Below are positions 1 to 46,788 of a DNA stretch of 46,788 nt, in pieces. The position numbers and the translations under genes were made by a program. Where the stretch lies: IMG/VR virus record IMGVR_UViG_2690315742_000007; one strand, written 5' to 3'. How positions within the stretch are numbered: position 1 is the first letter of the stretch; the number at the start of each line of letters is the position of its first letter. This stretch comes from a virus. Its lineage: Duplodnaviria > Heunggongvirae > Uroviricota > Caudoviricetes. Under the pieces are notes generated by a model, which worked only from the letters and a program-made list of their open reading frames with translations, did not search any database and was not told the DNA's origin.

Positions 1-1284
1 TTACAGACTTCTGGAAGGTTGCGCAGCTCTTACAACACGCGGTTGATCTTCCGCAGCGTCTTCCAGCGCACTTAAATCACGGTCTTTCACCTCTGGCATT
101 TTCAGCGCAGAGATTAAACCAATCACTGAATATGCCATGATCATAATGGCGATCGGATACCAGGATTCCGTCATGGTGCAGAAAATACCCGCCAGGATAG
201 GACCAAAACCGGAAGCGATAAGATCACCAATTTCTTTAGAAATAGCCATCCGGGTAAAGCGGTTTTTACAGCCGAACATTTCTGCCATGGTAATGTTTTC
301 CAGAGCAAATAATCCCAGCACCGCACAGTTATGAATCACAATCAGTGCAACCATAATGGTGCTCGGGGCATAGCTTTTATCTACAATGATAGAAAGCATT
401 GGCCATGCCAGCACAATCGCGGAGGTATTCATAATAATATACGGGATCCGGCGACCAATTTTATCGGATAACCAACCAAGGAACGGAATGGTCATAAAGC
501 CGAGAATCGAACTGATCATCAATGCATCTGTTGGAATTGCTTTGTTAAACAATAACGTCTGCACTAAATAGCCTGCAAGGAAAGTCTGAATTAACCCGGA
601 GTTACCCGCCTGACCAAAACGCAGCCCTGTTGCCAGCCAGAAGGATTTGCTCTGGAACATGCTACCAGCAGGTGCAGGTTTTGCTGTCGGTTGGTTACTG
701 TCGTTAACCTTCTCAAAGACCGGGCTTTCTTTCAGATTCATACGCAACCAGATAGCAAAGACCATCACGACAACGCTCGCCAGGAACGGTATACGCCATC
801 CCCACGCCAGCAGTTCCTCTTTACTGAGAATGAAGAACATAAAGGCCCAGATTGCCGTTGCGCTCAAGGTTCCGCAGTTAGTTCCCATAGCCACAAATGA
901 GGAGATAATTCCGCGCTTACCTTTTGGCGCATATTCCGCCAGCATCGTACCGGCACCGGAAATTTCCGCACCTGCACCCAACCCCTGAATAATACGCAAC
1001 GTCACCAGCAAGATGGGTGCAAAAACACCAATCTGTGCATAGGTCGGTAACACACCAATTAAGGTGGTACAGATCCCCATCATGGTGATGGTAATAAAGA
1101 GCACTTTTTTACGCCCTATTCTGTCGCCCATTTTGCCGAAAATAAATGCTCCGACAATACGCGCCACATAACCTGCACCGTAGGTTCCCATTGCCAGAAT
1201 TAACGCCATTGCCGTTGATGATTCAGGAAAAAATATTTCATGAAACACTAACGCTGCGCCGAGCGAATATAACTGGAAATCCAT
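1..1284 (-). CDS. ydfJ: MFS (metabolite:H+ symporter family) transporter; host gene flanking the prophage
   Basis: 427-aa ORF from the track, hydrophobic throughout with MFS-like motifs (GKMGDRIGRKK, GWLSDKIGRR). Matches my recollection of E. coli YdfJ, which lies next to Qin. Confidence 0.6.
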   Translation of the reverse strand: MDFQLYSLGAALVFHEIFFPESSTAMALILAMGTYGAGYVARIVGAFIFGKMGDRIGRKKVLFITITMMGICTTLIGVLPTYAQIGVFAPILLVTLRIIQGLGAGAEISGAGTMLAEYAPKGKRGIISSFVAMGTNCGTLSATAIWAFMFFILSKEELLAWGWRIPFLASVVVMVFAIWLRMNLKESPVFEKVNDSNQPTAKPAPAGSMFQSKSFWLATGLRFGQAGNSGLIQTFLAGYLVQTLLFNKAIPTDALMISSILGFMTIPFLGWLSDKIGRRIPYIIMNTSAIVLAWPMLSIIVDKSYAPSTIMVALIVIHNCAVLGLFALENITMAEMFGCKNRFTRMAISKEIGDLIASGFGPILAGIFCTMTESWYPIAIMIMAYSVIGLISALKMPEVKDRDLSALEDAAEDQPRVVRAAQPSRSL

Positions 1285-2070
1285 AATTCACAGGTGTTTT
1301 TTCCCATCCTGTGGTTTCCTTGGCGTTTTCTAGGTTTTTTCAGATAGTTGCATTTTTTTAAAAAGCATCCTAAGTTCGATCTCAGTGTCTATCTGGGGCC
1401 TATTTCTGTCCCATATATGCCCCAAAAAAACTCCCCAACAGATAAGTAGTTTTTTCATGGATTTATGCGTAAAATCAAGAACGGCTGGAAATCATTCAAT
1501 ACTCACACTATCGAAAAATTTACCAGCCAATCGCAGCACGTTCTTGCATAAGGCGTGTCTGCGGTTTTTCAACTATTCAGATACATCACTCCCATCACAT
1601 TCATTCCTCCGCATCAAAGGCATATAGGCTATATCACCTTGATATTTTTCTTTTTCAGATAAAAACTGTTATCTATGTATACTTTTAAACCCAATCCGTG
1701 TAGAGTCTCTACATAAGATAGTTTGCAGTTGCCGCTTCAGCTTGCGCCATAAACCGCCTGATTTTTGCTGCCACCTGTTAGCATTCCTGTATACCTGAAA
1801 CGACAATGTTTATCTACGAACTTTAAGAACACCCAAGATAAAAATTGTCAACTATATCATATATAACACATTACTAATTCGAGGCTATATGAACAGCATA
1901 CTGATAATCACATCTCTCCTTATCATATTCAGCATTTTTAGTCATGCCCTAATAAAATTAGGGATTGGCATATCCAATAACCCAGACAAAACCGATGTAT
2001 AAGTCAACATATCCTGAATCAGACATACAATATCGCAATGAAAATCAATAATATTTTAAGGAATATCTTC

Positions 2071-2304
2071 ATGAAATCAAAAGACACCCTAAAGTGGTTC
2101 CCTGCGCAGCTTCCTGAAGTAAGAATTATCCTAGGGGATGCTGTAGTGGAAGTAGCAAAACAGGGAAGACCTATCAATACCAGAACATTGCTTGATTACA
2201 TTGAAGGAAACATAAAGAAAAAATCATGGCTGGATAACAAAGAATTATTACAAACAGCGATATCAGTTCTTAAAGACAACCAAAATTTAAATGGTAAAAT
2301 GTAA
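2071..2304 (+). CDS. ydfK: Cold-shock-induced small protein, YdfK/YnaE family
   Basis: Internal ATG of track ORF 2038..2304 gives a 77-aa product MKSKDTLKWFPAQLPEV..., as I recall for YdfK/YnaE. Confidence 0.7.
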   Translation: MKSKDTLKWFPAQLPEVRIILGDAVVEVAKQGRPINTRTLLDYIEGNIKKKSWLDNKELLQTAISVLKDNQNLNGKM

Positions 2305-2620
2305 TATAATAAACTTACTTTTTTATCATTTTTCCACTTTAACAACATTTTGCTCCACTTTTCCACGACCAAACAACTTGAAATCTGGTTAAAATAACAC
2401 GCAACACTATTCTTCTTCCTTGAGTCCGCCCGGAACTCGAAAAACAAACCGAGTTAAAGCCATTTTTCACAAAATCGATTTTGGGTCTCACCAAAATTAC
2501 GGGGTTGCATACGCATTCGTTTATTTTCGAACGTGTACATACAAATATGCACAAAAATAATCATAATTATTTTCTGAGATGCATTATGATATGAACACCA
2601 ATTTCGTATAGAGTCTCACT

Positions 2621-3211
2621 ATGTCTCAAATTTTTGCTTACTGTCGGATATCAACGCTGGATCAGACCACCGAAAATCAACGCCGGGAAATCGAAAGTGC
2701 AGGTTTTAAAATCAAACCTCAGCAAATAATCGAAGAACACATTAGCGGCTCAGCAGCAACCAGTGAGCGTCCTGGTTTTAACCGGTTGCTTGCTCGCCTG
2801 AAATGTGGTGATCAATTGATTGTGACAAAACTGGATCGCCTTGGTTGTAATGCAATGGATATCAGGAAAACAGTGGAACAACTGACCGAAACAGGTATCA
2901 GAGTGCATTGCTTAGCATTGGGGGGCATTGACCTGACCAGTCCAACAGGAAAAATGATGATGCAAGTAATTTCAGCAGTCGCTGAATTTGAACGAGACCT
3001 TTTACTTGAACGCACTCATTCCGGGATAGTAAGAGCCCGCGGCGCAGGGAAACGTTTTGGTCGACCACCTGTGTTAAATGAAGAACAGAAACAGGCGGTA
3101 TTCGAACGAATTAAGTCAGGTGTAAGTATAAGTGCCATTGCCCGGGAATTCAAAACCTCGCGGCAAACCATTTTAAGAGCCAAAGCAAAACTTCAGACAC
3201 CTGACATATAA
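2621..3211 (+). CDS. pinQ: Serine recombinase, PinQ/PinR type (resolvase/invertase family)
   Basis: 196-aa ORF; N-terminal catalytic-serine motif (YCRISTLDQ) and C-terminal HTH; same length as K-12 PinQ/PinR. Confidence 0.75.
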
Positions 3212-3308
3212 AAAATAATCTCGGTGTGAGATGCTTTACGTCTTCCAAGCCCCCTTCCTTGCCGTAAATGGAAAGATACATCTAATTATAGAATTTATAT
3301 GTTTTACC

Positions 3309-3884
3309 CTACGGCAGTGCTGGCCATTCAATATCCTGTGCAGTTGACGTATCAACACGGTTCAGCAATACCCGATACTTTTTCCATGCTTCCAGCAACG
3401 AGATTTCTTCCTCCGTTGCAATTTCCAGATCTGCAGCATCCTGAAGCGGCGCAATATGCTCACTGGCTACCTGCATCAGGTTGTTTTTTGTTTCTTCCGC
3501 CTCCCGGATCCGGAACAGTTTTTCTGCTTCCGTATCCTTCACCCAGGCTGTGCCGTTCCACTTCTGAAACTCCCCTTCCGGCGATAACCAGGTAACATTT
3601 TCCGGTAACGGACCGAGTTCAGAAATAAATAACGCGTCGCCGGAAGCCACGTCATAAACCGTTTTACCCCGATGATCTTCAACGAGATGCCACGATGACT
3701 CATCACTGTTGAAAACAGCCACGAAGCCAGCCGGAATATCTGGCGGTGCAATATCGGTACTGTTTGCTGGCAGACCTGTATGAGGCGGAATATATGCATC
3801 ACCTTCACCAATAAATTCATTAGTTCCGGCCAGCAGATTATAAATTTTTATGGTCCGTGGTTGTTCACTCATTCTGAATGCCAT
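3309..3884 (-). CDS. tfa: Tail fiber assembly protein
   Basis: 191-aa ORF directly downstream of stf; recognisable Tfa-family sequence (lambda tfa / TfaQ-like). Confidence 0.8.
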
Positions 3885-6800
3885 TATGCAAGCCTCACAA
3901 TATAGTTAAATGCGATGTTTTTGACGGTGTTTTCCGCGTTACCAGCAGCGTTAACGGTGATGGTGTGTCCATGTGAACCAATCGCAACGGAGTGCGTATG
4001 AGCACCAATACCGACAGTATGTGCATGTGCGCCTGCGCTTGCAGCAGTGCCGGACAGCGAGTGGGTATGAGCACCATCTGATGATGTCTTCCCTGCATTA
4101 CGAGTCTGGCCACTACCGCTTGTTGTGCTCATAATCCCCGCGCTTAGATTTGAAATCGCGGTATAACCATTAGGGAAAATGCTCGTGTTCGTGCCACCAA
4201 ATGCACCGGAACTCTTGTGTTGGTGCGCACCGGCACTATTTGCGGTCCCGCTAATACTATGGGTATGCGCCCCGGTGTTATTCGTGGATTTGGTTCCGTA
4301 ATCAAACGACGATGTGGTTTTCGTCCCCAAATCCGTACTGGATGCGCTGGCGCTGTGGGTGTGCGATTTAATGCCGTCCTGTTCCTGAGATAATACGGCC
4401 CGACCACTGGCGGGCTTGCCCTTAATCGTCCAGCCACGCATATCAGGGATCACGCCTGACGGATAAGCAACTGCAAGTTTCGGGTATGCAGATTTGTCAA
4501 AAGTCTGCCCCTGCATCAGGGCATAACCAGACGGAACGGTATCTGATGGCCACGGGATTGGTGCACCGACTGGATAAAACTCTGCAGGAGGATGAGCCGA
4601 GGTGTAAAGCTGCGCCCACGGCGACCAGTTTGCGTCGGTCGTATCCCGTCGTGAACGAATAAATGCCGGAGCATGAGCACCGCTTGTACCACTCCAGCCG
4701 ATGAGTAACTCACCTTCGCCAACGGCTGTCATCCCTTTCAGGTGAATGATATTTCCATACGCTGTTGGATATCCGTTGTTATACACCTCGTATAACTCAA
4801 GACCTGCTGCCCCCTGCGTATTGTCTGTCAGCGCGGTTACCCGACCTTTTGAAGCCAGATTAACTGATGATACTGCTGTTCCACCTGACGGTAACGCCCC
4901 GATCTCTGATGCCGTTGGCTTATTTCTGGAGTTATAGTCCCTTCGCCAGCCAGGTGAATAATCTGTTCCGTGATTAATATAGGTAAACTGGGCGTTAGTT
5001 GTTCCACCACCAGTGGAGGTGGTCGGTGTGGTAATGCGGATCGTCATCGCTGACTTTATCCCCATTACTTCAATGACAGCTCCGGCGAGATGAATATTAC
5101 CGCAGTCAGTATCAGTAATGATTTTATTATTGCCATAAGACCAGGAACCCTTGCACATCCAGTATGGATGGTTAAATGCTCCCTGAGAATCCAGCCACTC
5201 GATAAACTGTGCAGTCGTCCAGTTTCCTGTTGTTGTGCTTACTGACCCACCGAAGGCACGGCAGGCACCAATATTTTTCGTAAAGGTATCTTTGCCAGGG
5301 ATATCCGCACCGTTCTGATCTTTCTGCAGACGTTTCTCAGCATTGTCATTGGCTGCTTTTACTGCCTTTGGTGTCGCGGCAAGCGTTTCAGACGTGCTGT
5401 TGGTCGCGCTGCTTAGCTGGATTATCCCTTTCTGTGCTGTCGTTGCATCCTGTGCGGTGTATTTCCCGTTAGCCAGGTCATACGCGGCCTTAACGGCTTT
5501 TGGTGTTGCCGCCAGTGACTCGGAAGTGCTGTTAGTCGCACTACTGAGCTGTACTATCCCCTTTTTCGTCGTGCTCGCATCCTCAAGCGCCACGGCGGAT
5601 GCAATATCCTCTGCCCGTTTTGCTGCTGTCTCGGCGCGCGTTGCTGCGGATTCTGCCGTACTTTTGCTCTGTGCTGCCGCTGCCGCACTGCCAGCAGCCT
5701 CTGTCGCCTTCGTGGATGCCGTCGTGGCGCTGCCCCTCGCTGCTGACGCCTGTCTGGTCGCCTCATCTTTTGAAGCAGACGCCGATGATGCCGATGACGC
5801 CGCCGAACTGGCGGACGATGCGGCAGCCGTTTTTGAGGATTCTGCGCTGGTTTCCGACGCTTTCGCGTTCGTTTCGGATGTCTTCGCTGCGGAAGCAGAC
5901 CTCGCTGCTGCGCTGGCCTGTTCAGTGGCTTCGCCAGCCTTCGTTGTGGCTGTTGAAGCGGATGATGCGGCGCTTTCTGCCGATTTTCCGGCGGCGGTGG
6001 CACTGACTGCTGCCTCCTCTGCCTTAATGGACGCCTCACGGGCCGATGATGCAGCTGTTGTCTCAGAGTCTGCCGCAGCTGAGGCGCTCTGTTCCGCTGC
6101 CGTTTCAGAAGACCTGGCGTTCGTCTCGGACGTTTTTGCCGCCTTCGCAGAATTTGCTGCCGCCGTTGCCGAGGAAGCGGCACTACTGGCGCTTGATGAT
6201 GCGTTCGTTTCTGATGATTTCGCTGCCTCTTTTGAGGCCGCCGCATCCCGGGCTGAAGTGGCGGCTTCTGACGCTTTCGTCGTCGCAGTGGATGCAGAAG
6301 TGGCTGCTGATTTTTGTGACGCTGCAGCATTCGTTTCTGACGTTTTCGCGGCACCGGCACTGGTGGCCGCCGCGCTTTTTGAGGACTCTGCAGCGGCAGC
6401 ACTTTTTGATGCTTCAGTGGCCTTTGTTGATGCCGTTCCTGCGCTGGAAGACGCCTCCTGAGCCGACGTCGCGGCCTGTCCGGCTGACGTGCTGGCTGCA
6501 CGCGCTGAGCCTGCAGCATCAGTCGCATGGGTTGCCGCCTCACTGGCAGATGTGCCGGCATCACTGGCTGACTTCTTCGCGGCTGCCGTGTTCTGTGCCA
6601 CCGCGGACGCGTTACGCGCCACCTCTTCCACCATCAGTTCAAAACGGCGCAGAGCCTCCGGACGGGCATCATCCTCCGTCATGGCACCGAGAAAATCATT
6701 CAGCGTACCGGGTCGGGAATCTTCATACACGGTGATGGTCCCGGCATGTGACGGCGGGAATCCTTCCACCAACAGAATAACGCTGTACTGACCGTACTCA

Positions 6801-6958
6801 ACGTCCATGCTGTAACGCCCGGCTTCATCCGGATTTTCTGAGGCCAGCGTGTTCACCACCACCGTGGTGCTGTTACGTTTTGCTTTCAGCTGGATTGTGC
6901 AGTTCTGTACCGGTTTTCCTGTGCCGTCTTTCAGTACACCTGAAATCTTAACTGCCAT
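3884..6958 (-). CDS. stf: Side tail fiber protein; Ala/Ser-rich repeat shaft and His-rich C-terminal tip
   Basis: N-terminus [26 protein letters not shown] matches lambda Stf; start placed at the internal ATG of track ORF 3884..6964. Repetitive central region; C-terminal GAHTHS / HxH repeats typical of fibre tips. Confidence 0.8.
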
Positions 6959-7022
6959 ATTCACCCCACAAAAAAGCCCGCCTGAACCGGCGGGCTGTCA
7001 TAACACTGTGTTACCTGGCTAA

Positions 7023-7622
7023 TCAGAACTTATAACCGACACCCACGATGAAACCGTCAGTGCGCCAGTCGCCACTGCCGGAGCCTTCATAAGCAATATC
7101 AATGGCCACGGATTCGGTCGGGTTAAACTGCACGCCAGCTCCCCACGCCAGAGACGTGTTGCTGTGGCGACCGTCATCACTTCCGGTCAGCACGTCGTGC
7201 GTTTTCCCCTTGTTGTCAGTTACGCGGAGATAATCCCCGGAGAAAGTCGACACACGGCTGTAAGCCACACCCGCCATCGCATACGCGCTGAACCATTCAT
7301 TCACGCGCACAGACGGCCCCGCCATTACGCTGAACCAGCGATTACGAACGGAATCTTCATGCCAGCGGGTATCGCTGTAATGGGTCAGCTGGCGATTCTT
7401 GTCTCCTGCATAGCTGAATGACGTCACCAGCCCCAGCGTATCCGTAAACTCATAACGGTATTTCACGTTAATCCCGTTCAGATCATCACTGCCGGGAACG
7501 TTGGTCCGGGCATGAAGATACCCCGCGCTCAGCGTGGACTGATGTTCAGACGCCCATGCAGGCGCACCGGATACGGCCAGACAAATGGCTGCGGACAAAA
7601 TGGCTGCACAAACTTTACGCAT
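7023..7622 (-). CDS. lom: Lom-family outer membrane protein (Ail/Lom beta-barrel)
   Basis: 199-aa ORF with signal peptide and C-terminal ...GVGYKF beta-barrel end; sits between J and stf as in lambda. Confidence 0.8.
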   Translation of the reverse strand: MRKVCAAILSAAICLAVSGAPAWASEHQSTLSAGYLHARTNVPGSDDLNGINVKYRYEFTDTLGLVTSFSYAGDKNRQLTHYSDTRWHEDSVRNRWFSVMAGPSVRVNEWFSAYAMAGVAYSRVSTFSGDYLRVTDNKGKTHDVLTGSDDGRHSNTSLAWGAGVQFNPTESVAIDIAYEGSGSGDWRTDGFIVGVGYKF

Positions 7623-7692
7623 AATTACCTCTCGCTTTTCTGCAATAAAAAAGGCGTCATTCCTGACGCCATTTATTGGGGTTATAAATATT

Positions 7693-10600
7693 TCAACGAA
7701 TACTGATGCCTGAAGCCGCTTTTTTGGTCACAATCACCGTACAGTCGGTGATATTACCTGCCCGCTGATTGCCTTTATGGAAAACCTTAAACTCCAGAGT
7801 GACGCTTCCCCTGCCACTCGGCATATCAATAACCGCACTGTAGCTACCGGGAATGGCCCCTTTAGTTTCTCTGGATGCGATTAATACACCGTTTTTGCGA
7901 ACTTCAAAACCATAACCCGTGTATCTTGTACCTCCCGGGTTATTACCACTTCCCGGATCGCTATACGCTATTCCGTTAAAGATAATGGGCGGAATAATGA
8001 TTTGACGGTCAAAGTTATGATCATCGCTGATGGTGACTGTAACCGTCCCGTTTGGTGTTTCCGTGTTACCCCACGTACCAGCCTGTTTCGGAAATGATTT
8101 GGATACAGCTTTAACGAAGTCACCTCTGACCTGAGTCGCCTCCAGCATGCCCTTAATCGTACAGTTCTGGTTAATCGTGACATTGTTGAGCGTTCCTGAG
8201 TTCGCATTCACACTACCACTGATATCCGCATTTTTAGCGGTCAGCTTTCCGTCTGATGTCAGGGAAAATACCGGAGGACTGCCACCGCTGGTAATGGTGG
8301 GGGCTGTCAGGCGCTTCAGGAACACGTCGTTCATGAATATCTGGTTGCCCTGCGCCACAAACATCGGCGTTTCATTCCCGTTTGCCGGGTCAATAAACGC
8401 GATACGGTTAGCGGCAACCAGAAACTGGCTCAGCTTGCCTTCCTCCGTGTCCTCCATGCTGAGGCCAATACCCGCGACATAATGTTTGCCGTCTTTGGTC
8501 TGCTCAATTTTGACGCCCCACATGGCATTCCATTTATCGTTAGCGTCCTTCCACTCTTTCGAAAACTCATCCAGTCTGCTGGCGTTATCCTCCGTCAGAT
8601 CAACTTTTTCCAGCAGCTCTTTACCGAGATGGGATTCGGTTATCTTGCCTTTGAAAAAATCCAGGTAACCTTCCGCATCATCGCTCGCCCGACCGACGGC
8701 CTCCACGAATGCCGATTTGCCAACGGTGTTCACACTGCGGATATAAAAGTAATAATCATGGCCCGGTTTGATATTGATACTGGCGGCTATCCAGTACAGC
8801 GCCGTACCAAGATAGCGGGCTGTGGTTTCAACCTGCCTGATATCGGTAATCCGCTTTTCCGAGAACCAGAACTCAAACTGTACCGTCGGGTCATAAACGG
8901 CAAGATGCGGCGTGGCGGTTATCTGAAAATAGCCCGGCGTCAGCTCAATCCTCGACGGTGCTGCCGGTGCGGCAATCCGGAACGATACCGACGCCGGATC
9001 GCCCTGCTGCCCCCACGCATTTACCGCCCGGACTGTCAGCCTGTAGTTCCCTGGCGCCAGTTGCGTGAAGCGGTATGTGGTTTCCGCCGTCCGGGCCGTG
9101 CTGACCAGCCGCTCACTGCCGTCATCCGCTGCCACGGTCAGGCGAAGCATGAAACTCACGCCCTTCACCACCTTCGGCGTGTCCCTGCGGGCCAGCACCT
9201 GGTATTCCCCACTGTCTGCGGTGACTTCGGCAGTCAGGTGCTGCACCGCTGGCGGCGTGACACCATTCACCGTGCCGCTCTGGTCGCCGTCAAAGTGCGC
9301 CCCGTTATCCACGATGGCTTCTTTTTCCGGTACATGCTGCACGGCGGTGATGGCATACGTGCCGTCGTCGTTCTCACGGATACTCACGCAGCGGAACAGG
9401 CGCTGGCGCAGCGTCGGCAGCTTCAGCCCCCACACGCTGTATTCAGCAACGCCGTCAGGAACCCGGCTCACTTTCACCTTCACGCCGTCGGTGACGGACT
9501 GAACCTCCACGCTGACCGGATTGCCACTTCCGTCAACCAGGCTTATCAGCGTGGTACCGGAGGATGGCAGCGTGATTTCACGGTCGAGCGTCAGCGTCCG
9601 GGTCTGACTGTTTACCGCCAGCACGCGCCCGCCGGTGCTGATACCGGCATAGTCATCATCACAGATTTCAATGACATCGCCCGGCACATGGCGAAGCCCT
9701 TCGGCACCCACGCTGAAGTCCACCGTCTGCGTTTCCAGCAGCTCCGTTTTAATCAGCCACAGCCCGGCGCGGTGTGCCTGCCCCCGGCTGGTACAGCCAA
9801 AGGCATCCATCTTCGTGACGTTACGACCGTAACGGGCAATGGCCTGCGAGTCCTCCACAAGCTCTGTTGCCGTCTCCCAGCCGTTATCCGGGTCAATCCA
9901 GTTCACCTCAACGGCATTATGGCGGTCTTTCAGGGCGCTGAAGCTGTAGCGGAACGGCGCGCCATCATCCGGCATCACCACATTACTGCGGTTATAGGTC
10001 CACACCTTATCCGACGGTCGGTCCTGCACGAACGTCAGCGTCTGCCCGTTCCATACCGGCATACAGCGCATCGCCGAGCAGAAATCACTGAGCACATCCC
10101 ACGCCTTACGTTGTGTGGTCAGGTAAGCGTTACAGGTGATGCGCGGCTCCGTACCGCCAAAGCCGTCCGGCACCGACTGGTCGCAATTCTGGCCGATGAC
10201 ATACAGCGCCCATTTATCCACATCTGCCGCACCAAGACGTTTCCCCATGCCGTAGCGCGGGTGGGTCAGCATATCCCACAGACACCAGGCCATGTTGTTG
10301 CTGTATGCCGGTTTTAACGTTCCGTCCCAGATACCGCTGTATTGCCGCGTCTGCGGGTTATAATTCGACGGCACCTGCAGAATGCGCCCGCGAAGATGAT
10401 AATTACGGCTCACCTGCTGGCTGCCGAACTGCTCCGAATCCACCTGCACGCCGACCAGTGCCGTGTTCGGGTAGCACTGTTTCACATCGATGATTTCGGT
10501 GTATGACGACCAGAGCGTTTTGTTCTGCAGCTGGTCTGTGGTGCTGTCCGGCGTCATTCTGCGCATCCGGATATTAAACGGGCGCGGCGGCAGGTTATCC

Positions 10601-11106
10601 ACCACCACCGAGGCCAGATACTGCGAGGTGGTTTTGCCCTTAATGGTGATATCTTTTTCCGTCACCCAGCCACCATTACGCTGTATCTGAACCAGCAGGC
10701 GAACTTCCGACGGATTCCGGTCCCCCTTTGAGGTGGTTTCCACCAGTGCCTGCACACCGAAGGTAAAGCGCAGTCGGTCGATGTTTGCCGACGTGATGGC
10801 GCGGGTGATCGGCGTGTCGTATTTCACTTCCGTACCCAACACCGTCTCGGAGCCGGAGGATTCAAACCCCTCCGGCGGTGTCTGCTCCTGCTCACCGGCA
10901 CGGAACACCACCGTGACACCGGAGATGTTGGTATTCCCCTCAGTGTCCAGCACCGGCGTACTGTTCAGCAGCACGCTTTTTAATCCATCCACCGGACCTT
11001 CAACCGGCCCTTCGCTGATGGCATCGATCACACTCAGCAACTGCGTGGACTTCAGGTTGTCCTTCGCTTCGCGCGGGGTATGCCCCTTACTGCTTCCTTT
11101 ACTCAT
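7693..11106 (-). CDS. J: Tail tip / host specificity protein J
   Basis: 1137-aa ORF; N-terminal ~950 aa recognisably lambda J ([24 protein letters not shown]...); C-terminal ~150 aa differ from what I recall of lambda. Confidence 0.9.
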
Positions 11107-11166
11107 TCCTCACGCTCCATAAATGACAAAACCGCCCGCAGGCGGTTTCACATAAAACATTTTGCA

Positions 11167-11838
11167 TCAGCGACCAATCACCACAACCTGACCACCGTCC
11201 CCTTCGTCTGCCGTGCTGATCTCCTGAGAAACCACGCGTGACCCCACGCGCATTTCCCCGTACAGAACAGGCAGAACATTGCCCTGGGCAACCATGTTAT
11301 CCAGTGAGGAGAAATAGGTGTTCTGCTTACCGTTATCCGTTGTCTGTGTACGGGGAGTTCTGGCTTTCGGTGCCAGCATCTGCGCCACACCACCGAGCAC
11401 CATACTGGCACCGAGAGAAAACAGGATGCCGGTCATACCACCGGCCCCAATGGCTGCCCCCCATGCTGCAAGGGTGGCTCCGGCGGTAAAGAATGATCCG
11501 GCAATGGCGGCAGCCCCCAGGACAATCTGGAATACGCCACCTGACTTGGCCCCGGCGACTCTGGGAACAATATGAATCACAGCGCCATCAGGCAGAGTCT
11601 CATGTAACTGCGCCGTTAACCCGGACGTGCTGACGTCCCGCCCGGCAATCCGTACCTGATACCAGCCGTCGCTCAGTTTCTGACGAAACGCCGGGAGCTG
11701 TGTGGCCAGTGCCCGGATGGCTTCAGCCCCCGTTTTCACACGAAGGTCGATGCGGCGACCAAATCGTTGTAAATCCCCGTAAAGGCAGATGCGCGCCATG
11801 CCCGGTGACGCCAGAGGGAGTGTGTGCGTCGCTGCCAT
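11167..11838 (-). CDS. I: Tail assembly protein I
   Basis: 223 aa, same length and position as lambda I; C-terminal hydrophobic glycine-rich segment. Confidence 0.85.
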   Translation of the reverse strand: MAATHTLPLASPGMARICLYGDLQRFGRRIDLRVKTGAEAIRALATQLPAFRQKLSDGWYQVRIAGRDVSTSGLTAQLHETLPDGAVIHIVPRVAGAKSGGVFQIVLGAAAIAGSFFTAGATLAAWGAAIGAGGMTGILFSLGASMVLGGVAQMLAPKARTPRTQTTDNGKQNTYFSSLDNMVAQGNVLPVLYGEMRVGSRVVSQEISTADEGDGGQVVVIGR

Positions 11839-12479
11839 TTGTCGGTGTACCTCTCTCGTTTGCTCAGTTGTTCAGGAATATGGTGCAGCAGCTCACCGTC
11901 ACCACAGTAAATGGCGGCATGATTCGGCACCGATGAACCAAAACAGCACAGCAGCACATCGCCCGGCTGCGCCGCTGACAACGGCACCTGATACAGCCCT
12001 GTGGCCTCCAGATTATCCAGATAGAGATTCTGACCGTGACGCCACCAGTCATCCCCGCGATGAAAATCCGGCATCTCAATCCCCGCCAGATGATAAGCAT
12101 CCCGGAACAGCGTGTAACAGTCCGTCACCCCGTGCTCAAAGCGCCGCCCGGTGAGATGCGGCACACAGCGGAACTTATGAATCGCCCCCCGGCAGACCAG
12201 CCACCACGGCAAATCACTCTGCACCTGCAGCCGCCGGTCAGCCTCACTCAGCCAGGGCAGACCACCGGGGTGGCTGTGGACCAGCGCCACAATCTCACCC
12301 TGCATTTCTGCCTGCAGCCAGTCCTCCGGAGCCATCCGGAAATAATCCTCCGGCTCACCGGAAATATTCACGCCGGGAAAATATCTTTCCCCCTCCGGCG
12401 TGCTTACCACGAAGCCGCACGACTCCGCTGGCGCACATCGCCGGGCGTGCGCCAGAATCGCTGATTCTGTCTGTGTCAT
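11736..12479 (-). CDS. K: Tail assembly protein K (JAB/MPN plus NlpC/P60 peptidase-like)
   Basis: Lambda K-like sequence (HSHPGG... motif). Longest ORF is 247 aa and starts 6 nt downstream of the L stop; lambda's annotated 199-aa K would start at the internal Met (12335). Confidence 0.75.
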   Translation of the reverse strand: MTQTESAILAHARRCAPAESCGFVVSTPEGERYFPGVNISGEPEDYFRMAPEDWLQAEMQGEIVALVHSHPGGLPWLSEADRRLQVQSDLPWWLVCRGAIHKFRCVPHLTGRRFEHGVTDCYTLFRDAYHLAGIEMPDFHRGDDWWRHGQNLYLDNLEATGLYQVPLSAAQPGDVLLCCFGSSVPNHAAIYCGDGELLHHIPEQLSKRERYTDKWQRRTHSLWRHRAWRASAFTGIYNDLVAASTFV

Positions 12480-12484
12480 GGGAT

Positions 12485-13183
12485 TTACTGCGAAAGTTTG
12501 TTAATGGAAAGGAAGCCGCCAAAGTTGCCGACGTTATTGCGGAACTTACAACCGCTCAGGCATTTGCTGCATTTATCCTTCGTGATATCGGACGTTGGCT
12601 GGTCATATTCATCCGCGACTGCCGGACCGTGATAACCGCACTCATCACCGCGATAGGTCCAGGTGCAGGTGTTGGCCAGCATGATACGTCCCGGAAAAAC
12701 AGCACCGTCCGTTTCCGTCGGCGTGGACAGTACAAAAGAGGCACTCACCGCGCTCAGTTCGCTGCACTGCTCAATGCGCCAGCGGCTGATCACCTCCTGC
12801 TCCGGATCGGCGCCACTGTTTCCGTTGACGAAGTTCACCGCATCCAGAAAACGGGCGTAAACCTTACGCCGGACCACCGTTCCACCGACCAGACTCTGCA
12901 GATCTTCCGCCATCCCGGTGACCATACCGTACAGGTTAGAAACCGTCAGTGTGGGGCGCGTACTGGTGCCTTTGCCATTCAGTTCAAAACCACTCCCCTG
13001 AATGGGATACGGCTGATACTGTCGCCCCTGCCAGGTGACCGGCTCACCTTTTTCGTTCTGCTCATTACAGAAAAAATAACGTTCTCCACCGACCTCTGTC
13101 AGGTCGATTTCCCAGAGCACCACGCTGGCCGACTGCTCCGCACGGGTGCATTCATTCAGTGTTTCCTGCCGGATATCCTGCAT
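12485..13183 (-). CDS. L: Minor tail protein L
   Basis: 232 aa with a C-terminal Cys cluster (CSKCLSGCKF), as in lambda L. Confidence 0.85.
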   Translation of the reverse strand: MQDIRQETLNECTRAEQSASVVLWEIDLTEVGGERYFFCNEQNEKGEPVTWQGRQYQPYPIQGSGFELNGKGTSTRPTLTVSNLYGMVTGMAEDLQSLVGGTVVRRKVYARFLDAVNFVNGNSGADPEQEVISRWRIEQCSELSAVSASFVLSTPTETDGAVFPGRIMLANTCTWTYRGDECGYHGPAVADEYDQPTSDITKDKCSKCLSGCKFRNNVGNFGGFLSINKLSQ

Positions 13184-13512
13184 CAGTTCACCACCTGTTC
13201 AAACTCTGCGCTGAACTCAACACGCAGCATACTGACCCGCGACGACCATTTTGCGCAGGTCACCTTTATCTGCCGCCACTCATAAGGCGGCGTCCACAGA
13301 AAGGATTTCCAGCCCCCGTGCTCTTCCAGAAACGACTCCAGTACCGTGGCCTCCTCACGGGGGACAGAAAGCGTCACGCTGTACGTTTTCAGGTTGGCAT
13401 TCAGCCCGGCAGGCGCTCGCTGAGAATAGCCATCACCAAAGCGCACCTTTCTTACAGAAGGGATCGAAGCCACATCCATACCGGGTTTCACTTTCCAGCG
13501 GAAGGTCTTCAT
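13183..13512 (-). CDS. M: Minor tail protein M
   Basis: 109 aa, lambda M length and position (between H and L). Confidence 0.85.
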   Translation of the reverse strand: MKTFRWKVKPGMDVASIPSVRKVRFGDGYSQRAPAGLNANLKTYSVTLSVPREEATVLESFLEEHGGWKSFLWTPPYEWRQIKVTCAKWSSRVSMLRVEFSAEFEQVVN

Positions 13513-16070
13513 CGTCCACCTCCGGAGAACAGGCCACCATCACGCATCTGTGTCTGAATTTCATCACGGGCACCCTTGCGGGCCATGTCATACACCGCCT
13601 TCAGAGCAGCCGGACCTATCTGCCCGTTCGTGCCGTCGTTGTTAATCACCACATGGTTATTCTGCTCAAACGTCCCGGACGCCTGCGACCGGCTGTCTGC
13701 CATGCTGCCCGGTGTACCGACATAACCGCCGGTGGCATAGCCGCGCATCAGCCGGTAAAGATTCCCCACGCCAATCCGGCTGGTTGCCTCCTTCGTGAAG
13801 ACAAACTCACCACGGTGAACAATCCCCGCTGGCTCATATTTGCCGCCGGTTCCCGTAAATCCTCCGGTTGCAAAATGGAATTTCGCCGCAGCGGCCTGAA
13901 TGGCTGTACCGCCTGACGCGGATGCGCCGCCACCAACAGCCCCGCCAATGGCGCTGCCGATACTCCCGACAATCCCCACCATTGCCTGCTTAAGCAGAAT
14001 TTCTGTCATCATGGACAGCACGGAACGGGTGAAGCTGCGCCAGTTCTGCTCACTGCCGGTCAGCATCGCCGCCATATTCTGTGCAATACCATCAAAGGTC
14101 TGCGTGGCTGCACTTTTTACCTGCGACATACTGTCCGTGGCGCTCTCTTCCCACTCACTCCAGCCGGACTTCAGGCCTGCCATCCAGTTCCCGCGAAGCT
14201 GGTCTTCAGCCGCCCAGGTCTTTTTCTGCTCTGACATGACGTTATTCAGCGCCAGCGGATTATCGCCATACTGTTCCTTCAGGCGCTGTTCCGTGGCTTC
14301 CCGTTCTGCCTGCCGGTCAGTCAGCCCCCGGCTTTTCGCATCAATGGCGGCCCGTTTTGCCCGTTGCTGCTGTGCGAATTTATCCGCCTGCTGCGCCAGC
14401 GCGTTCAGGCGCTCCTGATACGTAACCTTGTCGCCAAGTGCAGCCAGCTGGCGTTTGTACTCCAGCGTCTCATCTTTATGCGCCAGCAGGGATTTCTCCT
14501 GTGCAGACAGCTGGCGACGTTGCGCCGCCTCCTCCAGTACCGCGAACTGACTCTCCGCCTTCCACAAATCCCGGCGCTGCTGGCTGATTTTCTCATTTGC
14601 TCCGGCATGCTTCTCCAGCGTCCGGAGTTCTGCCTGAAGCGTCAGCAGGGCAGCATGAGCACTGTCTTCCTGACGATCGCCCGCAGACACCTTCACGCCG
14701 GACTGTTTCGGCTTTTTCAGCGTCGCTTCATAATCCTTTTTCGCCGCCGCCATCAGCGTGTTGTAATCCGCCTGCAGGATTTTCCCGTCTTTCAGTGCCT
14801 TGTTCAGTTCTTCCTGACGGGCGGTATATTTCTCCAGCGGCGTCTGCAGCCGTTCGTAAGCCTTCTGCGCCTCTTCGGTATATTTCAGCCGTGACGCTTC
14901 GGTATCGCTCTGCTGCTGCGCATTTTTGTCCTGTTGAGTCTGCTGCTCAGCCTTCTTTCGGGCGGCTTCAAGCGCAAGACGGGCCTTTTCACGATCATCC
15001 CAGTAACGCGCCCGCGCTTCATCGTTAACAAAATAATCATCCTTGCGCAGATTCCAGATGTCGTCTGCTTTCTTAAACGCAGCCTCTGCCTTAATCAGCA
15101 TCTCCTGCGCGGTATCAGGACGACCAATATCCAGCACCGCATCCCACATGGATTTGAATGCCCGTGCTGTCCTGTCTGCCCAGGTCTCCAGCGTGCCCAT
15201 GTTCTCTTTCAGGCGGCGGGTCTGGTCATCAAACCCTTTCGTTGCGGCCTCGTTCGCCGCCTGCAATGCCCCGGCTTCATCGCCGGAACGCTGCAACTGA
15301 GCAACATACGCAATCTGCTCCGCCGTCACGTTATGGAACTGGCGTGCCATCGCCGTCAGCCCCGACGTCGGGTCTGTGGTCAGCTTCCCGAAGGCTTCAG
15401 CGACCTTGTCCACCTCCACGCCGGATGCAGAGGAGAAACGCGCCACACTCTGGCTGATGGACGCAATCTGAGCCTCACCGCTTACCCCCGCCTTAACCAG
15501 TGCGCTGAGTGACTCGCTGGTCTGGTTAAACGTCAGCCCTGCCGCCTGCCCGGCTCTGGACAGGGCCAGAATACGATCTGCCGTCAGTCCCGCCTGATTG
15601 CCGGAAAGGACCAGCGTTTTGTTGAAATCGGACAGGGTTGAGTTGCCCTGATACCAGGCATACGCCAGCGCACCGGTCGCCACCGCCAGCGAGGTGGCCC
15701 CCACCATCGGCAGGGTGATCGCACCGGCAAGCCCCCTGAACATGGGGATCATCCCGCCGAAGGAGTCCTTAACCTGACCACCCTGTTGCAGCAGGATCAG
15801 CCACGGACTTTGCCCGCCTGCAAGCTGCGTGGCCACGTCGGTGAACTGTGCAGGCAGCATACGCATGGCGGCTTTATACTGCCCGACGGAAATCCCCGCT
15901 TTCTGTGCAGCCAGCGCCTGTCGGCTCAGCGACTGTTCAACGACTGCCGCTGTTTTTTTCGCATCAGTTTCCGTACCGGAAAAATGACGCCTGACTCTGG
16001 CCATCTGCTCGTCAAATCTGGCCGCATCCAGACTTAAATCAACGACCAGATCGCCTACCGGTTCAGCCAT
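13509..16070 (-). CDS. H: Tail tape measure protein H
   Basis: 853 aa, identical in length to lambda H; coiled-coil-rich central region and Gly-rich C-terminal part. Confidence 0.9.
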   Translation of the reverse strand: MAEPVGDLVVDLSLDAARFDEQMARVRRHFSGTETDAKKTAAVVEQSLSRQALAAQKAGISVGQYKAAMRMLPAQFTDVATQLAGGQSPWLILLQQGGQVKDSFGGMIPMFRGLAGAITLPMVGATSLAVATGALAYAWYQGNSTLSDFNKTLVLSGNQAGLTADRILALSRAGQAAGLTFNQTSESLSALVKAGVSGEAQIASISQSVARFSSASGVEVDKVAEAFGKLTTDPTSGLTAMARQFHNVTAEQIAYVAQLQRSGDEAGALQAANEAATKGFDDQTRRLKENMGTLETWADRTARAFKSMWDAVLDIGRPDTAQEMLIKAEAAFKKADDIWNLRKDDYFVNDEARARYWDDREKARLALEAARKKAEQQTQQDKNAQQQSDTEASRLKYTEEAQKAYERLQTPLEKYTARQEELNKALKDGKILQADYNTLMAAAKKDYEATLKKPKQSGVKVSAGDRQEDSAHAALLTLQAELRTLEKHAGANEKISQQRRDLWKAESQFAVLEEAAQRRQLSAQEKSLLAHKDETLEYKRQLAALGDKVTYQERLNALAQQADKFAQQQRAKRAAIDAKSRGLTDRQAEREATEQRLKEQYGDNPLALNNVMSEQKKTWAAEDQLRGNWMAGLKSGWSEWEESATDSMSQVKSAATQTFDGIAQNMAAMLTGSEQNWRSFTRSVLSMMTEILLKQAMVGIVGSIGSAIGGAVGGGASASGGTAIQAAAAKFHFATGGFTGTGGKYEPAGIVHRGEFVFTKEATSRIGVGNLYRLMRGYATGGYVGTPGSMADSRSQASGTFEQNNHVVINNDGTNGQIGPAALKAVYDMARKGARDEIQTQMRDGGLFSGGGR

Positions 16071-16901
16071 ACCGGACTCCTCCTGCGATCCCTTCTGATA
16101 CTGTCATCAGCATTACGTCATCCTCCGTCATGTCCGCCACATCCGGGGAAGCGGGGATAACTTCATTCCCGTCCGGGCCAAAACGAACGCCTCCGGCAAG
16201 CCCTGCCGCTTTCTGCATCAGCACATCATCTTCAGGCTCTTCGTCAGCCTCGCGCCGGTTCAGCAGACTGAAATCCAGCGGATGCATATCCGGATCGCTG
16301 AAAAACAGGCTGAGCACGGTGTACGTCAGCCCGGAAAAGTGCATATCCAGCAGAACATCATGAAAATAATGGGTACTGTAAAAGCGGTGCCAGTCGGCAT
16401 ACTCCGTGGATGACATCCCGGCAAGCATGGCACGCCAGTCGGGTCGCCCCATCTCGCGCGCCAGTTTCAGGGCAAAACTCAGCTCACCGTCGAACACTTT
16501 CCCGCAGAAACAGGCTCTGCAGGCCCGGCGTCCTCTGCCTGTTCAGGGGCATCATTCACCACAAACTCATACATACCAGACAGCCGGTACACCACGTTTT
16601 CAGCATGAGAAATTGCCTCCGTGGGCCAGGTGGTAAGCACTTCCTGCTCAATCTGTTTAACGGCTTCATTCATGGACGGCATCTGCGTCTTCTGCGGATG
16701 GTTATGCCACAGGGACATCGCCACCAGAAACGCGCCGGTTCTGATGGCGTCTTCCACAGTAAACTTCCGGTTGCTGTCTGACTCCGCCTGTTCTGCCTGC
16801 CGTTTCATCAGGGCGAGATGCTCAATGCGCTGCAGGGCTGACAGTTCAGAAAGCGTGACGGTCACACCGTTATGTTCAAATGATTCGGTTTTCAGGAACA
16901 T
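16063..16901 (-). CDS. T: Tail assembly chaperone G-T fusion, made by programmed -1 ribosomal frameshift
   Basis: The T-frame ORF (16063..16497) overlaps the 3' end of G; the slippery heptamer GGGAAAG lies on the minus strand at 16497..16503, exactly where lambda shifts. Confidence 0.7.
16479..16901 (-). CDS. G: Tail assembly chaperone G
   Basis: 140 aa; recognisable lambda G (MFLKTESFEHNGVTVTLSELSALQRIEHLALMKRQAEQ...). Confidence 0.85.
   Translation of the reverse strand: MFLKTESFEHNGVTVTLSELSALQRIEHLALMKRQAEQAESDSNRKFTVEDAIRTGAFLVAMSLWHNHPQKTQMPSMNEAVKQIEQEVLTTWPTEAISHAENVVYRLSGMYEFVVNDAPEQAEDAGPAEPVSAGKCSTVS
16497..16503 (-). promoter_or_regulatory. Programmed -1 frameshift slippery site (G GGA AAG) for G-T
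   Basis: Plus strand reads ctttccc, i.e. GGGAAAG on the minus strand, in the G reading frame just before the G stop. Confidence 0.75.
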
Positions 16902-16916
16902 CGCTGACTCTCCGGA

Positions 16917-17657
16917 TTAACTGGCGGTGACGGTAATTTCTGCAACCGCAGCAAACTCACCATTACCGGATACAACCGGAATGTTGACCTTGCCTGCAGC
17001 AACGCCGTTCACGGTGATGGTCATACCACTGACCGACACGGTGGCTTTTGTTTTATCCGCAGACACCGCACGAAAGCTCTTGTCGGTTACGCCCTCCGGC
17101 TGGAAGGCCACGGTCAGCGTGGTGCTCTGCCCTTTCACCACCGAGGTGCTGGCAGGCGTCACGGTCATGCCGGTTGCCGCTGTTACCGTGCTGCGATCTT
17201 CTGCCATCGACGGACGTCCCACATTGGTGACTTTCACCGTGCGGGTGATCACTTCCTTCGCCGTCACCGCCTTACCGATACTGCTGACCCAGCCACGGAA
17301 CACATCGACCGTGCCGTTCGGGAAGCGGATTTTATAGGCACGGGTATCGCCTTCATTAAACCACGCCAGCAGCGCCTGCTGCCCCTGCTCTCCGGGCATC
17401 CACGCCAGCGTGAAGCTGGTATCTCCGGCAGATTTCTGCCCCTGCCCGGTCGCAGTCCAGTCTGCATCTTCATCATCGAGATAGCTGTCGTCATAGGACT
17501 CAGCGGTCAGTTCGCCGGGCGTCAGGTCTTTAACTTTTGCCAGACGCGACCAGTCAACGTCTGAAAGCGGATTCGCATAAGGGTCACCGCTCCCCTTATA
17601 AACCCACAGGGTGGTCCCGGCACCTTTCACCGGCATTGTAGGATTTGGTACAGGCAT
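16917..17657 (-). CDS. V: Major tail protein V, with C-terminal Ig-like domain
   Basis: Start at internal Met giving [20 protein letters not shown]..., 246 aa as in lambda V. Confidence 0.9.
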
Positions 17658-17664
17658 AGCGTCC

Positions 17665-18060
17665 TCACATTTCATAGGTAATGACATAAGTCAGATCGGC
17701 TGAACTCCACAGGCCCGCATCATCGTCGCGCCGGTAGTCATAGCCGCTGGCCACCATACTGGTGATCAAATCTGACAGTGCCGGGATATCGCTCATCACC
17801 GGATAAATCCGGGACTCCATCCACGCATCCAGCTCTGAATCCGGCACCTGAGCAGGCAGGAAAACTTCGATATGCAGCTCCGCCTGCCAGGTATCGCTGT
17901 CCAGCTCTTCGCCCGTGTATTCAGCGCCGGTGAGATAAACGGCAACTGCCGGAAAATCCGCCTCATCAAAAACAGCGGGGCGACCATCAAAAAACGTCGC
18001 CCCGGTGTCATGCTTCTCCAGTGCATCCAGTACGGCTGCACGGAGTTCAGTATGTTTCAT
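17665..18060 (-). CDS. U: Tail terminator protein U
   Basis: 131 aa, lambda U length and sequence character. Confidence 0.85.
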
Positions 18061-18634
18061 CGCTTTATTACCATCCTCAGTTGATGCTGCAGCGCATAGC
18101 CCAGCTCTTTCGGAAGACGTTCACGCCGTATCCGCTCAATATTTTGTTTAAACGCCGTGGTCAGCGGCACCGCCATCGGGATTTTCACCACATCAATGGG
18201 GTAACGGTTTTTCCCGGCCACACGCTGCATGACATGCCACCGGCCATTTTTCAGTTGCTGAATAAACGCGCCGGGAATACGACGGTTACCCACCACAAGC
18301 ACGCTGCCGCCACCTTTCAGGGATGAACGCTGCCCCTTTTTACGACGCCTGCGGCGCGAAAGGACAACCCGCGCATTACCCAGCTTGATTACGGGCAAAT
18401 CCCCCGGTTAACTTTGATTCTGGCCTGCGGATTTTTGACCGTGGCCCTTTTCAGCCTGGCCCTTTCCTTTACCAGTTTCCGGCGTACCTTTGTCTCACGG
18501 GCAACTTGTGACGCCGACTGCGATATCGCGGATGAAGCAACGCGGTTAATGGCCATTGCGGCGGCACCAGGCACCGCCGTTTTGCTGATACGGCTGAGGT
18601 TTTCAACGGCCTGCTCAAGACCTTTTATGGCCAT
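18057..18634 (-). pseudogene. Z: Tail completion protein Z, split by a -1 frameshift in a G/C homopolymer
   Basis: Track ORFs 18389..18634 (MAIKGLEQ...KVNRG) and 18057..18398 (PVIKLGNARVV...) together cover a lambda-like Z but are out of frame. The join is a C5 run at 18401..18405 where lambda, as I recall, has six. Confidence 0.7.
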
Positions 18635-18645
18635 ACATCCCCCTT

Positions 18646-18999
18646 TCAGCGGCGACGGTTAACGGCAGGCGGTACGCCCCGTCCAAGCCAGAGATGACAA
18701 CTTCCGCCATCATCCGGCGAAACCCGATCTACCCAGAAATTTTCCTCACCGATGGTCAGCGTGTCTCCACGCCGCAGCTGCCGCACCTCATCAGTCCGGA
18801 CAAACAGGGACGGGCTGGAGCCTTCAACGCGCACGCCCTGTCCGGCATAGCTGATATTTTCAGGGTCATCAAAAACACCACGTATCACCGCACCTGACTG
18901 CTCACCGGATGTCATGGTGGCTGACGTTCCCATGTACCCGCGTATCGTTTCATCGGCGCGGGCAATGGCAGCATCGAACAGGTTATCGAAATCAGCCAC
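18646..18999 (-). CDS. FII: Head-tail joining protein FII
   Basis: 117 aa, lambda FII length and position. Confidence 0.85.
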   Translation of the reverse strand: MADFDNLFDAAIARADETIRGYMGTSATMTSGEQSGAVIRGVFDDPENISYAGQGVRVEGSSPSLFVRTDEVRQLRRGDTLTIGEENFWVDRVSPDDGGSCHLWLGRGVPPAVNRRR

Positions 19000-19010
19000 A
19001 GCGCCTCCCG

Positions 19011-19409
19011 TTATTGCATTCTGGCCAGGCCGCGCTCTGTCATTTCGGCTGCCACACCGGCAGAGACACGAAACGCCGTTCCCGGCAGCACAAATGCCAC
19101 AGGTTCATCCCGCGTGGCGTGAAGTGCATCAGTATGCAGCTTCACCAGTGCCACGACCGTGACCAGTTCAGACGTATCCAGAATCACGGTATCCGGCTGC
19201 GCTGATCCCACCTCATTTTCATGTCCGGTCAGCACATTTTCCCGGCTGAGAGGGGTGTCCTGACCGGCAGTTTCATCCGTGTCATCAAGCTCCTCTTCCA
19301 GCTCTGCCACACGGAGCGCCAGTTCTTCTTTCGTCCCCGTCAGGCTGACATCACGGTTCAGTTGTTCACCCAGCGAGCGGAGACGGGCAATCAGTTCATC
19401 TTTCGTCAT
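19011..19409 (-). CDS. FI: DNA packaging protein FI
   Basis: Internal start giving MTKDELIARLRSLGEQLNRDV..., about 132 aa as in lambda FI. Confidence 0.8.
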   Translation of the reverse strand: MTKDELIARLRSLGEQLNRDVSLTGTKEELALRVAELEEELDDTDETAGQDTPLSRENVLTGHENEVGSAQPDTVILDTSELVTVVALVKLHTDALHATRDEPVAFVLPGTAFRVSAGVAAEMTERGLARMQ

Positions 19410-19450
19410 GGACTCCTCCACAGAGAAACAATGGCCCCGAAGGGCCATGA

Positions 19451-20476
19451 TTACGCCAGTTGTACGGACACGAACTCATCAGGGTCAGCCAGCAGCATCA
19501 GCGGTGCTGACTGAATCATGGTGAACTCACGCGCCGGATCGCCGGTGGTCACCCAGTTTTTCGGGTAACGGGCAGAGGCGTTAATGCCTTCGCGCTGTGC
19601 GTCCGCATCCTGAATGCAGCCATAGGTGCGCAGACCGCGTGCCTGAGTGTTCCCCAGCACCATCGTGTTGTCCGGCAGGAAGTTCTTTTTGACGCCGTTT
19701 TCCACGTACTGTCCGGAATACACGACGATGGCCACATCGCCATACATCCCCTTATAGGACACCGCTTTGCCCAGGTCTTTCACCGCTGTCTCCAGCTCGG
19801 AATTAGAGCCACGACGGGTATCCAGCTTCTCCTTGACGGCTTTGAAGGAACGGAACAGCGCCCAGCCTTTCGGATCGAACACGATGATATTCACCACACC
19901 GCTGGCGTTCAGCGCGTAGGCTTCGATATCGTCGGTCGGGTCATACGTGGACTTGTCACGCTTGCTCCACTCCGTGCCGCCGGACTGCGTGATGTTATTC
20001 TCCTCACTGCGGCCCATATCCACCTCAACCGGATCGAAGGCTTCACCGGTCATGGTGTATTTGCCCTTAAGCACGGCAGAAACTGCCTGCATCTCTTCGA
20101 CCTGAGCAATGGCCAGCTCTTCGTCACGCATGTTCTGCATGATGATGCGACGGCGGCGGTAAGCCGGGTCCGCCAGATTCTGCGGATCTTCATCCGGCAG
20201 GCGACGCAGGGTCATCTGCGGATTCACTTCATGCTTCGGCTTGACATATCCCGGCGTAAATTCAGAGGTGGAGCCGCCACGGGAACGGATAACCTCACCG
20301 GAAACAATCGGCGAAACGTACAGCGCCATGTTTACCAGTCCCGGAATTTGTGAGAGATAGACTTTCTCCGTGGTGAAGGGATAGCTCTCACGGAAAAAGA
20401 GACGCAGAAACAGCGGATCAAACTTAAATTTCTGCTCATTTGCCGCCAGCAGTTGGGCGGTTGTGTACATCGACAT
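19451..20476 (-). CDS. E: Major capsid protein E
   Basis: Start at internal Met giving MSMYTTAQLLAANEQKFKFDPLFLRLFF..., 341 aa as in lambda E. Confidence 0.9.
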   Translation of the reverse strand: MSMYTTAQLLAANEQKFKFDPLFLRLFFRESYPFTTEKVYLSQIPGLVNMALYVSPIVSGEVIRSRGGSTSEFTPGYVKPKHEVNPQMTLRRLPDEDPQNLADPAYRRRRIIMQNMRDEELAIAQVEEMQAVSAVLKGKYTMTGEAFDPVEVDMGRSEENNITQSGGTEWSKRDKSTYDPTDDIEAYALNASGVVNIIVFDPKGWALFRSFKAVKEKLDTRRGSNSELETAVKDLGKAVSYKGMYGDVAIVVYSGQYVENGVKKNFLPDNTMVLGNTQARGLRTYGCIQDADAQREGINASARYPKNWVTTGDPAREFTMIQSAPLMLLADPDEFVSVQLA

Positions 20477-20531
20477 AAAAAAATCCCGTAAAAAAAGCCG
20501 CACAGGCGGCCTTTAGTGATGAAGGGTAAAG

Positions 20532-20864
20532 TTAAACGATGCTGATTGCCGTTCCGGCAAACGCGGTCCGTTTTTTCGTCTCGTCGCTGGCAGCCTCCGG
20601 CCAGAGCACATCCTCATAACGGAACGTGCCGGACTTGTAGAACGTCAGCGTGGTGCTGGTCTGGTCAGCAGCAACCGCAAGAATGCCAACGGCAGCACCG
20701 TCGGTGGTGCCATCCCACGCAACCAGCTTACGGCTGGAGGTGTCCAGCATCAGCGGGGTCATTGCAGGCGCTTTCGCACTCAATCCGCCGGGCGCGGTTG
20801 CGGTATGAGCCGGGTCACTGTTGCCCAGCGGCTGGTAATGGGTAAAGGTTTCTTTGCTCGTCAT
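20532..20864 (-). CDS. D: Head decoration protein D
   Basis: [12 protein letters not shown]... 110 aa, lambda gpD-like. Confidence 0.9.
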
Positions 20865-20873
20865 AAACATCCC

Positions 20874-21479
20874 TTACACTGGTGTGTTCAGCAAATCGTT
20901 AACGGCATCAGATGCCGGGTTACCTGCAGCCAGCGGTGCCGGTGCCCCCTGCATCAGACGATCCAGCGCAGTGTCACTGCGCGCCTGTGCACTCTGTGGT
21001 GCTGCGGCCAGAATGCGGCGGGCCGTTTCCACGGTCATACCGGGGGTTTCTGCCAGCACGCGTGCCTGTTCTTCGCGTCCGTGAGCCTCCTCACAGTTGA
21101 GGATCCCCATAATGCGGCTGTTTTCTGCCGCAACCGCTGCGGTGATCTGCGCGTTCACGTCCGGCTGCGCCGCGCTGGCGTTTTCGCCCTCCGTCGCTGG
21201 CACCACGTCAGTAACGTCAGCCTGCGAAGCAGTGGCTGAAACAGTTGTTGATTGAGTCTCTTTGGTCATTCGCCCTCCTGAGAGACGGGATTTACGTGCA
21301 TCCAGTGCATCACGCATGACGGTGATCGCATCGGTGCTGTTAACAAGTTCATCAGCCAGTCCGGCATCAATGGCCTCCTGACCGCTGTACACTGCAGCCT
21401 CGGTATCCAGCACAGCCTGCACGGACAGGCCGGTATATGCCGACACCTTCTGCGCAAACATCTGGCGGGTTGCGTCCAT
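20874..21479 (-). CDS. nu3: Scaffolding protein Nu3, nested in frame in the 3' part of C
   Basis: Internal in-frame ATG 201 codons from the C stop (MDATRQMFAQKVSAY...), matching the lambda C/Nu3 nested arrangement. Confidence 0.5.
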   Translation of the reverse strand: MDATRQMFAQKVSAYTGLSVQAVLDTEAAVYSGQEAIDAGLADELVNSTDAITVMRDALDARKSRLSGGRMTKETQSTTVSATASQADVTDVVPATEGENASAAQPDVNAQITAAVAAENSRIMGILNCEEAHGREEQARVLAETPGMTVETARRILAAAPQSAQARSDTALDRLMQGAPAPLAAGNPASDAVNDLLNTPV

Positions 21480-22173
21480 CCGGGACTGCAGTGTCTCCCG
21501 GACGTCATCCGGAAGATGGCTGTAGGGGTTGCCATCCACCTTATGGCTGCCGCTGTAAATCAGAGTGATTTCCACACCCTGTTTCTCCAGCGCAGCACCG
21601 TAATTACTGTGAGCCATCATGACGCCGATGGAGCCTGTCCGGGCGGTCTGCGTGACCAGACGCCGGGAGGCGGCACTGGCAAGCAGCTGACCTGCACTGC
21701 AGTTCATGTCGTTGGCCAGCGCCCATACCGGTTTTATGTCACGCACACGGGCGATGATGTCAGCGCAGTCAAATGCCCCCGCCACCATCCCGCCGGGCGT
21801 GTCCATATCGAGCAGAATGCCGTCCACCATCGGATCGCTGGCAGCCTGTTGCAGACGGGCGATAATGCCGTTGTAACCGGTCATCCCCGAGTACGGCTGC
21901 AGCGCCCGCGTCCGGCTGACCAGCGTGCCGGACACCGGCAGCACGGCGATGCCGTTCATGACCTGATAACTGCGGGCCTGTCGTGGTCCGTCATCATCAC
22001 CGGATAATGCCAGCGTCGCGAGTGCCTCCTGGGCAGTCAGGCTGTCGCCGGACACCGCATCCGTCAGGCGGCTGATCCCAAGCTGGCCTGCAAGCGCACA
22101 AAAGAAAACCCGCGCATAGGCGGGTTCAAGCATCAGCGGCTCATTAAAAGCCATGCTGGCAATATGCGGGAGA

Positions 22174-22193
<20 letters not shown>
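20874..22193 (-). CDS. C: Head maturation protease C (ClpP/SppA-like)
   Basis: Lambda C-like sequence (TAELRNLPHIASMAFNEPLML...). Start assigned to an in-frame GTG that overlaps the end of B as in lambda; the longest ORF extends to 22328. Confidence 0.8.
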
Positions 22194-25874
<3,681 letters not shown>

Positions 25875-25900
<26 letters not shown>

Positions 25901-26420
25901 TCAGCAACCCCGGTATCAGTTCATCCAGCGCGGCTGCTTTGTTCATGGCTTTGATGATATCCCGTTTCAGGAAATCAACATGTCGGTTTTCCAGTTCCGG
26001 AAAACGCCGCTGCACCGACAGGGGGATCCCGTCGAGAATACTGGCAATTTCACCTGCGATCCGCGACAGCACGAAAGTACAGAATGCGGTTTCCACCACT
26101 TCAGCGGAGTCTCTGGCATTTTTCAGCTCCTGTGCGTCGGCCTGCGCACGCGTAAGTCGATGGCGTTCGTACTCAATAGTCCCTGGCTGGAGATCTGTCT
26201 CGCTGGCCTGCCGCAGTTCTTCAACTTCCCGGCGCAGCTTTTCGTTCTCAATTTCAGCATCCCTTTCGGCATACCATCTTATAACGGCGGCAGAGTCATA
26301 AAGCACCTCATTACCCTTGCCACCGCCTCGCAGAACGGGCATTCCCTGTTCCTGCCAGTTCTGAATGGTACGGATACTCGCACCGAAAATGTCAGCCAGC
26401 TGCTTTTTGTTGACTTCCAT
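25875..26420 (-). CDS. nu1: Terminase small subunit Nu1 (the gene that survives as truncated nohA in K-12 Qin)
   Basis: 181 aa, MEVNKKQLADIFGASIRTIQNWQEQGMPV... winged-HTH; overlaps the start of A as in lambda. Confidence 0.9.
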
Positions 26421-26650
26421 TGTTCATTCCACGGCCAAAAACAGAGAAAGGAAACGACAGAGGCCCAAAAGCTCGTTTTCAGCACCTGTCGTTTCCTTTC
26501 TTTTCAGGGGGTATTTTAAATAAAAACATTAAGTTACGACGAAGAAGAACGGAAATGCCTTAAACCGGAAAATTTTCATAAATAGCGAAAACCCGCGAGG
26601 TCGCCGCCCCGTAACCTGTCGGATCACCGGAAAGGACCCGTAAAGTGATA
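26421..26650 (-). other. cos region: cosB (about 26421..26597), cosN 12-nt cohesive-end sequence (about 26598..26609), cosQ (about 26610..26650)
   Basis: Plus strand aggtcgccgccc is the reverse complement of lambda's GGGCGGCGACCT; the flanking sequence also reads like lambda's left and right ends. Confidence 0.8.
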
Positions 26651-26808
26651 ATGATTATCATCTACATATCACAACGTGCGTGGAGGCCATCAAACCACGT
26701 CAAATAATCAATTATGACGCAGGTATCGTATTAATTGATCTGCATCAACTTAACGTAAAAACAACTTCAGACAATACAAATCAGCGACACTGAATACGGG
26801 GCAACCTC

Positions 26809-27042
26809 ATGTCAACGAAGAACAGAACCCGCAGAACAACAACCCGCAACATCCGCTTTCCTAACCAAATGATTGAACAAATTAACATCGCTCTTGAGCA
26901 AAAAGGGTCCGGGAATTTCTCAGCCTGGGTCATTGAAGCCTGCCGCCGGAGACTGTGCTCAGAAAAAAGAGTTTCTTCTGAAGCAAACAAAGAAAAGAGT
27001 GACATTACTGAATTGCTCAGAAAACAGGTCAGACCAGATTGA
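26809..27042 (+). CDS. ynfO: Qin-prophage small basic protein YnfO-like
   Basis: 77-aa ORF MSTKNRTRRTTTRNIRFPNQMIEQINIALEQKGSGNF...; position between cos and ydfO as in K-12. Confidence 0.6.
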   Translation: MSTKNRTRRTTTRNIRFPNQMIEQINIALEQKGSGNFSAWVIEACRRRLCSEKRVSSEANKEKSDITELLRKQVRPD

Positions 27043-27099
27043 AGCAATTTAGATAATCGTGCAGACTACGCCCCCTCATATCACATGGAAGGTTTATCT

Positions 27100-27510
27100 A
27101 TGGATCAGGTAGTCATTTTTAAACAAATATTTGATAAAGTTCGAAACGATTTAAACTATCAATGGTTTTATTCTGAGCTAAAACGTCACAATGTCTCACA
27201 TTACATTTACTATTTAGCCACAGAGAATGTTCATATTGTATTAAAAAATGATAATACAGTGTTATTAAAGGGCCTAAAAAACATTGTGTCTGTCAAATTT
27301 TCAAAGGATAGGCATCTTATAGAAACGACCTCTAATAAGCTGAAATCCAGAGAGATCACATTTCAGGAATACAGAAGAAACCTTGCTAAAGCAGGAGTTT
27401 TTCGGTGGGTTACAAATATCCACGAACAAAAAAGATATTACTATACCTTTGATAATTCATTACTATTTACTGAAAGCATCCAGAAAACTACACAGATCTT
27501 ACCACGCTAA
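27100..27510 (+). CDS. ydfO: DUF1398-family protein YdfO-like
   Basis: Internal Met start giving 136 aa ([39 protein letters not shown]...). Confidence 0.6.
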
Positions 27511-27661
27511 ACCATAACGTCCGGCTTCTCTCACTCCTGAGCCGGACTGCATTGGTTTAATAAAAACCATCAACAATTGTGATTTAGATATTCGGAACCA
27601 TTCAAATATAACAAAACCCCGTAAAAACGAGGTTTATGGATAAATTTTATTATTGAATACA

Positions 27662-27835
27662 TCAGATTAAATTAATCTTGACATCATAGCTTTCAAGACC
27701 CGTCATTTTTTCCCGTGCGGTAAACTGAATACTGGTAACTTCTTTCCCGGTCTTTTTCTTAAGTTCAATAATTTTTTTTGTTATATATTCAGAAATATCT
27801 GCTTCTGCTTTTGTTTTTAAGTTTTCAATATTCAT
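27662..27835 (-). CDS. gnsB: GnsB (small protein, GnsA/GnsB family)
   Basis: Hand-translated 57-aa ORF below the track's length cut-off: MNIENLKTKAEADISEYITKKIIELKKKTGKEVTSIQFTAREKMTGLESYDVKINLI. Confidence 0.7.
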   Translation of the reverse strand: MNIENLKTKAEADISEYITKKIIELKKKTGKEVTSIQFTAREKMTGLESYDVKINLI

Positions 27836-28006
27836 CATTTCCTCTTTTAGTCTGTTATGACTTTCCAGTTACACAGTAAGTCGATTATATGGTGCAAACG
27901 TGTAAAAGATAAGATGAAACATCGCAATAATCAACATACGATAGTCTAAATTTTACACAAACAGACAAAGAGAATTTTCCTGAATTATCAATGCAATAGC
28001 ATCAAA

Positions 28007-28162
28007 TCAACTCAAGAGCCTTATTGCTGCTTCCAGAATTTCTTCTGAAGTAACATGTCGATCCGCGGCTACATAAATGACTTTATGATCTCCGGTCAGA
28101 GATGGAAACCCTGCGGCCATTACAGTAAGGTGTGTTTTTTCGCCATTTGGATATTCACGCAT
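28007..28162 (-). CDS. ynfN: Small protein YnfN-like
   Basis: Track ORF 28007..28279; a 51-aa product from an internal Met (MREYPNGEKTHLTVMAAGFPSLTGDHKVIYVAADRH...) matches my recollection of YnfN. Longer in-frame starts exist. Confidence 0.45.
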   Translation of the reverse strand: MREYPNGEKTHLTVMAAGFPSLTGDHKVIYVAADRHVTSEEILEAAIRLLS

Positions 28163-28508
28163 GATGGTGTTAACTCCAGTCATCGCTGGCACTACCACTG
28201 CTGGTTCAGAGTTAAAAAAAACTATGATTTTTTTCATGATGTTACCGTAGTATGTGAGTATCCATCGAATAGACACCAAGCAAAAAAGCTCCCGAAGGAG
28301 CCTTCATTTTCACTTTTTTAAATCCAACGACAGACGGCTGGCATTTAAGTATTGTGAAATATTATCAAATGTAATCATCATTGATTTACAAAAGATACAT
28401 TTTGCCCCGAAAGGATTCATGTCAGAAACATCAAAAGATGATGTTCTATACTGGGAACCATGACAACACGGGCATCTAAAGTGAATATGGTTTGTAATAT
28501 TGTCTACC

Positions 28509-28721
28509 TCAAAGCGCCACTACATGAACAGCGGCAGGACCTTTAGGTCCGTTCTCAATACCAAATTCAACTTCCTGATTCTCAGTTAATGTTTTGAAAT
28601 CGTTGCTCTGAATTGCTGAGAAATGGACAAACACATCTTTGCTGCCATCTTTCGGCGTGATGAAACCAAAACCTTTTTCAGGGTTAAACCATTTCACTAA
28701 ACCAGTCATTTTGTTAGACAT
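28509..28721 (-). CDS. cspI: Cold shock protein CspI (CspA family)
   Basis: 70 aa, [38 protein letters not shown]...; RNP1/RNP2 motifs. Confidence 0.85.
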
Positions 28722-29083
28722 AATTATTACCTTTTGAAGAAATTAGCCCTTGGGCAGAATGGTCCGAAAAAAAATATCAGAGAGAAAAACCAACAAGGAA
28801 ATCTCAAGAGGTACAAATAATAAAATTATAACAATGACTGCTTCAGATAAATTTGTAACAAACCAGAACACCATTAACGCATGATTAACCACCCATAGCA
28901 AGGATTACTTTTGTAAAGAAAAACACAGCAATGAAAGAATAGCTTTATTTATTAATAAAACGTGTCATTCTGATTAAGACCTTTTATCTTACCCTTAAGA
29001 TTTCAGGAATTTTGGCTCATGGAAGAGTCCTTTTTATTTAAATTTTACATTCCGCGATGTAAATGTTCCGATTTAATATTACC

Positions 29084-30107
<1,024 letters not shown>

Positions 30108-30111
<4 letters not shown>

Positions 30112-30419
30112 AGATATTTATGATGAGGACGCTCGTGCTTATTGGCAGGATTTTCAATCTTAAAGGAGTACTGATGCTGCAGATAAGACTCAACTTTTTC
30201 TGACAATTTTTCTGCTACTTCCAGGAAGACTTGCCGGACGCTCCTTCTGGCTGCTGCCTCATAAAACTCCAGCGCAGCTCCTTCAACACGGTCCATGGCG
30301 ACATCCAGGTCAAAAATTTCACCGTCAAAGCGTTCTTTGTCCTGTAAGGCTACAGTTACCGTAACTTTATTCTCAAAATTACGGACTCCTTTCACAACCA
30401 GTTCATAGTCTTGAGTCAT
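30108..30419 (-). CDS. ydfR: DUF1327-family protein YdfR-like
   Basis: 103-aa ORF between holin and endolysin, as in K-12 Qin. Confidence 0.55.
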
Positions 30420-30423
30420 TGGA

Positions 30424-30639
30424 TTACTCTCCTCTCGCAGCCTTACGCCTGTCTTCTTTAATCTTGAAATAAAGATTTGTCAGATACGTCAGCAGGCCAA
30501 AAACCAGGCTACCCAGCACACCGATTGCAGCCCACTGTGACGGAGTTACTTTATCGAGTAACTGCAATGCCCAGAAACCAGCATTACCCGCCGATGTGCC
30601 ATAGGCAACACCTGTTGTTAACTTATCCATTGATTTCAT
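30424..30639 (-). CDS. essQ: Holin (phage-21 S-type pinholin)
   Basis: Start at internal Met gives 71 aa [53 protein letters not shown]... with two TM segments. Confidence 0.75.
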
Positions 30640-30857
30640 ATCCTCACCCCGATGTACACGGATGGTGCAATATGTTTGAAAAGATCGGAGTCTACGGGGT
30701 AGTTTTGACAGCACACGTTGTTCTCAACGGCGCTAAAAAACATACACATTAAAAATGTGGGTAATTATTTTGAAAGAAAGTCATATATAAAATAATAATA
30801 CGAGAAATGTTTTCATATTTAGTGTACTGTATACGGCCATTTATACAGGAAAAGCCT

Positions 30858-31028
30858 ATGTCAGAACGTAAAAACTCAAAATCACGCCGTAATTATCTCG
30901 TTAAATGTTCCTGCCCAAACTGCACCCAAGAGTCAGAACACAGTTTTTCAAGAGTACAAAAAGGTGCCCTTTTGATCTGCCCTCATTGCAACAAAGTATT
31001 CCAGACAAATCTTAAAGCTGTAGCCTGA
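30858..31028 (+). CDS. Small zinc-ribbon protein (two CxxC pairs), function unknown
   Basis: 56 aa from internal ATG with upstream AGGAAAAG; CPNC...CPHC spacing. Confidence 0.4.
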   Translation: MSERKNSKSRRNYLVKCSCPNCTQESEHSFSRVQKGALLICPHCNKVFQTNLKAVA

Positions 31029-31087
31029 TTGATTTTATTAGTAACAAGTATTTTTTATATTTTAATAATATATTTAAAGCAGATAAT

Positions 31088-31112
31088 AAAAAACCCGCCT
31101 GAGCGGGTTTGA
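31088..31112 (-). terminator. Rho-independent terminator hairpin (AACCCGC-ctga-GCGGGTT); stronger on the minus strand, possibly bidirectional
   Basis: Perfect 7-bp GC-rich stem; on the minus strand it is followed by TTTTTTATTAT. Lies downstream of cspB. Coordinates approximate. Confidence 0.5.
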
Positions 31113-31391
31113 GATTGTGGTGCTTTTTGTGGGAGTCATCCACTTACGCACTTTGTTTTGCCATGCCAGCAGTTAGCTTCTGCTGTAAAACTATTCATGC
31201 AGCAAACCTGCACTTCACCACAATGGTTAGCATACTTTTCCTGATTAAGATTTTGCCAAATATGCTAGCCATTGTTTCATGTATTGGACCTCCTTACTTT
31301 TTATTAAAGAGATCCAATATTCACTACTCTGTCCGTATCTCTACTCAGGCATCAGCCTTCTTCGTTATCGTATACAGACGAGCGATGAATT

Positions 31392-31607
31392 TTAATCAGT
31401 AATGATGACATTTGCTGCTGCAGGACCTTTAGCACCACTCTCTATAGAGAAGGTAACCTTTTGACCTTCAAATAAGGTTCGATAATTATCATTCTGAATC
31501 GCAGAAAAATGCACAAACACATCTTTACTACCATCAACAGGAGAAATAAAGCCGAAACCTTTATCAGCGTTAAACCATTTTACTAAACCAGTCATTTTAT
31601 TTGACAT
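31392..31607 (-). CDS. cspB: Cold shock protein CspB
   Basis: 71 aa, [34 protein letters not shown]... Confidence 0.85.
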
Positions 31608-31907
31608 TCTACATTCCTTAACTTGAGCCTTTCGGCATAAATGGTTTGCATAACAGAAACGACTTCGTACTTAATTGGAGAGACTCAAAGAAGGAATAAG
31701 TGAATAACACCTGAAATGAGAACTGCTTTAGTAAACTACTTCGTATATCGTCTGTTCTTCAAACCGACGCAATCATTAACGCATAGTTGAACATATGAAG
31801 CAATGTTTATTTTAGACATCCAGCCATCTTCAACCCCATCAAAAAACTATAGCTTTCTTCAGGAACGTGTGTATAGTGCGCCAAGTTATCAGTATTAAGG
31901 AATTTTT

Positions 31908-32120
31908 TTGTCCCGTAAAATGACAGGAATTGTCAAAACCTTTGACGGCAAAAGCGGCAAGGGTCTTATCACCCCATCCGATGGTCGTATCGATGTCCAG
32001 CTTCATGTTTCAGCGCTCAATCTCCGCGATGCAGAAGAAATTACCACCGGATTACGCGTGGAATTTTGCCGGATAAATGGTCTGCGTGGCCCTTCAGCTG
32101 CCAATGTTTACCTTTCATGA
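31908..32120 (+). CDS. cspF: Cold shock protein family member CspF
   Basis: 70 aa, [37 protein letters not shown]... Confidence 0.8.
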
Positions 32121-32402
32121 GCTATATTAAAGCTTTAATTTCAGGCCCCATCGGATCACACATGGAGAGTTTTTATGAATAACCCCGTCTGTCTTGATGA
32201 CTGGTTGATTGGCTTTAAAAGCTTATGCTGTACTTTGGCCGTAATAGCTCTGCTAATAATATAATAAGCAGACTCATTGTGTTTAGGGACATTGTACTGG
32301 AAGAAAACATTTTAAACATCAGGCAAATAACCAAGTCACCAGCTAAATAATAAGTTAACAGACATGAGTCCCGGGATGAGATTCAACATTACCATTGCCC
32401 CA

Positions 32403-32437
32403 TTTAAAGCACAAAACCCGCTCATCAGCGGGTTTTC
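32403..32437 (-). terminator. Candidate late terminator tR' downstream of the candidate late promoter
   Basis: Hairpin AAACCCGCT-gatg-AGCGGGTTT followed on the minus strand by UUGUGCUUU, about 45 nt downstream of the candidate pR'. Coordinates approximate. Confidence 0.45.
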
Positions 32438-32481
32438 TACTTTTTCTTAACGTCGGGTATACAAAGCCCATCGTTGAAAAA

Positions 32482-32510
32482 ATTTTATCCATATTTTTTG
32501 AAAAATGCAA
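32482..32510 (-). promoter_or_regulatory. Candidate late promoter pR' (sigma70: TTGCAT, 17-nt spacer, TAAAAT), the likely site of QuuQ action
   Basis: Read off the minus strand immediately downstream of the quuQ stop. Consensus-like hexamers only; not validated. Confidence 0.4.
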
Positions 32511-32541
32511 ACATCATGTCGCCATCTTCAGCAAAAATCAT

Positions 32542-33294
32542 TTATCTCGTCACCTTCCTCAATTGCGCTTCCGCGTATGCTTCTTCCTGCCAGCACTTTG
32601 TTACCAGTTTACCAATGACGTCCGCATACCCCTTATACCACTGATAATCGGTCAGGTCTGGTACCAGCTTCTGGACATGACGTCGTGCCAGCGTGGTCGG
32701 TAAACGACTAAACCGGTTTCCATTACAACGCCCACAAATCTTATATACCGGTACGCCATGAAACCGGGTTCTTTTTTCATCCAGAACAATCCCTTTACCC
32801 TTACACCCTCTGCACGCTGTGCTGGCTTCGCCCTTACCATGGCAATGCTGACATAGTTCCTTCACCCATTCTTCCTTGATTACAGATTCCCCGCGTCTGT
32901 AGTGTTTCACCACTTCGCGCAATACATTATAAAATCCCGTACCTGAACAATGCTCACAGCGAGCCTTACTTGCCGCAGACCTGGAGTAATCAGCAAAGGC
33001 AAAACTCACGAGGTAAGGAATAATCTGTAACCGGATTTCTTCACTCAATTTGTTCAATGTCGGGTTATCCAGTGCCATCGCGTAATTTAGCAGGCCTTCA
33101 ATCGCAAACTGAGGGTCCTGAACACCAACTTTTGCCAGAAATAAGGCCAACCCAAGTGGTGCTTTCGACTGCACCATCCCCTGCGCTGCCATTACATCCG
33201 TAATTGTTAAACAACCGGTGCCTGTCGCTGGAGCGTCATCGCTCAATTTTGGAGATTTTGGGGAGTAATATTTTGGTAAGGCTTCAAGGTTCAT
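32542..33294 (-). CDS. quuQ: Late-gene antiterminator Q (phage 21/82 type)
   Basis: Internal Met start gives 250 aa (MNLEALPKYYSPKSPKLSDD...); Cys-rich zinc-binding motifs (CEHCSGTG, CQHCHGKG, CRGCKGKG). Confidence 0.8.
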   Translation of the reverse strand: MNLEALPKYYSPKSPKLSDDAPATGTGCLTITDVMAAQGMVQSKAPLGLALFLAKVGVQDPQFAIEGLLNYAMALDNPTLNKLSEEIRLQIIPYLVSFAFADYSRSAASKARCEHCSGTGFYNVLREVVKHYRRGESVIKEEWVKELCQHCHGKGEASTACRGCKGKGIVLDEKRTRFHGVPVYKICGRCNGNRFSRLPTTLARRHVQKLVPDLTDYQWYKGYADVIGKLVTKCWQEEAYAEAQLRKVTR

Positions 33295-33307
33295 GCTCGT
33301 TCTCCAC

Positions 33308-34357
33308 TTACGCCAGTACGCCAATTGTCAGCGCGCGATCGATAAAACGAAATATCAGCTCCAGTTGGGAGCCATACTTATCTTCAAATGCCACTGTATC
33401 CGTATGCAGCTCGTTGTGATGCTTTCTGCACAAAGGCAACACAAAGAGATCATGTGCTTTTGTTCCCATTCCGCCCTGCCCGTGACCAATCAGATGATGC
33501 GGATCGTCGGCTGGCATACCGCAGCAAGCACACGGCTGTGTCTTAACCCAACGTGTGTATTTCTCCTTAACCCAGCGGCGACGTTTAGGCAGCTTCATGA
33601 AAGATTCCGGAGACTCTGGATCAACGGTGATGCTTACCACCGTCTTTTCCTGTGGTGATTTTTGTTGCTGGTGGGCGTAAGGCAACGGTGCAAGATTTTT
33701 TGTGCGTTGTTTCAATATGCTGGTGGCGGTCTGCTCTCCCGGTACGATGTCGCTTTCGCGGTACACCGAGCAGATTTTTTCCGCTGGTAATCCCAGCGAA
33801 CGACGCGATACAGCCTCAGGTAGTGCATCCACCACCTGATTGCAGACCGCCCACCAGGATAATTCAGCCAAAGATAATTCCCGCTCCTGCGTACCGCTTA
33901 TTGCGTGACGGATGACGTCAATCACCCATGCTGTCAGATTTTGTTGAGCAAGCAGCTCCAGTGATTCCGATGTCTGGTCACGCAGTTGGTTGTCGCAGTG
34001 CCAGCACAACACCATTGCGCCGGTACCATAACGGTGAATGACTGTTTCAGTGTGATGGTAATCGCCATTAGGCCACTGGCAGGATGTAACATGACGTAAT
34101 AGCCAGTCGGACAATGCGCCAACGCCGCCAGCAGCACGAATCACCCGTTCGTTACTAAAAAACGGCAGCAATGTTTTGTCTTCCGCCAGCGGCTGGCGAA
34201 CGGCAGGAACGACTCCGGATGGCAGATTACGCATGCTTTTTGGTTCCGGTTCCACCAGCACTCGAGGATTATGAAATATCTGTATGGATTCACGGCCCGG
34301 CTTAAGGACCACCAGCCCAAGCTCAGGCACCAGAACAGGTCTAAGTAATACCCGCAC
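33308..34357 (-). CDS. ydfU: DUF968-family protein YdfU-like
   Basis: Start assigned to an in-frame GTG preceded by GGAGG (349 aa); C-terminal Cys/His cluster (CACCG...HHLIGHG...CRKHH). Longest ORF is 362 aa. Confidence 0.55.
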   Translation of the reverse strand: MRVLLRPVLVPELGLVVLKPGRESIQIFHNPRVLVEPEPKSMRNLPSGVVPAVRQPLAEDKTLLPFFSNERVIRAAGGVGALSDWLLRHVTSCQWPNGDYHHTETVIHRYGTGAMVLCWHCDNQLRDQTSESLELLAQQNLTAWVIDVIRHAISGTQERELSLAELSWWAVCNQVVDALPEAVSRRSLGLPAEKICSVYRESDIVPGEQTATSILKQRTKNLAPLPYAHQQQKSPQEKTVVSITVDPESPESFMKLPKRRRWVKEKYTRWVKTQPCACCGMPADDPHHLIGHGQGGMGTKAHDLFVLPLCRKHHNELHTDTVAFEDKYGSQLELIFRFIDRALTIGVLA

Positions 34358-34358
34358 G

Positions 34359-34637
34359 TTACCTCCAGATCCGTTGCTGGAAAGTGCGGGACGCACGTGG
34401 TGGGCGTTCGGAATAAGGCAGCCTGACAGAGATTATCCAGTGCCGATAGTCGAGACTGAGAGCTTTCTTAACCTCGAACCCGCGCCTGCGGTAAGAATGA
34501 ATCAGCCATTCGGCCTGTTCTGCAGTGCATGGAGGGTGCTGGAACCATTCAGACTTGAATGCGTGAGAATACCGCCCGTGCGTGCAGGCAAGAACGGGCG
34601 AATTATCAGAATTGTAATATTTTGCGTTGCGTGCCAT
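34359..34637 (-). CDS. Hypothetical 92-aa Cys/His-containing protein, translationally coupled to ydfU
   Basis: ORF MARNAKYYNSDNSPVLACTHGRYSHAFKSEWFQHPPC... ends one nt before the ydfU GTG start. Confidence 0.4.
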   Translation of the reverse strand: MARNAKYYNSDNSPVLACTHGRYSHAFKSEWFQHPPCTAEQAEWLIHSYRRRGFEVKKALSLDYRHWIISVRLPYSERPPRASRTFQQRIWR

Positions 34638-34703
34638 CGGTTTTCTCCGGTGGCACGGTGTTACTCAGCGGGAGTTCAGCCCCGCGCAAGATTGTAGATG
34701 AGT

Positions 34704-34955
34704 TTATTCTCCTGAAAAAGCAGAAAAGCCAGCTTTTATTCCGATCTCTTTCAATGCCTGTAATGAAGTGACAAACTCACCTTCGCGCAAGATAAATCCG
34801 TCCGTGACCCGAGCATCCACAAAATTAATTAACGCAGCCCCATTCTTTCGCAAACACATAATGCGGTAATGACTAACAAGATTTCCATTTTCAACGCACA
34901 CAGCATAGAGGCCATCTTCACAAAAAATTTTACGCAGTTCTTCGATGTTCATCAT
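34704..34955 (-). CDS. rem: Small protein Rem-like
   Basis: 83-aa ORF next to hokD; length and position match K-12 rem. Assignment is from memory of the locus, not sequence identity. Confidence 0.45.
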   Translation of the reverse strand: MMNIEELRKIFCEDGLYAVCVENGNLVSHYRIMCLRKNGAALINFVDARVTDGFILREGEFVTSLQALKEIGIKAGFSAFSGE

Positions 34956-35084
34956 CAGAATCCTTCCGGATAATTAGCTCTCCCCTTTAAGGGACCATCC
35001 CTCTTATCCCTGCGCGCTACTTAAGTATTTTTGATTCTATTCCGGCACCGTCCAGAACTTCAAACGCGTTGAAAATAAAAACAA

Positions 35085-35105
35085 AAACCCGCCGAAGCGG
35101 GTTAA
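35085..35105 (-). terminator. Terminator downstream of hokD / relBE operon
   Basis: Hairpin AACCCGCTTCGGCGGGTT followed by a T-run on the minus strand. Coordinates approximate. Confidence 0.55.
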
Positions 35106-35171
35106 GTGCGGGTGCGTTGAGGATGCCTGCCACATCAGAGGTGGCGAGGGATTTCTCCCCCGCCGGGTCTC

Positions 35172-35327
35172 TTACTCCTCAGGTTCGTAAGCTGTGAAGA
35201 CAGCGACCTCCGTCTGGCCGGTTCGGATTCGTACCTCGCAGAGGTCTTTCCTCGTTACCAGTGCCGTCACTATGACGGTTAAACAGATGACGATCAGGGC
35301 GATTAACATCGCCTTTTGCTGCTTCAT
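35172..35327 (-). CDS. hokD: Hok-family type I toxin (HokD / RelF)
   Basis: Hand-translated 51 aa: MKQQKAMLIALIVICLTVIVTALVTRKDLCEVRIRTGQTEVAVFTAYEPEE. Confidence 0.8.
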   Translation of the reverse strand: MKQQKAMLIALIVICLTVIVTALVTRKDLCEVRIRTGQTEVAVFTAYEPEE

Positions 35328-35398
35328 AGCCTGCTTCTCCTGTCAACGCAAAGCAGAAGTGTCACCTTCGGTGCGAAACAGAGATGTCATGCTTTGGT

Positions 35399-35686
35399 TC
35401 AGAGAATGCGTTTGACCGCCTCGCTATATACTTCCGAGCGTTCTCTTTTCCCAACAGAAATCACGAAAACGACAACTTTCTCGTCTATAACCTGGTATAC
35501 AAGGCGATAGCCTGAAGACCGGAGCTTAATCTTGTAACAATCAGGCATACCACGGAGCTTGTTTGCTTCAATCCGGGGTGACTTAAGTACTTCAACCAGC
35601 TTCTTTTTCAACTGTTCACGTACCGTCGAGCCCAGCTTTCGCCATTCCTTTAGTGCCCGCTCGTCAAAATCCAGAAAATACGCCAT
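35399..35686 (-). CDS. relE: RelE mRNA interferase toxin
   Basis: 95 aa, MAYFLDFDERALKEWRKLGSTVREQLKKKLVEVLKSPRIEANKLRGMPDCYKIKLRSSGYRLVYQV... Confidence 0.9.
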   Translation of the reverse strand: MAYFLDFDERALKEWRKLGSTVREQLKKKLVEVLKSPRIEANKLRGMPDCYKIKLRSSGYRLVYQVIDEKVVVFVISVGKRERSEVYSEAVKRIL

Positions 35687-35925
35687 CAGAGTTCATCCAG
35701 CGTCACACGTACTGGCTTAGGATTACGAAGCCGTTCTTTCACTATCTCCACAAGTTCAGCATCTTCATCACTCAGGAGTGTCTGTTTGAACGGCAAGCGT
35801 TCATTGTCAGCGATATACTCGAGCATGAGACGAAGCGCTTCAGAAGGAGTTACACCCATTTTTTCAAGCGCGGCGTAAGAACGCGCTTTAAGTTCATCGT
35901 CAATACGCAGGTTAATGCTACCCAT
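35686..35925 (-). CDS. relB: RelB antitoxin
   Basis: 79 aa, MGSINLRIDDELKARSYAALEKMGVTPSEALRLMLEYIADNERLPF...; overlaps the relE start. Confidence 0.9.
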   Translation of the reverse strand: MGSINLRIDDELKARSYAALEKMGVTPSEALRLMLEYIADNERLPFKQTLLSDEDAELVEIVKERLRNPKPVRVTLDEL

Positions 35926-35936
35926 GTCTTACACCT

Positions 35937-35962
35937 CTTGTAATTACAAATGTCATTACAAG
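35937..35962 (-). promoter_or_regulatory. relBE operator/promoter palindromes (relO)
   Basis: CTTGTAAT...ATTACAAG inverted repeat with an inner perfect palindrome TTGTAATTACAA, immediately upstream of relB. Confidence 0.6.
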
Positions 35963-36255
35963 TATCGCACTACAACATGCTTAGGGCAAGTCACGAAGGA
36001 AGTCAGAAAGTAGTCGTAAGAACGGTGATCACTGTCCGCTTTGTGCCAGGAGCAGCCATTGCTAAGTCCATCCTGTATTGTGCAGGTCAGCTCGTTTTTA
36101 AAGAGTCCGGCCATCATCTTACTGGTACAGACACCATATACTTTGTGACGGTCAGGCTACATATGCACAACTCAACTTATTCATCTATTTTTTGCTTTAG
36201 CATGTCAGTGTTGCTTTCTCGTCGGCGGGTGAGCGGTGACCTGACCTGTCGATAA
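35950..36255 (+). CDS. ydfV: Hypothetical protein, possibly YdfV-like
   Basis: 101-aa ORF between relB and flxA; only length and position support it, and its start overlaps the relO palindrome. Confidence 0.3.
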   Translation: MSLQVSHYNMLRASHEGSQKVVVRTVITVRFVPGAAIAKSILYCAGQLVFKESGHHLTGTDTIYFVTVRLHMHNSTYSSIFCFSMSVLLSRRRVSGDLTCR

Positions 36256-36407
36256 AGGAACGTAACACGTTTTATGCAACACCCGCATGCGGCAGAAAAT
36301 TATTGCCGAACGTTTACCCCTGTCAACAAGCTTTACTTTCTGAGGCGCGCCAGCCCGCGAGGAAAACAATCTGAACATCAAACAATTAATGACACAAGAA
36401 ATACGAT

Positions 36408-36434
36408 TAAAGATTTTTTTGTGCATGCCGATAG
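36408..36434 (+). promoter_or_regulatory. Sigma28 (FliA) class-3 promoter upstream of flxA
   Basis: TAAAGATT, 11-nt spacer, GCCGATAG against consensus TAAAGTTT-N11-GCCGATAA; about 25 nt upstream of the flxA ATG. Confidence 0.6.
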
Positions 36435-36457
36435 TGCTTTTTTAAAAGGAGAAATCT

Positions 36458-36790
36458 ATGTCTGTCACAATTCAGGGAAATACCTCAACCGTTATTTCAA
36501 ACAACTCCGCCCCGGAAGGAACATCAGAAATAGCCAAAATCACAAGACAAATTCAGGTGCTGACTGAAAAGCTTGGGAAAATCTCATCGGAAGAGGGGAT
36601 GACGACACAGCAGAAAAAAGAAATGGCTGCATTGGTACAGAAGCAAATTGAAAGCCTCTGGGCTCAACTGGAGCAGTTGTTAAGGCAGCAGGCAGAGAAA
36701 AAGAATGAAGACGCGACAGTTCAGCCTGATAAAAAAGAAGAGAAAAAAGACGATACAAATACCGCTGGCACCATTGATATTTACGTCTAA
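36458..36790 (+). CDS. flxA: FlxA (FliA-regulated protein)
   Basis: 110 aa, MSVTIQGNTSTVISNNSAPEGTSEIAKITRQIQVLTEKLGK... Confidence 0.8.
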   Translation: MSVTIQGNTSTVISNNSAPEGTSEIAKITRQIQVLTEKLGKISSEEGMTTQQKKEMAALVQKQIESLWAQLEQLLRQQAEKKNEDATVQPDKKEEKKDDTNTAGTIDIYV

Positions 36791-36804
36791 GTGACAGCCG
36801 TATT

Positions 36805-36828
36805 GTGGCCCTCATCGGGCCACTTTTC
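36805..36828 (+). terminator. flxA rho-independent terminator
   Basis: GTGGCCC-tcatc-GGGCCAC hairpin followed by TTTT, 15 nt after the flxA stop. Coordinates approximate. Confidence 0.6.
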
Positions 36829-36999
36829 GCCATCAGCCTTTTCTTTAAAGACATATTATCTTTGTATCATTTCTGATAGTTAACATTACAAGATATAAGT
36901 AATGGACGCACTCCCAATTAGTCTATTTAAATCGCCACGAGTTTAACTGACAACCCATGATCAATTATGAATTGCAACTATTTCTGTAGTCACTTTTGT

Positions 37000-38650
37000 G
37001 GGGACAGTCCACAAAACTGCCAACTTCCGCTTCTTGCTCTTAGCGGACATTAGCATAGGCTATTTACCATAACGCCTCATTACGCGCACCGCCCAGACTG
37101 ACTCAGCGCGTTTCTGGCATATCCCCGGTAAAACAAGTAACAAACCACCCGAAAATGAACACCAGAAACGCGACTTAAGAATCTACCCTATGAATGGATA
37201 TGCACTCAACCGAATCGATCTTGGTTTCAATCTTTTTTATCGGGATCAGGCTTCTTTTTAGGTAACTTCGGGGGCTTAACTTGCTGATGACTTTGCGTTC
37301 GGCGCGTAAGCCAGGGATGGTCAGCTTTAGGTTTAACATAGTATTTTGAGCGTAAATCAATACGGGCATTATCCACTCGTTCATGGACACTCTTTTCATC
37401 ATCCAGTGGTATAGGCTCCGGGCCATCAACATACTTTTCCCAGCCCAGCGCTTTCCCGTCATACAGAACGTTAATTTCACCGTCAAAGTTCTCGCATACA
37501 GTAACAACCGAATGCCTAAGTCGATATCCCCGGCCCTCACTGCGTACCTGAAACGCACTGCTTTTGTACTGGAAAGTGAGATTTTTAGACAGAACGCGCT
37601 TCGCCTGTAGGCTGAAGATATAACCCAGTTCCTCTTCAGAATGGTGCACATCAAGATGAGCATTATCAGTAGTACGAGGCGACGTAGCGAACCGGTTGTT
37701 ATAGGCTTCAATAAAGGTCGGCAACCATGCATTTGCTGTTTCAATATCACTGATATTCTGAAGCCGCATTTCTTTGACCAGCCTGTCCTGTAGTGTCTGA
37801 TTGGCGCGCTCTACCCGCCCTTTTGCCTGCGGGCTGTTGGCATGGATTGGCTCGATGCCCAGTGTCTTTATCGCACGAGTGAACTGGGTCAGCTCACCTT
37901 CCCGCTCTGGGTTATTTACCCTGAATATACTGTGTCTATCAGAGTAGAGAGCGAGCGGTACGCCATGATCATTAAGGTAACCCCGGAGGGTTTCCATGTA
38001 AGCCCGGGTTGTTTCAGCAGGCACAAAACGCAACGCCATCAACGCACTGGTGGCATCATCAATGAAAACGATCAGTGTACATCTGGGGCCTCGATTTTCA
38101 AACCAGTCATGAGGTGAGCCATCAATCTGGATCAGTTCACCGTAAGATGGTCGTCGCATGCGGCGTTGATATATACGGGCAATTTTACGACGGCGTTCAC
38201 GCCATAACCCCTCTTCTATCATCCACTTTCTGAGAGTTTCAACGGATAAAGATAAACCGTGTATCTCGCGCAATTTTTCGCACGCAAACGTAGGTCCAAA
38301 ATCAGCGTAACGGCCTTTGAGGAGTGAAATTACTGTTGCTCTGAATTCAGTAGAAAAGGAATTATTAGGACGCTTTCCACGTCGGTGGGAAACCAGACCA
38401 GAAGGCCCTTCATTTCTATACCGTTGCACCAGACGTTTAACCTGCCGAATAGAAATGCCAATGCGTGCCGCAGCTTGTTCCTGAATAATCTGAAGTCGGT
38501 GGAGTTCCTTATGACTCATCGTAACAGTCTCTTTGATCATGAAAAATCCCCCAGAGAATTGTCTGGGGACATTTTAGAATGGTTCAAAGGGGACATTACA
38601 GCTTGGTGTTAACAATAGCCTGCTTCTCCGTGCCTTTCGGCACGTAAGAG
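37000..38650 (-). mobile_element. Probable insertion element carrying the rve transposase; ends not resolved
   Basis: Transposase gene at a position that in K-12 Qin holds integrase and ydfW/ydfX remnants. I could not find clean terminal inverted repeats by eye; hairpin-like GGGGACA motifs occur near both ends. Confidence 0.4.
37227..38540 (-). CDS. DDE (rve/integrase-core) transposase-like protein with N-terminal HTH; IS481-like by architecture
   Basis: 437-aa ORF: N-terminal HTH (IGISIRQVKRLVQRY), central DDE region with a ...SPQAKGRVERANQTL... motif. Family call is from motif pattern only. Confidence 0.65.
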   Translation of the reverse strand: MIKETVTMSHKELHRLQIIQEQAAARIGISIRQVKRLVQRYRNEGPSGLVSHRRGKRPNNSFSTEFRATVISLLKGRYADFGPTFACEKLREIHGLSLSVETLRKWMIEEGLWRERRRKIARIYQRRMRRPSYGELIQIDGSPHDWFENRGPRCTLIVFIDDATSALMALRFVPAETTRAYMETLRGYLNDHGVPLALYSDRHSIFRVNNPEREGELTQFTRAIKTLGIEPIHANSPQAKGRVERANQTLQDRLVKEMRLQNISDIETANAWLPTFIEAYNNRFATSPRTTDNAHLDVHHSEEELGYIFSLQAKRVLSKNLTFQYKSSAFQVRSEGRGYRLRHSVVTVCENFDGEINVLYDGKALGWEKYVDGPEPIPLDDEKSVHERVDNARIDLRSKYYVKPKADHPWLTRRTQSHQQVKPPKLPKKKPDPDKKD

Positions 38651-38874
38651 GCTAACCTACATGTGTCTAGCATGAAATTGGCCTCAGATTAATGTTAAGC
38701 GTCTTGCAGGACGCGTAATGTTAACTGGGGCTTTTCTCTATCTGCCGTTGGTGTCCATGCCCGAGGCAGATAGCCTCAAGCACCCGCAGTCATTCTACTT
38801 AACTAAGATTTCCCCGCAAACCGTTTTTGTCCAGCACAGTAAATATCCAACTAAACCAATGGAGTTCGCTGTAT

Positions 38875-39093
38875 TTACCGCCAGTATTCAATGCACATGA
38901 CCGCCATGAACACCCCTAAAAAAAGGGCATTTATATATCCAAATATTAATATCAAAACATCAACTTTTTCCATATACCTTGCTGTGAAGATGATGGGCAT
39001 ACATGATGCGAACAACCAGAACGCAACAAACAAAAACTGCAATGCGTTTTTCATTATTCCTCCTACAATCAATGTGCAATTACATTTAAACAC
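38875..39093 (-). CDS. Hypothetical small membrane protein (two predicted TM helices)
   Basis: 72-aa ORF, strongly hydrophobic (LQFLFVAFWLFASCMPIIF ... ILIFGYINALFLGVFMAVMCI). No recognisable family. Confidence 0.3.
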   Translation of the reverse strand: MFKCNCTLIVGGIMKNALQFLFVAFWLFASCMPIIFTARYMEKVDVLILIFGYINALFLGVFMAVMCIEYWR

Positions 39094-39099
39094 ACCTCA

Positions 39100-39784
39100 A
39101 TTTGGCCGGACATATAAATATCTAAACCAGAAAAAATCACTTACATAGCGTTACAAACTCTTTAGTCTAAAGGTTCATCGTAAAACATTCCCCATACTTA
39201 TCAGTCCGTTCCGCGCCAGGTAGCTCATTGCCTTATCTGGCAACCTGTAATCAGGTTTCCGCTTTTTCAGTTGGCTGGTCGTTTAACCGACATAGTTAAT
39301 CCATTAATCTAGTTGCCGGATGTTGGTGGATTTTCGCGTTTTAGTTGTTCATAAAAGTGCACAGCTTTAACCAGTTCTTCTGATGTAACTGGGACTGGTG
39401 AGGCAGTGAATAAGGCCTGAATTTGATAGTTCGGCCTGTCGTTACAATCCTCTTTTTTCGGTACATATTTCCAGTCACCAGACCACTACTTCCCCTGAAA
39501 GTCCGTAACGCCTTTTTTCACGTAGCGATATCGCCATGCCACTGGTTTTGCTTGCCCCGCCGTTTCATGCCCTTCCTGATAATTAATCTCGCTCATTCAT
39601 CGCCCCACTCATCACAATATGCTTCGACCGGAGTTTTTCCCGCTTCATAGTCATCACGCTAGGATTCGACATCAGCAGCACTTCCACCGCGTAACTCACC
39701 ATAGTCCATTAATAGTTCATCCCGCTCTTCAAAACTGATGTTATATTTAGCTGAACAAAAATCAGCCACTTTGTTCTTCCTCAT
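39100..39784 (-). pseudogene. Decayed early-region ORF remnants downstream of the ydaT-like gene
   Basis: Minus-strand reading gives a string of short ORFs (40, 23, 35 and about 58 codons) interrupted by stops; the first starts in an ATGA overlap with the ydaT-like stop. No ORF of 60 aa or more on this strand. Confidence 0.35.
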
Positions 39785-40236
39785 CGTCTTTTATTTCGTG
39801 GTATGAGTAATGTTTCACGATCCACTACGGCAGGATCAGCAAAAAGCAGTCCGGACTCCACCACATCGCCATATTCTTTGTTTAACCCGGCGATCATGCA
39901 CGTGATGCTTTTTCCGTCAGTAATTTCACGATACAACCTGAAATCATTAATCCGGATAGCCTCCATAATTGCAGGCACTAGCGCCGTGAACTTTTCACGC
40001 TTATCCCTGGTGTCGATAGCCTTCCAGCGTTCAAATATCTTCACTCGATTAACGCCAAGCGCTCGCTGATCAATCGCGCCACCTTCATATGTGACACGCT
40101 GAACATCGATGTTCGGGCGCTCTTTCAAAGCCCAGAATGCTTCAGTGATTAATATCGTCGCCTGCTCCTGTGTCATTCCTGGTCGACATATCCAGGCATC
40201 CAGAGCCTCACGAGCCTGTTCAGGAGTGATTTTCAT
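39781..40236 (-). CDS. YdaT-like protein, second gene of the dicC (cro-side) operon
   Basis: 151-aa ORF overlapping the dicC 3' end; resembles Rac YdaT (shared ...ALVPAI.../...ALLPAI... region). K-12 Qin has only fragments (ydfX/ydfW) here. Confidence 0.5.
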   Translation of the reverse strand: MKITPEQAREALDAWICRPGMTQEQATILITEAFWALKERPNIDVQRVTYEGGAIDQRALGVNRVKIFERWKAIDTRDKREKFTALVPAIMEAIRINDFRLYREITDGKSITCMIAGLNKEYGDVVESGLLFADPAVVDRETLLIPRNKRR

Positions 40237-40450
40237 TGTTCAACCGCCCCGCCCGCTTCGTCTTACGATATTCATCATAAACTTTGGGATCATACTGAAG
40301 CTCCCCGCCAGATGCCTCCTGTAGACGCATCGCGCGACCTTCGGGAACTAAATCCCCTTTCCAGCTATAAAGCGAAGCCAAACGAATACCTGCTGCTTGT
40401 GCAAGTTTTGTTTTTGAACCGAAATACAAAAGAGCGTCAGTTTTAAGCAT
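40220..40450 (-). CDS. dicC: DicC, Cro-like repressor of the immunity region
   Basis: 76 aa, MLKTDALLYFGSKTKLAQAAGIRLASLYSWKGDLVPEGRAMRLQEASGGELQYDP... Confidence 0.85.
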   Translation of the reverse strand: MLKTDALLYFGSKTKLAQAAGIRLASLYSWKGDLVPEGRAMRLQEASGGELQYDPKVYDEYRKTKRAGRLNNENHS

Positions 40451-40533
40451 TTAAAACACCTTTATTGTTAGTCATAACTAACAAGATAGATGTTAACAAA
40501 AACATAGTCAATACGATTTAGCATTAGCTAACT
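40451..40533. promoter_or_regulatory. dicA-dicC divergent promoter/operator region
   Basis: Palindromes TTGTTAGTcataACTAACAA (40465..40484), TGTTAACA and TTAGCATTAGCTAA between the divergent dicC and dicA starts. Confidence 0.6.
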
Positions 40534-40941
40534 ATGGAAACAAAAAATTTAACTATCGGCGAACGCATCAGGTATCGTCGGAAAAACCTCAAACACACCC
40601 AAAGGTCTCTTGCTAAAGCCCTGAAAATCTCCCATGTGTCTGTATCACAATGGGAACGGGGTGATAGTGAACCTACAGGGAAGAACCTTTTTGCCCTCAG
40701 CAAAGTATTGCAATGCTCACCAACATGGATTCTATTTGGCGATGAAGACAAGCAACCAACACCACCTGTTGAGAAGCCAGTTGCCTTATCCCCCAAAGAA
40801 CTAGAGCTCCTTGAGCTGTTTAATGCACTGCCAGAATCAGAACAGGATACCCAGCTCGCCGAAATGCGAGCTCGAGTAAAAAACTTCAATAAACTCTTTG
40901 AAGAATTACTAAAAGCCCGTCAGCGGACAAATAAAAGATAA
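40534..40941 (+). CDS. dicA: DicA repressor (cI analogue, HTH-XRE)
   Basis: 135 aa, METKNLTIGERIRYRRKNLKHTQRSLAKALKISHVSVSQWERGDSEPTG... Confidence 0.9.
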   Translation: METKNLTIGERIRYRRKNLKHTQRSLAKALKISHVSVSQWERGDSEPTGKNLFALSKVLQCSPTWILFGDEDKQPTPPVEKPVALSPKELELLELFNALPESEQDTQLAEMRARVKNFNKLFEELLKARQRTNKR

Positions 40942-41107
40942 CATCATCAATGAGTTATCTTTTACCACATCAATTATGTTAGCTATAGCATACAAAATCA
41001 CTTGACCGATATGTTAGTCATGGCTAATCTTGTTTGCATCAACACACCGCACGGTGTTCTCAGCAAACAGTTCCGCTACCCCAGCGTTAAGGGGAAATGA
41101 GGTCAGC
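40942..41107 (+). promoter_or_regulatory. P_dicB promoter/operator region (DicA-repressed)
   Basis: Further GTTAGC/GTTAGT-type half-site motifs (tgttagctatagcatac, tgttagtcatggctaa) between dicA and ydfA. Confidence 0.4.
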
Positions 41108-41263
41108 ATGGATACTATCGATCTTGGCAACAACGAATCTCTGGTGTACGGCGTGTTTCCAAACCAGGACGGCACGTTCACCGCAATGACGTATACCAAA
41201 AGCAAAACGTTTAAAACCGAAAATGGTGCCCGTCGCTGGCTGGAAAGAAACTCAGGTGAGTGA
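41108..41263 (+). CDS. ydfA: YdfA
   Basis: Internal ATG of track ORF 41030..41263 gives 51 aa: MDTIDLGNNESLVYGVFPNQDGTFTAMTYTKSKTFKTENGARRWLERNSGE. Confidence 0.75.
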   Translation: MDTIDLGNNESLVYGVFPNQDGTFTAMTYTKSKTFKTENGARRWLERNSGE

Positions 41264-41264
41264 T

Positions 41265-41393
41265 ATGGATTTCGACACAATCATGGAAAAGGCTTACGAA
41301 GAATACTTCGAAGGCCTTGCCGAAGGCGAAGAAGCTCTCAGCTTCAGTGAGTTTAAACAGGCGCTTTCCAGTTCGGCAAAATCTAACGGCTGA
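41265..41393 (+). CDS. ydfB: YdfB
   Basis: Hand-translated 42 aa starting 2 nt after the ydfA stop: MDFDTIMEKAYEEYFEGLAEGEEALSFSEFKQALSSSAKSNG. Confidence 0.65.
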   Translation: MDFDTIMEKAYEEYFEGLAEGEEALSFSEFKQALSSSAKSNG

Positions 41394-41422
41394 TAAGCGA
41401 AACAGCACCGCGAGGAATCAGT

Positions 41423-41641
41423 ATGCAGAAACGAGAACCCGTCATCATCGCGCCAGACTATACCGATGATGAACTTTATGAGTGGATGCGCCAGAAAATT
41501 AATGCAGCGCAGGATCTGAAATGGGCTAATGAAGCCAGGGCTAAGCAGGCTGAAAATCTGTCCGCTCTGGAGCAGGATATCACCAATCTGGAAAAAGCAG
41601 CGGCATTAAGCATTGCCAGAATGATTACATACCCGCGTTAG
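41423..41641 (+). CDS. ydfC: YdfC
   Basis: 72 aa, MQKREPVIIAPDYTDDELYEWMRQKINAAQDLKWANEARAKQAENLSALEQD... Confidence 0.75.
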   Translation: MQKREPVIIAPDYTDDELYEWMRQKINAAQDLKWANEARAKQAENLSALEQDITNLEKAAALSIARMITYPR

Positions 41642-41981
41642 TAGCTAATCAACAAAGCTAAGGTTAGTAATTAAGGAGTTCTCCACGGGTGAGGTGGAGT
41701 GCGTGCGCCGGACACGGGTGCGCATCCGGAACTGACAGTTTACTGAAAGGATATTTCCCTGAAAAGTCAGACCATAACGCGAAAGCGCACGGCGAGGTAG
41801 CTGGTTCATAGATAGCCTGTCGTTAAATTTTCGTCGACCGTGCGCTTCCGGTTGTGGCAACCCGCGAAATGGCGCGGCGGTAAGTATGGCGGGGTTATTC
41901 CTTCCCCGTTGAGGACACCGGGTTGTCAGGTTGACCATACGCTTAAGTGACAACCCCGCTGCAACGCCCTCTGTTATCAAT

Positions 41982-42034
41982 TTTCTGGTGACGTTTGGCG
42001 GTATCAGTTTTACTCCGTGACTGCTCTGCCGCCC
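41982..42034 (+). ncRNA. dicF: DicF small regulatory RNA (processed from the ydfABC-dicF-dicB transcript)
   Basis: tttctggtgacgtttggcggtatcagttttactccgtgactgctctgccgccc followed by a T-run; matches the 53-nt DicF sequence as I remember it. Confidence 0.8.
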
Positions 42035-42208
42035 TTTTTAAAGTGAATTTTGTGATGTGGTGAATGCGGCTGAGCGCACGCGGAACAGTTAAAACCAAAA
42101 ACAGTGTTATGGGTGGATTCTCTGTATCCGGCGTTAATTGTTAACTGGTTAACGTCACCTGGAGGCACCAGGCACTGCATCACAAAATTCATTGTTGAGG
42201 ACGCGATA

Positions 42209-42397
42209 ATGAAAACGTTATTACCAAACGTTAATACGTCTGAAGGTTGTTTTGAAATTGGTGTCACTATCAGTAACCCAGTATTTACTGAAGATGCCAT
42301 TAACAAGAGAAAACAAGAACGGGAGCTATTAAATAAAATATGCATTGTTTCAATGCTGGCTCGTTTACGTCTGATGCCAAAAGGATGTGCACAATGA
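42209..42397 (+). CDS. dicB: DicB cell-division inhibitor
   Basis: Internal ATG gives 62 aa: MKTLLPNVNTSEGCFEIGVTISNPVFTEDAINKRKQERELLNKICIVSMLARLRLMPKGCAQ. Confidence 0.85.
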   Translation: MKTLLPNVNTSEGCFEIGVTISNPVFTEDAINKRKQERELLNKICIVSMLARLRLMPKGCAQ

Positions 42398-42585
42398 ATT
42401 CAGCATTTGTGCTTGTTCTGACAGTTTTTCTTGTTTCCGGAGAGCCAGTTGATATTGCAGTCAGTGTTCACAGGACAATGCAGGAGTGTATGACTGCAGC
42501 AACCGAACAGAAAATTCCCGGTAACTGTTACCCGGTCGATAAAGTTATTCACCAGGATAATATCGAAATCCCGGCAGGTCTTTAA
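42394..42585 (+). CDS. ydfD: YdfD small membrane protein
   Basis: Internal ATG overlapping the dicB stop gives 63 aa: MNSAFVLVLTVFLVSGEPVDIAVSVHRTMQECMTAATEQKIPGNCYPVDKVIHQDNIEIPAGL. Confidence 0.75.
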   Translation: MNSAFVLVLTVFLVSGEPVDIAVSVHRTMQECMTAATEQKIPGNCYPVDKVIHQDNIEIPAGL

Positions 42586-42677
42586 AACAGTTCCGTAATA
42601 AATATCCGGTTTCATTCTTATATGCCAGCAATGGCAGGGATTTGTTCATCCTTAAATCTGTCATGAGGTTAAAACAA

Positions 42678-45149
42678 ATGAGTAAAGTCTTTATTTGCGC
42701 CGCTATTCCTGACGAACTGGCAACAAGGGAAGAAGGCGCTGTGGCTGTAGCCACAGCCATTGAAGCTGGCGACGAACGCCGTGCTCGAGCAAAATTTCAC
42801 TGGCAATTCCTGGAACATTATCCGGCTGCTCAGGACTGCGCTTATAAATTTATTGTCTGCGAGGATAAACCTGGCATACCCCGCCCTGCCCTCGATTCAT
42901 GGGATGCTGAATATATGCAGGAAAACCGCTGGGATGAGGAGTCTGCTTCTTTTGTCCCGGTTGAGACTGAATCCGATCCGATGAACGTCACTTTTGACAA
43001 GCTGGCCCCTGAAGTACAGAACGCTGTCATGGTTAAGTTCGACACATGTGAAAACATCACCGTTGATATGGTTATTAGCGCACAGGAATTGTTGCAGGAA
43101 GACATGGCAACATTCGACGGACATATCGTTGAAGCGTTGATGAAAATGCCAGAAGTTAACGCCATGTATCCGGAGCTTAAGTTGCACGCCATTGGGTGGG
43201 TTAAGCATAAATGTATTCCTGGTGCTAAATGGCCCGAAATTCAGGCAGAGATGCGCATCTGGAAAAAACGTCGCGAAGGTGAACGCAAGGAAACCGGAAA
43301 ATACACGTCTGTTGTTGATCTCGCCCGCGCCAGAGCCAATCAACAGTACACTGAAAATTCAACAGGAAAAATCAGCCCGGTCATTGCTGCCATTCATCGC
43401 GAATACAAGCAGACATGGAAAACACTGGATGACGAACTGGCCTACGCTCTCTGGCCTAGTGATGTGGATGCCGGAAACATTGACGGCAGCATCCATCGCT
43501 GGGCAAAAAAAGAAGTTATCGACAACGACCGCGAAGACTGGAAGCGTATCTCGGCATCAATGCGCAAACAGCCTGATGCCCTTCGCTACGACCGCCAAAC
43601 TATTTTTGGCCTTGTCCGTGAGCGTCCGATCGACATTCACAAAGATCCCGTAGCACTGAACAAATATATCTGCGAATACCTGACGACAAAGGGCGTGTTT
43701 GAGAATGAAGAAACAGACCTGGGCACTGTTGATGTTCTCCAGTCATCAGAAACACAAACTGATGCAGTGGAAACTGAGGTATCTGATATCCCAAAAAATG
43801 AAACCGCGCCGGAAGCTGAACCATCTGTAGAGCGTGAGGGGCCGTTCTATTTCCTCTTCGCAGATAAGGACGGAGAAAAATACGGTCGCGCAAACAAACT
43901 CTCTGGTCTGGATAAGGCACTGGCTGCTGGCGCCACTGAAATCACAAAAGAAGAATATTTTGCCCGAAAAAATGGCACATACACGGGCTTACCGCAAAAT
44001 GTAGATACCGCTGAAGATTCAGAACAACCAGAGCCGATAAAAGTTACCGCTGACGAAGTAAACAAAATTATGCAGGCAGCCAATATCAGCCAGCCTGACG
44101 CCGATAAGTTGCTTGCTGCATCACGTGGTGAATTTGTTGAAGGGATTAGTGACCCGAATGATCCGAAATGGGTTAAGGGGCTCCAGACCCGCGATTCTGT
44201 GAACCAGAACCAGCATGAATCGGAACGGAACTACCAAAAAGCGGAACAAAACAGTCCAAATGCGTTACAAAACGAGCCAGAAACGAAACAGCCTGAACCA
44301 GTAGCGCAACAGGAAGTGGAAAAAGTCTGCACCGCCTGCGGTCAGACCGGCGGCGGCAACTGCCCTGATTGTGGCGCGGTGATGGGCGACGCAACATACC
44401 AAGAAACATTCGATGAAGAGTATCAGGTTGAAGTTCAGGAAGATGATCCGGAGGAAATGGAAGGCGCTGAACATCCACACAAGGAGAACACTGGCGGCAA
44501 TCAGCATCACAATAGCGATAATGAAACTGGCGAGACGGCAGATCACCCAATTAAGGTGAACGGTCATCACGAAATCACATCCACCAGCAGGACGTGTGAC
44601 CATCTAATGATCGACCTTGAAACCATGGGAAAAAATCCTGATGCCCCGATCATCTCAATAGGTGCAATATTTTTCGATCCGCAAACCGGAGATATGGGAC
44701 CGGAATTTAGTAAGACTATCGATCTGGAAACTGCTGGCGGAGTCATTGATCGGGACACCATTAAATGGTGGCTTAAGCAATCACGCGAAGCGCAATCTGC
44801 CATTATGACCGATGAAATCCCGTTAGATGATGCACTGTTACAATTGCGAGAATTTATCGACGAAAACTCCGGTGAATTTTTTGTTCAGGTTTGGGGAAAT
44901 GGAGCCAACTTCGACAACACGATTTTGCGCCGTTCATACGAACGGCAGGGGATCCCCTGCCCGTGGCGTTACTACAACGATCGCGATGTACGCACAATCG
45001 TTGAGCTGGGGAAAGCCATAGACTTCGATGCCAGAACGGCTATTCCATTCGAAGGTGAGCGCCATAATGCACTTGATGACGCCCGTTACCAGGCAAAATA
45101 CGTTTCAGTTATCTGGCAAAAACTGATCCCGAGTCAGGCTGATTCTTAA
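42678..45149 (+). CDS. ydfE: YdfE-like multidomain protein, full length: N-terminal YdfE domain, acidic linker, zinc ribbon, C-terminal DEDDh-type 3'-5' exonuclease-like domain
   Basis: 823 aa from internal ATG (MSKVFICAAIPDELATREEGAVAVA...). Zn-ribbon CTACGQTGGGNCPDCG; C-terminal motifs DLETMG ... WGNGANFD ... HNALDDA typical of DnaQ-like exonucleases. Confidence 0.6.
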   Translation: MSKVFICAAIPDELATREEGAVAVATAIEAGDERRARAKFHWQFLEHYPAAQDCAYKFIVCEDKPGIPRPALDSWDAEYMQENRWDEESASFVPVETESDPMNVTFDKLAPEVQNAVMVKFDTCENITVDMVISAQELLQEDMATFDGHIVEALMKMPEVNAMYPELKLHAIGWVKHKCIPGAKWPEIQAEMRIWKKRREGERKETGKYTSVVDLARARANQQYTENSTGKISPVIAAIHREYKQTWKTLDDELAYALWPSDVDAGNIDGSIHRWAKKEVIDNDREDWKRISASMRKQPDALRYDRQTIFGLVRERPIDIHKDPVALNKYICEYLTTKGVFENEETDLGTVDVLQSSETQTDAVETEVSDIPKNETAPEAEPSVEREGPFYFLFADKDGEKYGRANKLSGLDKALAAGATEITKEEYFARKNGTYTGLPQNVDTAEDSEQPEPIKVTADEVNKIMQAANISQPDADKLLAASRGEFVEGISDPNDPKWVKGLQTRDSVNQNQHESERNYQKAEQNSPNALQNEPETKQPEPVAQQEVEKVCTACGQTGGGNCPDCGAVMGDATYQETFDEEYQVEVQEDDPEEMEGAEHPHKENTGGNQHHNSDNETGETADHPIKVNGHHEITSTSRTCDHLMIDLETMGKNPDAPIISIGAIFFDPQTGDMGPEFSKTIDLETAGGVIDRDTIKWWLKQSREAQSAIMTDEIPLDDALLQLREFIDENSGEFFVQVWGNGANFDNTILRRSYERQGIPCPWRYYNDRDVRTIVELGKAIDFDARTAIPFEGERHNALDDARYQAKYVSVIWQKLIPSQADS

Positions 45150-45221
45150 TGTTCAACTGTCGCCGGTTGTGACTGGTATTCTGCAACCGGCGCTCGTCTG
45201 ATGTAAGAGATAAAGAAATCG

Positions 45222-45473
45222 ATGAGCGAAGTAATCATGATTGTCTCTCCCGGCAAATGGGTATCCGAAGAGCAGTTAATTGCGCTGAAAGGAATAAAAA
45301 AAGGTACGTTAAAAAAGGCCCGGGAAAAATCGTTTATGGAAGGAAGGGAATATAAGCATGTCGCTCATGACGGTATGCCATGGGATAACAGTCCATGCTT
45401 TTACAACCTGGAAGAAATTGATCGCTGGATTGAGCGCCAGGCATCAGCAAGACCAAGACGTCATCTTACTTGA
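45222..45473 (+). CDS. xis: Excisionase-like small DNA-binding protein
   Basis: 83-aa ORF immediately upstream of the integrase; assignment rests on position and size. Confidence 0.45.
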   Translation: MSEVIMIVSPGKWVSEEQLIALKGIKKGTLKKAREKSFMEGREYKHVAHDGMPWDNSPCFYNLEEIDRWIERQASARPRRHLT

Positions 45474-45507
45474 CTAAAAGCCACACTAACTAATGAGAGA
45501 AGTTGAA

Positions 45508-46788
45508 ATGAAATATCCGACAGGCGTGGAAAACCATGGAGGGAAATTACGTATCTGGTTTGTTTATAAAGGCGTAAGAGTCAGGGAAAACCTGGGGGTT
45601 CCTGACACAGCAAAAAACAGGCGCGTTGCAGGTGAGCTACGCGCCTCTGTTTGTTACGCAATAAAAACTGGTGTTTTCGACTATGCAAAACAGTTTCCCT
45701 CCTCACGCAATCTGGAAAAATTTGGTGAGACTCGACAAGATTTAACCATAAAAGAACTGGCTGAAAAATTTCTGGCACTGAAAGAAACTGAAGTCGCAAA
45801 AACATCACTCAACACATACCGTGCCGTCATCAAAAATATCCTGAGCATAATCGGTGAAAAAAATCTTGCCTCATCGATTAATAAAGAAAAATTACTGGAG
45901 GTTCGTAAAGAGCTACTGACTGGATACCAGATCCCCAAAAGTAACTATATTGTTACACAACCAGGGAGATCGGCTGTAACTGTAAATAATTACATGACAA
46001 ATCTTAACGCCGTGTTCCAGTTTGGTGTTGATAACGGTTACCTGGCAGATAACCCGTTTAAGGGGATCTCGCCATTAAAGGAATCAAGAACCATTCCGGA
46101 TCCTCTTTCGCGGGAGGAATTCATCCGTCTTATCGATGCGTGCAGAAATCAGCAAGCCAAAAATTTATGGTGTGTTTCTGTTTATACTGGCGTTCGCCCT
46201 GGTGAGCTGTGTGCACTTGGATGGGAGGACATAGATCTGAAAAATGGAACAATGATGATCAGGAGAAATTTAGCAAAAGACCGTTTCACGGTACCAAAAA
46301 CACAGGCGGGAACCAATCGGGTCATTCATCTTATTAAGCCAGCAATCGACGCTCTCCGGAGTCAGATGACATTAACGAGACTGAGCAAAGAGCATATCAT
46401 TGATGTTCACCTCAGAGAGTATGGCAGAACAGAAAAACATAAATGCACCTTTGTTTTTCAACCTGAAGTGTCAGCGAGAGTAAAAAATTATGGTGACCAT
46501 TTTACCGTTGACTCAATAAGGCAGATGTGGGACGCAGCGATAAAACGTGCCGGACTCCGCCATCGAAAATCATATCAGTCGAGACATACTTATGCCTGCT
46601 GGTCGCTGACAGCTGGTGCTAACCCGGCATTTATAGCAAACCAGATGGGCCATGCAGATGCGCAAATGGTATTTCAGGTATACGGAAAATGGATGTCTGA
46701 AAACAATAATGCACAGGTAGCTTTGTTAAATACACAGTTAAGCGAGTTTGCCCCAACCATGCCCCATAACGAAGCAATGAAAAATTAA
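45508..46788 (+). CDS. intQ: Tyrosine site-specific integrase
   Basis: About 426 aa (track ORF starts at 45493); C-terminal catalytic region with R...HxxR...Y (SRHTYACWS ... GHADAQMVFQVYGKW). Stop codon is the last 3 nt of the window. Confidence 0.8.
   Translation: MKYPTGVENHGGKLRIWFVYKGVRVRENLGVPDTAKNRRVAGELRASVCYAIKTGVFDYAKQFPSSRNLEKFGETRQDLTIKELAEKFLALKETEVAKTSLNTYRAVIKNILSIIGEKNLASSINKEKLLEVRKELLTGYQIPKSNYIVTQPGRSAVTVNNYMTNLNAVFQFGVDNGYLADNPFKGISPLKESRTIPDPLSREEFIRLIDACRNQQAKNLWCVSVYTGVRPGELCALGWEDIDLKNGTMMIRRNLAKDRFTVPKTQAGTNRVIHLIKPAIDALRSQMTLTRLSKEHIIDVHLREYGRTEKHKCTFVFQPEVSARVKNYGDHFTVDSIRQMWDAAIKRAGLRHRKSYQSRHTYACWSLTAGANPAFIANQMGHADAQMVFQVYGKWMSENNNAQVALLNTQLSEFAPTMPHNEAMKN

Follow-up and report, generated by a model that had tools for sequence, protein, structure and literature searches.

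The J locus and its neighbourhood

The stretch of DNA analysed here, which we call the window, is the whole 46,788-nucleotide sequence of the IMG/VR virus record IMGVR_UViG_2690315742_000007. It hosts a gene J on the minus strand, the features of which are collected in Table 1 together with those of its surroundings. The reading frame of 3414 nt is unbroken, and its C-terminal end reads as the original prediction had quoted it. J is flanked by an I-like tail assembly gene on one side and by a lom-like gene on the other, beyond which lie stf, tfa and a pin invertase gene. The gene order, ...H-M-L-K-I-J-lom-stf-tfa, was read from the list of open reading frames and from PGAP's annotation of strain A27, in which this region is identical; the genes of lambda and 434 are arranged likewise.

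The protein is 100% identical to the RefSeq entry WP_047402630.1, 'phage attachment tail tip protein J', so this exact protein is already in RefSeq. All of the gpJ domains are present and in the lambda order (PF24801, PF13550, PF24421, PF24489, PF09327 and PF12421, all above the curated Pfam cut-offs). The Pfam names along the protein are FNIII-A_GpJ, Phage-tail_3 (hub), Ig_J, Ig_J_second, Phage_Tail_Tip (fibre) and Ig_GpJ_C. Pfam describes Ig_GpJ_C as 'Tip attachment protein J, C-terminal receptor binding domain', and its profile scores 90.4 bits on J, against a gathering cut-off of 26.2. On every feature tested, the J protein of the window is a member of the gpJ family.

Table 1. Features in and around the J gene, with positions given on the window
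Feature	Position	Strand	Basis
Gene J, tip attachment / central tail fibre protein	7693..11106	-	1137 aa ORF; stop codon 7693..7695
J body, aa 1-973, lambda-like: hub domains, FNIII/Ig domains, helical shaft, straight fibre	8187..11106	-	Identity to lambda
J C-terminal receptor-binding region, 434-type, aa 974-1137	7696..8186	-	Comparison with lambda and 434
Pfam Ig_GpJ_C within J, aa 1001-1136	7699..8106	-	PF12421, E = 1.3e-25
Terminator-like hairpin followed by a T-run, downstream of J	7653..7670	-	Pattern scan
lom, Ail/Lom outer-membrane beta-barrel, 199 aa	7023..7622	-	Pfam Ail_Lom, E = 2e-123
Mosaic block of ~1.08 kb, unlike lambda and matching 434: J 3' end, intergenic region and most of lom	7109..8186	-	Sliding identity, mismatch positions, three-way DNA alignment
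Tail gene Z homologue	18057..18634	-	~99.5% identical to lambda Z; one G missing from a run of six near 18405, frame broken
stf, side tail fibre	3884..6964	-	Open, 1026 codons from GTG
tfaQ	3309..3884	-	
pinQ	2621..3211	+	

Comparison with lambda J

The C-terminus of J is the textbook determinant of host range in lambdoid phages. A lambda-like body carrying a different C-terminus had been proposed for the J of the window, and the alignment bears this out. Against lambda J (J02459, 1132 aa) BLASTP finds 1009/1142 identities, and these are very unevenly spread. The protein identity is about 97% over residues 1-973 and drops sharply beyond them, to ~38-43% over the last ~164 residues, with three indels. 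For the last 162 residues the figure is 38.3% (tblastn, E = 3e-21). This fall from near-identity is far beyond chance, and the DNA mirrors it, with 95.5% identity to lambda over the body (8187..11106) and ~50% over the receptor-binding region (7696..8186). High identity to lambda J over the last ~150 residues, which would have marked a LamB-type receptor-binding domain (RBD) and argued against the original prediction, is absent.

Some details of the original prediction need adjustment. The change had been placed at about residue 950; the change itself is real, but the break lies at codon ~974, which is position 8186 of the window. The interval given for the divergent part, 7693..8150, holds most of it, but not all. 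Finally, the C-terminus had been said not to match that of lambda. This is correct in that the divergence is strong, but not if it is taken as a lack of relationship. The two C-termini are homologous, as the tblastn match, the shared Pfam family PF12421 and the predicted fold all indicate, and we have therefore rejected the idea that the C-terminus is unrelated to that of lambda.

A structure prediction of the C-terminal domain had been suggested as a check. The AlphaFold2 (AF2) model of the RBD is all-beta, with a mean pLDDT of 80. It matches the lambda gpJ RBD (8xck/8xcj), the A8 gpJ (9wca) and the complex of A8 gpJ with OmpC (9wcb), with E-values of ~1e-15. The model thus has the Ig-like beta-sandwich fold that is expected of a PF12421 domain. 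The three indels relative to lambda (+2, +6 and -6 aa) are located between strands predicted in the AF2 model. This pattern is consistent with an Ig-like core that is conserved and carries altered loops, and the segments concerned may be receptor-facing loops, judging from the alternation of strands rather than from model coordinates.

In summary, lambda J (gpJ; PDB 8xcj/8xck/8iyk) shares with J its domain architecture, its body, the Pfam family of the RBD and the predicted fold of that domain, whereas the RBD sequences and the lengths of the intervening segments differ. Lambda J binds LamB.

Match to phage 434 J

The closest characterized relative of the protein is the J of phage 434 (UMO75286.1 in OL657226). 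The two full-length proteins are 98% identical (1111/1137), with 0 gaps and 26 substitutions. The identity of the last 162 residues is 96.3%, compared with the 38.3% to lambda, and that of the DNA encoding the RBD is 92.7%. Alignments with lambda J and with an OmpC-type J, both of which had been proposed as a check, therefore give a clear answer: by sequence, the RBD is a member of the 434-type group. Given this near-identity, and the presence of the exact protein in RefSeq, we have rejected the possibility of a new class of RBD.

The J of phage 434 and the h434 allele of lambda h434 resemble the J of the window in further respects, namely the length of 1137 aa, the gap-free alignment, the downstream terminator and the 434-type lom. 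The J of the sequenced lambda h434 imm21 hybrid is also 1137 aa long. A difference is that the J described here sits in a chromosomal Qin-type prophage, whereas 434 is a free phage.

Within the last 162 residues six positions differ between the window and 434: S1004A, Q1007K, A1008V, N1019D, S1049D and R1099G (window residue first). In an alignment of protein-database members, variation among 434-type C-termini is limited to a dozen or so positions that change repeatedly (981, 983, 1004, 1007, 1008, 1019, 1049, 1050, 1099, 1108, 1110 and 1115). All six of the differences fall on these recurring sites, which suggests that the sequence is an ordinary allele. The exact C-terminal sequence of J is the head of a protein cluster with 263 members.

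The nucleotide differences from 434 are also informative. In the RBD there are 28.5 synonymous and 7.5 non-synonymous differences. By the Nei-Gojobori method, codons 974-1137 have a dN/dS of 0.066 at a dS of 0.31, which indicates that the RBD has been kept by purifying selection. The 171 codons upstream of it have a similar dN/dS of 0.061, at a dS of 0.12. Over the whole of this stretch (7696..8700 on the minus strand), synonymous divergence from 434 is 2.5 times higher in the RBD codons than in the 171 codons just upstream, and this suggests that the RBD block has a separate and older history than the rest of J.

A mosaic block spanning the end of J and lom

The similarity to 434 is not confined to J. 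The mosaic block listed in Table 1 continues through the intergenic region, where the DNA identity to 434 is 84%, and into lom. Over 7109..7622 lom is 95.7% identical in DNA to the lom of 434, compared with 51% for the lom of lambda. Below 7108, within the last ~85 nt of lom, the identity to lambda is back to ~90%. The phage 434 record carries an annotated terminator at the position equivalent to our terminator-like hairpin. From these comparisons, the receptor-binding end of J and lom form a single unit of lambdoid mosaicism here and are inherited together. On our best reading, the 434-type allele arose by lambdoid mosaic exchange of the whole block, comprising the 3' end of J, the terminator and most of lom.

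The likely receptor

Phage 434 and the hybrid lambda h434 are classical OmpC-dependent phages. Two papers (PMC11101478; PMC3509688), which cite Fuerst & Bingham 1978 and Hantke 1978, name OmpC as the receptor of phage 434 and of lambda with the J gene of 434. Taken together with the 96.3% RBD identity, this makes OmpC the most likely receptor of the J of the window. We regard the assignment as probable; it rests on the 96% identity to 434, with the six substitutions lying between the two proteins. The original prediction had argued for a receptor other than LamB, an interpretation that the relationship to an OmpC-using phage supports. OmpC was among the receptors that it named, and by homology to 434 is now the most likely candidate.

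There is a good structural precedent for how such a J protein might work. The C-terminus of lambda gpJ is an Ig-like domain that ends a trimeric fibre, and four bottom loops of this domain insert into the LamB trimer (PMC11101478). LamB binding spreads the three gpJ domains, and an opening signal passes up the fibre (PMC11101478). In addition, natural gpJ C-termini grafted on lambda J are sufficient to retarget particles from LamB to OmpC (bioRxiv 10.1101/2022.09.30.509847).

By analogy, the first ~973 residues of the J of the window would build a lambda-like tail-tip hub, an FNIII/Ig collar, a helical shaft and a straight fibre. The last ~164 residues would form a trimeric Ig-like RBD whose distal loops differ from those of lambda. 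In view of the homology to 434 and lambda h434, it is very likely that the three copies of this RBD together dock on the OmpC porin trimer, and not on LamB. Docking would then push the three RBDs apart, and the fibre would relay the opening signal to the tail tip. We infer this trigger mechanism from the lambda-LamB and A8 gpJ-OmpC complexes.

The lambda h434 imm21 hybrid might seem to offer a direct route to mapping OmpC specificity. However, lambda h434 holds a larger 434 segment, which includes J, lom, stf and b-region genes, and this is too large to pin the specificity on the last 164 residues.

Two further J proteins are instructive. The A8 gpJ chimera carries a natural prophage C-terminus on lambda J (PDB 9wca; 9wcb with EDL933 OmpC). 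It is the best PDB sequence match to the J of the window (E = 4e-97 over the last 262 aa) as well as a top fold match. It likewise has a J-type RBD, and for A8 the binding of OmpC has been shown experimentally and structurally. In the RBD proper, however, the identity is 46%, using the A8 sequence from the PDB alignment, which places A8 in a separate OmpC-binding lineage rather than in the 434 type. The second protein is the J of phi330, a long-tailed Stx2a phage. It too is lambda-like, with an RBD that targets OmpC as determined by knockout and complementation (PMC12502783), and in its authors' model a J trimer sits on the OmpC trimer (PMC12502783). According to the same authors its RBD is 35-40% identical to those of both 434 and lambda (PMC12502783), and it therefore belongs to yet another lineage.

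A search of the literature on ECOR13-derived PhiR phages and on 'h434' found nothing that bears on the J allele of the window. A 2026 preprint on receptor prediction does not cover lambdoid J proteins.

Do the six substitutions matter for specificity? One alternative is that the fold is of the 434 type, but that the six residues of the window allele redirect it towards one OmpC allele in particular, or towards another general porin such as OmpF or PhoE. Meyer and colleagues reportedly found in 2012 that lambda can gain the use of OmpF through just a few point mutations in the C-terminus of J, which we count in favour of such a shift. The variation among 434-type C-termini is concentrated at recurring sites, several of which lie in or beside segments between predicted strands. 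Furthermore, natural OmpC-binding gpJ variants discriminate between OmpC alleles: 1A2 takes the EDL933 OmpC only, and 1A2 and A8 differ in range (bioRxiv 10.1101/2022.09.30.509847). That said, six changes are few, and these are mostly conservative. The dN/dS of 0.07 gives no sign of diversifying selection across the RBD as a whole, and many E. coli prophages and Stx phages carry the same residues at these sites, as expected of an ordinary allele. We therefore consider a shift of specificity quite unlikely.

A related possibility is that the polymorphic sites of 434-type RBDs are tuned to different natural OmpC alleles, with six of them separating the allele of the window from that of 434. This we regard as unlikely. 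If it were true, the strain range of the window allele would differ from that of 434, and the family would record a co-evolution of J with OmpC. Our preferred reading is still that of an ordinary 434-type allele with OmpC as its probable receptor.

The host prophage

The whole window represents an extended version of the Qin prophage, integrated at ydfJ of E. coli. Its annotated gene content includes pinQ, tfaQ, cspB/F/I, relBE, hokD and dicABC, and its lambda-like module for head and tail is complete. The Qin of E. coli K-12 is not known to have such a module.

The side tail fibre gene stf is open in the window, with a lambda-like MAVKIS... start at 6958, and the middle part of its product is long, repetitive and rich in Ala, Ser and Thr. 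Strain A27, whose sequence is otherwise the same in this region, carries 2 additional nucleotides in stf, which is annotated there as frameshifted; the window is thus not from A27 itself.

The pinQ invertase gene adjoins tfaQ, but an invertible segment that could act as a host-range switch is not evident: no convincing inverted repeats flank a tail-fibre segment, the best pair being 20 nt long with 80% complementarity.

The prophage looks defective. The Z homologue has lost its frame through a 1-nt deletion in a G-run, and PGAP flags Z as frameshifted in strain A27 also. The lesion may be genuine, which would make Z a pseudogene of a cryptic prophage, or it may be a sequencing error in the homopolymer. 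Degradation is also seen in the early region, which contains part of an ISNCY transposase gene and ISSen4, and in which ydaT is truncated and xis frameshifted.

These lesions, together with the frameshifted stf of strain A27, raise the question of whether J, too, is no more than a relic, left inert as a cryptic prophage decays, with a C-terminus that no longer folds or binds. The J gene does not have the appearance of one. Its reading frame is intact and colinear with that of 434 without a single gap, its differences from 434 in the RBD are overwhelmingly synonymous, and the identical C-terminal sequence is the head of the large protein cluster described above. We consider it very improbable that J is such a relic. 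The protein may nevertheless never be used by the prophage of the window. It is more likely that J serves here as a reservoir allele for recombination with incoming lambdoid phages than as part of an infectious virion.

Prevalence and significance

The 434-type C-terminus is widespread. With thresholds of at least 90% identity and at least 80% coverage, 2091 (about 39%) of the 5426 complete E. coli genomes searched carry the C-terminal DNA of J. This DNA also occurs in 74 records of a phage collection. A tblastn search of the same collection with the C-terminus separates the matches into two groups, 74 records with at least 90% identity and 169 records with less than 60%. Most of the 74 are Stx1a- and Stx2c-converting phages; mEp460, Ayreon and 434 itself are also among them.

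The J of the window is a classical and very common 434-type allele rather than one of a new specificity type. It represents biology that is already known, the 434/OmpC variant having been known since the 1970s. Beyond correct annotation, the significance of this particular gene is small. Given its prevalence of about 39%, however, the 434-type J is one of the main J types in E. coli. The label '434-type, probable OmpC binder' helps with the prediction of host range for prophages and with the choice of RBD modules for engineered lambda particles.

What the first reader, a model, noticed from the sequence alone, without database searches (positions are those of the whole stretch)
18057..18634. 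Tail completion gene Z split by a -1 frameshift in a homopolymer
The two track ORFs at 18389..18634 and 18057..18398 together encode a lambda-like Z but in different frames. The break is at a C5 run (plus strand 18401..18405; G5 on the coding strand) where lambda, as I recall it, has six, changing ...KVNRGDLPVIK... to ...KVNRGICP-stop. Every other structural gene looks intact. This is either an assembly or sequencing error at a homopolymer, or a real lesion expected to reduce particle infectivity.
Basis: seen in the sequence. Interest (0 to 1): 0.5.

Follow-up and report, generated by a model that had tools for sequence, protein, structure and literature searches.

The report
Real one-base frameshift in prophage gene Z
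The tail-completion gene Z of this lambda-like prophage, which sits at the Qin site of E. coli, is broken by loss of one G from a run of six; the same break is in several independently sequenced sister strains, so it is a real inherited mutation, an ordinary step in prophage decay.

Summary
On the coding (minus) strand the window reads GTT AAC CGG GGG ATT TGC CCG TAA. The run is C5 at plus-strand 18401-18405. Lambda, E. coli W and about 3400 complete E. coli genomes have six G there. The two ORFs (81 aa and 113 aa) match positions 1-76 and 79-190 of Pfam Minor_tail_Z.

The window is 100% identical over 21.6 kb to draft contig JRQB01000025.1. It is a lambdoid prophage at the Qin (ydfJ) site.

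The same G5 allele is present in six other records of this prophage lineage:
- the complete genome A27, where PGAP already calls Z "frameshifted";
- a Logan assembly of SRR10990242, with 0 differences from the window over 21.1 kb;
- three NCBI draft assemblies, each with its own private SNPs.

A sequencing or assembly error is therefore very unlikely. This is a clonally inherited 1-bp deletion.

One sister assembly has G6, inside a 2.1-kb recombination tract that spans the site. None of 78 matching phage records carries G5.

All other structural genes are intact, but the early region has no replication genes, so the prophage is probably already defective. This is ordinary prophage pseudogenisation and of low interest.

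The parts
18401..18405 (-). G5 run on the coding strand (C5 on the plus strand). This is the site of the 1-bp deletion relative to the G6 of lambda and nearly all relatives.
   Evidence: sequence; alignment with lambda, W, L018 = G6; L017 = G5; 4 of 3411 complete-genome records have G5
18389..18634 (-). N-terminal Z fragment ORF: 78 native residues plus Ile-Cys-Pro, then TAA at 18389-18391
   Evidence: ORF and translation; PF06763 profile positions 1-76, E 1.3e-28
18057..18398 (-). C-terminal part of Z in the other frame. The mechanical ORF starts at a TTG that is Leu80 of intact Z. No start signal at a suitable distance was seen.
   Evidence: (PF06763 profile positions 79-190, E 2e-47)
18057..18634 (-). 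The whole Z pseudogene, 578 nt instead of 579. The identical stretch in E. coli A27 is annotated by PGAP as 'phage tail protein, frameshifted'.
   Evidence: A27 locus_tag AOY80_RS11720, pseudogene, frameshifted
17665..18060 (-). Gene U (tail terminator), intact. Its ATG overlaps the Z stop (ATGA), so its translation is probably coupled to Z and could be lowered by the premature stop. That effect is inferred.
   Evidence: 4-nt overlap 18057-18060; annotation
18646..18999 (-). Gene FII (head-tail joining), intact. It is the upstream neighbour that fixes the lambda gene order FII-Z-U-V.

Best explanation
This is a genuine, clonally inherited 1-bp deletion (G6 to G5) in the tail-completion gene Z of a lambdoid prophage integrated at the Qin (ydfJ) site of E. 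coli. It most likely arose by replication slippage in the homopolymer. Translation ends three codons after the run, giving an 81-aa fragment that lacks the C-terminal 114 of 192 residues. The gene is therefore a pseudogene. Shown: the lesion, its exact position, and its presence in several independent sister assemblies. Inferred: (a) slippage as the origin; (b) loss of gpZ function, which in lambda gives morphologically normal but mostly non-infectious particles; (c) a possible reduction in translation of the overlapping downstream gene U; (d) relaxed selection, because the early region of the prophage has no replication genes and is already decayed.
For: 1. The lesion is in the sequence. It is a single gap against lambda and E. 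coli W.
2. The window is 100% identical over 21,602 bp to JRQB01000025.1 of GCA_000785775.1.
3. A look-up of the window's exact J protein found the same prophage lineage in other assemblies. G5 is present in L017 (Logan SRR10990242, 0 differences from the window over 21,106 bp), L019, L020 and L022 (2-4 private SNPs each) and in the complete genome A27. L019 shares three SNPs with A27, so these are distinct isolates related by descent rather than copies of one file.
4. G5 is rare overall: 4 of 3411 complete-genome records. Independent identical errors in sister assemblies are therefore very improbable.
5. No other indel occurs in the structural module relative to E. coli W, so the assembly is not riddled with homopolymer errors.
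6. None of the 78 matching phage records has G5, as expected if phages need Z.
7. PGAP independently annotates the identical site in A27 as a frameshifted pseudogene.
8. The gpZ-minus phenotype is described in PMC11099176.
Against: No raw reads could be inspected. The sequencing technology of GCA_000785775.1 could not be found. The window has one further private homopolymer difference, A6 against A7 at 30734-30740 in an intergenic stretch, which could be a sequencing error. The same G5 call also occurs in clearly error-laden long-read assemblies of unrelated prophages, such as 13E0767, where eight other structural genes are also frameshifted. The site can therefore be miscalled. Whether the prophage can be induced at all was not tested, so the phenotypic consequence remains inference.
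Confidence: 0.88

Rival explanations
1. Sequencing or assembly artefact: the true genome has six G and the consensus dropped one base in the homopolymer.
For: The lesion is in a homopolymer. The technology of the draft is unknown. The window has another private 1-bp homopolymer difference at 30734-30740. G5 at this site appears in error-laden long-read assemblies where many neighbouring genes are also split (L003, L006, L009, L010; 13E0767). The nearest complete genome, A27, carries five private homopolymer indels that its sister assemblies do not support.
Against: G5 is reproduced in the Logan assembly of SRR10990242 and in three NCBI draft assemblies with contigs of 50-85 kb. Each has its own SNPs, and none has any other indel relative to the window. 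A sister assembly of the same kind (L018) resolves G6 without difficulty. Only 4 of 3411 complete genomes show G5, so this is not a general systematic miscall.
Confidence: 0.06
2. The allele is leaky or still functional. One route is low-level -1 ribosomal slippage of tRNA-Gly on C-GGG-GGA: re-pairing GGG one base back makes GAT the next codon and reproduces the wild-type ...NRGDLPV... sequence exactly. The other route is re-initiation giving a two-piece Z. Either could supply enough of this minor virion protein.
For: The sequence geometry allows it: after CGG GGG, a -1 shift re-pairs on GGG and restores the native frame and residues. In lambda virions gpZ was detected by mass spectrometry but not resolved in the structure (PMC10721106). 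The downstream reading frame is still free of stops.
Against: The site is not a canonical X XXY YYZ heptamer, and no stimulatory element is known or was looked for. The arrangement is not conserved: 3407 of 3411 genomes and all 78 phage records have one ORF, so it is a recent accident and not an evolved signal. The G5 clade differs by at most 4 SNPs per 21 kb, so an intact downstream frame says nothing about selection. The candidate TTG start has the G-rich stretch only 1 nt upstream, which is too close for a Shine-Dalgarno site (inference).
Confidence: 0.04
3. Phase-variable (contingency) switch: the G tract toggles between 5 and 6 at high frequency to turn tail completion on and off.
For: G5 recurs in unrelated prophage backgrounds (N3, 2013C-3264, L012). 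One sister of the window lineage has G6.
Against: The tract is short at 5-6 bases. Within the lineage G5 is stable across all members examined. The single G6 member differs by a 49-SNP recombination tract and not by a simple length change. Overall frequency is about 0.1%. Some recurrences are plainly assembly errors.
Confidence: 0.02

Closest known systems
Bacteriophage lambda gene Z (gpZ, tail completion protein; UniProt P03731; Pfam PF06763 Minor_tail_Z)
   Same: The DNA differs from lambda Z at 2 bases plus the deletion. The gene order FII-Z-U-V is the same, and so is the ATGA overlap with U. Both halves match the Pfam model end to end.
   Different: One G is missing from the G6 run. The result is an 81-aa truncated product instead of 192 aa.
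Qin cryptic prophage locus of E. coli (ydfJ site), in its fuller form as found in E. coli W, ISHS7 and A27
   Same: The flanks and cargo are the same: ydfJ', ynfT, ydfK, pinQ, tfaQ, nohA, cspI/B/F, essD, rrrQ, ydfT (Q), relBE, hokD, dicA/dicC/DicF/dicB, xis, int. The window is 99.9% identical to W over 39.8 kb.
   Different: W and ISHS7 have intact Z (G6). The window and A27 lineage has G5, and also lacks 2.25 kb of the early region that is present in W.
The stf (side tail fibre) frameshift of laboratory lambda wild type
   Same: It is a real frameshift mutation that inactivates a tail gene in a lambda-type genome and is inherited by all descendants (cited in PMC10721106).
   Different: It is in a different gene. 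Loss of stf is tolerated by a plaque-forming phage, whereas phages lacking their tail completion protein are reported as not viable (PMC11099176).
Lambda G/G-T programmed -1 ribosomal frameshift
   Same: It is a frame change within the same tail gene cluster. The canonical slippery site GGGAAAG is present in this window at 16497-16503(-).
   Different: The G-T signal is conserved and evolved. The Z break is a rare mutation absent from 99.9% of relatives and has no canonical heptamer.

Membership tests
Lambda gpZ / Pfam PF06763 Minor_tail_Z tail completion protein | Sequence match to the family model above the curated threshold | tested here: met
   the N-terminal ORF scores 100.6 bits (profile 1-76) and the C-terminal ORF 161.9 bits (profile 79-190); the cutoff is 23.9
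Lambda gpZ / Pfam PF06763 Minor_tail_Z tail completion protein | Position between the head-tail joining gene FII and the tail terminator gene U, upstream of the major tail gene V | tested here: met
Lambda gpZ / Pfam PF06763 Minor_tail_Z tail completion protein | A single uninterrupted reading frame of about 192 codons | tested here: not met
   the frame is broken at the G5 run with a stop after codon 81, so this is a pseudogene of the family and not a functional member
Lambda gpZ / Pfam PF06763 Minor_tail_Z tail completion protein | Needed for infectious particles (tail completion activity) | not testable with these tools
   Known for lambda from the literature (PMC11099176).
Homopolymer sequencing or assembly artefact | Not reproduced in independent assemblies or read sets of the same lineage | tested here: not met
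   G5 is reproduced in L017 (Logan SRR10990242), L019, L020, L022 and A27
Homopolymer sequencing or assembly artefact | Accompanied by other homopolymer indels that break neighbouring genes in the same assembly | tested here: not met
   there is no other indel in the structural module relative to E. coli W, and only one further private indel in 46.8 kb, which is intergenic (30734-30740). Compare 13E0767.
Homopolymer sequencing or assembly artefact | Raw reads disagree with the consensus | not testable with these tools
   No access to reads.
Programmed ribosomal frameshift site | The two-frame arrangement is conserved among relatives | tested here: not met
   3407 of 3411 E. coli records and 78 of 78 phage records have the single-frame G6 form
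Programmed ribosomal frameshift site | A canonical slippery heptamer X XXY YYZ in the zero frame | tested here: not met
   the zero-frame context is AAC CGG GGG ATT; only single-tRNA slippage on GGG is conceivable
Phase-variable simple-sequence contingency locus | Tract length varies among very close relatives by simple gain or loss of a unit | tested here: not met
   all G5 lineage members are invariant; the one G6 relative carries a 49-SNP recombination tract across the site

The most novel reading that the evidence does not exclude
Two readings remain open. First, the G5 allele may be a leaky 'pseudo-pseudogene'. Spontaneous -1 slippage of tRNA-Gly on the G run would recreate exactly wild-type gpZ, and a minor virion protein might be needed in amounts small enough for that to suffice. 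Second, the G6 sister assembly L018 may show the frameshift being repaired in nature by a 2.1-kb gene-conversion patch from another lambdoid prophage. Neither reading is excluded by the data, and neither is specifically supported.
Probability: 0.05. Interest if true: 0.35.

Novelty: already known. Interest (0 to 1): 0.1.

Why it matters
It matters little beyond good annotation. The result shows that the split Z is a true pseudogene that marks a small clade of E. coli carrying this Qin-site prophage. It should not be "corrected" as a sequencing error. Any particles this prophage could make would be expected to be largely non-infectious. As a side result, the case shows how sister short-read assemblies can separate real frameshifts from homopolymer errors: the same test indicates that the tail-fibre and xis frameshifts annotated in the A27 complete genome are probably errors.

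Tried and rejected
- I searched the paper library for the WGS accession of the source assembly (JRQB...) to learn its strain and sequencing technology. Nothing relevant was found.
- I searched the PDB sequences for a solved gpZ structure to place the truncation in the fold. There was no match. PMC10721106 says gpZ was not resolved in the lambda virion structure.
- I looked for the donor of the recombination tract in L018. The best complete-genome match is only 99.0%, so no donor was identified.
- I first assumed the window was the A27 RefSeq sequence. I rejected that: the window differs from A27 by 5 SNPs, 6 homopolymer indels and an ISSen4 insertion, and it matches JRQB01000025.1 exactly.
- I considered programmed frameshifting and phase variation and rejected both on conservation grounds.
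- I considered transcriptional slippage. I rejected it from general knowledge, because such slippage needs long A/T runs and not G5. This was not tested.

Full report
**Observation**

On the minus (coding) strand the window reads ...ATC AAA GTT AAC CGG GGG ATT TGC CCG TAA TCA AGC.... On the plus strand the run is ccccc at exactly 18401-18405, and the stop codon is the complement of 18389-18391.

The mechanical ORF list contains 18389..18634(-), 81 aa, ending KVNRGICP. It also contains 18057..18398(-), 113 aa, starting MPVIKLGNARV, in another frame. Pfam PF06763 (Minor_tail_Z, 190 positions) matches the first ORF over positions 1-76 and the second over 79-190.

I aligned the stretch with lambda J02459 Z, E. 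coli W Z and two sister assemblies. The window has one gap in the G run (five G against six). Otherwise it differs from lambda Z at only two bases. Lambda Z translates to a 192-aa protein with ...KVNRGDLPVIK....

**Where the window comes from**

The window starts at the truncated ydfJ gene and ends at the stop codon of a tyrosine integrase. It is a lambdoid prophage at the Qin locus.

- The late half is lambda-like: Nu1, A, W, B, C, D, E, FI, FII, Z, U, V, G, T, H, M, L, K, I, J, lom, stf, tfa.
- The rest is Qin-like: pinQ, cold-shock genes, essD-rrrQ lysis genes, antiterminator ydfT, relBE, hokD/sok, DicF, dicA, dicC, dicB, exonuclease, xis, int.

The closest complete genome is E. coli A27 (CP028748.1), but the window is not that record. 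It differs by 5 SNPs and 6 homopolymer indels, and it lacks an ISSen4 insertion that A27 has.

A look-up of the window's portal protein, which carries a private SNP, found it only in JRQB01000025.1 of GCA_000785775.1. That is a 115.6-kb draft contig, and it is 100% identical to the window over the 21,602 bp fetched.

**Real mutation or artefact?**

This was the open question in the finding.

An 80-bp query centred on the run finds an exact G5 copy in only 4 of 3411 complete-genome records (A27, N3, 2013C-3264, 13E0767). All the others have the extra base. None of the 78 matching phage records has G5.

The exact 81-aa product is nevertheless on record on 122 contigs, in 193 blocks of the assembly collection. 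Some of those are clearly error-laden long-read assemblies in which terminase, portal, capsid, tape-measure and J genes are also fragmented. In 13E0767, eight other structural genes of the same prophage are also annotated as frameshifted.

The decisive test was a look-up of the window's exact 1137-aa J protein. It retrieved the same prophage lineage from other projects:

| Locus | Source | Contig | G run | Differences from the window |
|---|---|---|---|---|
| L017 | Logan assembly of SRR10990242 | 75.7 kb | G5 | 0 over 21,106 bp |
| L019 | GCA_037486605.1 | 50-85 kb class | G5 | 4 SNPs |
| L020 | GCA_027556565.1 | 50-85 kb class | G5 | 2 SNPs |
| L022 | GCA_017679845.1 | 50-85 kb class | G5 | 3 SNPs |
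| L021 | GCA_029731495.1 | 50-85 kb class | Z not covered | 1 SNP |
| L018 | GCA_034530175.1 | 50-85 kb class | G6 | 50 variants, see below |

Run lengths come from a regular-expression check of each locus and the differences from a site-by-site comparison. None of the G5 loci has an indel relative to the window.

L019 shares three SNPs with A27 (window 2470, 11734, 20696), so these are distinct isolates related by descent. Eighteen further contigs with the same gene neighbourhood as L017 were not shown.

Independent identical errors at a site that is miscalled in at most about 0.1% of complete genomes are not a credible explanation. G5 is an inherited allele of this clade. From my own knowledge, contig sizes and accession styles of this kind are typical of short-read assemblies, for which a 5-versus-6 homopolymer is not a problem. 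I could not verify the platforms.

**The G6 sister**

L018 is identical to the window across 21.1 kb apart from one SNP at 776 and a dense block of 49 variants (48 SNPs plus the extra G) confined to window 16456-18582. That block covers genes G, V, U and most of Z, and it contains the G6 run. This is a recombination tract from another lambdoid element. The best complete-genome match to it is 99.0%, so the donor is not identified.

Two histories are possible. The tract may have repaired a pre-existing G5, or it may have been acquired by a lineage that never had G5. The few SNPs available leave the branching order unresolved.

**Consequences**

The premature stop removes 114 of 192 residues. In lambda, gpZ joins the tail after the terminator gpU. 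Particles lacking it look normal but are mostly non-infectious, which has been attributed to misplaced DNA at the head-tail interface (PMC11099176). gpZ is detected in virions by mass spectrometry but is not resolved structurally (PMC10721106). No PDB entry matches its sequence.

The U start codon overlaps the Z stop codon (ATGA, 18057-18060). Premature termination about 330 nt upstream may therefore also lower U translation. That is an inference.

All other structural genes are intact. There is no other indel relative to E. coli W in the module. Full-length ORFs are present. The normal G-T slippery site GGGAAAG is at 16497-16503(-).

The early region is decayed, however. After dicC (cro-like) there is only a truncated ydaT. 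A degenerate stretch and a partial ISNCY transposase follow. There are no recognisable replication genes, and 2.25 kb present in E. coli W is missing. The prophage is therefore probably not able to replicate on its own, and the Z lesion is one more step in its decay. This last point is an inference.

**Alternatives considered**

- A programmed frameshift is ruled out by the lack of conservation and of a canonical heptamer.
- Phase variation is ruled out by the short tract and its stability within the clade.
- A low level of spontaneous -1 slippage of tRNA-Gly on the G run would recreate wild-type gpZ exactly (sequence geometry). This cannot be excluded, but nothing supports it specifically.

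**Comparison with what is known**

The feature is a pseudogene copy of lambda Z. NCBI's PGAP already labels the identical site in A27 as "phage tail protein, frameshifted", and likewise in N3. Frameshift decay of prophage genes at homopolymers is routine. A classic parallel is the stf frameshift of laboratory lambda (mentioned in PMC10721106). Nothing here is new in kind.

**Verdict**

Of its two alternatives, the real lesion is the one the evidence favours, at about 0.9. The finding is ordinary. Interest is 0.1.

Noticed in passing
window 16456-18582 (compared with L018 = GCA_034530175.1, JAXRBX010000013.1): A sister assembly is identical to the window over 21.1 kb, apart from one SNP at 776, except for a dense 49-variant tract covering G, V, U and most of Z. 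The tract also carries the intact G6 run. This is a recombination patch from another lambdoid element across the frameshift site. It could be a natural repair of Z. The best complete-genome match to the tract is only 99.0%.
   Followed up: partly
window 4090, 4809, 31051, 31088, 45276 (A27 RefSeq CP028748.1 = L015): The A27 complete genome has five private 1-bp homopolymer indels here. Two make its tail fibre gene 'frameshifted' and one breaks xis. The window, E. coli W and ISHS7 do not have the first four; the fifth (45276) could only be compared with the window. L019, the sister of A27, also lacks the two tail-fibre indels; it does not cover the other three sites. These A27 frameshifts are probably assembly errors, unlike the Z one.
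   Followed up: yes
window 30734-30740: The window has A6 where A27, E. coli W and ISHS7 have A7, in the intergenic stretch between essD and ynfU. It is private to the window's assembly. It may be a real mutation or a sequencing error, and no other assembly covering it was examined.
   Followed up: no
window 23006: A private SNP (A where every other relative has T) lies inside the portal gene and changes the protein. The exact portal sequence is on record in only two contigs, which is how the source contig JRQB01000025.1 was identified.
   Followed up: yes
window 37227-40450: The early region is decayed: a partial ISNCY-type transposase (37227-38540), a degenerate stretch, then a truncated ydaT (39781-40236) next to dicC. 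There are no replication genes, and 2.25 kb present in E. coli W is missing at about window 39811. A27 has an ISSen4 copy inserted at window 39277-39280, with a 4-bp overlap in the alignment that looks like a target-site duplication.
   Followed up: partly
window 3343-3541(-), 28482-28867(-), 31376-31768(-), 38614-38785(-), 41983-42034(+): Rfam matches above gathering score: IS009 sRNA inside the tfaQ region, two cspA-type thermoregulator leaders (cspI, cspB), the sok antitoxin of hokD, and DicF. These are the usual Qin cargo.
   Followed up: no
L024 (E. coli 13E0767, CP020107.1) and L003, L006, L009, L010: In these assemblies the same G5 call in Z sits among many other split structural genes (portal, capsid, FI, V, G, T, H and others). 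They look like unpolished long-read assemblies, so the 81-aa 'Z' proteins deposited from them are probably artefacts.
   Followed up: partly
L023 (E. coli N3, CP031609.1, nohD/DLP12-type prophage) and L012 (GCA_019550865.1): These are unrelated lambdoid prophages in which Z alone carries the same G5 frameshift while all neighbouring structural genes are intact. They are possible independent recurrences of the same slippage mutation.
   Followed up: no

Follow-up and report, generated by a model that had tools for sequence, protein, structure and literature searches.

Introduction

The systems closest to the locus described here are the complex cos site of phage lambda, served by the gpNu1-gpA terminase, and the prophages of the Qin family. 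Within the lambda cos site, cosQ is a 7-bp, highly conserved site (PMC4669245), and a role has been described for I2, which spans lambda bp 18-50 (PMC4856287). In cosB, the R3 site occupies bp 50-65, of which bp 55-63 form the contact segment for the small terminase subunit (TerS); mutation of bp 56, 58 or 59 alters packaging (PMC9026076, PMC4669245). R3 is the most critical of the R sites (PMC9026076). Phage 434 has lambda packaging specificity (PMC4669245), and the annotation of its record places I1 at 74-86, R2 at 108-123 and R1 at 151-166.

The fate of a cos site that resides in a prophage has also been considered. Packaging from a lone prophage cos is expected to proceed into the adjacent host DNA, where the motor stalls and leaves a tailless, non-infectious particle (PMC4669245, Feiss et al.), and lateral transduction has been described as something that cos phages do not perform (PMC12829572). 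Infecting lambda is documented to recombine with the cos region of DLP12, with the events clustered at cos (PMC3945230). Additionally, defective lambdoid prophages are released as particulate DNA through prophage-prophage interactions (PMC2669165). Our own literature search on Qin cos function and on lambda-qin hybrids found nothing directly on the Qin cos. The lambda qin recombinants of Espion et al. 1983 reportedly carry the Qin late region.

In this study we analysed a single stretch of viral DNA of 46,788 nucleotides, referred to throughout as the window, for which an earlier note had proposed an intact lambda-type cos site with its cognate terminase. The analysis leads us to regard it as highly likely that the cos site in this region belongs to a Qin-type lambdoid prophage that lies in ydfJ and carries its own Nu1 and A together with a lambda-like set of head and tail genes.

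Results

Prophage identity and gene content

Judged by its sequence, the window is a 46.8-kb, full-length Qin-type lambdoid prophage integrated in ydfJ. It is >99.97% identical to the prophage of E. coli A27 and its relatives. The annotation of A27 begins with ydfJ' and continues to tfaQ, the lambda-like tail and head genes, nohA, ynfO, ydfO, gnsB and the csp genes; these are followed by the lysis genes, ydfT(Q), relBE, hokD, dicC/dicA/dicB, an exonuclease gene, xis, int and rspB. The annotation of near-identical genomes, together with collinearity, thus places the window in ydfJ near rspB and assigns to it the dicA/dicC/dicB, relBE-hokD, csp and ynfO-nohA genes by which Qin-type prophages are recognised. 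The prophage repressor is DicA, and Q and the lysis genes are full length. The principal features outside the cos region are as follows.

1-1284: truncated host gene ydfJ (from annotation)
1276..1289, no strand assigned: attR core GAATTATGGATTTC (read on the minus strand), from comparison of PhiR42_1 attP, window attR and A27 attL
7693..18060, minus strand: tail genes U, V, G/T, H, M, L, K, I and J, all full length (protein comparison with lambda and PhiR42_1; open reading frame list)
18649..23978, minus strand: head genes W, B, C/Nu3, D, E, FI and FII, all full length (tblastn, 99-100% to lambda proteins, single full-length matches)
45222-45473, plus strand: xis, intact, 100% identical to the PhiR42_1 protein
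45493-46788, plus strand: int, intact, 99% identical to the PhiR42_1 protein; the window ends at the int stop codon

The attR position derives from PhiR42_1 (PV340562.1), a Qin-type temperate phage with ECOR13 in its host field. Its record is joined across attP (core GAATTATGGATTTC), with an overlap of ~781 bp between its ends and a unit length of 47,885 bp. A record joined across attP with overlapping ends represents excised phage DNA, and the same join fixes the attR of the window at ~1276-1289. In PMC13190303, plaque assays were run with a panel of 'PhiR' phages, which are temperate and related to lambda, and Brenes & Laub 2025 is cited as the source. Going by its name, PhiR42_1 would belong to this panel. 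Such membership, together with the GenBank record (the attP join and a listed propagation host), suggests that PhiR42_1 is a viable phage.

The window and A27, its closest complete genome, differ in several respects. A27 carries an ISSen4 insertion that is absent from the window (at ~39277-39280), and its xis and stf genes are annotated as frameshifted; in the window xis (45222-45473) and a 1026-aa Stf open reading frame (3884-6964) are intact. The non-structural cargo of the window consists of three cold-shock genes (cspI, cspB and cspF), the relBE and hokD toxin-antitoxin modules and the dicA/dicC/dicB-ydfD division-inhibition region, located at 28512-28721, 31395-32117, 35175-35925 and 40223-42582.

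The cos site and its subsites

The earlier note had placed cosN at about 26598..26609. The plus strand of the window reads AGGTCGCCGCCC at 26598-26609, which is the exact reverse complement of the 12-base left cohesive end of lambda, GGGCGGCGACCT, and a motif scan found this exact match only once in the 46.8-kb window. By base counting, ~0.006 exact hits to the 12-mer would be expected by chance. When one mismatch was allowed, the 12-mer produced a hit in 21 of 100 shuffles and is therefore not significant alone, so that the case for cos rests on the long alignment that surrounds it.

That alignment bears out the description of the flanks as resembling the genome ends of lambda. On one side of the nick, window 26610-26971 (minus strand, read 26971-26610) corresponds to lambda 48141-48502, with 100% identity over the final ~336 bp. 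On the other side, the window aligns to lambda 1-18474 without a break from 26609 down to 8137, at 98.4% identity and with 3 gaps. A BLAST search with 701 bp around cos recovered lambda along with numerous lambdoid phages, at identities of 97-98.7% (E = 0).

Identity with the lambda right arm stops near 26971, ~360 bp from the nick and inside the ynfO (DUF3950) open reading frame (26809-27042, plus strand), and this point marks a mosaic junction. The corresponding complement-strand open reading frame of lambda, which starts near bp 48303, is unannotated in NC_001416.

Limits of the individual subsites were taken from papers of the Feiss laboratory and from the annotated phage 434 record, and each was checked base by base on the window. 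The resulting map is given below.

26633..26639, minus strand: cosQ, GGGTCCT, packaging-termination subsite (presumably lambda 48473-48479); identical to the lambda right end and upstream of cosN
26598..26609, minus strand: cosN cohesive end GGGCGGCGACCT; identical to lambda bp 1-12
26596-26611: cosN with two symmetric flanking base pairs per side, 16-bp CGGGGCGGCGACCTCG; identical to lambda
26560..26592, minus strand: I2, AT-rich bent segment between cosN and cosB (lambda bp 18-50); identical to lambda
26545..26560, minus strand: cosB R3, TerS (Nu1) site (lambda bp 50-65), AGGCATTTCCGTTCTT; 15/16 against lambda, with G54A at window 26556
26524..26536, minus strand: cosB I1, IHF-binding core (lambda bp 74-86), plus-strand reading AAACATTAAGTTA; identical to lambda
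26486..26501, plus strand: cosB R2, inverted TerS site, CTGTCGTTTCCTTTCT on the window plus strand; identical to lambda
26445..26460, minus strand: cosB R1, TerS site, CTGTCGTTTCCTTTCT; identical to lambda

The lambda-type layout is present, with three R repeats of which R2 is inverted and with the IHF site between R3 and R2. The spacing between cosN and cosB is unchanged from lambda, since bp 13-53 are identical and contain no indel. Within lambda bp 1-190 the window shows seven differences: G54A, A73G, T102C, G134A, deletion of bp 138, T145G and T176G. The last five all lie in spacers, and A73G, which adjoins the I1 core, is common to phage 434. The R2-R1 spacer is 1 bp shorter than that of lambda, as it also is in phage 434 and PhiR42_1. 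Of the seven differences, 434 has six, so that lambda is the odd one out at these positions and only A54 is unusual.

The earlier note had named mismatches within cosN or R1 to R3 as evidence against an intact site. None was found in cosN, R1 or R2. Strict identity with lambda fails in R3 at the single position G54A, a base that does not vary among the three R sites of lambda; the contact segment at bp 55-63 is identical. Our comparison indicates that G54A does not argue against cos function, because it falls outside bp 55-63 and outside positions 56, 58 and 59, and because the cosN-cosB segment that includes A54 is 100% identical to that of PhiR42_1.

Terminase genes

Both terminase genes lie directly beyond cosB, and the claim that they are full length holds for each.

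25875..26420, minus strand: Nu1 (nohA), terminase small subunit, 181 aa, full length; Pfam Phage_Nu1 PF07471, E 2e-101
23975..25900, minus strand: A, terminase large subunit, 641 aa, full length; Pfam GpA_ATPase (PF05876) and GpA_nuclease (PF20454)

The start codon of Nu1 is at window 26420, the A open reading frame overlaps the end of Nu1, and the gene order that follows cos is Nu1-A-W-B, as in lambda. Nu1 is 98.3% identical to the lambda protein and differs from it only by K48R, A75T and L132I. None of these changes falls in the recognition helix (residues 17-24) or the wing (residues 31-39), with limits as defined in PMC9026076, and among solved structures the protein matches the DNA-binding domain of gpNu1 (PDB 1J9I and 6HN7). 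The A protein is 99.4% identical to lambda gpA (T151S, D185E, P231L and I459V); a comparison of the gpA sequence with solved structures returned no match.

The A54 allele and its association with Nu1 K48R

A 37-mer carrying the A54 allele matched 1 of 50,697 phage records, that of PhiR42_1. Among IMG/VR contigs the allele was found in 65; cosN was exact in all 64 of those that include it, and cosQ was intact in 62 of the 64. The allele is associated with a residue of Nu1: R48 was present in 38 of 44 complete Nu1 open reading frames beside A54 and in 5 of 83 beside G54, and both recombinant combinations exist in these contigs.

R3 bp 54 lies at window 26556 and Nu1 codon 48 at window ~26277-26279. 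Since the two sites are ~280 bp apart and residue 48 is outside both the recognition helix and the wing, simple linkage within one lineage is far likelier to account for the association than any functional matching. That A54 and K48R form a co-adapted TerS-cosB pair is, in our estimation, very improbable. Were it true, Qin-type phages would have a slightly shifted or IHF-dependent packaging preference; alternatively, the chromosomal cos would gain or lose effectiveness as a decoy against invading terminases of the lambda type.

Lesions in the replication initiator and in tail gene Z

Two lesions distinguish the prophage from a complete phage.

39811..39812, no strand assigned: junction of a 2.25-kb deletion relative to PhiR42_1 (record positions 8042-10295), from alignment
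18060..18634, minus strand: tail gene Z, in which the loss of 1 bp from a G6 run (window 18392-18404) is inactivating and leads to a stop after codon 81

The 2.25-kb deletion removes the YdaT-like C-terminus, an O-like replication initiator, a Ren-like (DUF977) gene and a methyltransferase fragment. The deleted initiator is the 321-aa protein of PhiR42_1, which matches PHROG 391 'replication initiation O-like' at E 1e-91. Its loss agrees with the suggestion in the earlier note that the element cannot replicate autonomously. No morphogenetic gene of the window other than Z is broken, and Z is annotated as 'frameshifted' in strain A27 too; all other genes of the morphogenetic region are full length. 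The gpZ protein is needed for infectious tails. Its loss would thus add a tail defect, which a helper could complement.

The 39811/39812 junction is found in E. coli C-type strains and in A27 as well. An origin of the window from E. coli C itself was considered on account of this shared junction and was rejected, since the E. coli C Qin lacks cos through stf.

Qin prophages at ydfJ form a graded series of decay. At its intact end, PhiR42_1, a phage, is followed by the window, with O deleted and Z frameshifted. The decayed end is formed by K-12 (ER1709), in which A through stf is deleted and cos is kept, and then by E. coli C, in which ynfO' through stf is deleted and cos is lost.

Discussion

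Our results indicate that the cos site and terminase of the window are very probably functional and of lambda specificity, a conclusion drawn from their sequence. The proposed course of packaging follows the layout of the locus, in which cosQ, cosN, I2 and cosB (R3-I1-R2-R1) are followed directly by Nu1 and A. In a mechanism taken from lambda, gpA would be positioned to introduce staggered nicks 12 bp apart in cosN. The terminase-bound cosB end would then dock on a prohead, translocation would run from Nu1 through A to J, that is, towards lower window coordinates, and packaging would be ended by the next cosQ/cosN. Cleavage of the site would be expected both from the resident terminase and from terminases of lambda, 434 or phi80 type. 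Helpers of these types should recognise it because the elements read by Nu1 are equal to those of lambda.

The earlier note had also held that the DNA of the element is in principle packageable, by its own terminase or by that of a co-resident lambda-like helper. This view is supported, within narrower limits. Initiation by the resident terminase or by that of a helper with lambda specificity would be expected, but a further cos must lie downstream for packaging to terminate, an arrangement that a concatemer provides. Having lost its replication initiator, the element should be unable to make concatemers. With no concatemers and a single cos, the predicted result is in situ packaging into host DNA and stalled, tailless particles. 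In such an event ~25.3 kb of prophage (from Nu1 to attR at ~1276) would be pumped in, followed by ydfJ', ydfI, ydfZ, rspR, ydfG, dcp and further host DNA, until the head is full. The motor would then stall on a tailless, non-infectious particle. Alternatively, excision by Int/Xis would yield a monomer circle of ~45.55 kb, which could acquire a second cos only by recombination with a helper genome. Lambda packages DNA within limits of roughly 38-51 kb, so that a circle of ~45.55 kb is of packageable size. Productive packaging of the circle would nonetheless need recombination with a helper, because the monomer has one cos; homology for recombination with lambda is available over 18.5 kb at 98.4% identity. 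Overall, a single cos on non-replicating DNA should support initiation and abortive or in situ packaging and not efficient transfer. The expected consequence is recombination with, or abortive packaging by, phages of lambda specificity and not autonomous spread.

A functional site is not the only way to read these data. The cos could be a decaying relic in which G54A, the shorter R2-R1 spacer and the other substitutions weaken or abolish recognition by terminase. Such a reading draws on the conservation of G54 in all three R sites of lambda, on the standing of R3 as the most critical R site (PMC9026076) and on the decay of the prophage elsewhere, with O deleted and Z frameshifted. We nevertheless consider it highly unlikely: bp 1-190 are identical to those of the phage PhiR42_1, bp 54 is outside both the 55-63 contact segment and the known defective positions 56, 58 and 59, and the spacer and other changes are common to the viable phage 434. 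Decay also fits poorly with the frequency of A54, which occurs in 65 IMG/VR contigs, nearly all of them with intact cosN and cosQ. A different objection grants that the site is intact and attributes this to recent divergence. The cos would then be inert, residing in a permanently silent prophage whose late genes are never expressed, with no selection acting on it. The 651-bp region around cos is 100% identical in K-12 strains in which terminase A is deleted, which shows that the sequence persists without a working terminase, and E. coli C has lost cos altogether at no obvious cost. On the other hand, this proposal concerns use, not capability, and is in no conflict with a cleavable site. Terminases of lambda specificity are also common, as 4633 of 5426 complete genomes contain cos regions of the lambda type, and recombination of infecting lambda with the cos regions of cryptic prophages is documented for DLP12 (PMC3945230). 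We therefore hold an inert cos to be possible but rather doubtful.

The absence of a replication initiator of its own and of a tail gene, yet with int, xis and cos retained, might also suggest a helper-dependent, PICI-like satellite whose cos hijacks the packaging of a helper. The remainder of the locus is at odds with such an element, for it contains no rpp-type redirecting gene, encodes its own TerS and TerL and a complete set of capsid genes, and has a helper-type cosB (R3-I1-R2-R1) in place of a PICI-type cos without R repeats. Furthermore, the window is collinear with a complete phage and its defects are simple lesions. A satellite is accordingly extremely improbable, and a Qin-type prophage with a cos site of lambda specificity remains our preferred interpretation.

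A feature of this kind is already known. It combines a lambda-type complex cos and gpNu1-gpA with a member of the Qin family, and nothing in it is new in kind. Its importance beyond annotation is small, as the cos and terminase of lambda are textbook material and the same 651-bp region is present in the K-12 Qin. What is useful here is an exact map of subsite positions, together with an inventory of the parts that are intact (cos, terminase and head) and those that are broken (the replication initiator and Z).

Comparison with described systems sets the locus apart from PICI-type cos satellites, which have an rpp redirecting gene by cos, lack R repeats and have neither terminase nor capsid genes of their own (PMC9026076). 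The window carries R repeats of the helper type and encodes a terminase (Nu1 and A) and head proteins of its own. In lambda, cosQ, cosN, I2, I1, R2 and R1 are identical to those of the window and stand in the same order and orientation. The two sites differ by G54A in R3 and by six spacer substitutions or indels (bp 73, 102, 134, deletion of 138, 145 and 176), and in the window homology to the right arm ends ~360 bp from the nick. Phage 434 has six of the seven differences from lambda, including the R2-R1 spacer shortened by 1 bp; it has an R3 variant of its own, C53T instead of G54A, and a few private changes. More broadly, lambda-type cos regions are found in ~85% of complete E. coli genomes (4633/5426), with a median of 2 per genome.

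Among Qin prophages, that of K-12 (ynfO-cos-nohA) is 100% identical to the window over 651 bp spanning cos and has the same ydfJ integration site and flanking genes. K-12 Qin has lost the segment from the end of nohA to within stf and is thus without the large terminase subunit and the head and tail genes, whereas the window keeps these. The closest counterpart is PhiR42_1, which is collinear with the window over its whole length, shares the att core and is 100% identical in cosN-cosB bp 1-190 and in the Nu1, A and W proteins. The window departs from it by the absence of 2.25 kb, including the O-like initiator, and by the frameshift in Z; G, M, J and stf are 87-94% identical. Provided that PhiR42_1 is viable, as its record and its presumed place in the PhiR panel suggest, the exact combination of cos and terminase found in the window would be one that works in a live phage.

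Follow-up and report, generated by a model that had tools for sequence, protein, structure and literature searches.

The segment directly 3′ of quuQ in the window (the whole 46,788-nucleotide stretch of DNA analysed here) is very probably a lambda-type Q-dependent late regulatory cassette. Its sequence elements, namely a sigma-70-type promoter in the position of pR′, the lambda pause element at lambda spacing and the tR′ hairpin, are conserved in phages with related Q genes, lie within mosaic boundaries that end at the foot of the hairpin, and coincide there with an RNA 3′ end mapped in K-12; from these we infer a start site, a promoter-proximal pause, a binding site for the antiterminator QuuQ and QuuQ-dependent read-through into the lysis genes.

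The window carries the late region of the Qin prophage

The 2.3 kb around the feature are 100% identical to E. coli chromosomes, with at least 80% of this stretch found in 1616 of 5426 complete genomes, and they differ from a K-12-derived laboratory strain by a single base, at 30735 within a poly-A run. In that strain's RefSeq annotation the region holds the Qin prophage genes rzpQ, rrrQ, ydfR, the holin gene, ynfU, cspB, cspF, a 29-aa hypothetical ORF, ydfT/quuQ and ydfU. The Qin-type late genes lie on the minus strand of the window, and the genes from the antiterminator to the holin are as follows.

32542..33294, minus strand: quuQ (ydfT), lambda-family late antiterminator Q, 250 aa (Pfam PF03589 Antiterm, E=3.6e-54)
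32175..32264, plus strand: 29-aa ORF, a hypothetical protein in K-12 (RefSeq WP_120795389.1), antisense to late transcription
31908..32120, plus strand: cspF (Pfam CSD, E=5.3e-22), antisense to late transcription
31376..31768, minus strand: cspB with its own cspA-type 5′ UTR, CDS 31392..31607 (Rfam RF01766 cspA thermoregulator, 158.8 bits; Pfam CSD, E=9.8e-32)
30858..31028, plus strand: ynfU, zinc-ribbon small protein (Pfam PF23499 YnfU, E=3.5e-31; RefSeq), antisense to late transcription
30424..30639, minus strand: essQ, class II (P21-type) holin and first gene of the lysis cassette (Pfam PF04971, E=4.4e-34)

Downstream of essQ the lysis cassette continues with ydfR, rrrQ (a phage lysozyme according to Pfam) and rzpQ. 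The quuQ stop codon at 32542 and the essQ ATG at 30639 leave a gap of 1902 nt, and the lysis cassette thus lies, as had been noted from the sequence at first reading, far from quuQ (1.9 kb away), past an antisense cspF, cspB and more terminators.

QuuQ is a full-length protein of the Q-lambda type

Pfam family PF03589 corresponds to the Q-lambda family (PMC9388147), of which QuuQ, judged by its sequence, is a member: it matches the Q-lambda chain of a loading-complex structure (7UBM_Q, E=4.6e-36) and aligns with lambda Q end to end at 33% identity, its zinc arm carrying a 48-aa insertion relative to lambda Q with two more CxxCxGxG motifs. The Q protein of phi80 shares 36.5% identity with QuuQ, and those of mEp460, Stx2c_EH0430 and Salmonella phage 118970_sal3 are 93-94% identical to it.

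K-12 Qin is a defective remnant prophage of ~20 kb, and the cassette might accordingly be intact in sequence yet an inactive relic, with QuuQ never made usefully, so that nothing but the short RNA and the self-contained cargo genes described below would matter to the host. Termination at the hairpin in all tested Term-seq conditions would fit such a state, as would the outcome of a search of the literature for quuQ, ydfT and cspF, in which no paper describing quuQ activity was found. QuuQ is nevertheless full length, its sequence recurs unchanged (100% identity) in phage record PhiR42_1 and the mEp460 protein matches it at 93-94%, and the same module together with its insert occurs in deposited phage genomes, so that we regard a relic as unlikely; the proposal bears, moreover, on the use of the cassette rather than on its identity.

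A lambda-type pause element follows the predicted pR′ promoter

The promoter begins 31 nt past the quuQ stop codon and on the same strand, with a −35 hexamer TTGCAT (32510..32505(-)), a 17-nt spacer and a −10 hexamer TAAAAT (32487..32482(-)); the promoter scan itself gave an overlapping reading with TTTGCA and an 18-nt spacer. Its elements are listed here together with the pause element that follows.

32505..32510, minus strand: pR′ −35 TTGCAT, which lines up with the −35 hexamers of lambda (TTGACT) and of the annotated phi80 pR′ (TTGCAT as well)
32488..32504, minus strand: 17-nt spacer TTTTCAAAAAATATGGA, presumably equivalent in position to the Q binding element
32482..32487, minus strand: pR′ −10 TAAAAT, aligned with lambda TAAATT and phi80 TAGATT
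32467..32475, minus strand: AACGATGGG, sigma-70-dependent pause element (−10-like AACGAT plus GGG), its sole occurrence in the window

Generic promoter matches in 4.5 kb number 10 against 8.1 expected from shuffles, and the promoter match alone is therefore not above chance; what raises it above chance is the pause element at 6 nt, the uniqueness of the composite and its conservation after Q. Indeed, AACGATGGG sits exactly 6 nt after the −10 hexamer and is letter-identical to positions +1..+9 of lambda pR′ at the same spacing, and the composite TANNNT-N6-AACGAT occurs a single time in the window. At lambda pR′, sigma-70 re-binds AACGAT (+1..+6) to give the +16 pause required by Q, and the GGG that follows is a discriminator-like sequence (PMC4005639). 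By correspondence with lambda, transcription is predicted to start at the first A of AACGATGGG, 32475 (MG1655 ~1,642,422, minus strand), around which SMRT-Cappable-seq has no entries.

The composite TANNNT-N6-AACGATGG was found exactly once, 40-80 nt past the Q stop codon, in 11 of the 12 lambda-family Q loci checked (lambda, P22, HK225, Stx2a_EH1910, mEp460, Stx2c_EH0430, Salmonella phage 118970_sal3, Tritos, 2H10, PhiR42_1 and HannyBb). The exception, phi80, carries the one-base variant AACGCTGGG, at which its GenBank record (JX871397) annotates pR′ with a −35 hexamer TTGCAT, a Q site in the spacer, a −10 hexamer TAGATT and a terminator ~50-80 nt downstream; the DLP12 Q locus gave no match to the composite motif. 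In an alignment of nine phages, the −35 hexamer, spacer, −10 hexamer and pause element are all in register. The spacer itself is nearly invariant in Qin-type phages (2H10, mEp460, 118970_sal3), unlike those of lambda and P22, and the Q sites of both lambda and phi80 lie within the −35/−10 spacer, where QuuQ may likewise bind. The departure from the lambda spacer sequence and the 48-aa insertion, which falls in the DNA-contacting zinc arm, weigh against a simple transfer of the lambda site to Qin.

An RNA 3′ end at tR′ points to a 67-nt leader

Downstream of the pause element lies an intrinsic terminator, at which a short transcript from pR′ would end.

32402..32436, minus strand: tR′ intrinsic terminator, 10-bp stem AAAACCCGCT/AGCGGGTTTT, then GTGCTTT
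32409..32475, minus strand: predicted 67-nt short pR′ transcript, its 3′ end measured by Term-seq and its 5′ end placed by homology to lambda pR′

The hairpin spans 32436..32413(-) and is followed by the tail TTTTGTGCTTT, and the whole leader is predicted to fold at -30.4 kcal/mol (z=-4.75 versus shuffled sequence). The tR′ stem is kept across 6 phages, both its position and its pairing being conserved among Qin-type phages. In Term-seq of uninduced MG1655, each of the three growth conditions gave a curated RNA 3′ end at 1,642,356(-), supported by 55,000-123,000 reads (Adams et al. 2021, PMC7815308, Supplementary file 1); its printed context reads ...GCTGATGAGCGGGTTTTGTG[C]TTTAAATGGG, and the authors class it as 'orphan', that is, unassigned to any annotated gene (PMC7815308). 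The offset between the window and MG1655 (1,609,947) was fixed from the 3′ end at 1,641,060(+), which has an unambiguous printed context and corresponds to window position 31113; the 3′ end at 1,642,356(-) therefore falls at window position 32409, 4 bases beyond the stem's own U-run. Together with the predicted start at 32475, this measured end defines a 67-nt RNA, which we predict to correspond to lambda 6S RNA and to StxS (PMC7547250). Transcripts reading through from quuQ might instead be the source of the 3′ end at 32409. A further minus-strand Term-seq 3′ end, at 32241 and in one condition only, may represent Q-less read-through of tR′. Rfam searched at a permissive E-value returned no family for the 67-nt RNA; a weak isrK-like Rfam match elsewhere, at 31088..31166, scored 18 bits where the gathering score is 50, and we dismissed it as a resemblance between terminators.

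The proposal, made at first reading, that a sigma70-like promoter and a hairpin just after quuQ represent pR′/tR′ has thus gained substance from the lambda pause element at lambda spacing, the nine-phage register and the Term-seq 3′ end, and the identification of the two as the pR′/tR′ pair of quuQ is strongly supported. It is very improbable, by comparison, that the hairpin merely terminates the quuQ mRNA, the convergent cspF/29-aa ORF transcript or both, and that the 'promoter' is fortuitous in such AT-rich DNA, with no separate late promoter. Such an explanation would account for promoter-like matches being no commoner than in shuffled sequence and for the plus-strand reading of the hairpin, which has a better tail, CTACTTTTTC, and was the one scored by the scan; a Term-seq 3′ end alone, furthermore, does not identify a 5′ end. 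The late-strand U-tract of tR′ is interrupted (UUUUGUGCUUU), which we count against the pR′/tR′ assignment. However, the promoter, AACGATGGG and the hairpin are kept as a block in mEp460, Stx2c_EH0430 and 118970_sal3, all of which lack cspF; the composite marks lambda pR′ and is the same in P22; in the phi80 record, pR′ is annotated at the position that aligns, its pause element differing by one base; and Term-seq in K-12 reported no plus-strand 3′ end at the tR′ hairpin. Compared with mEp460 or 118970_sal3, the plus-strand tail contains more T in Qin, 2H10 and Tritos, and on that account tR′ might additionally terminate transcription arriving from cspF on the opposite strand.

A variable cargo slot separates tR′ from the lysis genes

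Between tR′ and essQ lies a 1.75-kb AT-rich segment that holds the 29-aa ORF, cspF, cspB and ynfU, along with two further late-strand hairpins.

30652..32405, no strand: variable cargo (moron) slot, from tR′ to the essQ ribosome-binding region, delimited by blastn boundaries and GC content
31277..31319, minus strand: 15-bp hairpin (31319..31282) downstream of cspB, with 3′ ends 31279/31277 (fold -18.5 kcal/mol, z=-4.84)
31085..31110, minus strand: second strong late-strand intrinsic terminator (hairpin 31110..31091), 8-bp stem plus T6, which also ends ynfU on the plus strand

In blastn comparisons with mEp460, Stx2c_EH0430 and 118970_sal3, homology extending from Q stops at 32413/32406, the foot of the hairpin, and in mEp460 it restarts at 30651, leaving 12 nt to the essQ ATG; GC content is 34-40% across most of the slot versus 46-52% in the flanks. 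Other phages carry other cargo in the same slot, with a methylase gene in mEp460, a methylase gene and stx2c in Stx2c_EH0430 and an antisense ORF in HK225, and a site with variable genes between conserved flanks is a moron or cargo slot. The csp insert is also found in the deposited phage genomes 2H10 (the exemplar of the genus Glaedevirus), Tritos, PhiR63_1, PhiR42_1 and HannyBb, although the Tritos copy has lost the 29-aa ORF and the last part of cspF to a 258-nt deletion (32368..32111).

The cargo has separate Term-seq 3′ ends, at 31687 within the cspB 5′ UTR, at 31279/31277 after cspB (1641226/1641224(-), 0.6-2.5 million reads; PMC7815308) and, on the plus strand, at 31113 (1641060) at the ynfU terminator; no minus-strand 3′ end was reported by Term-seq at the 31085..31110 terminator. 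Having promoters and 3′ ends of their own, the cargo genes do not depend on Q for expression from the prophage. One minus-strand ORF of 11 aa, which has a perfect AAGGAGG (31280..31245(-)), is probably spurious, and was rejected because its AAGGAGG forms one arm of the 15-bp hairpin at which the main cspB 3′ end lies.

Long gaps and antisense cargo recur between Q and the holin gene

The first-pass annotation had also held the long gap and its insert to be unusual for lambdoid phages, a view that does not stand: gaps between the Q stop codon and the first base of the holin gene, measured in phage and prophage records, run from 434 nt to 6.7 kb, and antisense cargo is present elsewhere too.

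P22: 434 nt
phi80: 478 nt
Salmonella phage 118970_sal3: 619 nt
lambda: 676 nt
HK225: 818 nt, with an antisense ORF directly after its terminator
Tritos: 1644 nt
2H10: 1896 nt
Qin (window): 1902 nt
mEp460: 2340 nt
DLP12: 3058 nt, with an antisense porin gene and IS5, in the same K-12 genome
Stx2a_EH1910: 6721 nt, with a methylase gene, tRNAs, stx2AB, antisense iraM and yjhS

Cargo antisense to late transcription is thus present in HK225, in DLP12 (porin) and in Stx2a_EH1910 (iraM). A review puts all stx genes downstream of Q and ahead of the lysis cassette, under the control of pR′, and describes the late region as a place where morons equipped with promoters and terminators of their own accumulate (PMC8065619). 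Cargo between Q and the holin gene is a common layout in lambdoid phages.

That the functional late promoter should lie elsewhere, for example just upstream of essQ, with the site after quuQ not used for the lysis genes, is scarcely credible: a minus-strand promoter-like site does occur at 30791..30764 (9/12 matches) and the stretch from quuQ to essQ contains several terminators and 3′ ends, but a late promoter near essQ was rejected since the DNA there is cargo without a pause element, homology to phages with a related holin starting only 12 nt before the ATG. Q-modified polymerase, moreover, resists terminators over thousands of base pairs (PMC9388147), the Stx2a phage, with its lambda-family Q, has 6.7 kb between Q and S, and stx phages generally transcribe slot cargo from pR′ (PMC8065619).

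Proposed late switch of Qin

We propose that sigma-70 RNA polymerase would initiate at ~32475 on the minus strand, where sigma region 2 would re-bind the −10-like AACGAT (+1..+6, followed by GGG) and hold the complex in a promoter-proximal pause near +16. Without QuuQ, transcription would terminate at the hairpin 32436..32413 and release the 67-nt RNA ending at 32409. QuuQ, bound in the −35/−10 spacer, would instead be loaded onto the paused complex and render the polymerase terminator-resistant, in line with the resistance to hairpin terminators, over thousands of base pairs, described for Q-modified polymerase (PMC9388147). The modified enzyme would then pass tR′ into the 1.75-kb slot, first antisense to the 29-aa ORF and cspF, then in sense through cspB with its 3′ hairpin and through the terminator 31110..31091, and on antisense to ynfU, before finally entering essQ-ydfR-rrrQ-rzpQ. 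If QuuQ acts, the gene geometry dictates that late transcripts must cross cspF, ynfU and the 29-aa ORF in antisense, and these transcripts may, as was suggested at first reading, interfere with the cold-shock genes.

A more far-reaching version of this scheme strikes us as distinctly doubtful. In it, the 67-nt leader, unannotated in the RefSeq record examined, would be an abundant, constitutive, trans-acting sRNA like lambda 6S RNA or StxS, tR′ would be a two-way terminator shared with cspF, and the QuuQ-induced late transcript would silence cspF and ynfU by antisense while co-expressing cspB.

Relation to known late regions

A close parallel in design is the Q-pR′-qut-tR′ region of lambda with its 6S RNA. 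Both systems encode a PF03589 Q protein and have a promoter directly after Q, AACGATGGG at +1..+9, 6 nt past the −10 hexamer, and an intrinsic terminator followed by the lysis genes on one strand. Lambda differs in its −35 hexamer (TTGACT, against TTGCAT in Qin) and in the sequence of its Q-site spacer, and its Q protein lacks the 48 extra residues and two additional CxxCxGxG motifs of the QuuQ zinc arm. The Qin RNA ends at +67, whereas the terminator of the lambda pR′ RNA ends near +194, and lambda has ~0.6 kb from pR′ to S where Qin has 1.75 kb of cargo before the holin gene. The annotated pR′ of phi80 (JX871397) shares with Qin a lambda-family Q, the −35 hexamer TTGCAT, a 17-nt spacer, a short leader and a terminator ~50-80 nt past the start, but has the pause element AACGCTGGG one base farther from the −10 hexamer, another spacer sequence with an annotated Q site TCGCGGA, and a Q-holin gap of just 478 nt.

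The late region of Stx phages (pR′-tR′-stx-S, with StxS) likewise places cargo between tR′ and S, and transcription from its constitutive pR′ stops at tR′ to give a short RNA, as predicted for Qin. In Stx2c_EH0430, a Q-pR′-tR′ module with ~90% DNA identity to that of Qin stands ahead of the methylase gene and stx2c. The Qin cargo, in contrast, consists of cold-shock genes and small ORFs, three of the genes being antisense to late transcription. The quuD-nmpC porin-essD region of DLP12 also has antisense cargo between Q and a near-identical class II holin, but is without the lambda-type composite and carries the porin rather than csp genes. The cargo itself resembles the chromosomal cspG-cspH locus, a divergent pair with ~77% DNA identity to cspB-cspF over ~600 nt and, on its cold-inducible member, a cspA-type 5′ UTR; cspG-cspH lies outside any prophage, whereas the Qin copy sits inside a late operon.

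Significance

The Qin late switch belongs to a familiar, textbook type and sits in a genome that ranks among the most thoroughly studied, and its description matters little beyond annotation. Base-level coordinates are now given for three features of the Qin late region that the RefSeq record examined leaves unannotated, namely the promoter, the pause element and the terminator. What the existing annotation lacks comes down to the promoter coordinates and a probable 67-nt leader RNA, and an 'orphan' Term-seq 3′ end of E. coli K-12 is now assigned to this probable pR′ product. The comparison also corrects the idea that a long Q-S gap, or antisense genes filling that gap, is exceptional. The slot between tR′ and the holin gene, home of the Shiga toxin genes in pathogenic strains, holds cold-shock genes in Qin-type phages.

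RNA 3' ends around the cspB/cspF insert

The most abundant RNA 3' end of the region, recorded by Term-seq in uninduced MG1655 at 1641224/1641226 on the minus strand with 0.6-2.5 million reads, lies 113-115 nt past the cspB stop codon and follows a hairpin:

31277..31319, minus strand: 15-bp hairpin without a U-tract, together with the abundant Term-seq 3' end that comes after it

The 3' arm of this hairpin contains an AAGGAGG motif, after which comes an ORF of 11 aa (MKQWLAYLAKS) that is unlikely to be a genuine gene. Of the three Term-seq conditions, a single one gave a minus-strand 3' end at window position 32241 (MG1655 1642188, ~88,000 reads); this end falls 168 nt past the late terminator tR', after a weak hairpin, and may represent tR' read-through without induction. 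Further upstream, the Term-seq 'orphan' 3' end at window position 34625 (minus strand; 1644572) maps barely inside the start of a small ORF upstream of ydfU. Rfam matches elsewhere in the window include:

3343..3541, minus strand: IS009 RNA
38614..38785, minus strand: sok antitoxin RNA of the hokD locus
41983..42034, plus strand: DicF

Conservation of the late module

Over 2.3 kb, the sole difference between the window and the K-12-derived strain g83 is a one-base run-length change in the ynfU-essQ intergenic region, where the poly-A run at 30735 is A6 in the window and A7 in g83. Phage Tritos carries the same module minus 258 nt, equivalent to window 32111..32368 and covering the 29-aa ORF together with the final cspF codons, so that its genome record holds no intact cspF. 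Phage HannyBb has pR', the csp insert and the lysis genes in common with the window, and tblastn of its 1.5 kb upstream of pR' (record positions 1..1500) found no QuuQ-like protein, which reflects either a highly divergent Q gene or poor sequence quality; the record annotates many ORFs of ~30 aa.

The zinc-ribbon arm of QuuQ, the window's own antiterminator encoded at 32542..33294 on the minus strand, carries a 48-aa insertion relative to lambda Q (residues ~122-169), giving the protein four CxxCxGxG motifs altogether, and Pfam also reports a DnaJ central domain. The zinc arm of lambda Q touches the Q binding element and sigma region 4.

Cold-shock cargo and its possible origin

A second cold-shock gene lies immediately downstream of the lysis cassette, and csp genes therefore stand on either side of the lysis genes:

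28482..28867, minus strand: cspI, second cold-shock cargo gene, with a cspA-type 5' UTR (Rfam, 112.8 bits)

The divergent cspB-cspF pair (window ~31493..32117) shares ~77% identity over ~600 nt with the chromosomal cspG-cspH pair, which is present in nearly all E. coli genomes, and this sequence likeness suggests duplication or capture.

What the first reader, a model, noticed from the sequence alone, without database searches (positions are those of the whole stretch)
36840..39784. Early-region scar: rve transposase insertion plus decayed ORFs where replication genes would be expected
Between flxA and the YdaT-like gene lies a 437-aa DDE/rve transposase-like gene with no clean terminal inverted repeats that I could find, an orphan 72-aa membrane ORF, and about 700 nt of frame-broken short ORFs. 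This is where lambdoid phages encode replication functions (Rac has ydaU/ydaV here), so the replication module seems to have been destroyed by insertion and decay rather than simply missing.
Basis: partly seen in the sequence, partly recalled or inferred. Interest (0 to 1): 0.45.

Follow-up and report, generated by a model that had tools for sequence, protein, structure and literature searches.

The report
Hok-targeting transposon plus deleted replication genes
The "stray transposase" belongs to a 3.3-kb transposon that carries the classic relBE toxin-antitoxin genes and flxA and has landed exactly on the start codon of the prophage's hok toxin gene, while the phage replication genes were lost through a separate, clean 2.25-kb deletion.

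Summary
The 437-aa gene (37227-38540, minus) is the ISEsa1-type (IS1202-family) transposase. It is identical to the widespread plasmid copy apart from a 9-aa in-frame deletion.

Terminal repeats seemed absent because the real right end lies beyond relE. The element spans 35341-38614 (3274 bp), has 5'-TGT...ACA-3' ends and 22/30 inverted repeats, and contains tnp, flxA, ydfV, relB and relE. A 15-bp duplication, GGAGAAGCAGGCTAT, flanks it. That sequence is hokD's ribosome-binding site plus the "AT" of its ATG. The insertion splits an intact hok/sok leader (38615-38785) from hokD.

The same layout recurs with other cargo, always with relBE. It appears in other hok loci with their own duplications on IncHI2 and IncF plasmids and in about 146 of 161 surveyed loci. 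A 75%-identical simple IS sits on the ATG of an Ldr toxin gene.

The replication module (O-like initiator, DUF977, methyltransferase) is missing because of a 2254-bp deletion. Its junction is at 39811|39812, inside the YdaT-like gene, and only 9 of 5426 E. coli genomes share it. Sibling prophages carry the transposon and intact O together.

The broken ORFs are decayed small genes of unknown function lying downstream of where the module was, not replication remnants.

The parts
38615..38629 (-). Left copy of the 15-bp target-site duplication GGAGAAGCAGGCTAT (hok Shine-Dalgarno plus the 'AT' of the ATG)
   Evidence: The sequence was read directly. It occurs once in the empty site of the ETEC6 prophage L007.
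38615..38785 (-). Orphaned hok/sok leader (mok start, Sok target and antisense gene), cut off from hokD by the transposon
   Evidence: Rfam RF01794 sok matches full length (1-157) at 104 bits against a gathering score of 59; the hit is reported as 38614-38785 and ends at the junction. The region 38631-38831 is 92% identical to the sokW/mokW region of phage 933W. The truncated mok frame stops 5 codons into IRL.
38585..38614 (-). IRL, the left terminal inverted repeat: 5'-TGTTAACACCAAGCTGTAATGTCCCCTTTG. AATGTCC repeats start at element positions 18 and 42.
   Evidence: The boundary is set by the point where identity to independent plasmid copies drops. The match to the right end is 22/30.
38548..38569 (-). 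Terminator-like hairpin directly upstream of the tnp ATG. It probably blocks read-through from the hok promoter.
   Evidence: Consensus scan only; the function is inferred.
37227..38540 (-). ISEsa1-type (IS1202 family/ISNCY) DDE transposase, 437 aa, with a 27-bp in-frame deletion (9 residues at positions 20-29, in the N-terminal HTH region). Its last 49 codons are the 'ydfW/intK' gene of K-12.
   Evidence: NCBIfam NF033594 scores 456 bits. The protein is 100% identical to plasmid Tnp WP_004196353 apart from the 9-aa gap. The ydfW relationship is shown.
37025..37048 (-). GTCCGC-N12-GCGGA(A/C) palindrome marking the end of the conserved left arm and the start of the variable cargo. It corresponds to the region ISfinder appears to treat as the ISEsa1 right end.
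   Evidence: A clear second copy borders the relB side of the cargo in the other elements; in this window that copy is degenerate (GGCTGC in place of GTCCGC).
36054..37021 (-). Variable cargo segment of this copy. It holds flxA (36458-36790, plus strand) and the 3' part of the ydfV ORF (35950-36255, plus strand).
   Evidence: This segment is replaced by other genes between the same two borders in elements L010, L011, L018, L036, L085, L105 and L164. FlxA matches Pfam PF14282.
35399..35925 (-). relB (35686-35925) and relE (35399-35686), the conserved right-arm genes of the transposon
   Evidence: Both are present at 91-100% protein identity at the right end of all 12 elements whose two ends could be read. 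The right arm 35341-36053 is 98.5-98.9% identical to plasmid copies.
35341..35370 (-). IRR, the right terminal inverted repeat, ending ...CTTCTGCTTTGCGTTGACA-3'
   Evidence: 22/30 match to IRL; only 6 of 200,000 random window 30-mers reach that score. It matches the IRR of the cargo-free relative in Salmonella at 24/26 by my own comparison of the printed sequences.
35326..35340 (-). Right copy of the 15-bp target-site duplication. It restores the Shine-Dalgarno sequence and start context of hokD.
35172..35327 (-). hokD (51 aa), the toxin gene of the targeted type I system, now lying downstream of relE
   Evidence: It is annotated hokD in sibling genomes.
38875..39093 (-). 72-aa ORF with two hydrophobic segments; possibly a real small membrane protein of this prophage lineage
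   Evidence: No Pfam or PHROG family matches it. Homologues occur only in E. coli and Shigella. A 76%-identical homologue keeps the frame open. An 83-85-aa ORF on the opposite strand is also open.
39344..39596 (-). Pseudogene of an 85-aa early gene, with a frameshift near 39513-39517
   Evidence: tblastn with the intact gene of phage vB_EcoS-640R1 gives two matches in different frames. PGAP annotates the same stretch as 'frameshifted; internal stop' in L001.
39596..39769 (-). Pseudogene of a 58-aa early gene (phrog_519) with an in-frame stop (W to stop)
39765..39812 (-). The last 16 codons of a DUF7167 gene; the rest was lost in the deletion
39811..39812 (.). Junction of the 2254-bp deletion. 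It removed the C-terminal 31 codons of YdaT/cII-like, the O-like replication initiator (321 aa), DUF977/Ren-like, a SAM methyltransferase and most of the DUF7167 gene.
   Evidence: blastn against L001 and PhiR42_1. There is no microhomology at the junction. The junction is contiguous in 9 of 5426 genomes.
39781..40236 (-). Truncated YdaT/cII-like gene: 142 native residues plus 9 residues read from the far side of the deletion
   Evidence: the intact 173-aa form matches phrog_163, CII-like activator.

Best explanation
Two unrelated events shaped this region.

(1) A transposon in the hok locus.
- An IS1202-family (ISEsa1-type) transposon of 3274 bp occupies 35341-38614. In tnp orientation it reads IRL, tnp, about 205 bp of conserved sequence, cargo (flxA, ydfV), relB, relE, IRR.
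- It is inserted in one orientation between the 'AT' and the 'G' of the hokD start codon of a lambda-like (Qin-type) prophage.
- Staggered cleavage 15 bp apart duplicated the hok ribosome-binding site. The hok/sok leader was left stranded upstream of the transposase. hokD, with a regenerated ribosome-binding site, now lies downstream of relBE; this is the known relBEF operon arrangement.
- Inferred: the single DDE transposase binds the terminal and subterminal AATGTCC-type repeats at both ends. It selects a conserved sequence in the translation-initiation region of type I toxin genes.
- Inferred: the relBE module, present in every copy examined, stabilises the carrier replicon after its hok/sok system has been disrupted.
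- Inferred: this particular copy is probably not autonomous, because 9 residues are missing from the N-terminal DNA-binding region of the transposase.

(2) A separate deletion of the replication module.
- A single 2254-bp illegitimate deletion, with its junction at 39811|39812, removed the only replication-initiator gene (O-like, probably with the origin inside it) and its neighbours. It also truncated the YdaT/cII-like gene.
- Three small downstream genes had already decayed by point mutation. The same lesions are present in sibling prophages that keep O.
- The prophage therefore keeps a full lambda-like structural module but should be unable to replicate.
For: Boundaries and target duplication
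- The left end is defined by the drop from about 100% to about 80% identity against plasmid copies.
- Perfect 15-bp direct repeats flank 35341-38614, and the 15-mer occurs once in the empty site of prophage L007.
- Phage vB_EcoS-640R1 has an uninterrupted mok/hok gene at the equivalent place.
- The terminal repeats match at 22/30 with TGT/ACA tips; 6 of 200,000 random 30-mers reach that score.

Independent copies
- An IncHI2 plasmid carries a 6093-bp element (L010) and an IncFII/R plasmid a 12843-bp element (L011). Both have the same arms, different cargo, relBE, and their own duplication GGAGAAGAAGGCCAT next to different hok genes.
- Of 64 loci with both ends readable, nearly all have perfect 15-16-bp repeats. 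Element lengths range from 2261 to 12843 bp. relBE is present in all 12 elements examined for it.
- A 3301-bp flxA-type element lies at a non-hok site with its own 6-bp repeat (L149). A 2575-bp copy lies at another non-hok site with a 15-bp repeat (L015).

Target preference
- 161 loci with a readable left flank fall into 41 clusters, at least 24 of them distinct hok leaders. By my count about 146 loci are joined at the same position.
- The Rfam sok model ends exactly at the junction.

Relatives
- A 75%-identical transposase in Salmonella belongs to a 1.45-kb IS with the same IRR and a 17-bp duplication ending in the ATG of an Ldr toxin gene.
- 79%-identical relatives abut hok leaders at the same position.

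Deletion
- The O-like identity of the lost gene is phrog_391 at E = 1e-91.
- No remnant of O, DUF977 or the methyltransferase is found in the window.
Against: - No transposition has been observed; everything rests on comparative sequence.
- ISfinder, as quoted in PMC10132070, lists ISEsa1 as a 1609-bp IS with 15/22 repeats. The palindromes at the cargo borders contain transposase-site-like motifs. A 1.6-kb unit that also moves on its own therefore cannot be excluded.
- Many surveyed loci are the same Qin-type insertion inherited vertically, so the number of independent events is far smaller than the number of loci.
- Some loci have non-matching flanks (L117, L178, L152), which shows that recombination between copies also happens.
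- The duplication length is not constant: 13-17 bp at toxin sites and 6 bp at one other site.
- How cargo is exchanged between fixed borders is unexplained.
- The roles proposed for relBE and for the hairpin are inferences.
Confidence: 0.87

Rival explanations
1. One reading: an IS inserted into the early region, and insertion together with gradual decay destroyed the replication genes. On this view the broken ORFs are what remains of them.
For: The transposase and the broken ORFs do lie between the immunity region and the late regulators, where replication genes normally sit. No replication gene is left in the element.
Against: The insertion point is the hokD start codon. Prophages with the identical insertion keep O, DUF977 and the methyltransferase. 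The missing 2254 bp is one clean block. The broken ORFs match small non-replication genes.
Confidence: 0.04
2. Two separate events produced the structure rather than one transposon. A 1.6-kb ISEsa1, as ISfinder defines it, inserted next to a relBE-flxA block that had already entered the hok locus by some other route.
For: ISfinder lists ISEsa1 as 1609 bp (PMC10132070). A palindrome containing AATGTCCGC-type motifs lies at 37025-37048, where the plasmid copies stop being similar. Earlier literature treats relBE as a self-standing horizontally transferred unit integrated into hokD (PMC6379469).
Against: No direct repeat flanks the 1.6-kb unit here or in any surveyed locus, and the published survey also found none. 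The 15-bp repeat brackets the whole 3274 bp. The far end is homologous to the IRR of the cargo-free relative. The tnp arm and the relBE arm occur together in every element regardless of cargo. The whole 3301-bp unit occurs at a non-hok site with its own repeat.
Confidence: 0.07
3. There is no target specificity. One ancient insertion into a hok locus has spread among hok loci of plasmids and prophages by homologous recombination or gene conversion.
For: hok leaders and genes are similar enough to recombine, and recombinant flanks are seen in L117 and L178. Most surveyed loci are the same Qin-type site.
Against: Both copies of the duplication co-vary with the local hok sequence: GGAGAAGCAGGCTAT, GGAGAAGAAGGCCAT, GGAGATGTATGGGTCC and GATGTTAGCCATG. 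The 79% and 75% relatives, which have different ends, hit the same position in hok and the equivalent position in the unrelated ldr gene. A tandem IRR-15 bp-IRL arrangement shows reuse of the regenerated site.
Confidence: 0.08

Closest known systems
ISEsa1 (ISfinder entry; IS1202 family, formerly the ISNCY/IS1202 group)
   Same: The transposase is identical to the common plasmid 'IS1202-like element ISEsa1 family transposase' apart from a 9-aa deletion. The left arm is 99.8% identical over 1569 aligned nt.
   Different: The published description is 1609 bp, 15/22 repeats and no detectable target duplication. Here the functional right end is 1.7 kb further out. The unit carries relBE plus variable cargo, makes a 15-bp duplication and has a preferred target.
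ISAjo2/ISAba71 group of the IS1202 family (dif/pdif-targeting IS of Acinetobacter)
   Same: Both have a single large DDE transposase, 5'-TGT...ACA-3' tips, imperfect 24-26-bp repeats with a second internal binding-site copy near each end, and orientation-specific insertion at a fixed distance from a conserved site (PMC10132070).
   Different: The ISAjo2 group makes 5-bp duplications, targets the XerC side of dif sites and carries no passenger genes. This element makes 13-17-bp duplications, targets the start-codon region of type I toxin genes and carries a type II toxin-antitoxin module.
Transporter IS of the same family (tISKpn21, tISKpn65, tISRel10)
   Same: These are IS1202-family elements that carry extra ORFs between the transposase gene and the right end.
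   Different: They carry one unidentified ORF and make 5-bp duplications. This element has a constant relBE module plus interchangeable cargo of up to about 10 kb (nickel and chromate resistance, a CDF transporter, hydrolase plus LysR regulator, flxA).
relBEF (relB-relE-hokD) operon, flxA, ydfV and ydfW/intK of the E. coli K-12 Qin prophage
   Same: It is the same locus. K-12 matches window 36850-37411 and carries identical flxA, ydfV, relB, relE and hokD proteins. Co-transcription of hokD with relBE is published (cited in PMC5120126). Integration of plasmid-derived relBE into hokD/mok has been noted (PMC6379469).
   Different: K-12 has lost everything from inside tnp (window 37412) into ydaT. 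The left end, the duplication partner and the sok leader are therefore gone, and the transposon cannot be recognised there. I found no paper that describes these genes as parts of a transposon.
Tn7
   Same: The transposase is TnsB-like according to PMC10132070. Both have TGT/ACA ends with repeated binding sites and insert in one orientation into a conserved 'safe' site.
   Different: This element has no TnsA, TnsC or TnsD/E genes. It has a single transposase, a much longer duplication than Tn7's 5 bp, and it disrupts its target.

Membership tests
IS1202 family (ISNCY/IS1202 group) | Large (394-507 aa) DDE transposase homologous to family members | tested here: met
   NCBIfam NF033594 scores 456 bits against a cut-off of 250, covering model positions 7-365 of 368. 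PGAP names identical plasmid proteins 'IS1202-like element ISEsa1 family transposase'.
IS1202 family (ISNCY/IS1202 group) | Outer ends 5'-TGT and ACA-3' with imperfect terminal inverted repeats of about 22-29 bp | tested here: met
   Met only when the ends are placed at 38614 and 35341: TGTTAAC...GTTGACA, matching at 19/26 and 22/30.
IS1202 family (ISNCY/IS1202 group) | A second copy of the inner part of the repeat near each end (an additional transposase-binding site) | tested here: met
   At the left end AATGTCC starts at element positions 18 and 42. At the right end I read GAAGTGTCAC and GAGATGTCAT directly from the sequence printed. Binding itself is not testable here.
IS1202 family (ISNCY/IS1202 group) | Target-site duplication of a subgroup-typical length (3-5, 16-17 or 27-28 bp) | tested here: inconclusive
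   A duplication exists: 15 bp here, 13-17 bp in relatives, and 6 bp at one non-hok site. This is close to the 16-17-bp subgroup but not identical to it.
IS1202 family (ISNCY/IS1202 group) | A simple IS of 1.3-1.75 kb with one ORF | tested here: not met
   The element is 3274 bp with tnp plus relB, relE, flxA and the doubtful ydfV ORF. It is better called a transporter IS or unit transposon of this family.
ISEsa1 as delimited in ISfinder (1609 bp) | The 1.6-kb unit behaves as the mobile unit, with its own two ends and duplication | tested here: not met
   No direct repeat flanks 37022-38614 here or in the surveyed loci. The published survey also reports no duplication.
[quoted passage not shown] | A Hok toxin gene preceded on one contiguous mRNA by the mok/sok regulatory leader | tested here: not met
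   Both halves are intact: hokD at 35172-35327, and the leader at 38614-38785 with a 104-bit Rfam match. They are separated by 3274 bp of transposon.
Lambdoid replication module | An O-like initiator gene (containing the origin), with or without a helicase loader, downstream of cII/YdaT | tested here: not met
   tblastn with the sibling's O-like (phrog_391), DUF977 and methyltransferase proteins gives no match anywhere in the window. Lambda O/P and Rac YdaU/YdaV sequences themselves were not used.
Tn7-like transposons | A TnsA/TnsB/TnsC core plus a target selector | tested here: not met
   There is only one transposase gene. The other ORFs are flxA, ydfV, relB and relE.
Composite (IS-flanked) transposon | Two IS copies bracketing the cargo | tested here: not met
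   There is a single tnp. The right arm holds only relBE and a terminal repeat.

The most novel reading that the evidence does not exclude
The enterobacterial ISEsa1 clade is a group of transposons that home, in one orientation, to the ribosome-binding-site and start-codon region of type I toxin genes. The targets include hok in plasmids and prophages and ldr in the Salmonella chromosome.

Most of these elements bring a type II RelE/ParE-family toxin-antitoxin module that replaces the addiction system they disrupt. They also shuttle variable cargo (nickel and chromate resistance, transporters, flxA) between fixed internal borders.

On this reading the textbook relBE(F) locus of E. coli K-12, together with flxA, ydfV and the 'intK/ydfW' pseudogene, is the right-hand remnant of such a transposon. 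ISEsa1 has been mis-delimited, which would explain why no target duplication was ever found for it.
Probability: 0.6. Interest if true: 0.75.

Novelty: new variant of a known kind. Interest (0 to 1): 0.62.

Why it matters
- It gives a mechanistic origin for one of the most studied toxin-antitoxin loci. It explains why relBE is co-transcribed with a hok gene that has no sok control, and why flxA and a fragment of an "integrase" sit next to it.
- It resolves a published anomaly, that ISEsa1 appears to have no target duplication.
- It identifies a vehicle that moves nickel and chromate resistance and other cargo into the hok/sok stability loci of IncF and IncHI2 plasmids.
- It suggests a new kind of target choice for DDE transposons, the translation-initiation regions of type I toxin genes, which can be tested directly.
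- For the prophage itself the result is ordinary: it is replication-defective because of a lineage-specific deletion.

Tried and rejected
- My first delimitation of the IS, by comparison with plasmid L003, gave 37022-38590. That was wrong at the left end because ISKpn38 interrupts the L003 copy. The sequence on the other side of ISKpn38 showed the true end at 38614.
- I looked for a target duplication around the 1.6-kb unit and after the proximal palindrome in loci with non-hok flanks. None was found.
- A self-comparison of 38500-39900 against the window gave no internal repeat. The 15-bp repeat was only seen through the empty-site comparison.
- A sequence search of the transposase against solved structures gave only a marginal match to a retroviral integrase core. 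I did not run structure prediction.
- Pfam and PHROG searches for the 72-aa ORF and the opposite-strand 85-aa ORF gave nothing. DNA diversity among loci was too low to tell which strand is coding.
- The right end of the 79%-identical ParE-carrying relatives was not found within the fetched loci.
- Literature searches found no description of a hok-targeting transposon. The terms were IS1202 + hok; relBE/hokD/transposon/Qin; 'IS1202 family'; and hok/sok + insertion. The 2016 paper on relBE integration into hokD is not held in the library.
- A search for a paper on phage PhiR42_1/ECOR13 was uninformative.
- I had considered that the hok promoter might drive the transposase. A terminator-like hairpin just before the tnp ATG weakens that idea.
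Full report
**Context.** The window is a Qin-type lambdoid prophage with its chromosomal flank.
- It is collinear at 97.2-99.8% identity with the deposited phage PhiR42_1 from E. coli ECOR13 (48.7 kb), from integrase to side tail fibres, apart from one 2254-bp gap.
- Compared with E. coli C it carries an extra 22 kb (4843-26861). In PhiR42_1 the matching stretch holds lambda-like head and tail genes.
- Around the finding the gene order on the plus strand is: rem; hokD (35172-35327, minus); relE; relB; ydfV; flxA (36458-36790); the 437-aa ORF (37227-38540, minus); then about 1.2 kb without annotated intact genes; a YdaT-like ORF (39781-40236, minus); dicC; dicA.

**The observation.**
- The 437-aa ORF has N-terminal HTH domains and a weak rve_3 match in Pfam. 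It scores 456 bits on NCBIfam 'ISNCY family transposase' against a cut-off of 250.
- The 72-aa hydrophobic ORF and the broken small ORFs are also there.

**Identity of the transposase.**
- tblastn against plasmids shows hundreds of near-identical copies annotated 'IS1202-like element ISEsa1 family transposase' in Klebsiella, Enterobacter, Escherichia and others.
- The window protein equals the 446-aa plasmid protein residue for residue, except for a 9-residue in-frame deletion at positions 20-29 in the N-terminal HTH region. At the DNA level this is a 27-bp deletion whose two ends share the hexamer TCAGGA (read from the alignment).
- RefSeq annotates this ORF in sibling genomes as a C-terminally incomplete pseudogene plus a separate 49-aa 'ydfW'. 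The frame is in fact continuous, and ydfW is simply its last 49 codons.
- In K-12-type genomes the match stops at window 37411 and runs straight into ydfX, a YdaT remnant. K-12 therefore keeps only the transposase tail.

**Where the element really ends.**
- The left end was found by comparison with plasmid copies. Identity is about 100% up to 5'-TGTTAACACC... (window 38614, minus strand) and about 80% beyond it.
- The sequence beyond that end is a hok/sok leader. The Rfam sok model matches 38614-38785 full length at 104 bits, and its last positions, the hok Shine-Dalgarno and AUG, coincide with the junction.
- A related prophage without the element (ETEC6, L007) runs directly from this leader into hokD. 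Its sequence aligns to window 38615-38805 and to window 33308-35341 with a 16-bp overlap.
- Read base by base, the 15-mer GGAGAAGCAGGCTAT (minus strand) is present at 38629-38615 and at 35340-35326. It occurs once in the empty site.
- The segment between the two copies, 35341-38614 (3274 bp), starts with TGT and ends with ACA. Its termini match at 22 of 30 positions, a score reached by only 6 of 200,000 random 30-mers from the window.
- The element therefore contains tnp, flxA, ydfV, relB and relE. This explains why no inverted repeats or duplication could be found around the transposase gene alone.
- The published survey of the IS1202 family lists ISEsa1 as 1609 bp with 15/22 repeats and 'no TSD detected' (PMC10132070). 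That fits a right end assigned at the border of the conserved left arm (about 37022-37033) rather than at the true terminus.

**Independent copies.**
- An IncHI2 plasmid (L010) has hok leader | IRL-tnp-ISEsa2-cytochrome b-CDF transporter-relB-relE-IRR | hok. The element is 6093 bp.
- An IncFII/IncR plasmid (L011) has the mok leader | IRL-tnp-ncrYCBA-...-chrBA-...-relB-relE-IRR | hok. The element is 12843 bp.
- Both have the same termini and their own duplication, GGAGAAGAAGGCCAT, next to hok genes that differ from hokD.
- A scan of three public collections with the 26-nt IRL returned 163 loci.
- Of 64 loci with both ends readable, nearly all have perfect 15-16-bp direct repeats. Lengths run from 2261 to 12843 bp.
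- All 12 elements examined in detail carry relB and relE (91-100% protein identity) in a conserved right arm (window 35341-36053), together with a conserved left arm (38614 to about 37022). The cargo between the arms is unrelated from one type to another.
- A 3301-bp flxA-type element sits at a non-hok site with its own 6-bp repeat. A decayed 2575-bp copy sits at another non-hok site with a 15-bp repeat. The whole unit, not just the 1.6-kb part, is therefore what has moved.

**Target preference.**
- The 161 loci with 80 nt of left flank fall into 41 clusters at 90% identity. At least 24 clusters are distinct hok leaders. By my count from the cluster list about 146 loci are joined at the same position, 15-16 nt after the GGAG of the hok ribosome-binding site, always in the same orientation.
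- One locus shows IRR-15 bp-IRL, which indicates a second insertion into the regenerated site.
- More distant relatives point the same way. A 79%-identical transposase with a different IRL abuts hok leaders at the same position in a Citrobacter plasmid and a Kosakonia chromosome, and is followed by a ParE-type toxin-antitoxin pair.
- A 75%-identical one in Salmonella belongs to a cargo-free IS of about 1.45 kb. Its IRR (...CATTTCTGCTTTGCGTTGACA) is nearly the same as the distal end found here. It is flanked by a 17-bp duplication, CACAAGGCGGCTATATG, that ends in the ATG of an Ldr type I toxin gene.
- A 61%-identical multi-copy relative in Thiorhodospira shows no such target.

**Consequences in this window.** The first point is shown; the rest are inferred.
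- Shown: the mok frame is cut and stops five codons into IRL.
- Inferred: a terminator-like hairpin lies just before the tnp ATG and would insulate the transposase from the hok promoter.
- hokD keeps a ribosome-binding site through the duplication and sits 71 nt after relE. Co-transcription as relBEF is published (cited in PMC5120126).
- Earlier work noted that plasmid-derived relBE had integrated into hokD/mok (PMC6379469). I found no paper describing a transposon, its ends or its target.
- Inferred: the 9-residue deletion in the HTH region probably makes this copy non-autonomous. In the survey about 22 loci have the deleted form (3273-3274 bp) and about 29 the intact form (3299-3304 bp).

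**The replication module.**
- Against strain USMARC-51408 (L001), window 36400-39811 and 39812-40300 align at 100% to segments 2254 bp apart.
- The missing block holds the last 31 codons of the YdaT/cII-like gene, an O-like replication initiator of 321 aa (phrog_391, E = 1e-91, with a DnaD-like C-terminal part), a DUF977/Ren-like gene, a SAM methyltransferase and most of a DUF7167 gene.
- There is no microhomology at the junction.
- The junction is contiguous in only 9 of 5426 complete E. coli genomes, those of the E. coli C lineage.
- L001 and PhiR42_1 carry the transposon at the same site together with the intact module. The insertion therefore did not cause the loss.
- tblastn with the O-like, DUF977 and methyltransferase proteins finds nothing in the window. 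PhiR42_1 has no other gene annotated as a replication protein.

**The broken ORFs and the 72-aa ORF.**
- tblastn with the intact small genes of phage vB_EcoS-640R1 identifies three remnants:
  - 39812-39765: the last 16 codons of the DUF7167 gene.
  - 39769-39596: a 58-aa gene (phrog_519) with an in-frame stop.
  - 39596-39344: an 85-aa gene with a frameshift.
- The stop and the frameshift are also present in L001, where the module is intact. They are older than the deletion and unrelated to it.
- The 72-aa ORF has no family. It occurs only in E. coli and Shigella. A 76%-identical homologue keeps it open with conservative substitutions, so it may be a real small membrane protein. An overlapping ORF on the other strand is equally open.

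**Verdict.**
- As a statement about the prophage, the finding is ordinary: a lineage-specific deletion removed the replication genes.
It is an IS1202-family unit transposon with a constant relBE module and exchangeable cargo, and it homes to the start codon of type I toxin genes. The K-12 relBEF/flxA/ydfW region is its remnant.
- The structural part of this claim is strongly supported by comparative sequence. Activity, the targeting mechanism and the role of relBE are inferred.

Noticed in passing
window 37025-37048; the equivalent borders in L010, L011, L018, L036, L085, L105 and L164: The cargo borders carry the same kind of palindrome, GTCCGC-N12-GCGGAC, containing the AATGTCCGC motif that resembles the transposase-site repeats of IRL. 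In this window the border next to tnp is clear and the one next to relB is degenerate. Cargo differs completely between these fixed borders. This suggests an unknown cassette-exchange mechanism or internal pseudo-ends.
   Followed up: partly
L164 (IMG/VR contig), same hokD site as the window: An element with arms 99.7-99.9% identical to the window copy, in the same Qin-type hokD site, carries a 2356-bp hydrolase plus LysR-regulator cargo instead of flxA. The cargo has therefore been swapped in place.
   Followed up: partly
window 37227-37376 and sibling genomes L001, L002, L014: RefSeq annotates the continuous 437-aa transposase ORF as a 'missing C-terminus' pseudogene plus a separate ydfW gene. 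This looks like an annotation artefact inherited from K-12, where only the last 49 codons survive.
   Followed up: yes
window 4843-26861: The prophage keeps about 22 kb that E. coli C lacks. In the collinear phage PhiR42_1 this stretch holds lambda-like head and tail genes. The window prophage is otherwise a near-complete PhiR42_1-like phage whose main visible defect is the 2254-bp deletion.
   Followed up: partly
E. coli C (L002/L031), equivalent to window 38741-38748: E. coli C and its relatives share the replication-module deletion. They also have an ISSen4 inserted into the orphaned hok/sok leader. The window lacks this IS.
   Followed up: partly
L026 (Citrobacter portucalensis) and L103: In L026 the IRL abuts the reverse complement of the hok start region, which implies an inversion. 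In L103 an IRR, a 15-bp spacer and an IRL lie in tandem, which implies a second insertion into the regenerated target.
   Followed up: no
L006 (E. coli KW21), equivalent to window 36034-37050: The flxA cargo segment, with only 20-30 bp of each transposon arm, occurs in another prophage-like region next to pao genes, without tnp or relBE. It is either a doubly deleted remnant or a clue to where the cargo came from.
   Followed up: no
window 35082-35163 (minus): A weak sub-threshold match to the Rfam isrK sRNA family (25 bits against a gathering score of 50, E = 0.024) just downstream of hokD. It ends in a GC-rich hairpin followed by a T-run, so it is probably just the hok 3' terminator.
   Followed up: no
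plasmid hits H125-H129, equivalent to window 37021-37185: The roughly 165 bp between the tnp stop and the cargo border occur alone, at about 89% identity, in several Shigella, E. coli, Klebsiella and Citrobacter plasmids with no annotated gene. They may be remnants of deleted elements.
   Followed up: no

Follow-up and report, generated by a model that had tools for sequence, protein, structure and literature searches.

Does the strongly hydrophobic open reading frame that lies beside a transposase gene in a decayed E. coli prophage encode a protein, and if so, of which kind? The DNA analyzed here (the window) is a stretch of 46,788 nucleotides, IMG/VR virus record IMGVR_UViG_2690315742_000007. 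An earlier note on this stretch had described a 72-aa frame, 59 aa from the second Met, at positions 38875 to 39093; this frame is present on the minus strand, where 72 codons run open from a GTG and an in-frame ATG follows at 39054. By comparing it with a divergent homolog and with its copies in other genomes, we arrived at an explanation that we consider reasonably probable as a whole, namely, that it is a genuine 59-aa gene of an E. coli/Shigella prophage family with a predicted helical-hairpin product and a possible accessory role at the membrane.

Reading frame, start codon, and ribosome-binding site

We use the name ORF59 for the 59-aa form starting at the minus-strand ATG at 39054, the GTG being judged from the sequence not to be the start. 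In the following, clade A denotes the group to which the window copy belongs and clade B a divergent group described below. The elements of the reading frame are as follows.

38875..39054, minus strand: ORF59 coding sequence, 59 codons plus TAA, kept in frame and length in clade B
39059..39064, minus strand (reads 39064-39059): Shine-Dalgarno sequence AGGAGG, 4 nt 5' of the ORF59 ATG
39055..39093, minus strand: in-frame GTG extension of ORF59, 13 codons (the 72-aa form), not kept in clade B
38891..39148, plus strand: antisense ORF of 85 aa opposite ORF59, judged not to be a gene

The 59-aa product of ORF59 is MKNALQFLFVAFWLFASCMPIIFTARYMEKVDVLILIFGYINALFLGVFMAVMCIEYWR, and the sequence ahead of its ATG is GTAGGAGGAATAATG. 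The AGGAGG at 4 nt before the ATG corrects the earlier statement that no strong ribosome-binding site was to be seen. This element varies at 39061, with roughly half of the haplotypes in clade A reading AGGGGG; clade B has CAGGGAC. At the GTG, a GAGGT abuts the start directly with zero spacer. Because clade B has a TGA in the equivalent frame, 8 codons before its ATG, the 13-codon extension is not conserved, and 39055..39093 is probably a 5' untranslated region more than coding sequence. Consensus scans, which a weak promoter could escape, revealed no sigma-70-like promoter of its own upstream of ORF59 in clade A or clade B and no promoter-like site on either strand around it, and an Rfam scan found no family over ORF59.

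A divergent clade of the same length argues for a coding gene

An exhaustive HMMER search together with a profile search led to a second clade (clade B, P0042/P0037), with the sequence MRKILMYLCISIWIVISCVPIILTSEYLTEASIMALMFGHANALCIGVFISIIYIECWR. It is exactly 59 aa long and aligns with clade A without gaps at 41% identity. At the nucleotide level, the two clades are 59% identical, and the ORF is the sole alignable part, its flanks being unalignable. The nucleotide identity at codon positions 1, 2, and 3 is 0.58, 0.71, and 0.47, respectively, and pN between the clades is 0.34 versus a pS of 0.72. The amino acid identity amounts to 0.42 in the sense frame and to 0.31 or less in every one of the remaining five; the antisense frames of clade B are all interrupted, by 2 to 8 stops. 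In substitution-only simulations of neutral drift (200,000 replicates), start, stop, and open frame survived in 0.27% of the replicates, and 0.56% of these survivors reached 41% identity.

Because clade B has the same length, aligns over the ORF only, diverges with a codon-position bias, and has closed antisense frames, and because of the outcome of the drift simulations, we regard the family as coding. Very probably, selection acts on the 59-aa minus-strand ORF as a protein-coding gene, or did so during most of its history. The earlier note had named conservation and synteny in related prophages among the matters to be checked; of 273 full-length clade A copies gathered from genomes, metagenomes, and IMG/VR, 271 have an intact ORF59, and the gene is syntenic in intact lambdoid phages, so that a refutation by nonconservation fails. 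A frameshift-prone T7 run within ORF59 is intact in at least 120 IMG/VR contigs, with T8 found in none and T6 in two. Among the alleles of clade A, that of the window is the most frequent, and it carries the family-invariant residues.

Predicted membrane hairpin without a curated family

The ORF59 product has a GRAVY value of 1.27, with two hydrophobic segments and a short polar loop between them, in keeping with its first description as an almost entirely hydrophobic small protein. AlphaFold2, run on a nine-sequence alignment, placed helices at residues 2 to 26 and 28 to 58 with a mean pLDDT of 74, and the hydropathy profile agrees with these two segments. The earlier proposal of a gene for a protein with two transmembrane segments is thus supported by hydropathy and by the predicted hairpin, together with the comparative evidence for coding. 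We consider it probable on these models that the product forms a helical hairpin in the inner membrane. The N terminus is basic (K2, or R2-K3), and the loop is neutral or acidic, because of which the positive-inside rule favors an N-in/C-in orientation.

The residues that are invariant in both clades are W13, the stretch S17-C18-x-P20-I-I-x-T24 in helix 1, F38-G39, N42-A43-L44, and G47 in helix 2, and E56-x-W58-R59 at the C terminus. Helix 2 also carries a stripe of small residues along one face, G39-x3-A43-x3-G47-x3-A/S51. The C terminus of ORF59 consists of I-E-Y-W-R only, with no charged tail.

Searches of the 59-aa form, the 72-aa form, and clade B against Pfam, NCBIfam, PHROGs, PADLOC, and PDB sequence profiles gave no match, and in Pfam ORF59 had none even at an E value of 10 or below, including Hok_Gef, GhoT, holin, or any toxin family. 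A DUF4212 match obtained for clade B only (E value of 0.071, 13.9 bits versus a cutoff of 30) was too weak and was discarded. Foldseek comparison of the AlphaFold2 model with BFVD returned generic helical hairpins with a best E value of 0.94, which is uninformative. The peptide strings of clades A and B had no match in the literature searched. A third clade was found neither by tblastn of 50,697 phage records, which contained three carriers, nor by metagenome or GTDB-species scans, and a word-indexed protein search gave near-identical or truncated matches, all from E. coli/Shigella. ORF59 is therefore an orphan relative to curated families only: the label given in the earlier note holds for these databases and fails with regard to clade B, a homolog of the same length at 41% identity. 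What is new here is an uncurated two-clade family of small phage-encoded membrane proteins, which are themselves a known kind.

Prophage decay and present-day selection on ORF59

The window region is a Qin-type defective lambdoid prophage. Its gene set comprises rem, hokD, relE, relB, ydfV, flxA, an ISNCY transposase, ORF59, and decayed nin-type ORFs and further includes a ydaT-like gene, dicC (40220-40450), and dicA. Upstream of ORF59 the prophage has lost a segment.

39811..39812, no strand: junction of a 2254-bp deletion relative to the ATCC 8739-type Qin

This deletion took the 3' end of ydaT, an O-like gene, and the genes for DUF977, a methyltransferase, and DUF7167. In K-12 MG1655, a different and larger deletion (window positions 37412-39956) removes ORF59 entirely and joins ydfW to ydfX, which are remnants of the transposase and of ydaT, respectively; clade B is likewise missing from K-12. 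On this comparison, we read the window as an intermediate state in the decay of Qin. Since the upstream operon is truncated by the 2.25-kb deletion and the hok locus is split, as described below, the ORF59 copy of the window may be silent cargo.

A stronger version of this idea is that the family is real, with the window copy and other Qin-type copies being unexpressed, functionless relics that drift neutrally. We hold it to be unlikely. Besides the deletion and the pseudogenes upstream, and the lack of a recognizable promoter of its own, it can draw on the fact that K-12 lost the gene without known consequence and that the changes within clades are nearly all nonsynonymous. Distinct substitutions number 9 nonsynonymous and 1 synonymous in clade A and 3 and 0 in clade B, a total of 12 to 1; with about 20% synonymous sites, this ratio has a P value of about 0.25 against neutrality and of about 5e-4 against an omega of 0.2. 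The within-clade pattern fits neutrality and argues against strong current purifying selection. One copy (L090) has a frameshifted ORF59 along with a mutated Shine-Dalgarno sequence, and truncated and fused variants of ORF59 occur in assemblies.

Against a relic stands the observation that almost every copy has retained an intact ORF with an unaltered T7 run. ORF59 is also 2.5 to 4 times less variable than its immediate flanks; we do not take this low diversity as proof of constraint, since mosaic recombination confounds it, the synonymous sites being nearly invariant too. Clade B has 0 variable sites in eight NCBI genomes versus about 38 in 1.6 kb of flanks. The replacements within clades are mostly conservative, and three of those in clade A (I37M, Y40H, and Y57C) produce the clade B residue. 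This pattern suggests either a limited set of permitted residues or allele exchange.

A low-GC cassette directly upstream of hok

The surroundings of ORF59 on the side of the transposase comprise the following elements.

38833..39174, no strand: ORF59 cassette with its 5' and 3' flanks, about 342 bp, low GC, present or absent as a block
38614..38785, minus strand: hok mRNA 5' leader with the sok antisense region, 172 nt (Rfam RF01794, 104 bits, E value of 3.5e-24)
38790..38826, minus strand: candidate hok promoter TTTGCG-17 nt-TAGAAT, about 50 nt 3' of the ORF59 stop, read against the start of the Rfam model

The GC content of the cassette is 0.35 to 0.38, compared with about 0.45 to 0.5 nearby. 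ORF59 is assigned to a cassette of about 342 bp because phage vB_EcoS-689R5 (L007) keeps the same flanks (window positions up to 38832 and from 39175) 74 nt apart, without window positions 38833-39174. In vB_EcoS-640R1, the order on one strand is O, the DUF977 gene, small nin ORFs, ORF59, hok/sok, rem, ydfU, rusA, and Q. The hok leader/sok of the window and hokW/sokW of phage 933W share 92% identity. The stretch 38790..38826 is a probable hok promoter, one that is absent from the output of the consensus scan. The earlier note had placed the ORF alone between the transposase and the decayed early ORFs; the placement is right, but ORF59 is not alone, since the 172-nt hok leader/sok lies between it and the transposase.

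An intact hok follows ORF59 in 42 loci with an intact ORF, at 438 nt from ATG to ATG, and another 38 loci have the end of the Qin-type transposon in its place. In clade B, a remnant of the 3' half of hok lies 55 nt past the stop (80% identity over 66 nt, E value of 1e-13). About 45 nt 3' of the stop are still recognizably similar between the clades, and hok lies 3' of both; therefore, both alleles appear to fill a slot directly upstream of hok. The clade B site is fixed, with the order ttcA, integrase fragment, ORF, hok remnant, sitCD fragments, uspF, and ompN, and the ORF stays intact in 1045 genomes while the neighboring integrase, hok, and sitCD are fragmentary. Among 100 phage records matching the region, ORF59 occurs in only 3, and most hok-bearing phages are without it. 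The link to hok is positional and not obligatory, because most hok phages lack ORF59 and clade B outlives hok.

Three further features of these neighborhoods were seen. In the ttcA-uspF remnant of B2-type E. coli (L092 4984-7170), no reading frame other than the small ORF is intact, and in one genome (L098), a complete sitABCD operon adjoins the clade B locus. At 39242-39267 (plus strand), between the last nin ORF and the cassette, the window has a terminator-like hairpin, AACCTGTAATCAGGTT, followed by a T run; being opposed to the early operon, it could stop antisense transcripts from entering the nin genes.

Possible roles and relation to known systems

A functional sketch, in which delayed-early expression and the packing of helices through small residues lead to an accessory effect at the membrane, can be offered tentatively and with considerable doubt. 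ORF59 would be a low-GC cassette placed where the nin (delayed-early) region of lambdoid phages ends, in the slot upstream of hok/sok. Because it has no recognizable promoter of its own, expression from the antiterminated early-right transcript after induction or infection is most likely. The product would be an inner-membrane hairpin with helix 1 at about residues 3 to 25, a loop of 8 residues, and helix 2 at about residues 33 to 55, and both the K/R-bearing N terminus and the C-terminal I-E-x-W-R would face the cytoplasm. In helix 1, the conserved S17-C18-x-P20 may act as a kink motif, and helix 2 may oligomerize by packing against itself or may pack onto a protein of the host inner membrane. 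The outcome would be an altered permeability of the membrane or an altered activity of a membrane partner.

Several known systems resemble this picture in part. The pinholin S21-68 of phage 21, a class II holin, is likewise a small two-helix inner-membrane protein of a lambdoid phage, the ORF59 hairpin being predicted, and the second helix of S21-68 has a G-x3-S-x3-G small-residue stripe that serves oligomerization. However, ORF59 lies outside the lysis cassette, with Q downstream beyond hok, rem, ydfU, and rusA, and it has no charged basic C-terminal tail, no conserved dual start, and no Pfam holin match. GhoT, a type V toxin of 57 aa with two transmembrane helices, is of the same size class as the predicted ORF59 hairpin. 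ORF59 differs from GhoT and OrtT in that it has no Pfam match and no adjoining GhoS-like gene, its neighbors being nin ORFs and hok. The Hok/Gef proteins (PF01848) are also small hydrophobic proteins of prophages and plasmids, and ORF59 is linked to hok in both clades; yet Hok has one helix and about 50 aa and is under mok/sok/fbi RNA control, whereas ORF59 precedes the hok promoter, is predicted to have two helices, and shows neither a Hok_Gef match nor an Rfam element.

With the phage exclusion class, represented by T4 Imm (83 aa, two helices), ORF59 shares the predicted form of a short hairpin membrane protein of a phage, but it has no PHROG or PADLOC match and no BFVD structure at an E value below 0.9. 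Superinfection exclusion, which the earlier note had put forward together with membrane depolarization, would fall in this class. With phage morons it shares a low GC content and the insertion of a block of about 342 bp between conserved genes, whereas an own promoter or terminator was not found for ORF59. Phage-beneficial accessory roles, such as the exclusion of other phages, are plausible. The position of ORF59 is the delayed-early stretch from nin to Q beside hok, not a classic immunity-region exclusion locus.

It seems quite unlikely that ORF59 is a partner of hok/sok, gating the insertion or oligomerization of Hok or conferring immunity to it, or else an independent new factor of exclusion or abortive infection; if true, this would account for the two 41%-identical alleles upstream of hok and for the replacement-rich recent changes. 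We give still less credence to a second membrane toxin, type I- or GhoT-like, that would kill or arrest the cell through depolarization, be kept silent by an unrecognized antisense RNA or by lack of transcription, and form a twin addiction or abortive module with hok. The product is indeed small and very hydrophobic, its small-residue stripe is typical of oligomeric pores, and the gene adjoins hok in both clades. The consensus scans, which may miss a weak promoter, and the Rfam scan showed neither an antisense promoter nor an Rfam element over ORF59, and no toxin family matched in Pfam; moreover, the two predicted helices differ from the single helix of known type I toxins, and clade B has remained intact after the decay of hok.

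Distribution, annotation, and the question of a chance frame

Of 5426 complete E. coli genomes, 1567 (29%) carry clade A, counted as ORF DNA at 95% identity or more, and 1045 (19%) carry clade B. Carriers among E. coli include ATCC 8739, O104:H4, Nissle 1917, ATCC 11775, and ST131 strains, and those of clade B include ATCC 11775, Nissle 1917, and JJ1886. As judged from these sequences, the family is restricted to E. coli/Shigella prophages and prophage remnants. PGAP annotation of the ORF is absent from all 70 sampled RefSeq records (40 of clade A and 30 of clade B). ORF59 would thus add a conserved member to the poorly charted small membrane proteins of bacteria and phages, in the form of a gene that standard annotation misses.

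The silence of PGAP would suit the assumption that ORF59 is open by chance, lying in a T-rich, AT-rich spacer between nin and the hok promoter, and is hydrophobic through its T-rich codons and untranslated. When the local 351 nt were shuffled 5000 times, 13.7% of the shuffles contained at least 72 consecutive codons without a stop; the length of ORF59 alone is within chance, and the reality of the ORF rests on comparative data and not on the window. The absence of a family match and of a promoter and the 12:1 excess of nonsynonymous changes point the same way. On the other side, clade B shares start, stop, and length at 59% nucleotide identity with unalignable flanks, and the divergence biased to third positions, the closed antisense frames, the drift simulations, and the canonical Shine-Dalgarno sequence all speak for a gene, which leaves a chance frame very improbable.

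That the true gene is the 85-aa plus-strand ORF (38891-39148), as its annotation in ON470612, ON470619, and PV340562 and the plus-strand terminator-like hairpin at 39242-39267 might suggest, has practically no likelihood and is effectively refuted by clade B; this ORF has no Shine-Dalgarno sequence, a low-complexity product rich in Asn, Thr, and Lys, and stops both in clade B and in L090. The frame appears to be open as a by-product, because its third positions are shared with ORF59. In the three GenBank phage records, it is labeled "hornerin" or "hypothetical protein" (opposite-strand annotation at L004 3284-3535 and L005 4298-4549), and, because the frame is closed in the divergent clade, the plus-strand "hornerin" annotation is very likely a misannotation.

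A transposon has split the hok locus next to ORF59

The hok leader adjoining ORF59 is cut off by a mobile element, whose parts are listed here.

35341..38614, minus strand: IS1202-family (ISNCY, ISEsa1-like) transposon, 3274 bp, with TGT...ACA ends and terminal inverted repeats matching at 22/30 positions
37227-38540, minus strand: transposase, 437 aa, intact (NF033594 at 456 bits)
38615..38629, no strand: right copy of the 15-bp target-site duplication ATAGCCTGCTTCTCC, from comparison with the empty site
35326..35340, no strand: left copy of the 15-bp duplication ATAGCCTGCTTCTCC, which re-creates the Shine-Dalgarno sequence and the "AT" of the hokD ATG
35175..35327, minus strand: hokD coding sequence, now behind relE and parted from its own leader (tblastn, 100%)

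The ends of the transposon were found by comparison with the empty site. The intact hok locus of L054 aligns to the window until ...GGAGAAGCAGGCTAT and breaks off at the third base of the hok ATG, so that the leader in the window is cut exactly at the hok start codon, with ATT instead of ATG; at its empty site, L054 has the 15-mer once. Searching 36800-38700 for plain inverted repeats gave no transposon ends, since this interval does not reach the left end at 35341. The cargo consists of relE, relB, ydfV, and flxA (36458-36790). Members of the IS1202 family have TGT ends, imperfect inverted repeats of about 24 to 26 bp, and a transposase of 400 to 500 aa; direct repeats of 15 to 17 bp characterize the ISTde1 subgroup, and passenger genes occur in a few members (bioRxiv 10.1101/2022.12.17.520857; PMC10132070). 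By its transposase, ends, inverted repeats, and 15-bp direct repeat, the element fits the IS1202 family, probably its ISTde1 type, and PGAP labels the transposase in some genomes as "IS1202-like element ISEsa1 family."

By this comparison, the element that adjoins ORF59 is the orphaned hok leader of a split locus. Because a transposon carrying relBE-ydfV-flxA inserted at the hok start codon, hokD came to lie behind relBE without mok, sok, or its leader. The insertion would explain the relB-relE-hokD (relBEF) arrangement of K-12 and would thereby account for a long-known oddity, that is, hokD (relF) standing behind relBE without its own regulatory RNA elements; the part of the literature covered by a limited search held no account of a transposon splitting hok. 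Full-length copies of the element occur in 760 complete genomes, and K-12 has a truncated copy, with ydfW/intK apparently being the C-terminal remnant of the transposase and not an integrase. In ATCC 8739-type records the transposase is annotated as a pseudogene plus "ydfW," and several IMG/VR copies of it are split at residue 111 or 241.

Follow-up and report, generated by a model that had tools for sequence, protein, structure and literature searches.

The window analysed here is a stretch of viral DNA of 46,788 nucleotides, and the region of interest holds the repressor gene dicA, the divergently oriented dicC and, behind dicC, an ORF of 151 codons. The spacer between dicA and dicC is 83 bp long and contains a palindrome. 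An earlier note on this DNA had described dicC as followed, with a 17-nt overlap (40220-40236), by a 151-aa gene, and the ORF calls agree with it in coordinates, sizes and overlap. The segment 39400-41000 is 100% identical to Escherichia coli C, WG5, C122, NCTC122 and A27, and the DicA and DicC proteins are both 100% identical to their K-12 counterparts. DicC scores 159.5 bits against the NCBIfam model NF007282 for DicC (cut-off 130) and 44.1 bits against the Pfam family P22_Cro, PF14549 (cut-off 30.2). In the scheme that we favor, dicA would supply the CI-like repressor, the divergently transcribed dicC the Cro analogue, and the next gene, translationally overlapped with dicC, the CII analogue, a protein of the YdaT family. 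The locus as a whole would then belong to a Qin-like lambdoid prophage, as the right arm of its immunity region, and decay of this prophage would have begun, an explanation that we regard as quite probable. The features are collected in Table 1.

Table 1. Genes, sites and breakpoints in the immunity region of the window.
Feature	Position	Strand	Basis
dicA, CI-like repressor of the immunity region	40534-40941	+	NCBIfam NF007257 DicA, 234 bits against a cut-off of 101
dicC, Cro analogue	40220-40450	-	ATG ORF, 76 aa; NCBIfam NF007282 and Pfam P22_Cro
YdaT-family ORF	39781-40236	-	ATG start, 151 aa
YdaT-family gene, homologous segment (codons 1-142 of 173)	39811-40236	-	100% identity to PhiR42_1 'cII'; same limits as the PGAP pseudogene
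Foreign tail LLIPRNKRR, 9 codons and stop	39781-39810	-	encoded by DNA that the deletion has joined to the gene
Deletion junction	39811/39812		blastn, junction sequence, L002 annotation
Palindromic operator TTGTTAGTCATAACTAACAA, 20 bp, OR-like, between dicA and dicC	40465-40484		inverted repeat I1, direct repeat D2
Promoter-like site of the dicC/ydaT-like operon (PR analogue): TTGACT, 17 nt, TATCTT	40483-40511	-	consensus match, not proof of function
Two more copies of the operator motif, TATGTTAGCTATAGC and TATGTTAGTCATGGC, OL-like, downstream of dicA and before ydfA	40975-41027		repeats D2, D7, I2, I5
Candidate YdaT-box TTGAAC-AATGAA-AATCAC over the start codon of the ydaT-like gene	40226-40243	-	register and family-wide conservation
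Reverse -10-like hexamer TACGAT, candidate PRE analogue	40264-40269	+	fixed distance from the box

The promoter-like site of dicC is the sole sigma-70-like match in 39000-41200, and the operator palindrome overlaps its -10 element. To judge by the literature that is cited in PMC11430063, this palindrome is probably a DicA site, and the layout of operators and promoter fits the DicA/DicC bistable switch as the publications cited there describe it. During normal growth the operon is repressed by DicA, and public RNA-seq data are reported to show induction of dicC by norfloxacin and by cold shock (PMC11430063). The earlier note was right in placing the 151-aa ORF behind a DicA-repressed dicC promoter; the ORF, truncated as it is (see below), would be made only when DicA repression lifts.

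Family membership and the missing C-terminus

The resemblance to YdaT that had been claimed for the 151-aa ORF is confirmed by several searches. In a profile search the ORF scored 24.5 bits against Pfam PF06254 (YdaT_toxin), for which the gathering score is 21, and the same Pfam family is the precomputed match for all close homologues. The ORF was also matched by PHROG 163, 'CII-like transcriptional activator', with an E-value of 6e-36, only residues 1-142 being aligned; NCBIfam has no model that matches it. The alignment with the Rac pair, which the earlier note had proposed, held for one partner and failed for the other: Rac YdaT (K-12, b1358), a protein of the same family with the same role after a cro-like gene, aligned in a single block of 29 residues (41% identity, E 1e-6) that surrounds the recognition helix, whereas BLASTP of DicC against Rac YdaS returned no alignment.

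When the ORF alone was compared with the PDB, only marginal matches were obtained (E about 0.05) and a family profile was required. The profile built from 24 family members, which are 17-93% identical, matched 3C4R (4.5e-14) and 8BT1 (1.4e-13) and no other entry. For the full-length relative P0003 (173 aa), AF2 gave pLDDT values of 82-94 over residues 1-106, and the credible Foldseek matches of the model in the PDB were again 8BT1 and 3C4R only, with a probability of 1.00 and a target TM of about 0.6 (0.61). The recognition-helix residues R70 and W71 are present in the ORF, and in the family alignment they are invariant or nearly so. By its sequence, the 151-aa ORF is a real member of the YdaT family, and the AF2 models, Foldseek and the alignment together predict that it carries the N-terminal POU-like HTH domain of that family.

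The similarity to phage proteins ends, however, at residue 142. In the tblastn comparison with phage genomes, residues 1-142 of the ORF were 100% identical to the 173-aa 'cII' product of PhiR42_1 (PV340562) and 97% identical to the 'CII-like transcriptional activator' of HannyBb (PP925841), and the last nine residues, LLIPRNKRR, had no counterpart there. Both phage genes overlap the cro-like gene in the same way as the ORF does, but they are full length and are followed by an O-like replication gene, whereas the window lacks residues 143-173 and 2.2 kb downstream of them. The blastn comparison places window 39812-41200 opposite positions 5425-4037 of the PhiR42_1 locus L002 and window 37065-39811 opposite positions 10426-7680; the 2254 bp at L002 5426-7679 are absent from the window. 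According to the annotation of L002, the missing segment holds the last 31 codons of cII, the replication gene O, a lygF/ren-like gene and a methyltransferase gene. It is because of this deletion that the ORF ends in nine foreign residues after residue 142: the event would have taken the last 31 codons together with O and two neighbours, and would have left an ORF of 142 native and 9 foreign residues. At the junction there is no microhomology beyond about one base and no IS or site-specific signature, and the deletion is illegitimate.

The 151 residues give an appearance of completeness because Rac YdaT has 140 aa; full length in the Qin-type clade is 173 aa. Thus the description of the gene as an intact copy in the earlier note does not hold, as 31 of the 173 residues are gone and PGAP/RefSeq has a pseudogene at exactly 39811-40236 in E. 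coli C ('toxin YdaT family protein; incomplete; missing C-terminus'). The truncated state is already annotated in RefSeq and was already anticipated by the literature. The junction is confined to one small lineage (only 9 of 5426 complete E. coli genomes), and 2121 of the 5426 contain at least 80% of the length of the gene. The 426 nt that were retained are still 100% identical to the phage allele and display no further decay. Many other truncated or chimeric versions of the gene exist in public protein data.

The earlier note had also stated that K-12 Qin holds only fragments at this position, and this is correct: YdfX of K-12 Qin (b1568; 96 aa), which has been named the Qin homologue of YdaT (PMC11879457), consists of residues 1-93 and 3 foreign residues. 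Both the gene and its location are the same, 17 nt again overlap an identical dicC, and residues 1-93 of YdfX are 99% identical to those of the window ORF. However, the K-12 deletion is larger (window 37412-39956 is absent there), and the 93 native residues comprise the DNA-binding domain only, whereas the window ORF keeps 142 native residues, among them helix 111-127.

One could argue that an ORF in such a state is silent, a pseudogene with a product that either is not made at all or is immediately degraded, and that only the DNA signals together with dicA and dicC matter to the cell. The pseudogene call of PGAP speaks for this, and so do the repression of the operon by DicA in normal growth, the predicted disorder of the foreign tail and the many truncated or chimeric versions in public data, which suggest that the 3' part is freely lost. 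On the other hand, the start codon, the purine-rich stretch that precedes it and the overlap with dicC are all unaltered, that is, the signals for translation survive and are coupled to dicC, and the induction of dicC by norfloxacin and cold shock indicates that the operon is not always silent (PMC11430063). Complete silence of the ORF is, in our opinion, rather unlikely.

The surroundings of the gene bear on another proposal, namely that dicC and the 151-aa ORF constitute a toxin/antitoxin-like or exclusion module. The order repressor, cro-like gene, YdaT-like gene, O-like gene and DnaC-like gene recurs in Escherichia phages and in loci of Citrobacter, Raoultella and Salmonella. In the window the ydaT-like gene stands directly after dicC, and the downstream O gene, which is present in PhiR42_1, HannyBb and the Citrobacter, Raoultella and Salmonella loci, is deleted. 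A position between cro-like and replication genes that is conserved in four genera argues against a toxin/antitoxin pair, and the truncation of the ORF does so as well.

The toxin/antitoxin framing of the earlier note is outdated, although the names 'YdaT_toxin' and 'toxin YdaT family protein' are still used by Pfam and PGAP, respectively. Experiments on the CP-933P and Rac pairs have assigned Cro and CII roles to them and rejected the toxin/antitoxin interpretation (PMC8630535, PMC9986795, PMC11879457; letter PMC5917428). In CP-933P, YdaS and YdaT are the analogues of Cro and CII, the promoter PRE933P, which is situated between the two genes and is otherwise silent, is activated by YdaT, and the study detected no toxicity of this protein (PMC8630535). 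Over-expressed Rac YdaT does slow or stop growth and is toxic partly via the host gene rcsA (PMC11879457); since the CP-933P protein displayed no such toxicity, toxicity is not a property of the family, and both the toxicity and the control of rcsA are findings on the Rac type. Growth is also slowed by over-expressed DicC alone, but DicC is described as a Cro analogue and its effect is independent of any Qin gene (PMC11430063). DicC belongs to the P22_Cro/DicC family and reaches 18.3 bits against YdaS_toxin (PF15943), below the cut-off of 30; Rac ydaS is not detectably similar to dicC and ends 25 nt before ydaT, without an overlap. As DicC has no BLASTP similarity to Rac YdaS and stays below the YdaS_toxin cut-off, the dicC pair and ydaS-ydaT are positional and functional counterparts and not homologous modules. 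The analysis gave no indication of an exclusion function. It is unlikely that the pair has a toxin-antitoxin or exclusion role, and we consider the module as it was proposed to be very improbable indeed.

The candidate YdaT-box and a possible reverse promoter

The gene for lambda CII, a tetrameric activator of the HTH type, follows cro. The protein binds within the 5' part of this gene, where its site coincides with the -35 region of a weak reverse promoter, PRE, which makes repressor, and in this geometry the activator replaces a poor -35 element. The 151-aa ORF is a functional analogue of lambda CII and not a member of the lambda CII family: a Pfam scan with E-values up to 0.1 returned only PF06254 for the ORF and reported no lambda CII family, there is no sequence relationship between the two proteins, and the repeats used by lambda are direct (TTGC), not inverted. 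The functional analogy between lambda CII and YdaT has been drawn before (PMC8630535, PMC11879457). In CP-933P a YdaT-dependent reverse promoter adjoins the gene (PMC8630535, PMC9986795), and Rac YdaT binds a box that overlaps its own start codon and raises racR expression (PMC11879457). By analogy with these two proteins, a tetramer would bind an inverted repeat that covers the start codon of its gene, and the bound YdaT-type protein would switch on the adjacent reverse promoter, the PRE analogue, which would read back through cro and so yield repressor.

The candidate box of the window occupies positions -7 to +10 relative to the ATG, and this register is the same as that of the footprinted Rac YdaT-box ATGATTCATGAAAATCAA (ATGATT-CATGAA-AATCAA; PMC11879457). 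It also has the architecture of the CP-933P box, with TTGAAC-N6-AATCAC in the window against TTGATT-N6-AATCAA in CP-933P. Nevertheless, the box of the window is a poor palindrome (3/6) with 3 mismatches to the published consensus, and taken alone it is within chance: when the CP-933P consensus was sought across the whole window with 3 mismatches allowed, 21 matches were found and 28 were expected. The sequence match by itself does not suffice to call the box, and the case consequently rests on the register and on conservation throughout the family.

The comparative set for this purpose comprised 181 family loci, which fell into 15 clusters with upstream sequences that are not mutually alignable. 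A locus search of genome contigs had supplied 8 loci only and a first viral scan only near-identical copies; it was the scans started from the 165-aa and Rac-type subfamilies that brought in diversity. At -7 to +10, all 15 family contexts carry the pattern xTGAxx-N6-xxTCAx. Its left half-site is read by the upstream cro-like gene in two different frames, or the cro-like gene ends before it, and therefore the constraint acts on the DNA and not on the protein. On the opposite strand, TANNNT starts 33-34 nt upstream of the ATG in 14 of the 15 clusters, of which some share partial similarity, so that the number of truly independent cases is somewhat smaller; the background for any position pair is 0.53 of 15, and elsewhere the count is never above 3. 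The box and the reverse -10 hexamer are conserved across the YdaT family.

In Rac, a reverse TATGAT stands at the same spacing from the footprinted box (PMC11879457). In the window the center of the box lies about 41.5-42.5 bp upstream of the predicted start near 40276, the spacing of an activator that stands in for a weak -35 element, as at lambda PRE, and we infer that the box and TACGAT may together form a PRE analogue; an inverted-repeat box and an adjacent reverse promoter are both found here at the sequence level. A generic sigma-70 scan detected no reverse promoter inside dicC, which is expected for an activator-dependent promoter but lends it no support either. A transcript from such a promoter would run antisense through dicC into dicA, in accord with what was found for PRE933P. 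The homology between HannyBb and the window, as detected by blastn, is confined to 39812-40348, and the box and the reverse -10 are contained in the terminal 112 nt of the cro-like gene, a segment that travels with the CII-like gene.

This arrangement may have a bearing on Rac as well. There, the YdaT-dependent activation is attributed to PracR4, a promoter predicted by BProm (PMC11879457). Given the conserved signals, the YdaT-dependent signal of Rac could arise beside the box and not at PracR4, which is 190 bp away.

The shortened protein and its possible roles

CP-933P YdaT is composed of a POU-like HTH domain and a long helix that forms a four-helix bundle responsible for tetramerisation, and removal of the helix in YdaT1-96 abolished DNA binding (PMC9986795). 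The corresponding helix of Rac YdaT spans residues 95-128, and prolines introduced at 107 and 110 disrupt the oligomers (PMC11879457). The window ORF shares the Pfam family and the gene position with CP-933P YdaT (8BT1) and its relative 3C4R, and is predicted to share their fold, with a POU-like HTH domain at the N-terminus and, after it, a C-terminal helix. The Qin-type clade is about 28% identical to CP-933P YdaT and differs from it in a longer alpha2-alpha3 loop, in the recognition helix, which reads FERW in the Qin type and F-RW in CP-933P YdaT, and in an extra C-terminal helix, 135-164, that is absent from the solved structures.

In the AF2 model of the 173-aa relative, the DNA-binding domain is followed by helices 111-127 and 135-164. 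The model of the 151-aa ORF has an N-terminal domain with pLDDT values of 84-94, keeps helix 111-127 and is predicted to be disordered over residues 128-151; the C-terminal half is of low confidence in both models, and the oligomeric state is beyond the reach of AF2. A complete C-terminal oligomerisation region is not present in the ORF, as the homology stops at residue 142 of 173 and helix 135-164 is lost. The residues D143, A151, Y156 and R157 all lie beyond the break; the first three are invariant among the 24 family members, and R157 nearly so. The family alignment also sets the second half of the Rac YdaT helix against the deleted part. In the profile alignment the core of the 8BT1 four-helix bundle (native residues about 99-124) lies opposite clade positions 103-132, a segment that is retained. 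The shortened protein would thus possess the whole DNA-binding domain and helix 111-127 but lack the conserved last helix 135-164. The window copy is a truncated member of the YdaT family and not a full one, and its oligomerisation is probably impaired.

What was retained could still suffice for an active DNA-binding regulator, which would be made together with DicC when DicA repression fails. Such a protein would raise dicA transcription from the reverse promoter, and would possibly act on host promoters, with effects on growth and morphology like those of Rac YdaT. Its N-terminal domain is predicted to be complete, with helix 111-127 in place, R70 and W71 of the recognition helix are present, the segment opposite the CP-933P bundle core is kept, neither the start codon nor the purine-rich stretch nor the overlap with dicC has been altered, and there are 0 mutations in the 426 nt that remain; moreover, Rac YdaT is toxic and controls the host gene rcsA (PMC11879457). 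However, family membership does not imply toxicity, which was not detected for CP-933P YdaT (PMC8630535). The 31 residues that are gone include the three invariant ones and R157, the segment 128-151 is predicted to be disordered, and the occurrence of the junction in only 9 of 5426 genomes gives no sign of selection for the shortened form. Activity of this kind is conceivable, but we regard it as somewhat doubtful.

A further idea is that the protein of 142 native and 9 foreign residues still binds the box, or forms mixed oligomers with the full-length CII-like proteins of incoming Qin-type phages, and in this manner serves as a host regulator under DicA control or interferes as an 'anti-CII' factor. 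If this were true, an anti-CII factor would skew the choice between lysis and lysogeny of related superinfecting phages. We consider this idea quite improbable.

Our preferred reading is ordinary decay. If the shortened protein is made once DicA repression lifts, we infer that it would be a crippled or altered transcription factor and not a toxin, and it would have no remaining role in a prophage that lacks its replication genes. The 151-aa gene is a deletion-shortened copy of a common phage regulator of lysis and lysogeny of the CII-like type, produced by the ordinary decay of a resident prophage, and the locus is a stage in a familiar series of prophage decay and not a preserved intact gene. 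This series in Qin-like prophages leads from the 173-aa gene with its replication genes, through the window with 142 native residues and the replication genes lost, to the 93 native residues of K-12 YdfX. The box over the start codon and the reverse -10 at a fixed spacing from it may be of help to those who study these switches. The main value of the analysis, however, is a correction: the name 'toxin YdaT' and the Rac-like length mimic an intact toxin gene, while the gene is really the deletion remnant of a CII-type regulator of lysogeny.

Decay and conservation outside the immunity region

The prophage in the window carries an open 835-aa reading frame together with excisionase and integrase genes, whereas the corresponding region of K-12 Qin is shrunk to the ydfE, insD7 and intQ pseudogenes; therefore, the left arm is less decayed here than in K-12 Qin. 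On the other side of the immunity region, the DNA downstream of the truncated YdaT-like gene (39175-39784, minus strand) is decayed too, and phage PhiR42_1 shows the same decayed state of this stretch (99.96% identity).

The alignment with K-12 runs through 36001-37411 of the window, and 37412-39956 is then missing from K-12, thus K-12 ydfW (49 aa) is the counterpart of the C-terminal end of the 437-aa transposase frame. The same region in E. coli C was divided by PGAP into 'ydfW' and a partial ISNCY transposase. We also observed that the E. coli C reference (CP020543) harbors a 1217-bp copy of the IS3-family element ISSen4 at the position of window ~38741-38748, with the flanking alignments overlapping by 8 bp. 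The window does not contain this copy, and therefore it derives from another isolate of the E. coli C lineage or from a near relative, and not from CP020543 itself.

Features located in the window
Feature	Coordinates	Strand	Remark
ISNCY-type transposase, open frame, 437 aa	37227-38540	-	
Hypothetical gene	39175-39596	-	frameshifted, internal stop (PGAP)
41-aa ORF	39659-39784	-	site annotated DUF7167 family protein in other genomes
TGTTAG-type motif, OR-like palindrome	40465-40484		
TGTTAG-type motif, two OL-like copies	40975-40989, 41012-41027		before ydfA
Open 835-aa ORF	42642-45149	+	TTG start; spans 2472-bp 'exonuclease' gene annotated by PGAP in E. coli C
Excisionase and integrase genes	45493-46788	+	after the 835-aa ORF

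Operators and a mosaic joint in the immunity region

The TGTTAG-type operator motif is present in three copies flanking dicA on both sides, and operator copies on either side of the repressor gene are the classic layout of an immunity region. Comparison with phage HannyBb (window 39812-40348) places a mosaic joint inside the cro-like gene: HannyBb has another repressor and another 5' half of cro, but over the last 112 nt of dicC and the CII-like gene it is 98% identical to the window. The stretch that contains the box and reverse -10 is co-inherited with the activator gene.

The box and its reverse hexamer across the YdaT family

Metagenome-assembled genomes that carry the labels Bacillota, Veillonella parvula and Collinsella also contain near-identical copies (97%) of the E. 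coli prophage YdaT-like gene (loci L010-L012), most likely as a result of binning contamination.

Window 40226-40269 was compared with YdaT-family loci L002 (PhiR42_1), L005-L009, L017 and L098-L198. The box xTGAxx-N6-xxTCAx lies at -7..+10 of the start codon in all 15 of the 15 contexts, and in 14/15 it is partnered by a reverse-strand TANNNT at -34/-33. In Rac the hexamer reads TATGAT and lies 26 bp away from the box mapped there by footprinting. The YdaT-activated promoter of Rac was reported as PracR4, a BProm prediction 190 bp away (PMC11879457). However, since the pairing of box and reverse TANNNT runs across the YdaT family, with TATGAT in Rac, it could be that the Rac promoter adjoins the box, as PRE933P does in CP-933P.

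Follow-up and report, generated by a model that had tools for sequence, protein, structure and literature searches.

DicF, among the oldest and most studied of the bacterial sRNAs, derives from the dicBp polycistron (PMC10448788). A species of 190 nt, whose production by RNase III is attributed to Faubladier 1990 as cited in PMC10448788, is made in E. coli K-12, is lost in delta-rnc and builds up in rne-ts, and the 53-nt DicF requires RNase E and disappears in rne-ts (PMC10448788). Primer extension placed the 5' end of this 190-nt form within the sequence displayed from gguagcugg (41806 in the present numbering) onward, with the RNase III cut given as '+813/814', and the 190-nt form is a stable species accumulating in stationary phase; in wild-type Northern blots, the main ydfA species is a transcript ending at dicF (PMC10448788). 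In the DicF literature consulted, the approximately 137 nt upstream of DicF appear as precursor sequence, as a long untranslated region or as the 3' UTR of ydfC, with no fold described, and the 190-nt form has so far been regarded as an intermediate.

ArcZ and RprA are operon- or 3'UTR-derived sRNAs with structure-guided RNase E maturation. In these, as in MicL (subject of 'Stem-loops direct precise processing', as listed in PMC9438474), RNase E cuts a longer precursor in a single-stranded stretch between stable structures and releases a short Hfq-binding sRNA with its terminator. Structured RNAs are also encoded in cis in the early leaders of phages HK022 (putL and putR) and HK639 (putL-like), where they precede terminators and where no N protein is recognisable. 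RNAs of the put type suppress termination independently of other factors, through the zinc-binding domain of the RNA polymerase beta' subunit. A prophage sRNA family combining a conserved scaffold with a fast-changing seed is known as well, AgvB and AsxR being RNAs of 51-60 nt located downstream of PR', with a conserved 3' part and a variable 5' end (PMC4104026). Finally, a 'dicF-like region' has been annotated in phage P1 (NC_005856 68791-68892), implying that the similarity between P1 and Qin had already been noticed by annotators.

The DNA analysed here (the window, 46,788 nt) is from a Qin-type lambdoid prophage of E. coli, and the locus of interest is the untranslated stretch between ydfC and dicF (41642-41981, hereafter the spacer), which by BLAST matches E. 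coli ATCC 8739 and phage PhiR42_1 at 100% identity and K-12 at 99.7%. The RNA concerned is thus the same molecule as the published DicF precursor (PMC10448788), as the original prediction had supposed when it assigned the spacer to that precursor. The spacer had also been described as GC-rich, as containing complementary segments and as devoid of sense-strand ORFs of 60 aa or more, all of which was borne out. The GC excess is modest (0.529 in the spacer, where ydfABC has 0.478, the stretch from dicF to ydfD has 0.424 and the window overall has 0.502) and lies mostly within 41851-41965 (0.583), the largest sense ORFs are of 40, 36 and 29 aa, and the complementary segments belong to a helix of about 25 bp, whose core is formed by GCGCACGG (41785-41792) pairing with CCGTGCGC (41838-41845), and to helix P3 (GTCAGG...TGAC). 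The suggested role as an RNase III/E substrate platform corresponds to what has already been published, RNase III giving the 190-nt species and RNase E the 53-nt DicF (PMC10448788). The Rfam search that had been proposed as a check gave no family over the spacer, even at E<=10, including for RF00039 (threshold 48 bits), which matches DicF itself. The features of the locus are collected in Table 1.

Table 1. Features of the ydfC-dicF spacer and its surroundings (positions in the window).
Feature	Position	Strand	Remarks
Gene order	ydfC ends 41641; DicF 41983-42034		dicC (-), dicA, ydfA, ydfB, ydfC, DicF, dicB, ydfD
Variable 5' spacer part	41642-41770	+	Non-coding, mosaic, without conserved ORF or structure
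Long hairpin	41772-41857	+	Arms ~41772-41797 and 41833-41857; apex ~41798-41832 hypervariable
Predicted 5' end of the 190-nt DicF species	41850	+	Cut ~41849/41850, from the 190-nt length
Conserved structured RNA domain, 115 nt	41851-41965	+	Four-helix junction with pseudoknot; covariation
P1	41851-58/41958-65	+	MFE fold
P1a	41862-66/41873-77	+	MFE fold and RNAalifold
P2 base	41878-81/41917-20	+	MFE fold and RNAalifold
P2 hairpin	41890-94/41904-08	+	MFE fold and RNAalifold
P3	41921-28/41948-55	+	MFE fold and RNAalifold; alternative pair G41920-C41956
Pseudoknot	GUAUGG 41884-89 with CCAUAC 41935-40	+	P2 internal loop with P3 loop; added by hand to the predicted fold
Single-stranded linker GCCCUCUGUUAUCAAUU, 17 nt	41966-41982	+	Between the end of P1 and DicF; putative RNase E site for the DicF 5' end
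DicF sRNA and terminator U-tract	41983-42039	+	RF00039 at 41983-42034, 76.7 bits, E 2.6e-15

Relative to dinucleotide shuffles, the folding energy of the 340-nt spacer had a z score of -2.64 and that of the spacer with DicF -2.84, with -2.03 for the first 129 nt, -2.53 for the long hairpin and -2.09 for the domain. Such energies alone are weak evidence, the comparative evidence presented below being stronger. Based on the latter, the spacer is a composite of a variable mosaic, an RNase III hairpin and a conserved domain that forms its functional core (41851-41965). Consequently, the idea of the whole 340 nt as one structured element did not hold, since three parts were found and the signal comes from a discrete domain of 115 nt at the 3' end. 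For this domain, which is conserved and covarying, the proposal of something more than an inert leader is retained, and it fails for the first ~130 nt, where the search for covariation and conserved structure proposed at the outset returned neither.

In the variable 5' part, BLAST matches of related loci (phages, plasmids and E. coli genomes) end at query positions ~20, 40, 60 and 120, and it is from these recurring breaks that its mosaic nature is deduced; across the whole spacer, a further break falls at 210-220. The 40-aa sense ORF (41689-41811) has a GTG start preceded by AAGGAG. In most close relatives it is stopped in frame at codon 11, and others lose the Shine-Dalgarno sequence or the start. 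The same C-to-A change that creates this stop, common in relatives, also breaks a hairpin predicted at ~41699-41724. On the opposite strand, an ORF of 111 aa (41645-41980) covers the spacer and is open throughout in the window; a 1-nt indel in the P2 loop interrupts it, by frameshift or stop, in about half of the 33 close relatives compared. Neither the 40-aa sense nor the 111-aa antisense ORF had a Pfam match. A protein-coding gene was rejected on both strands, given the interrupted ORFs and the lack of Pfam matches, and 41642-41770 is treated as spacer only. Several phage records annotate a 'hypothetical protein' over the spacer.

The long hairpin that follows has a minimum free energy (MFE) of -37.4 kcal/mol and about 25 bp with small bulges. 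Its arms are almost invariant in 44 unique relatives, the few changes being mostly from G.U to G-C by U-to-C substitution, and its apex of ~35 nt is swapped for several unrelated sequences. The helix is largely unbroken over at least about two turns, as expected of an RNase III substrate. From G41850 to the last terminator U (42039) there are exactly 190 nt, a length that would place the RNase III cut in vivo at ~41849/41850, and the published '+813/814' falls at the same position if transcription starts at ~41037, a weak estimate predicted from TTGACC-17-TAATCT. In a simple promoter/terminator scan, neither dicBp nor the DicF terminator was detected, the loop of the latter being too long for the scan. 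The hairpin therefore fits the RNase III step of the published pathway, of which it is probably the substrate, and the linker fits the RNase E step.

Regarding the domain itself, which corresponds to the non-DicF part of the 190-nt species, folding of the isolated 117 nt gave the four-helix junction with an MFE of -46.7 kcal/mol, and P1a, P2 and P3 were predicted independently by RNAalifold on 16 diverse copies. Covariation was assessed on 30 sequences below 97% identity. Standard pairs occupied 91.7% of the cells, compared with 30-55% when the 3' partners were slid by 1-3 columns. Doubly changed pairs numbered 12 of 36, a count reached in 2 of 500 shuffles, and the covariation score was 0.165 (versus 0.114), which none of 500 shuffles reached. 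Five of the doubly changed pairs are in P3, for example UUGU/ACAA replaced by UAAC/GUUA in Izhakiella, and three are in helix P1.

Two pairs were particularly informative over 174 loci, the closing pair of the P2 base being U-A in 144, C-G in 29 and U.G in 1, and a pseudoknot pair being U-A in 155, C-G in 13 and U.G in 6, with no mismatch at either. Viral contigs scanned for a mismatched pseudoknot combination yielded none, and the compensating G was present in 29/29 contigs selected on the P2-base 5' C alone. Phages P1 and P7, close relatives of each other, differ at both of these pairs, each difference being compensated. The P2 hairpin has at least ten different stem sequences, and a metagenome scan for a purine before CAGG in P3 returned one contig only, with the change uncompensated. 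About 40 nucleotides of the domain are invariant, many of them in loops; the search patterns fixed ~23 positions, where invariance is partly by construction, the informative pairs cited here having been free to vary, and the copies of P1, P7 and pPE4 found by BLAST agree with the pattern-found invariance. Taken together, these comparisons indicate that 41851-41965 is a conserved, compactly folded RNA domain with covariation.

No Rfam 15 family matched the domain (41840-41985), or lay over the domain in 14 related loci, at gathering thresholds or at E<=10, and the known self-cleaving ribozymes gave no match on 41840-41985 at E<=10. A tRNA-like element acting as RNase P substrate was likewise rejected, as neither ARAGORN (41400-42300, no tRNA or tmRNA) nor the Rfam tRNA models at E<=10 recognised one, only the four-way topology being cloverleaf-like. 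The 190-nt precursor and its RNase III and RNase E steps were known already, and the new element is apparently the conserved fold of the non-DicF part. No account of this fold was found in the DicF-precursor literature consulted, though the conservation may have been described before.

When phages, plasmids and 5426 complete E. coli genomes were searched by BLAST, the widely shared stretch was limited to query ~210-332 (window ~41851-41973). The domain occurs in Qin-like prophages and in the functional lambdoid phages mEp460, Tritos, Evi, HannyBb, cdtI, Ayreon, 2H10, Stx2c and PPompW phages and Salmonella phage F1055, in a phage deposited as Actinobacillus pPE4, and in P1, P7 and ~500 P1-like plasmids. 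The spacer is matched in 4429 of the 5426 E. coli genomes, with two places per genome as the median and eight as the maximum. When one genome of each bacterial species was scanned with a pattern, the domain turned up in Escherichia, Shigella, Citrobacter, Serratia symbiotica, Trabulsiella, Erwinia and Izhakiella. Three gut MAGs matched in the same scan and look like contaminating coliphage contigs. With a covariance model of the domain, exactly one match per locus was obtained, at 83-118 bits, over 100 viral loci (907 kb), with no second, putR-like copy.

In the contexts examined, the domain is always inside a repressor-controlled early operon. In phage P1, the unit starts ~35 nt past the C1-controlled P1ban/P2ban promoters, before the tRNA genes and ban. 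In cdtI, the domain comes after cI, and in pPE4 after dicA and before kil. The functional phage mEp460 has the Qin layout, and there the domain is followed by dicB, a gene resembling that of exonuclease VIII, and xis. In the window, the domain is ~800 nt from the promoter, past ydfABC. No neighbouring protein is common to all of these contexts. The RNase III hairpin is confined to Qin-type loci.

On the 3' side, copies of the domain are followed by a short single-stranded stretch and then by a GC-rich hairpin with a U-tract (in the DicF terminator, GGCGG...CCGCCC UUUUU). A hairpin with a U-run was found by script downstream of 72 of 84 unique sequences and by eye in 11 of the other 12, the exception being one decayed Shigella copy. 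The cargo between domain and terminator falls into at least 11 classes at 75% identity, of which only the DicF-like ones match RF00039. The seed segment was read by eye as ~10-60 nt and the distance from domain to U-run measured by script was mostly 30-120 nt, so that the spacing between domain and terminator is not fixed; in some classes, such as that of cdtI, the linker is only ~10 nt. In the window, the linker has an AU-rich CAA/UUUU site that presumably suits the preference of RNase E.

Mean pairwise identity was 0.91 and 0.89 for the two core halves of the domain, 0.52 for the P2 hairpin, 0.51 for the 5' flank and 0.40 for the start of the cargo. The aligned sequences thus indicate that the domain is much better conserved than the seed it precedes, which inverts the usual pattern of processed sRNAs, the part that is removed being the conserved one. 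In this respect, DicF-type loci are the reverse of MicL, ArcZ and RprA, where conservation is found in the seed and is poor in the discarded 5' part, and they also differ in that their 5' part is an elaborate junction with a pseudoknot. In phage P1, the annotated 'dicF-like region' overlaps P3, the cargo and the terminator of the P1 copy, and so leaves out the 5' half of the domain and bears a name taken from dicF. The P1 cargo, on the other hand, is not DicF, since there is no RF00039 match in the P1 locus. AgvB/AsxR, together with the Pas sRNAs, were rejected as relatives given their late-region location and lack of relation to the domain, and the Rfam AgvB/AsxR models had no match in the window or in 14 related loci.

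The limits of the domain coincide with two processing events, the predicted start of the 190-nt RNA lying 1 nt before helix P1 and that of DicF 17 nt after it. In addition, positions 41851-41857 belong both to P1, within its 5' strand, and to the RNase III hairpin, within its 3' arm, so that the two helices are mutually exclusive and P1 can form only after the hairpin or instead of it. Tentatively, and with a likelihood put a little short of even, the domain is proposed to be the scaffold of a ~170-190-nt pre-sRNA, setting its processing boundaries and its stability. Cutting of the hairpin by RNase III at ~41849/50 would release the GUUGUGG strand, which would then close P1 with CUGCAAC, and as the 190-nt RNA begins 1 nt before P1, its 5' end would be buried. 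The domain and the terminator hairpin would bracket the 17-nt linker as the only accessible RNase E site, and the domain would fix the 5' end of the mature sRNA and the rate of its release. It would also slow 5'-end-dependent attack, the long form persisting as a reservoir, as its behaviour in stationary phase and in rne-ts may reflect. These effects on RNase E and on stability are deduced from the geometry of the locus. More generally, a phage RNA of ~170-190 nt would have this domain as its 5' body, with a variable seed and an intrinsic terminator on the 3' side. In P1 and P7, the ~180-nt unit lies near the transcription start and no RNase III step would be needed there, so the Qin-type hairpin may be an adaptation that recreates the 5' end of the unit from within the operon.

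Some observations count against such a scaffold. Simple processing signals rarely need as much as ~40 invariant nucleotides and a pseudoknot, a level of conservation that suggests a specific partner, whether RNA polymerase, a protein or a ligand. Furthermore, a short linker such as that of cdtI would put the seed inside or next to the domain, so that a short sRNA may not be set free in every class. The RNase III hairpin, for its part, is present only in Qin-type loci.

Among the rivals, the one with most in its favour, though still considered unlikely, makes the domain a processive antitermination element, put-like or Nus-site-like. Modified RNA polymerase would then pass the DicF-type terminator in a fraction of transcripts and withstand Rho over the ~570-nt untranslated stretch, to the benefit of dicB/kil, the recombination genes and xis/int. 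This reading accounts well for the location of the domain, past a repressor-controlled early promoter and immediately before the first intrinsic terminator (phage P1, cdtI, pPE4 and mEp460), which is the early-leader position of the put RNAs, and for the variable distance to the terminator, which fits a processive mechanism. As in HK022 and HK639, no N-type antiterminator was recognised by PHROGs in the adjacent small ORFs, which match only families of unknown function. P2 and P3 are adjacent stem-loops spanning 79 nt, close to the two-stem put RNA of ~70 nt (PMC9378689), and HK639 has a single annotated 'putL-like antiterminator RNA' of 126 nt at the equivalent place. The domain nevertheless has no detectable sequence or structure similarity to put of HK022 or HK639, its covariance model giving no match at E<=10 in the early region of HK022 (searched as a whole, the record being sparsely annotated and the put sites not pinpointed) or in the whole HK639 genome, and local alignment to the 126-nt element scoring 16-18 against a shuffle mean of ~15, a value reached by 47-178 of 500 shuffles. 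It also differs from the put RNAs by two extra helices and a pseudoknot, and by being always joined to an sRNA seed and terminator, a fusion for which an antiterminator would have no need in every locus. Single occurrence per locus and the published ending of the main wild-type ydfA species at dicF stand against antitermination as well. The canonical boxA is CGCUCUUA or UGCUCUUUA. Lambda nutL shares this position within the early-left operon, and a boxA-like UGCUCU(Y)U immediately precedes P1 in many lambdoid variants (UGCUCUCAG, UGCUCUCUU or UGCUCUUUC in relatives), but in the window this word is degenerate (UGCGCUUCC, 41841-41849) and sequestered within the RNase III helix. A nut site of the lambda type was rejected, there being neither a boxB-like hairpin with a GNRA-type pentaloop nor an N-like protein nearby according to PHROGs. 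Near invariance of the loops and junction among phages with unrelated flanks would be expected of a specific partner, and could reflect an autonomous RNA, the 5' fragment of ~133 nt (41850-41982) or the long form acting in trans as a protein-binding decoy, a second base-pairing RNA or a sponge. Such a role is quite unlikely. The stable long form does accumulate in stationary phase, and the 3' strand of P1 is CACAACA in most variants, which is the consensus target of the GcvB R1 seed (PMC4104026). However, CACAACA is paired in P1 and is replaced by CUGCAACG in the window, the most conserved loop, CCAUAC, is engaged in the intramolecular pseudoknot supported by covariation, no conserved partner gene was found nearby, and a discrete 5' fragment has not been reported, the published blots having used DicF probes.

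An aptamer-like conserved fold followed by an intrinsic terminator also recalls a riboswitch-like attenuator, in which the fold would decide whether GGCGCGGCGGUAAGUAUGG pairs with the 3' arm of the DicF terminator, and thereby choose between termination (sRNA made) and read-through (dicB made). Indeed, the MFE structure of the 190-nt RNA (-69.6 kcal/mol) pairs GGCGCGGCGGUAAGUAUGG with the 3' half of DicF at an energy near that of domain plus terminator, and GGCGGUA of the domain mimics the GGCGGUA of the terminator 5' arm in most cargo classes. With the competing strand >100 nt upstream and the terminator 5' arm adjacent, such pairing is kinetically disfavoured, and a conserved exclusive pairing between aptamer and terminator at a fixed geometry was not found: the spacing varies, and the terminator of P1/P7 (GCCCAUC/GGUGGGC) has no such complementarity although the domain is still conserved there. 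No ligand or sensor is indicated. On the whole, this mechanism is highly improbable. Even less credence, close to none, is given to conservation without any RNA function, as a recombination linker, as hitch-hiking DNA or through a minus-strand gene of 111 aa. Mosaic phage boundaries near the region, the 'hypothetical protein' of several phage records and the antisense frame open over the whole spacer in the window would agree with it, but the two-sided compensatory changes in four helices and a pseudoknot, with no mismatched combinations over 174 loci, the interruption of the antisense ORF in about half of the close relatives, its lack of a Pfam match and the expression of the RNA as a defined species (PMC10448788) all argue against it. 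A bolder proposal, somewhat unlikely yet not to be neglected, is that the 115-nt domain represents an undescribed class of autonomous regulatory RNA, either a processive antiterminator binding RNA polymerase and unrelated in sequence to put, or a fold sensing a protein or ligand. In the latter form, it would set the balance between termination, which yields the sRNA, and read-through into kil/dicB and the genes for recombination and excision in lambdoid and P1-like phages.

With the biogenesis and stability scaffold retained as the preferred reading, the presence of a discrete covarying fold in the 190-nt form shifts the question from the trimming of DicF to the role of the domain. The exact structure makes the scaffold, antiterminator and independent-RNA readings distinguishable, and the domain is a candidate for a new Rfam family. 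It defines a family of DicF-like sRNAs with at least 11 seed classes, for which different host targets are possible.

Between dicF and dicB, a match to the sRNA family STnc100 (RF02076) was obtained at 34.4 bits, below the gathering score of 47, with an E-value of 1.4e-5 in a 1-kb search. The element, which has a long closing helix, AAGUGAAUUUUGUGAUG / CAUCACAAAAUUCAUU, is conserved in phage pPE4 and in Qin-type loci. RNase III probably cuts here, as its downstream site, to give the 72-nt DicF 3' end known from the literature. Folding of the 190-nt RNA, the DicF precursor, gave a minimum free energy structure in which the domain strand GGCGCGGCGGUAAGUAUGGCGGGGU (41871-41895) pairs with the 3' half of DicF (42010-42034), including the terminator 3' arm; the predicted energy of this alternative fold is near that of the domain plus terminator.

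Two short words were recognized at helix P1 of the domain. In the cdtI, Citrobacter, Erwinia, Izhakiella, Trabulsiella and viral variants, the 5' side of P1 is adjoined by a boxA-like UGCUCUCAG, UGCUCUCUU or UGCUCUUUC, for which the window counterpart is UGCGCUUCC, located inside the RNase III helix. The 3' strand of P1 reads CUGCAACG in the window (41958-41965), where most non-Qin variants carry CACAACA, the motif that PMC4104026, in connection with the anti-sRNA AgvB, quotes as the consensus target of the GcvB R1 seed.

Coordinates of the features in the window and in related loci
Feature	Location	Strand	Basis or position
boxA-like word	alignment of domain copies (A1), columns 7-17 = window 41840-41849		directly 5' of P1
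STnc100-like match (RF02076)	window 42032-42241	+	Rfam, sub-threshold
Intact 835-aa ORF	window 42642-45149	+	after ydfD
Remaining Rfam matches	window 3343-3541, 28482-28867, 31376-31768, 38614-38785	all -	gathering score
Terminator with inserted Shine-Dalgarno and small ORF	L138 ~4640-4760; L147 3120-3310; also L139, L136, L128		
Direct tandem duplication of cargo and terminator	L002 (phage pPE4) 2600-2770		
isrK and C4 antisense RNA	L084 1171-1359; L103 11185-11380; L003 40-228 (-)		Rfam
126-nt "putL-like antiterminator RNA"	L148 (HK639) 34187-34312	-	record annotation

The cargo, the DicF-like seed and terminator 3' of the domain, is itself modified in some relatives. In the Erwinia, Izhakiella, Trabulsiella, Serratia symbiotica and Salmonella phage F1055 copies, a Shine-Dalgarno and a small ORF are inserted in the terminator hairpin. 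This ORF begins MFYRG... or VFCRD..., contains the conserved stretch FTQQxRASPxDGLITQSTR, crosses the terminator 3' arm and U-tract and extends into a second long hairpin; cdtI-type phages retain the downstream sequence, the start being absent. The arrangement looks like a leader-peptide-type attenuator. In pPE4, the duplicated unit is CCCCGCCACAACAACCCAUGUUGAUUACCUUUUGGCGGG...CCCGCCCUUUUUAAAGUGAAUUUUGUGAU; the early region of this phage is 85% identical to coliphage sequence, though its record is labelled as an Actinobacillus phage.

Beyond ydfD, the 835-aa ORF has an equivalent in mEp460, where the annotation reads exodeoxyribonuclease of a cryptic prophage (RecE/ExoVIII-like). In K-12 Qin this gene is disrupted, so decay has gone further there than in the window prophage. 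At gathering score, the remaining Rfam matches of the window are to IS009, two cspA-type thermoregulator leaders and a sok antitoxin RNA, all of which fit the Qin gene set (cspB/F/I, hokD).

The HK639 record also annotates a 60-nt "M3-like RNA"; a 14-nt near-match between its put-like element and the domain (GCGGCAAUUAUGGC / GCGGUAAGUAUGGC) was not significant against shuffles. In several lambdoid loci, isrK and C4 antisense RNA lie within a few hundred bases of the domain, so that several structured RNAs stand close to one another in these early regions.
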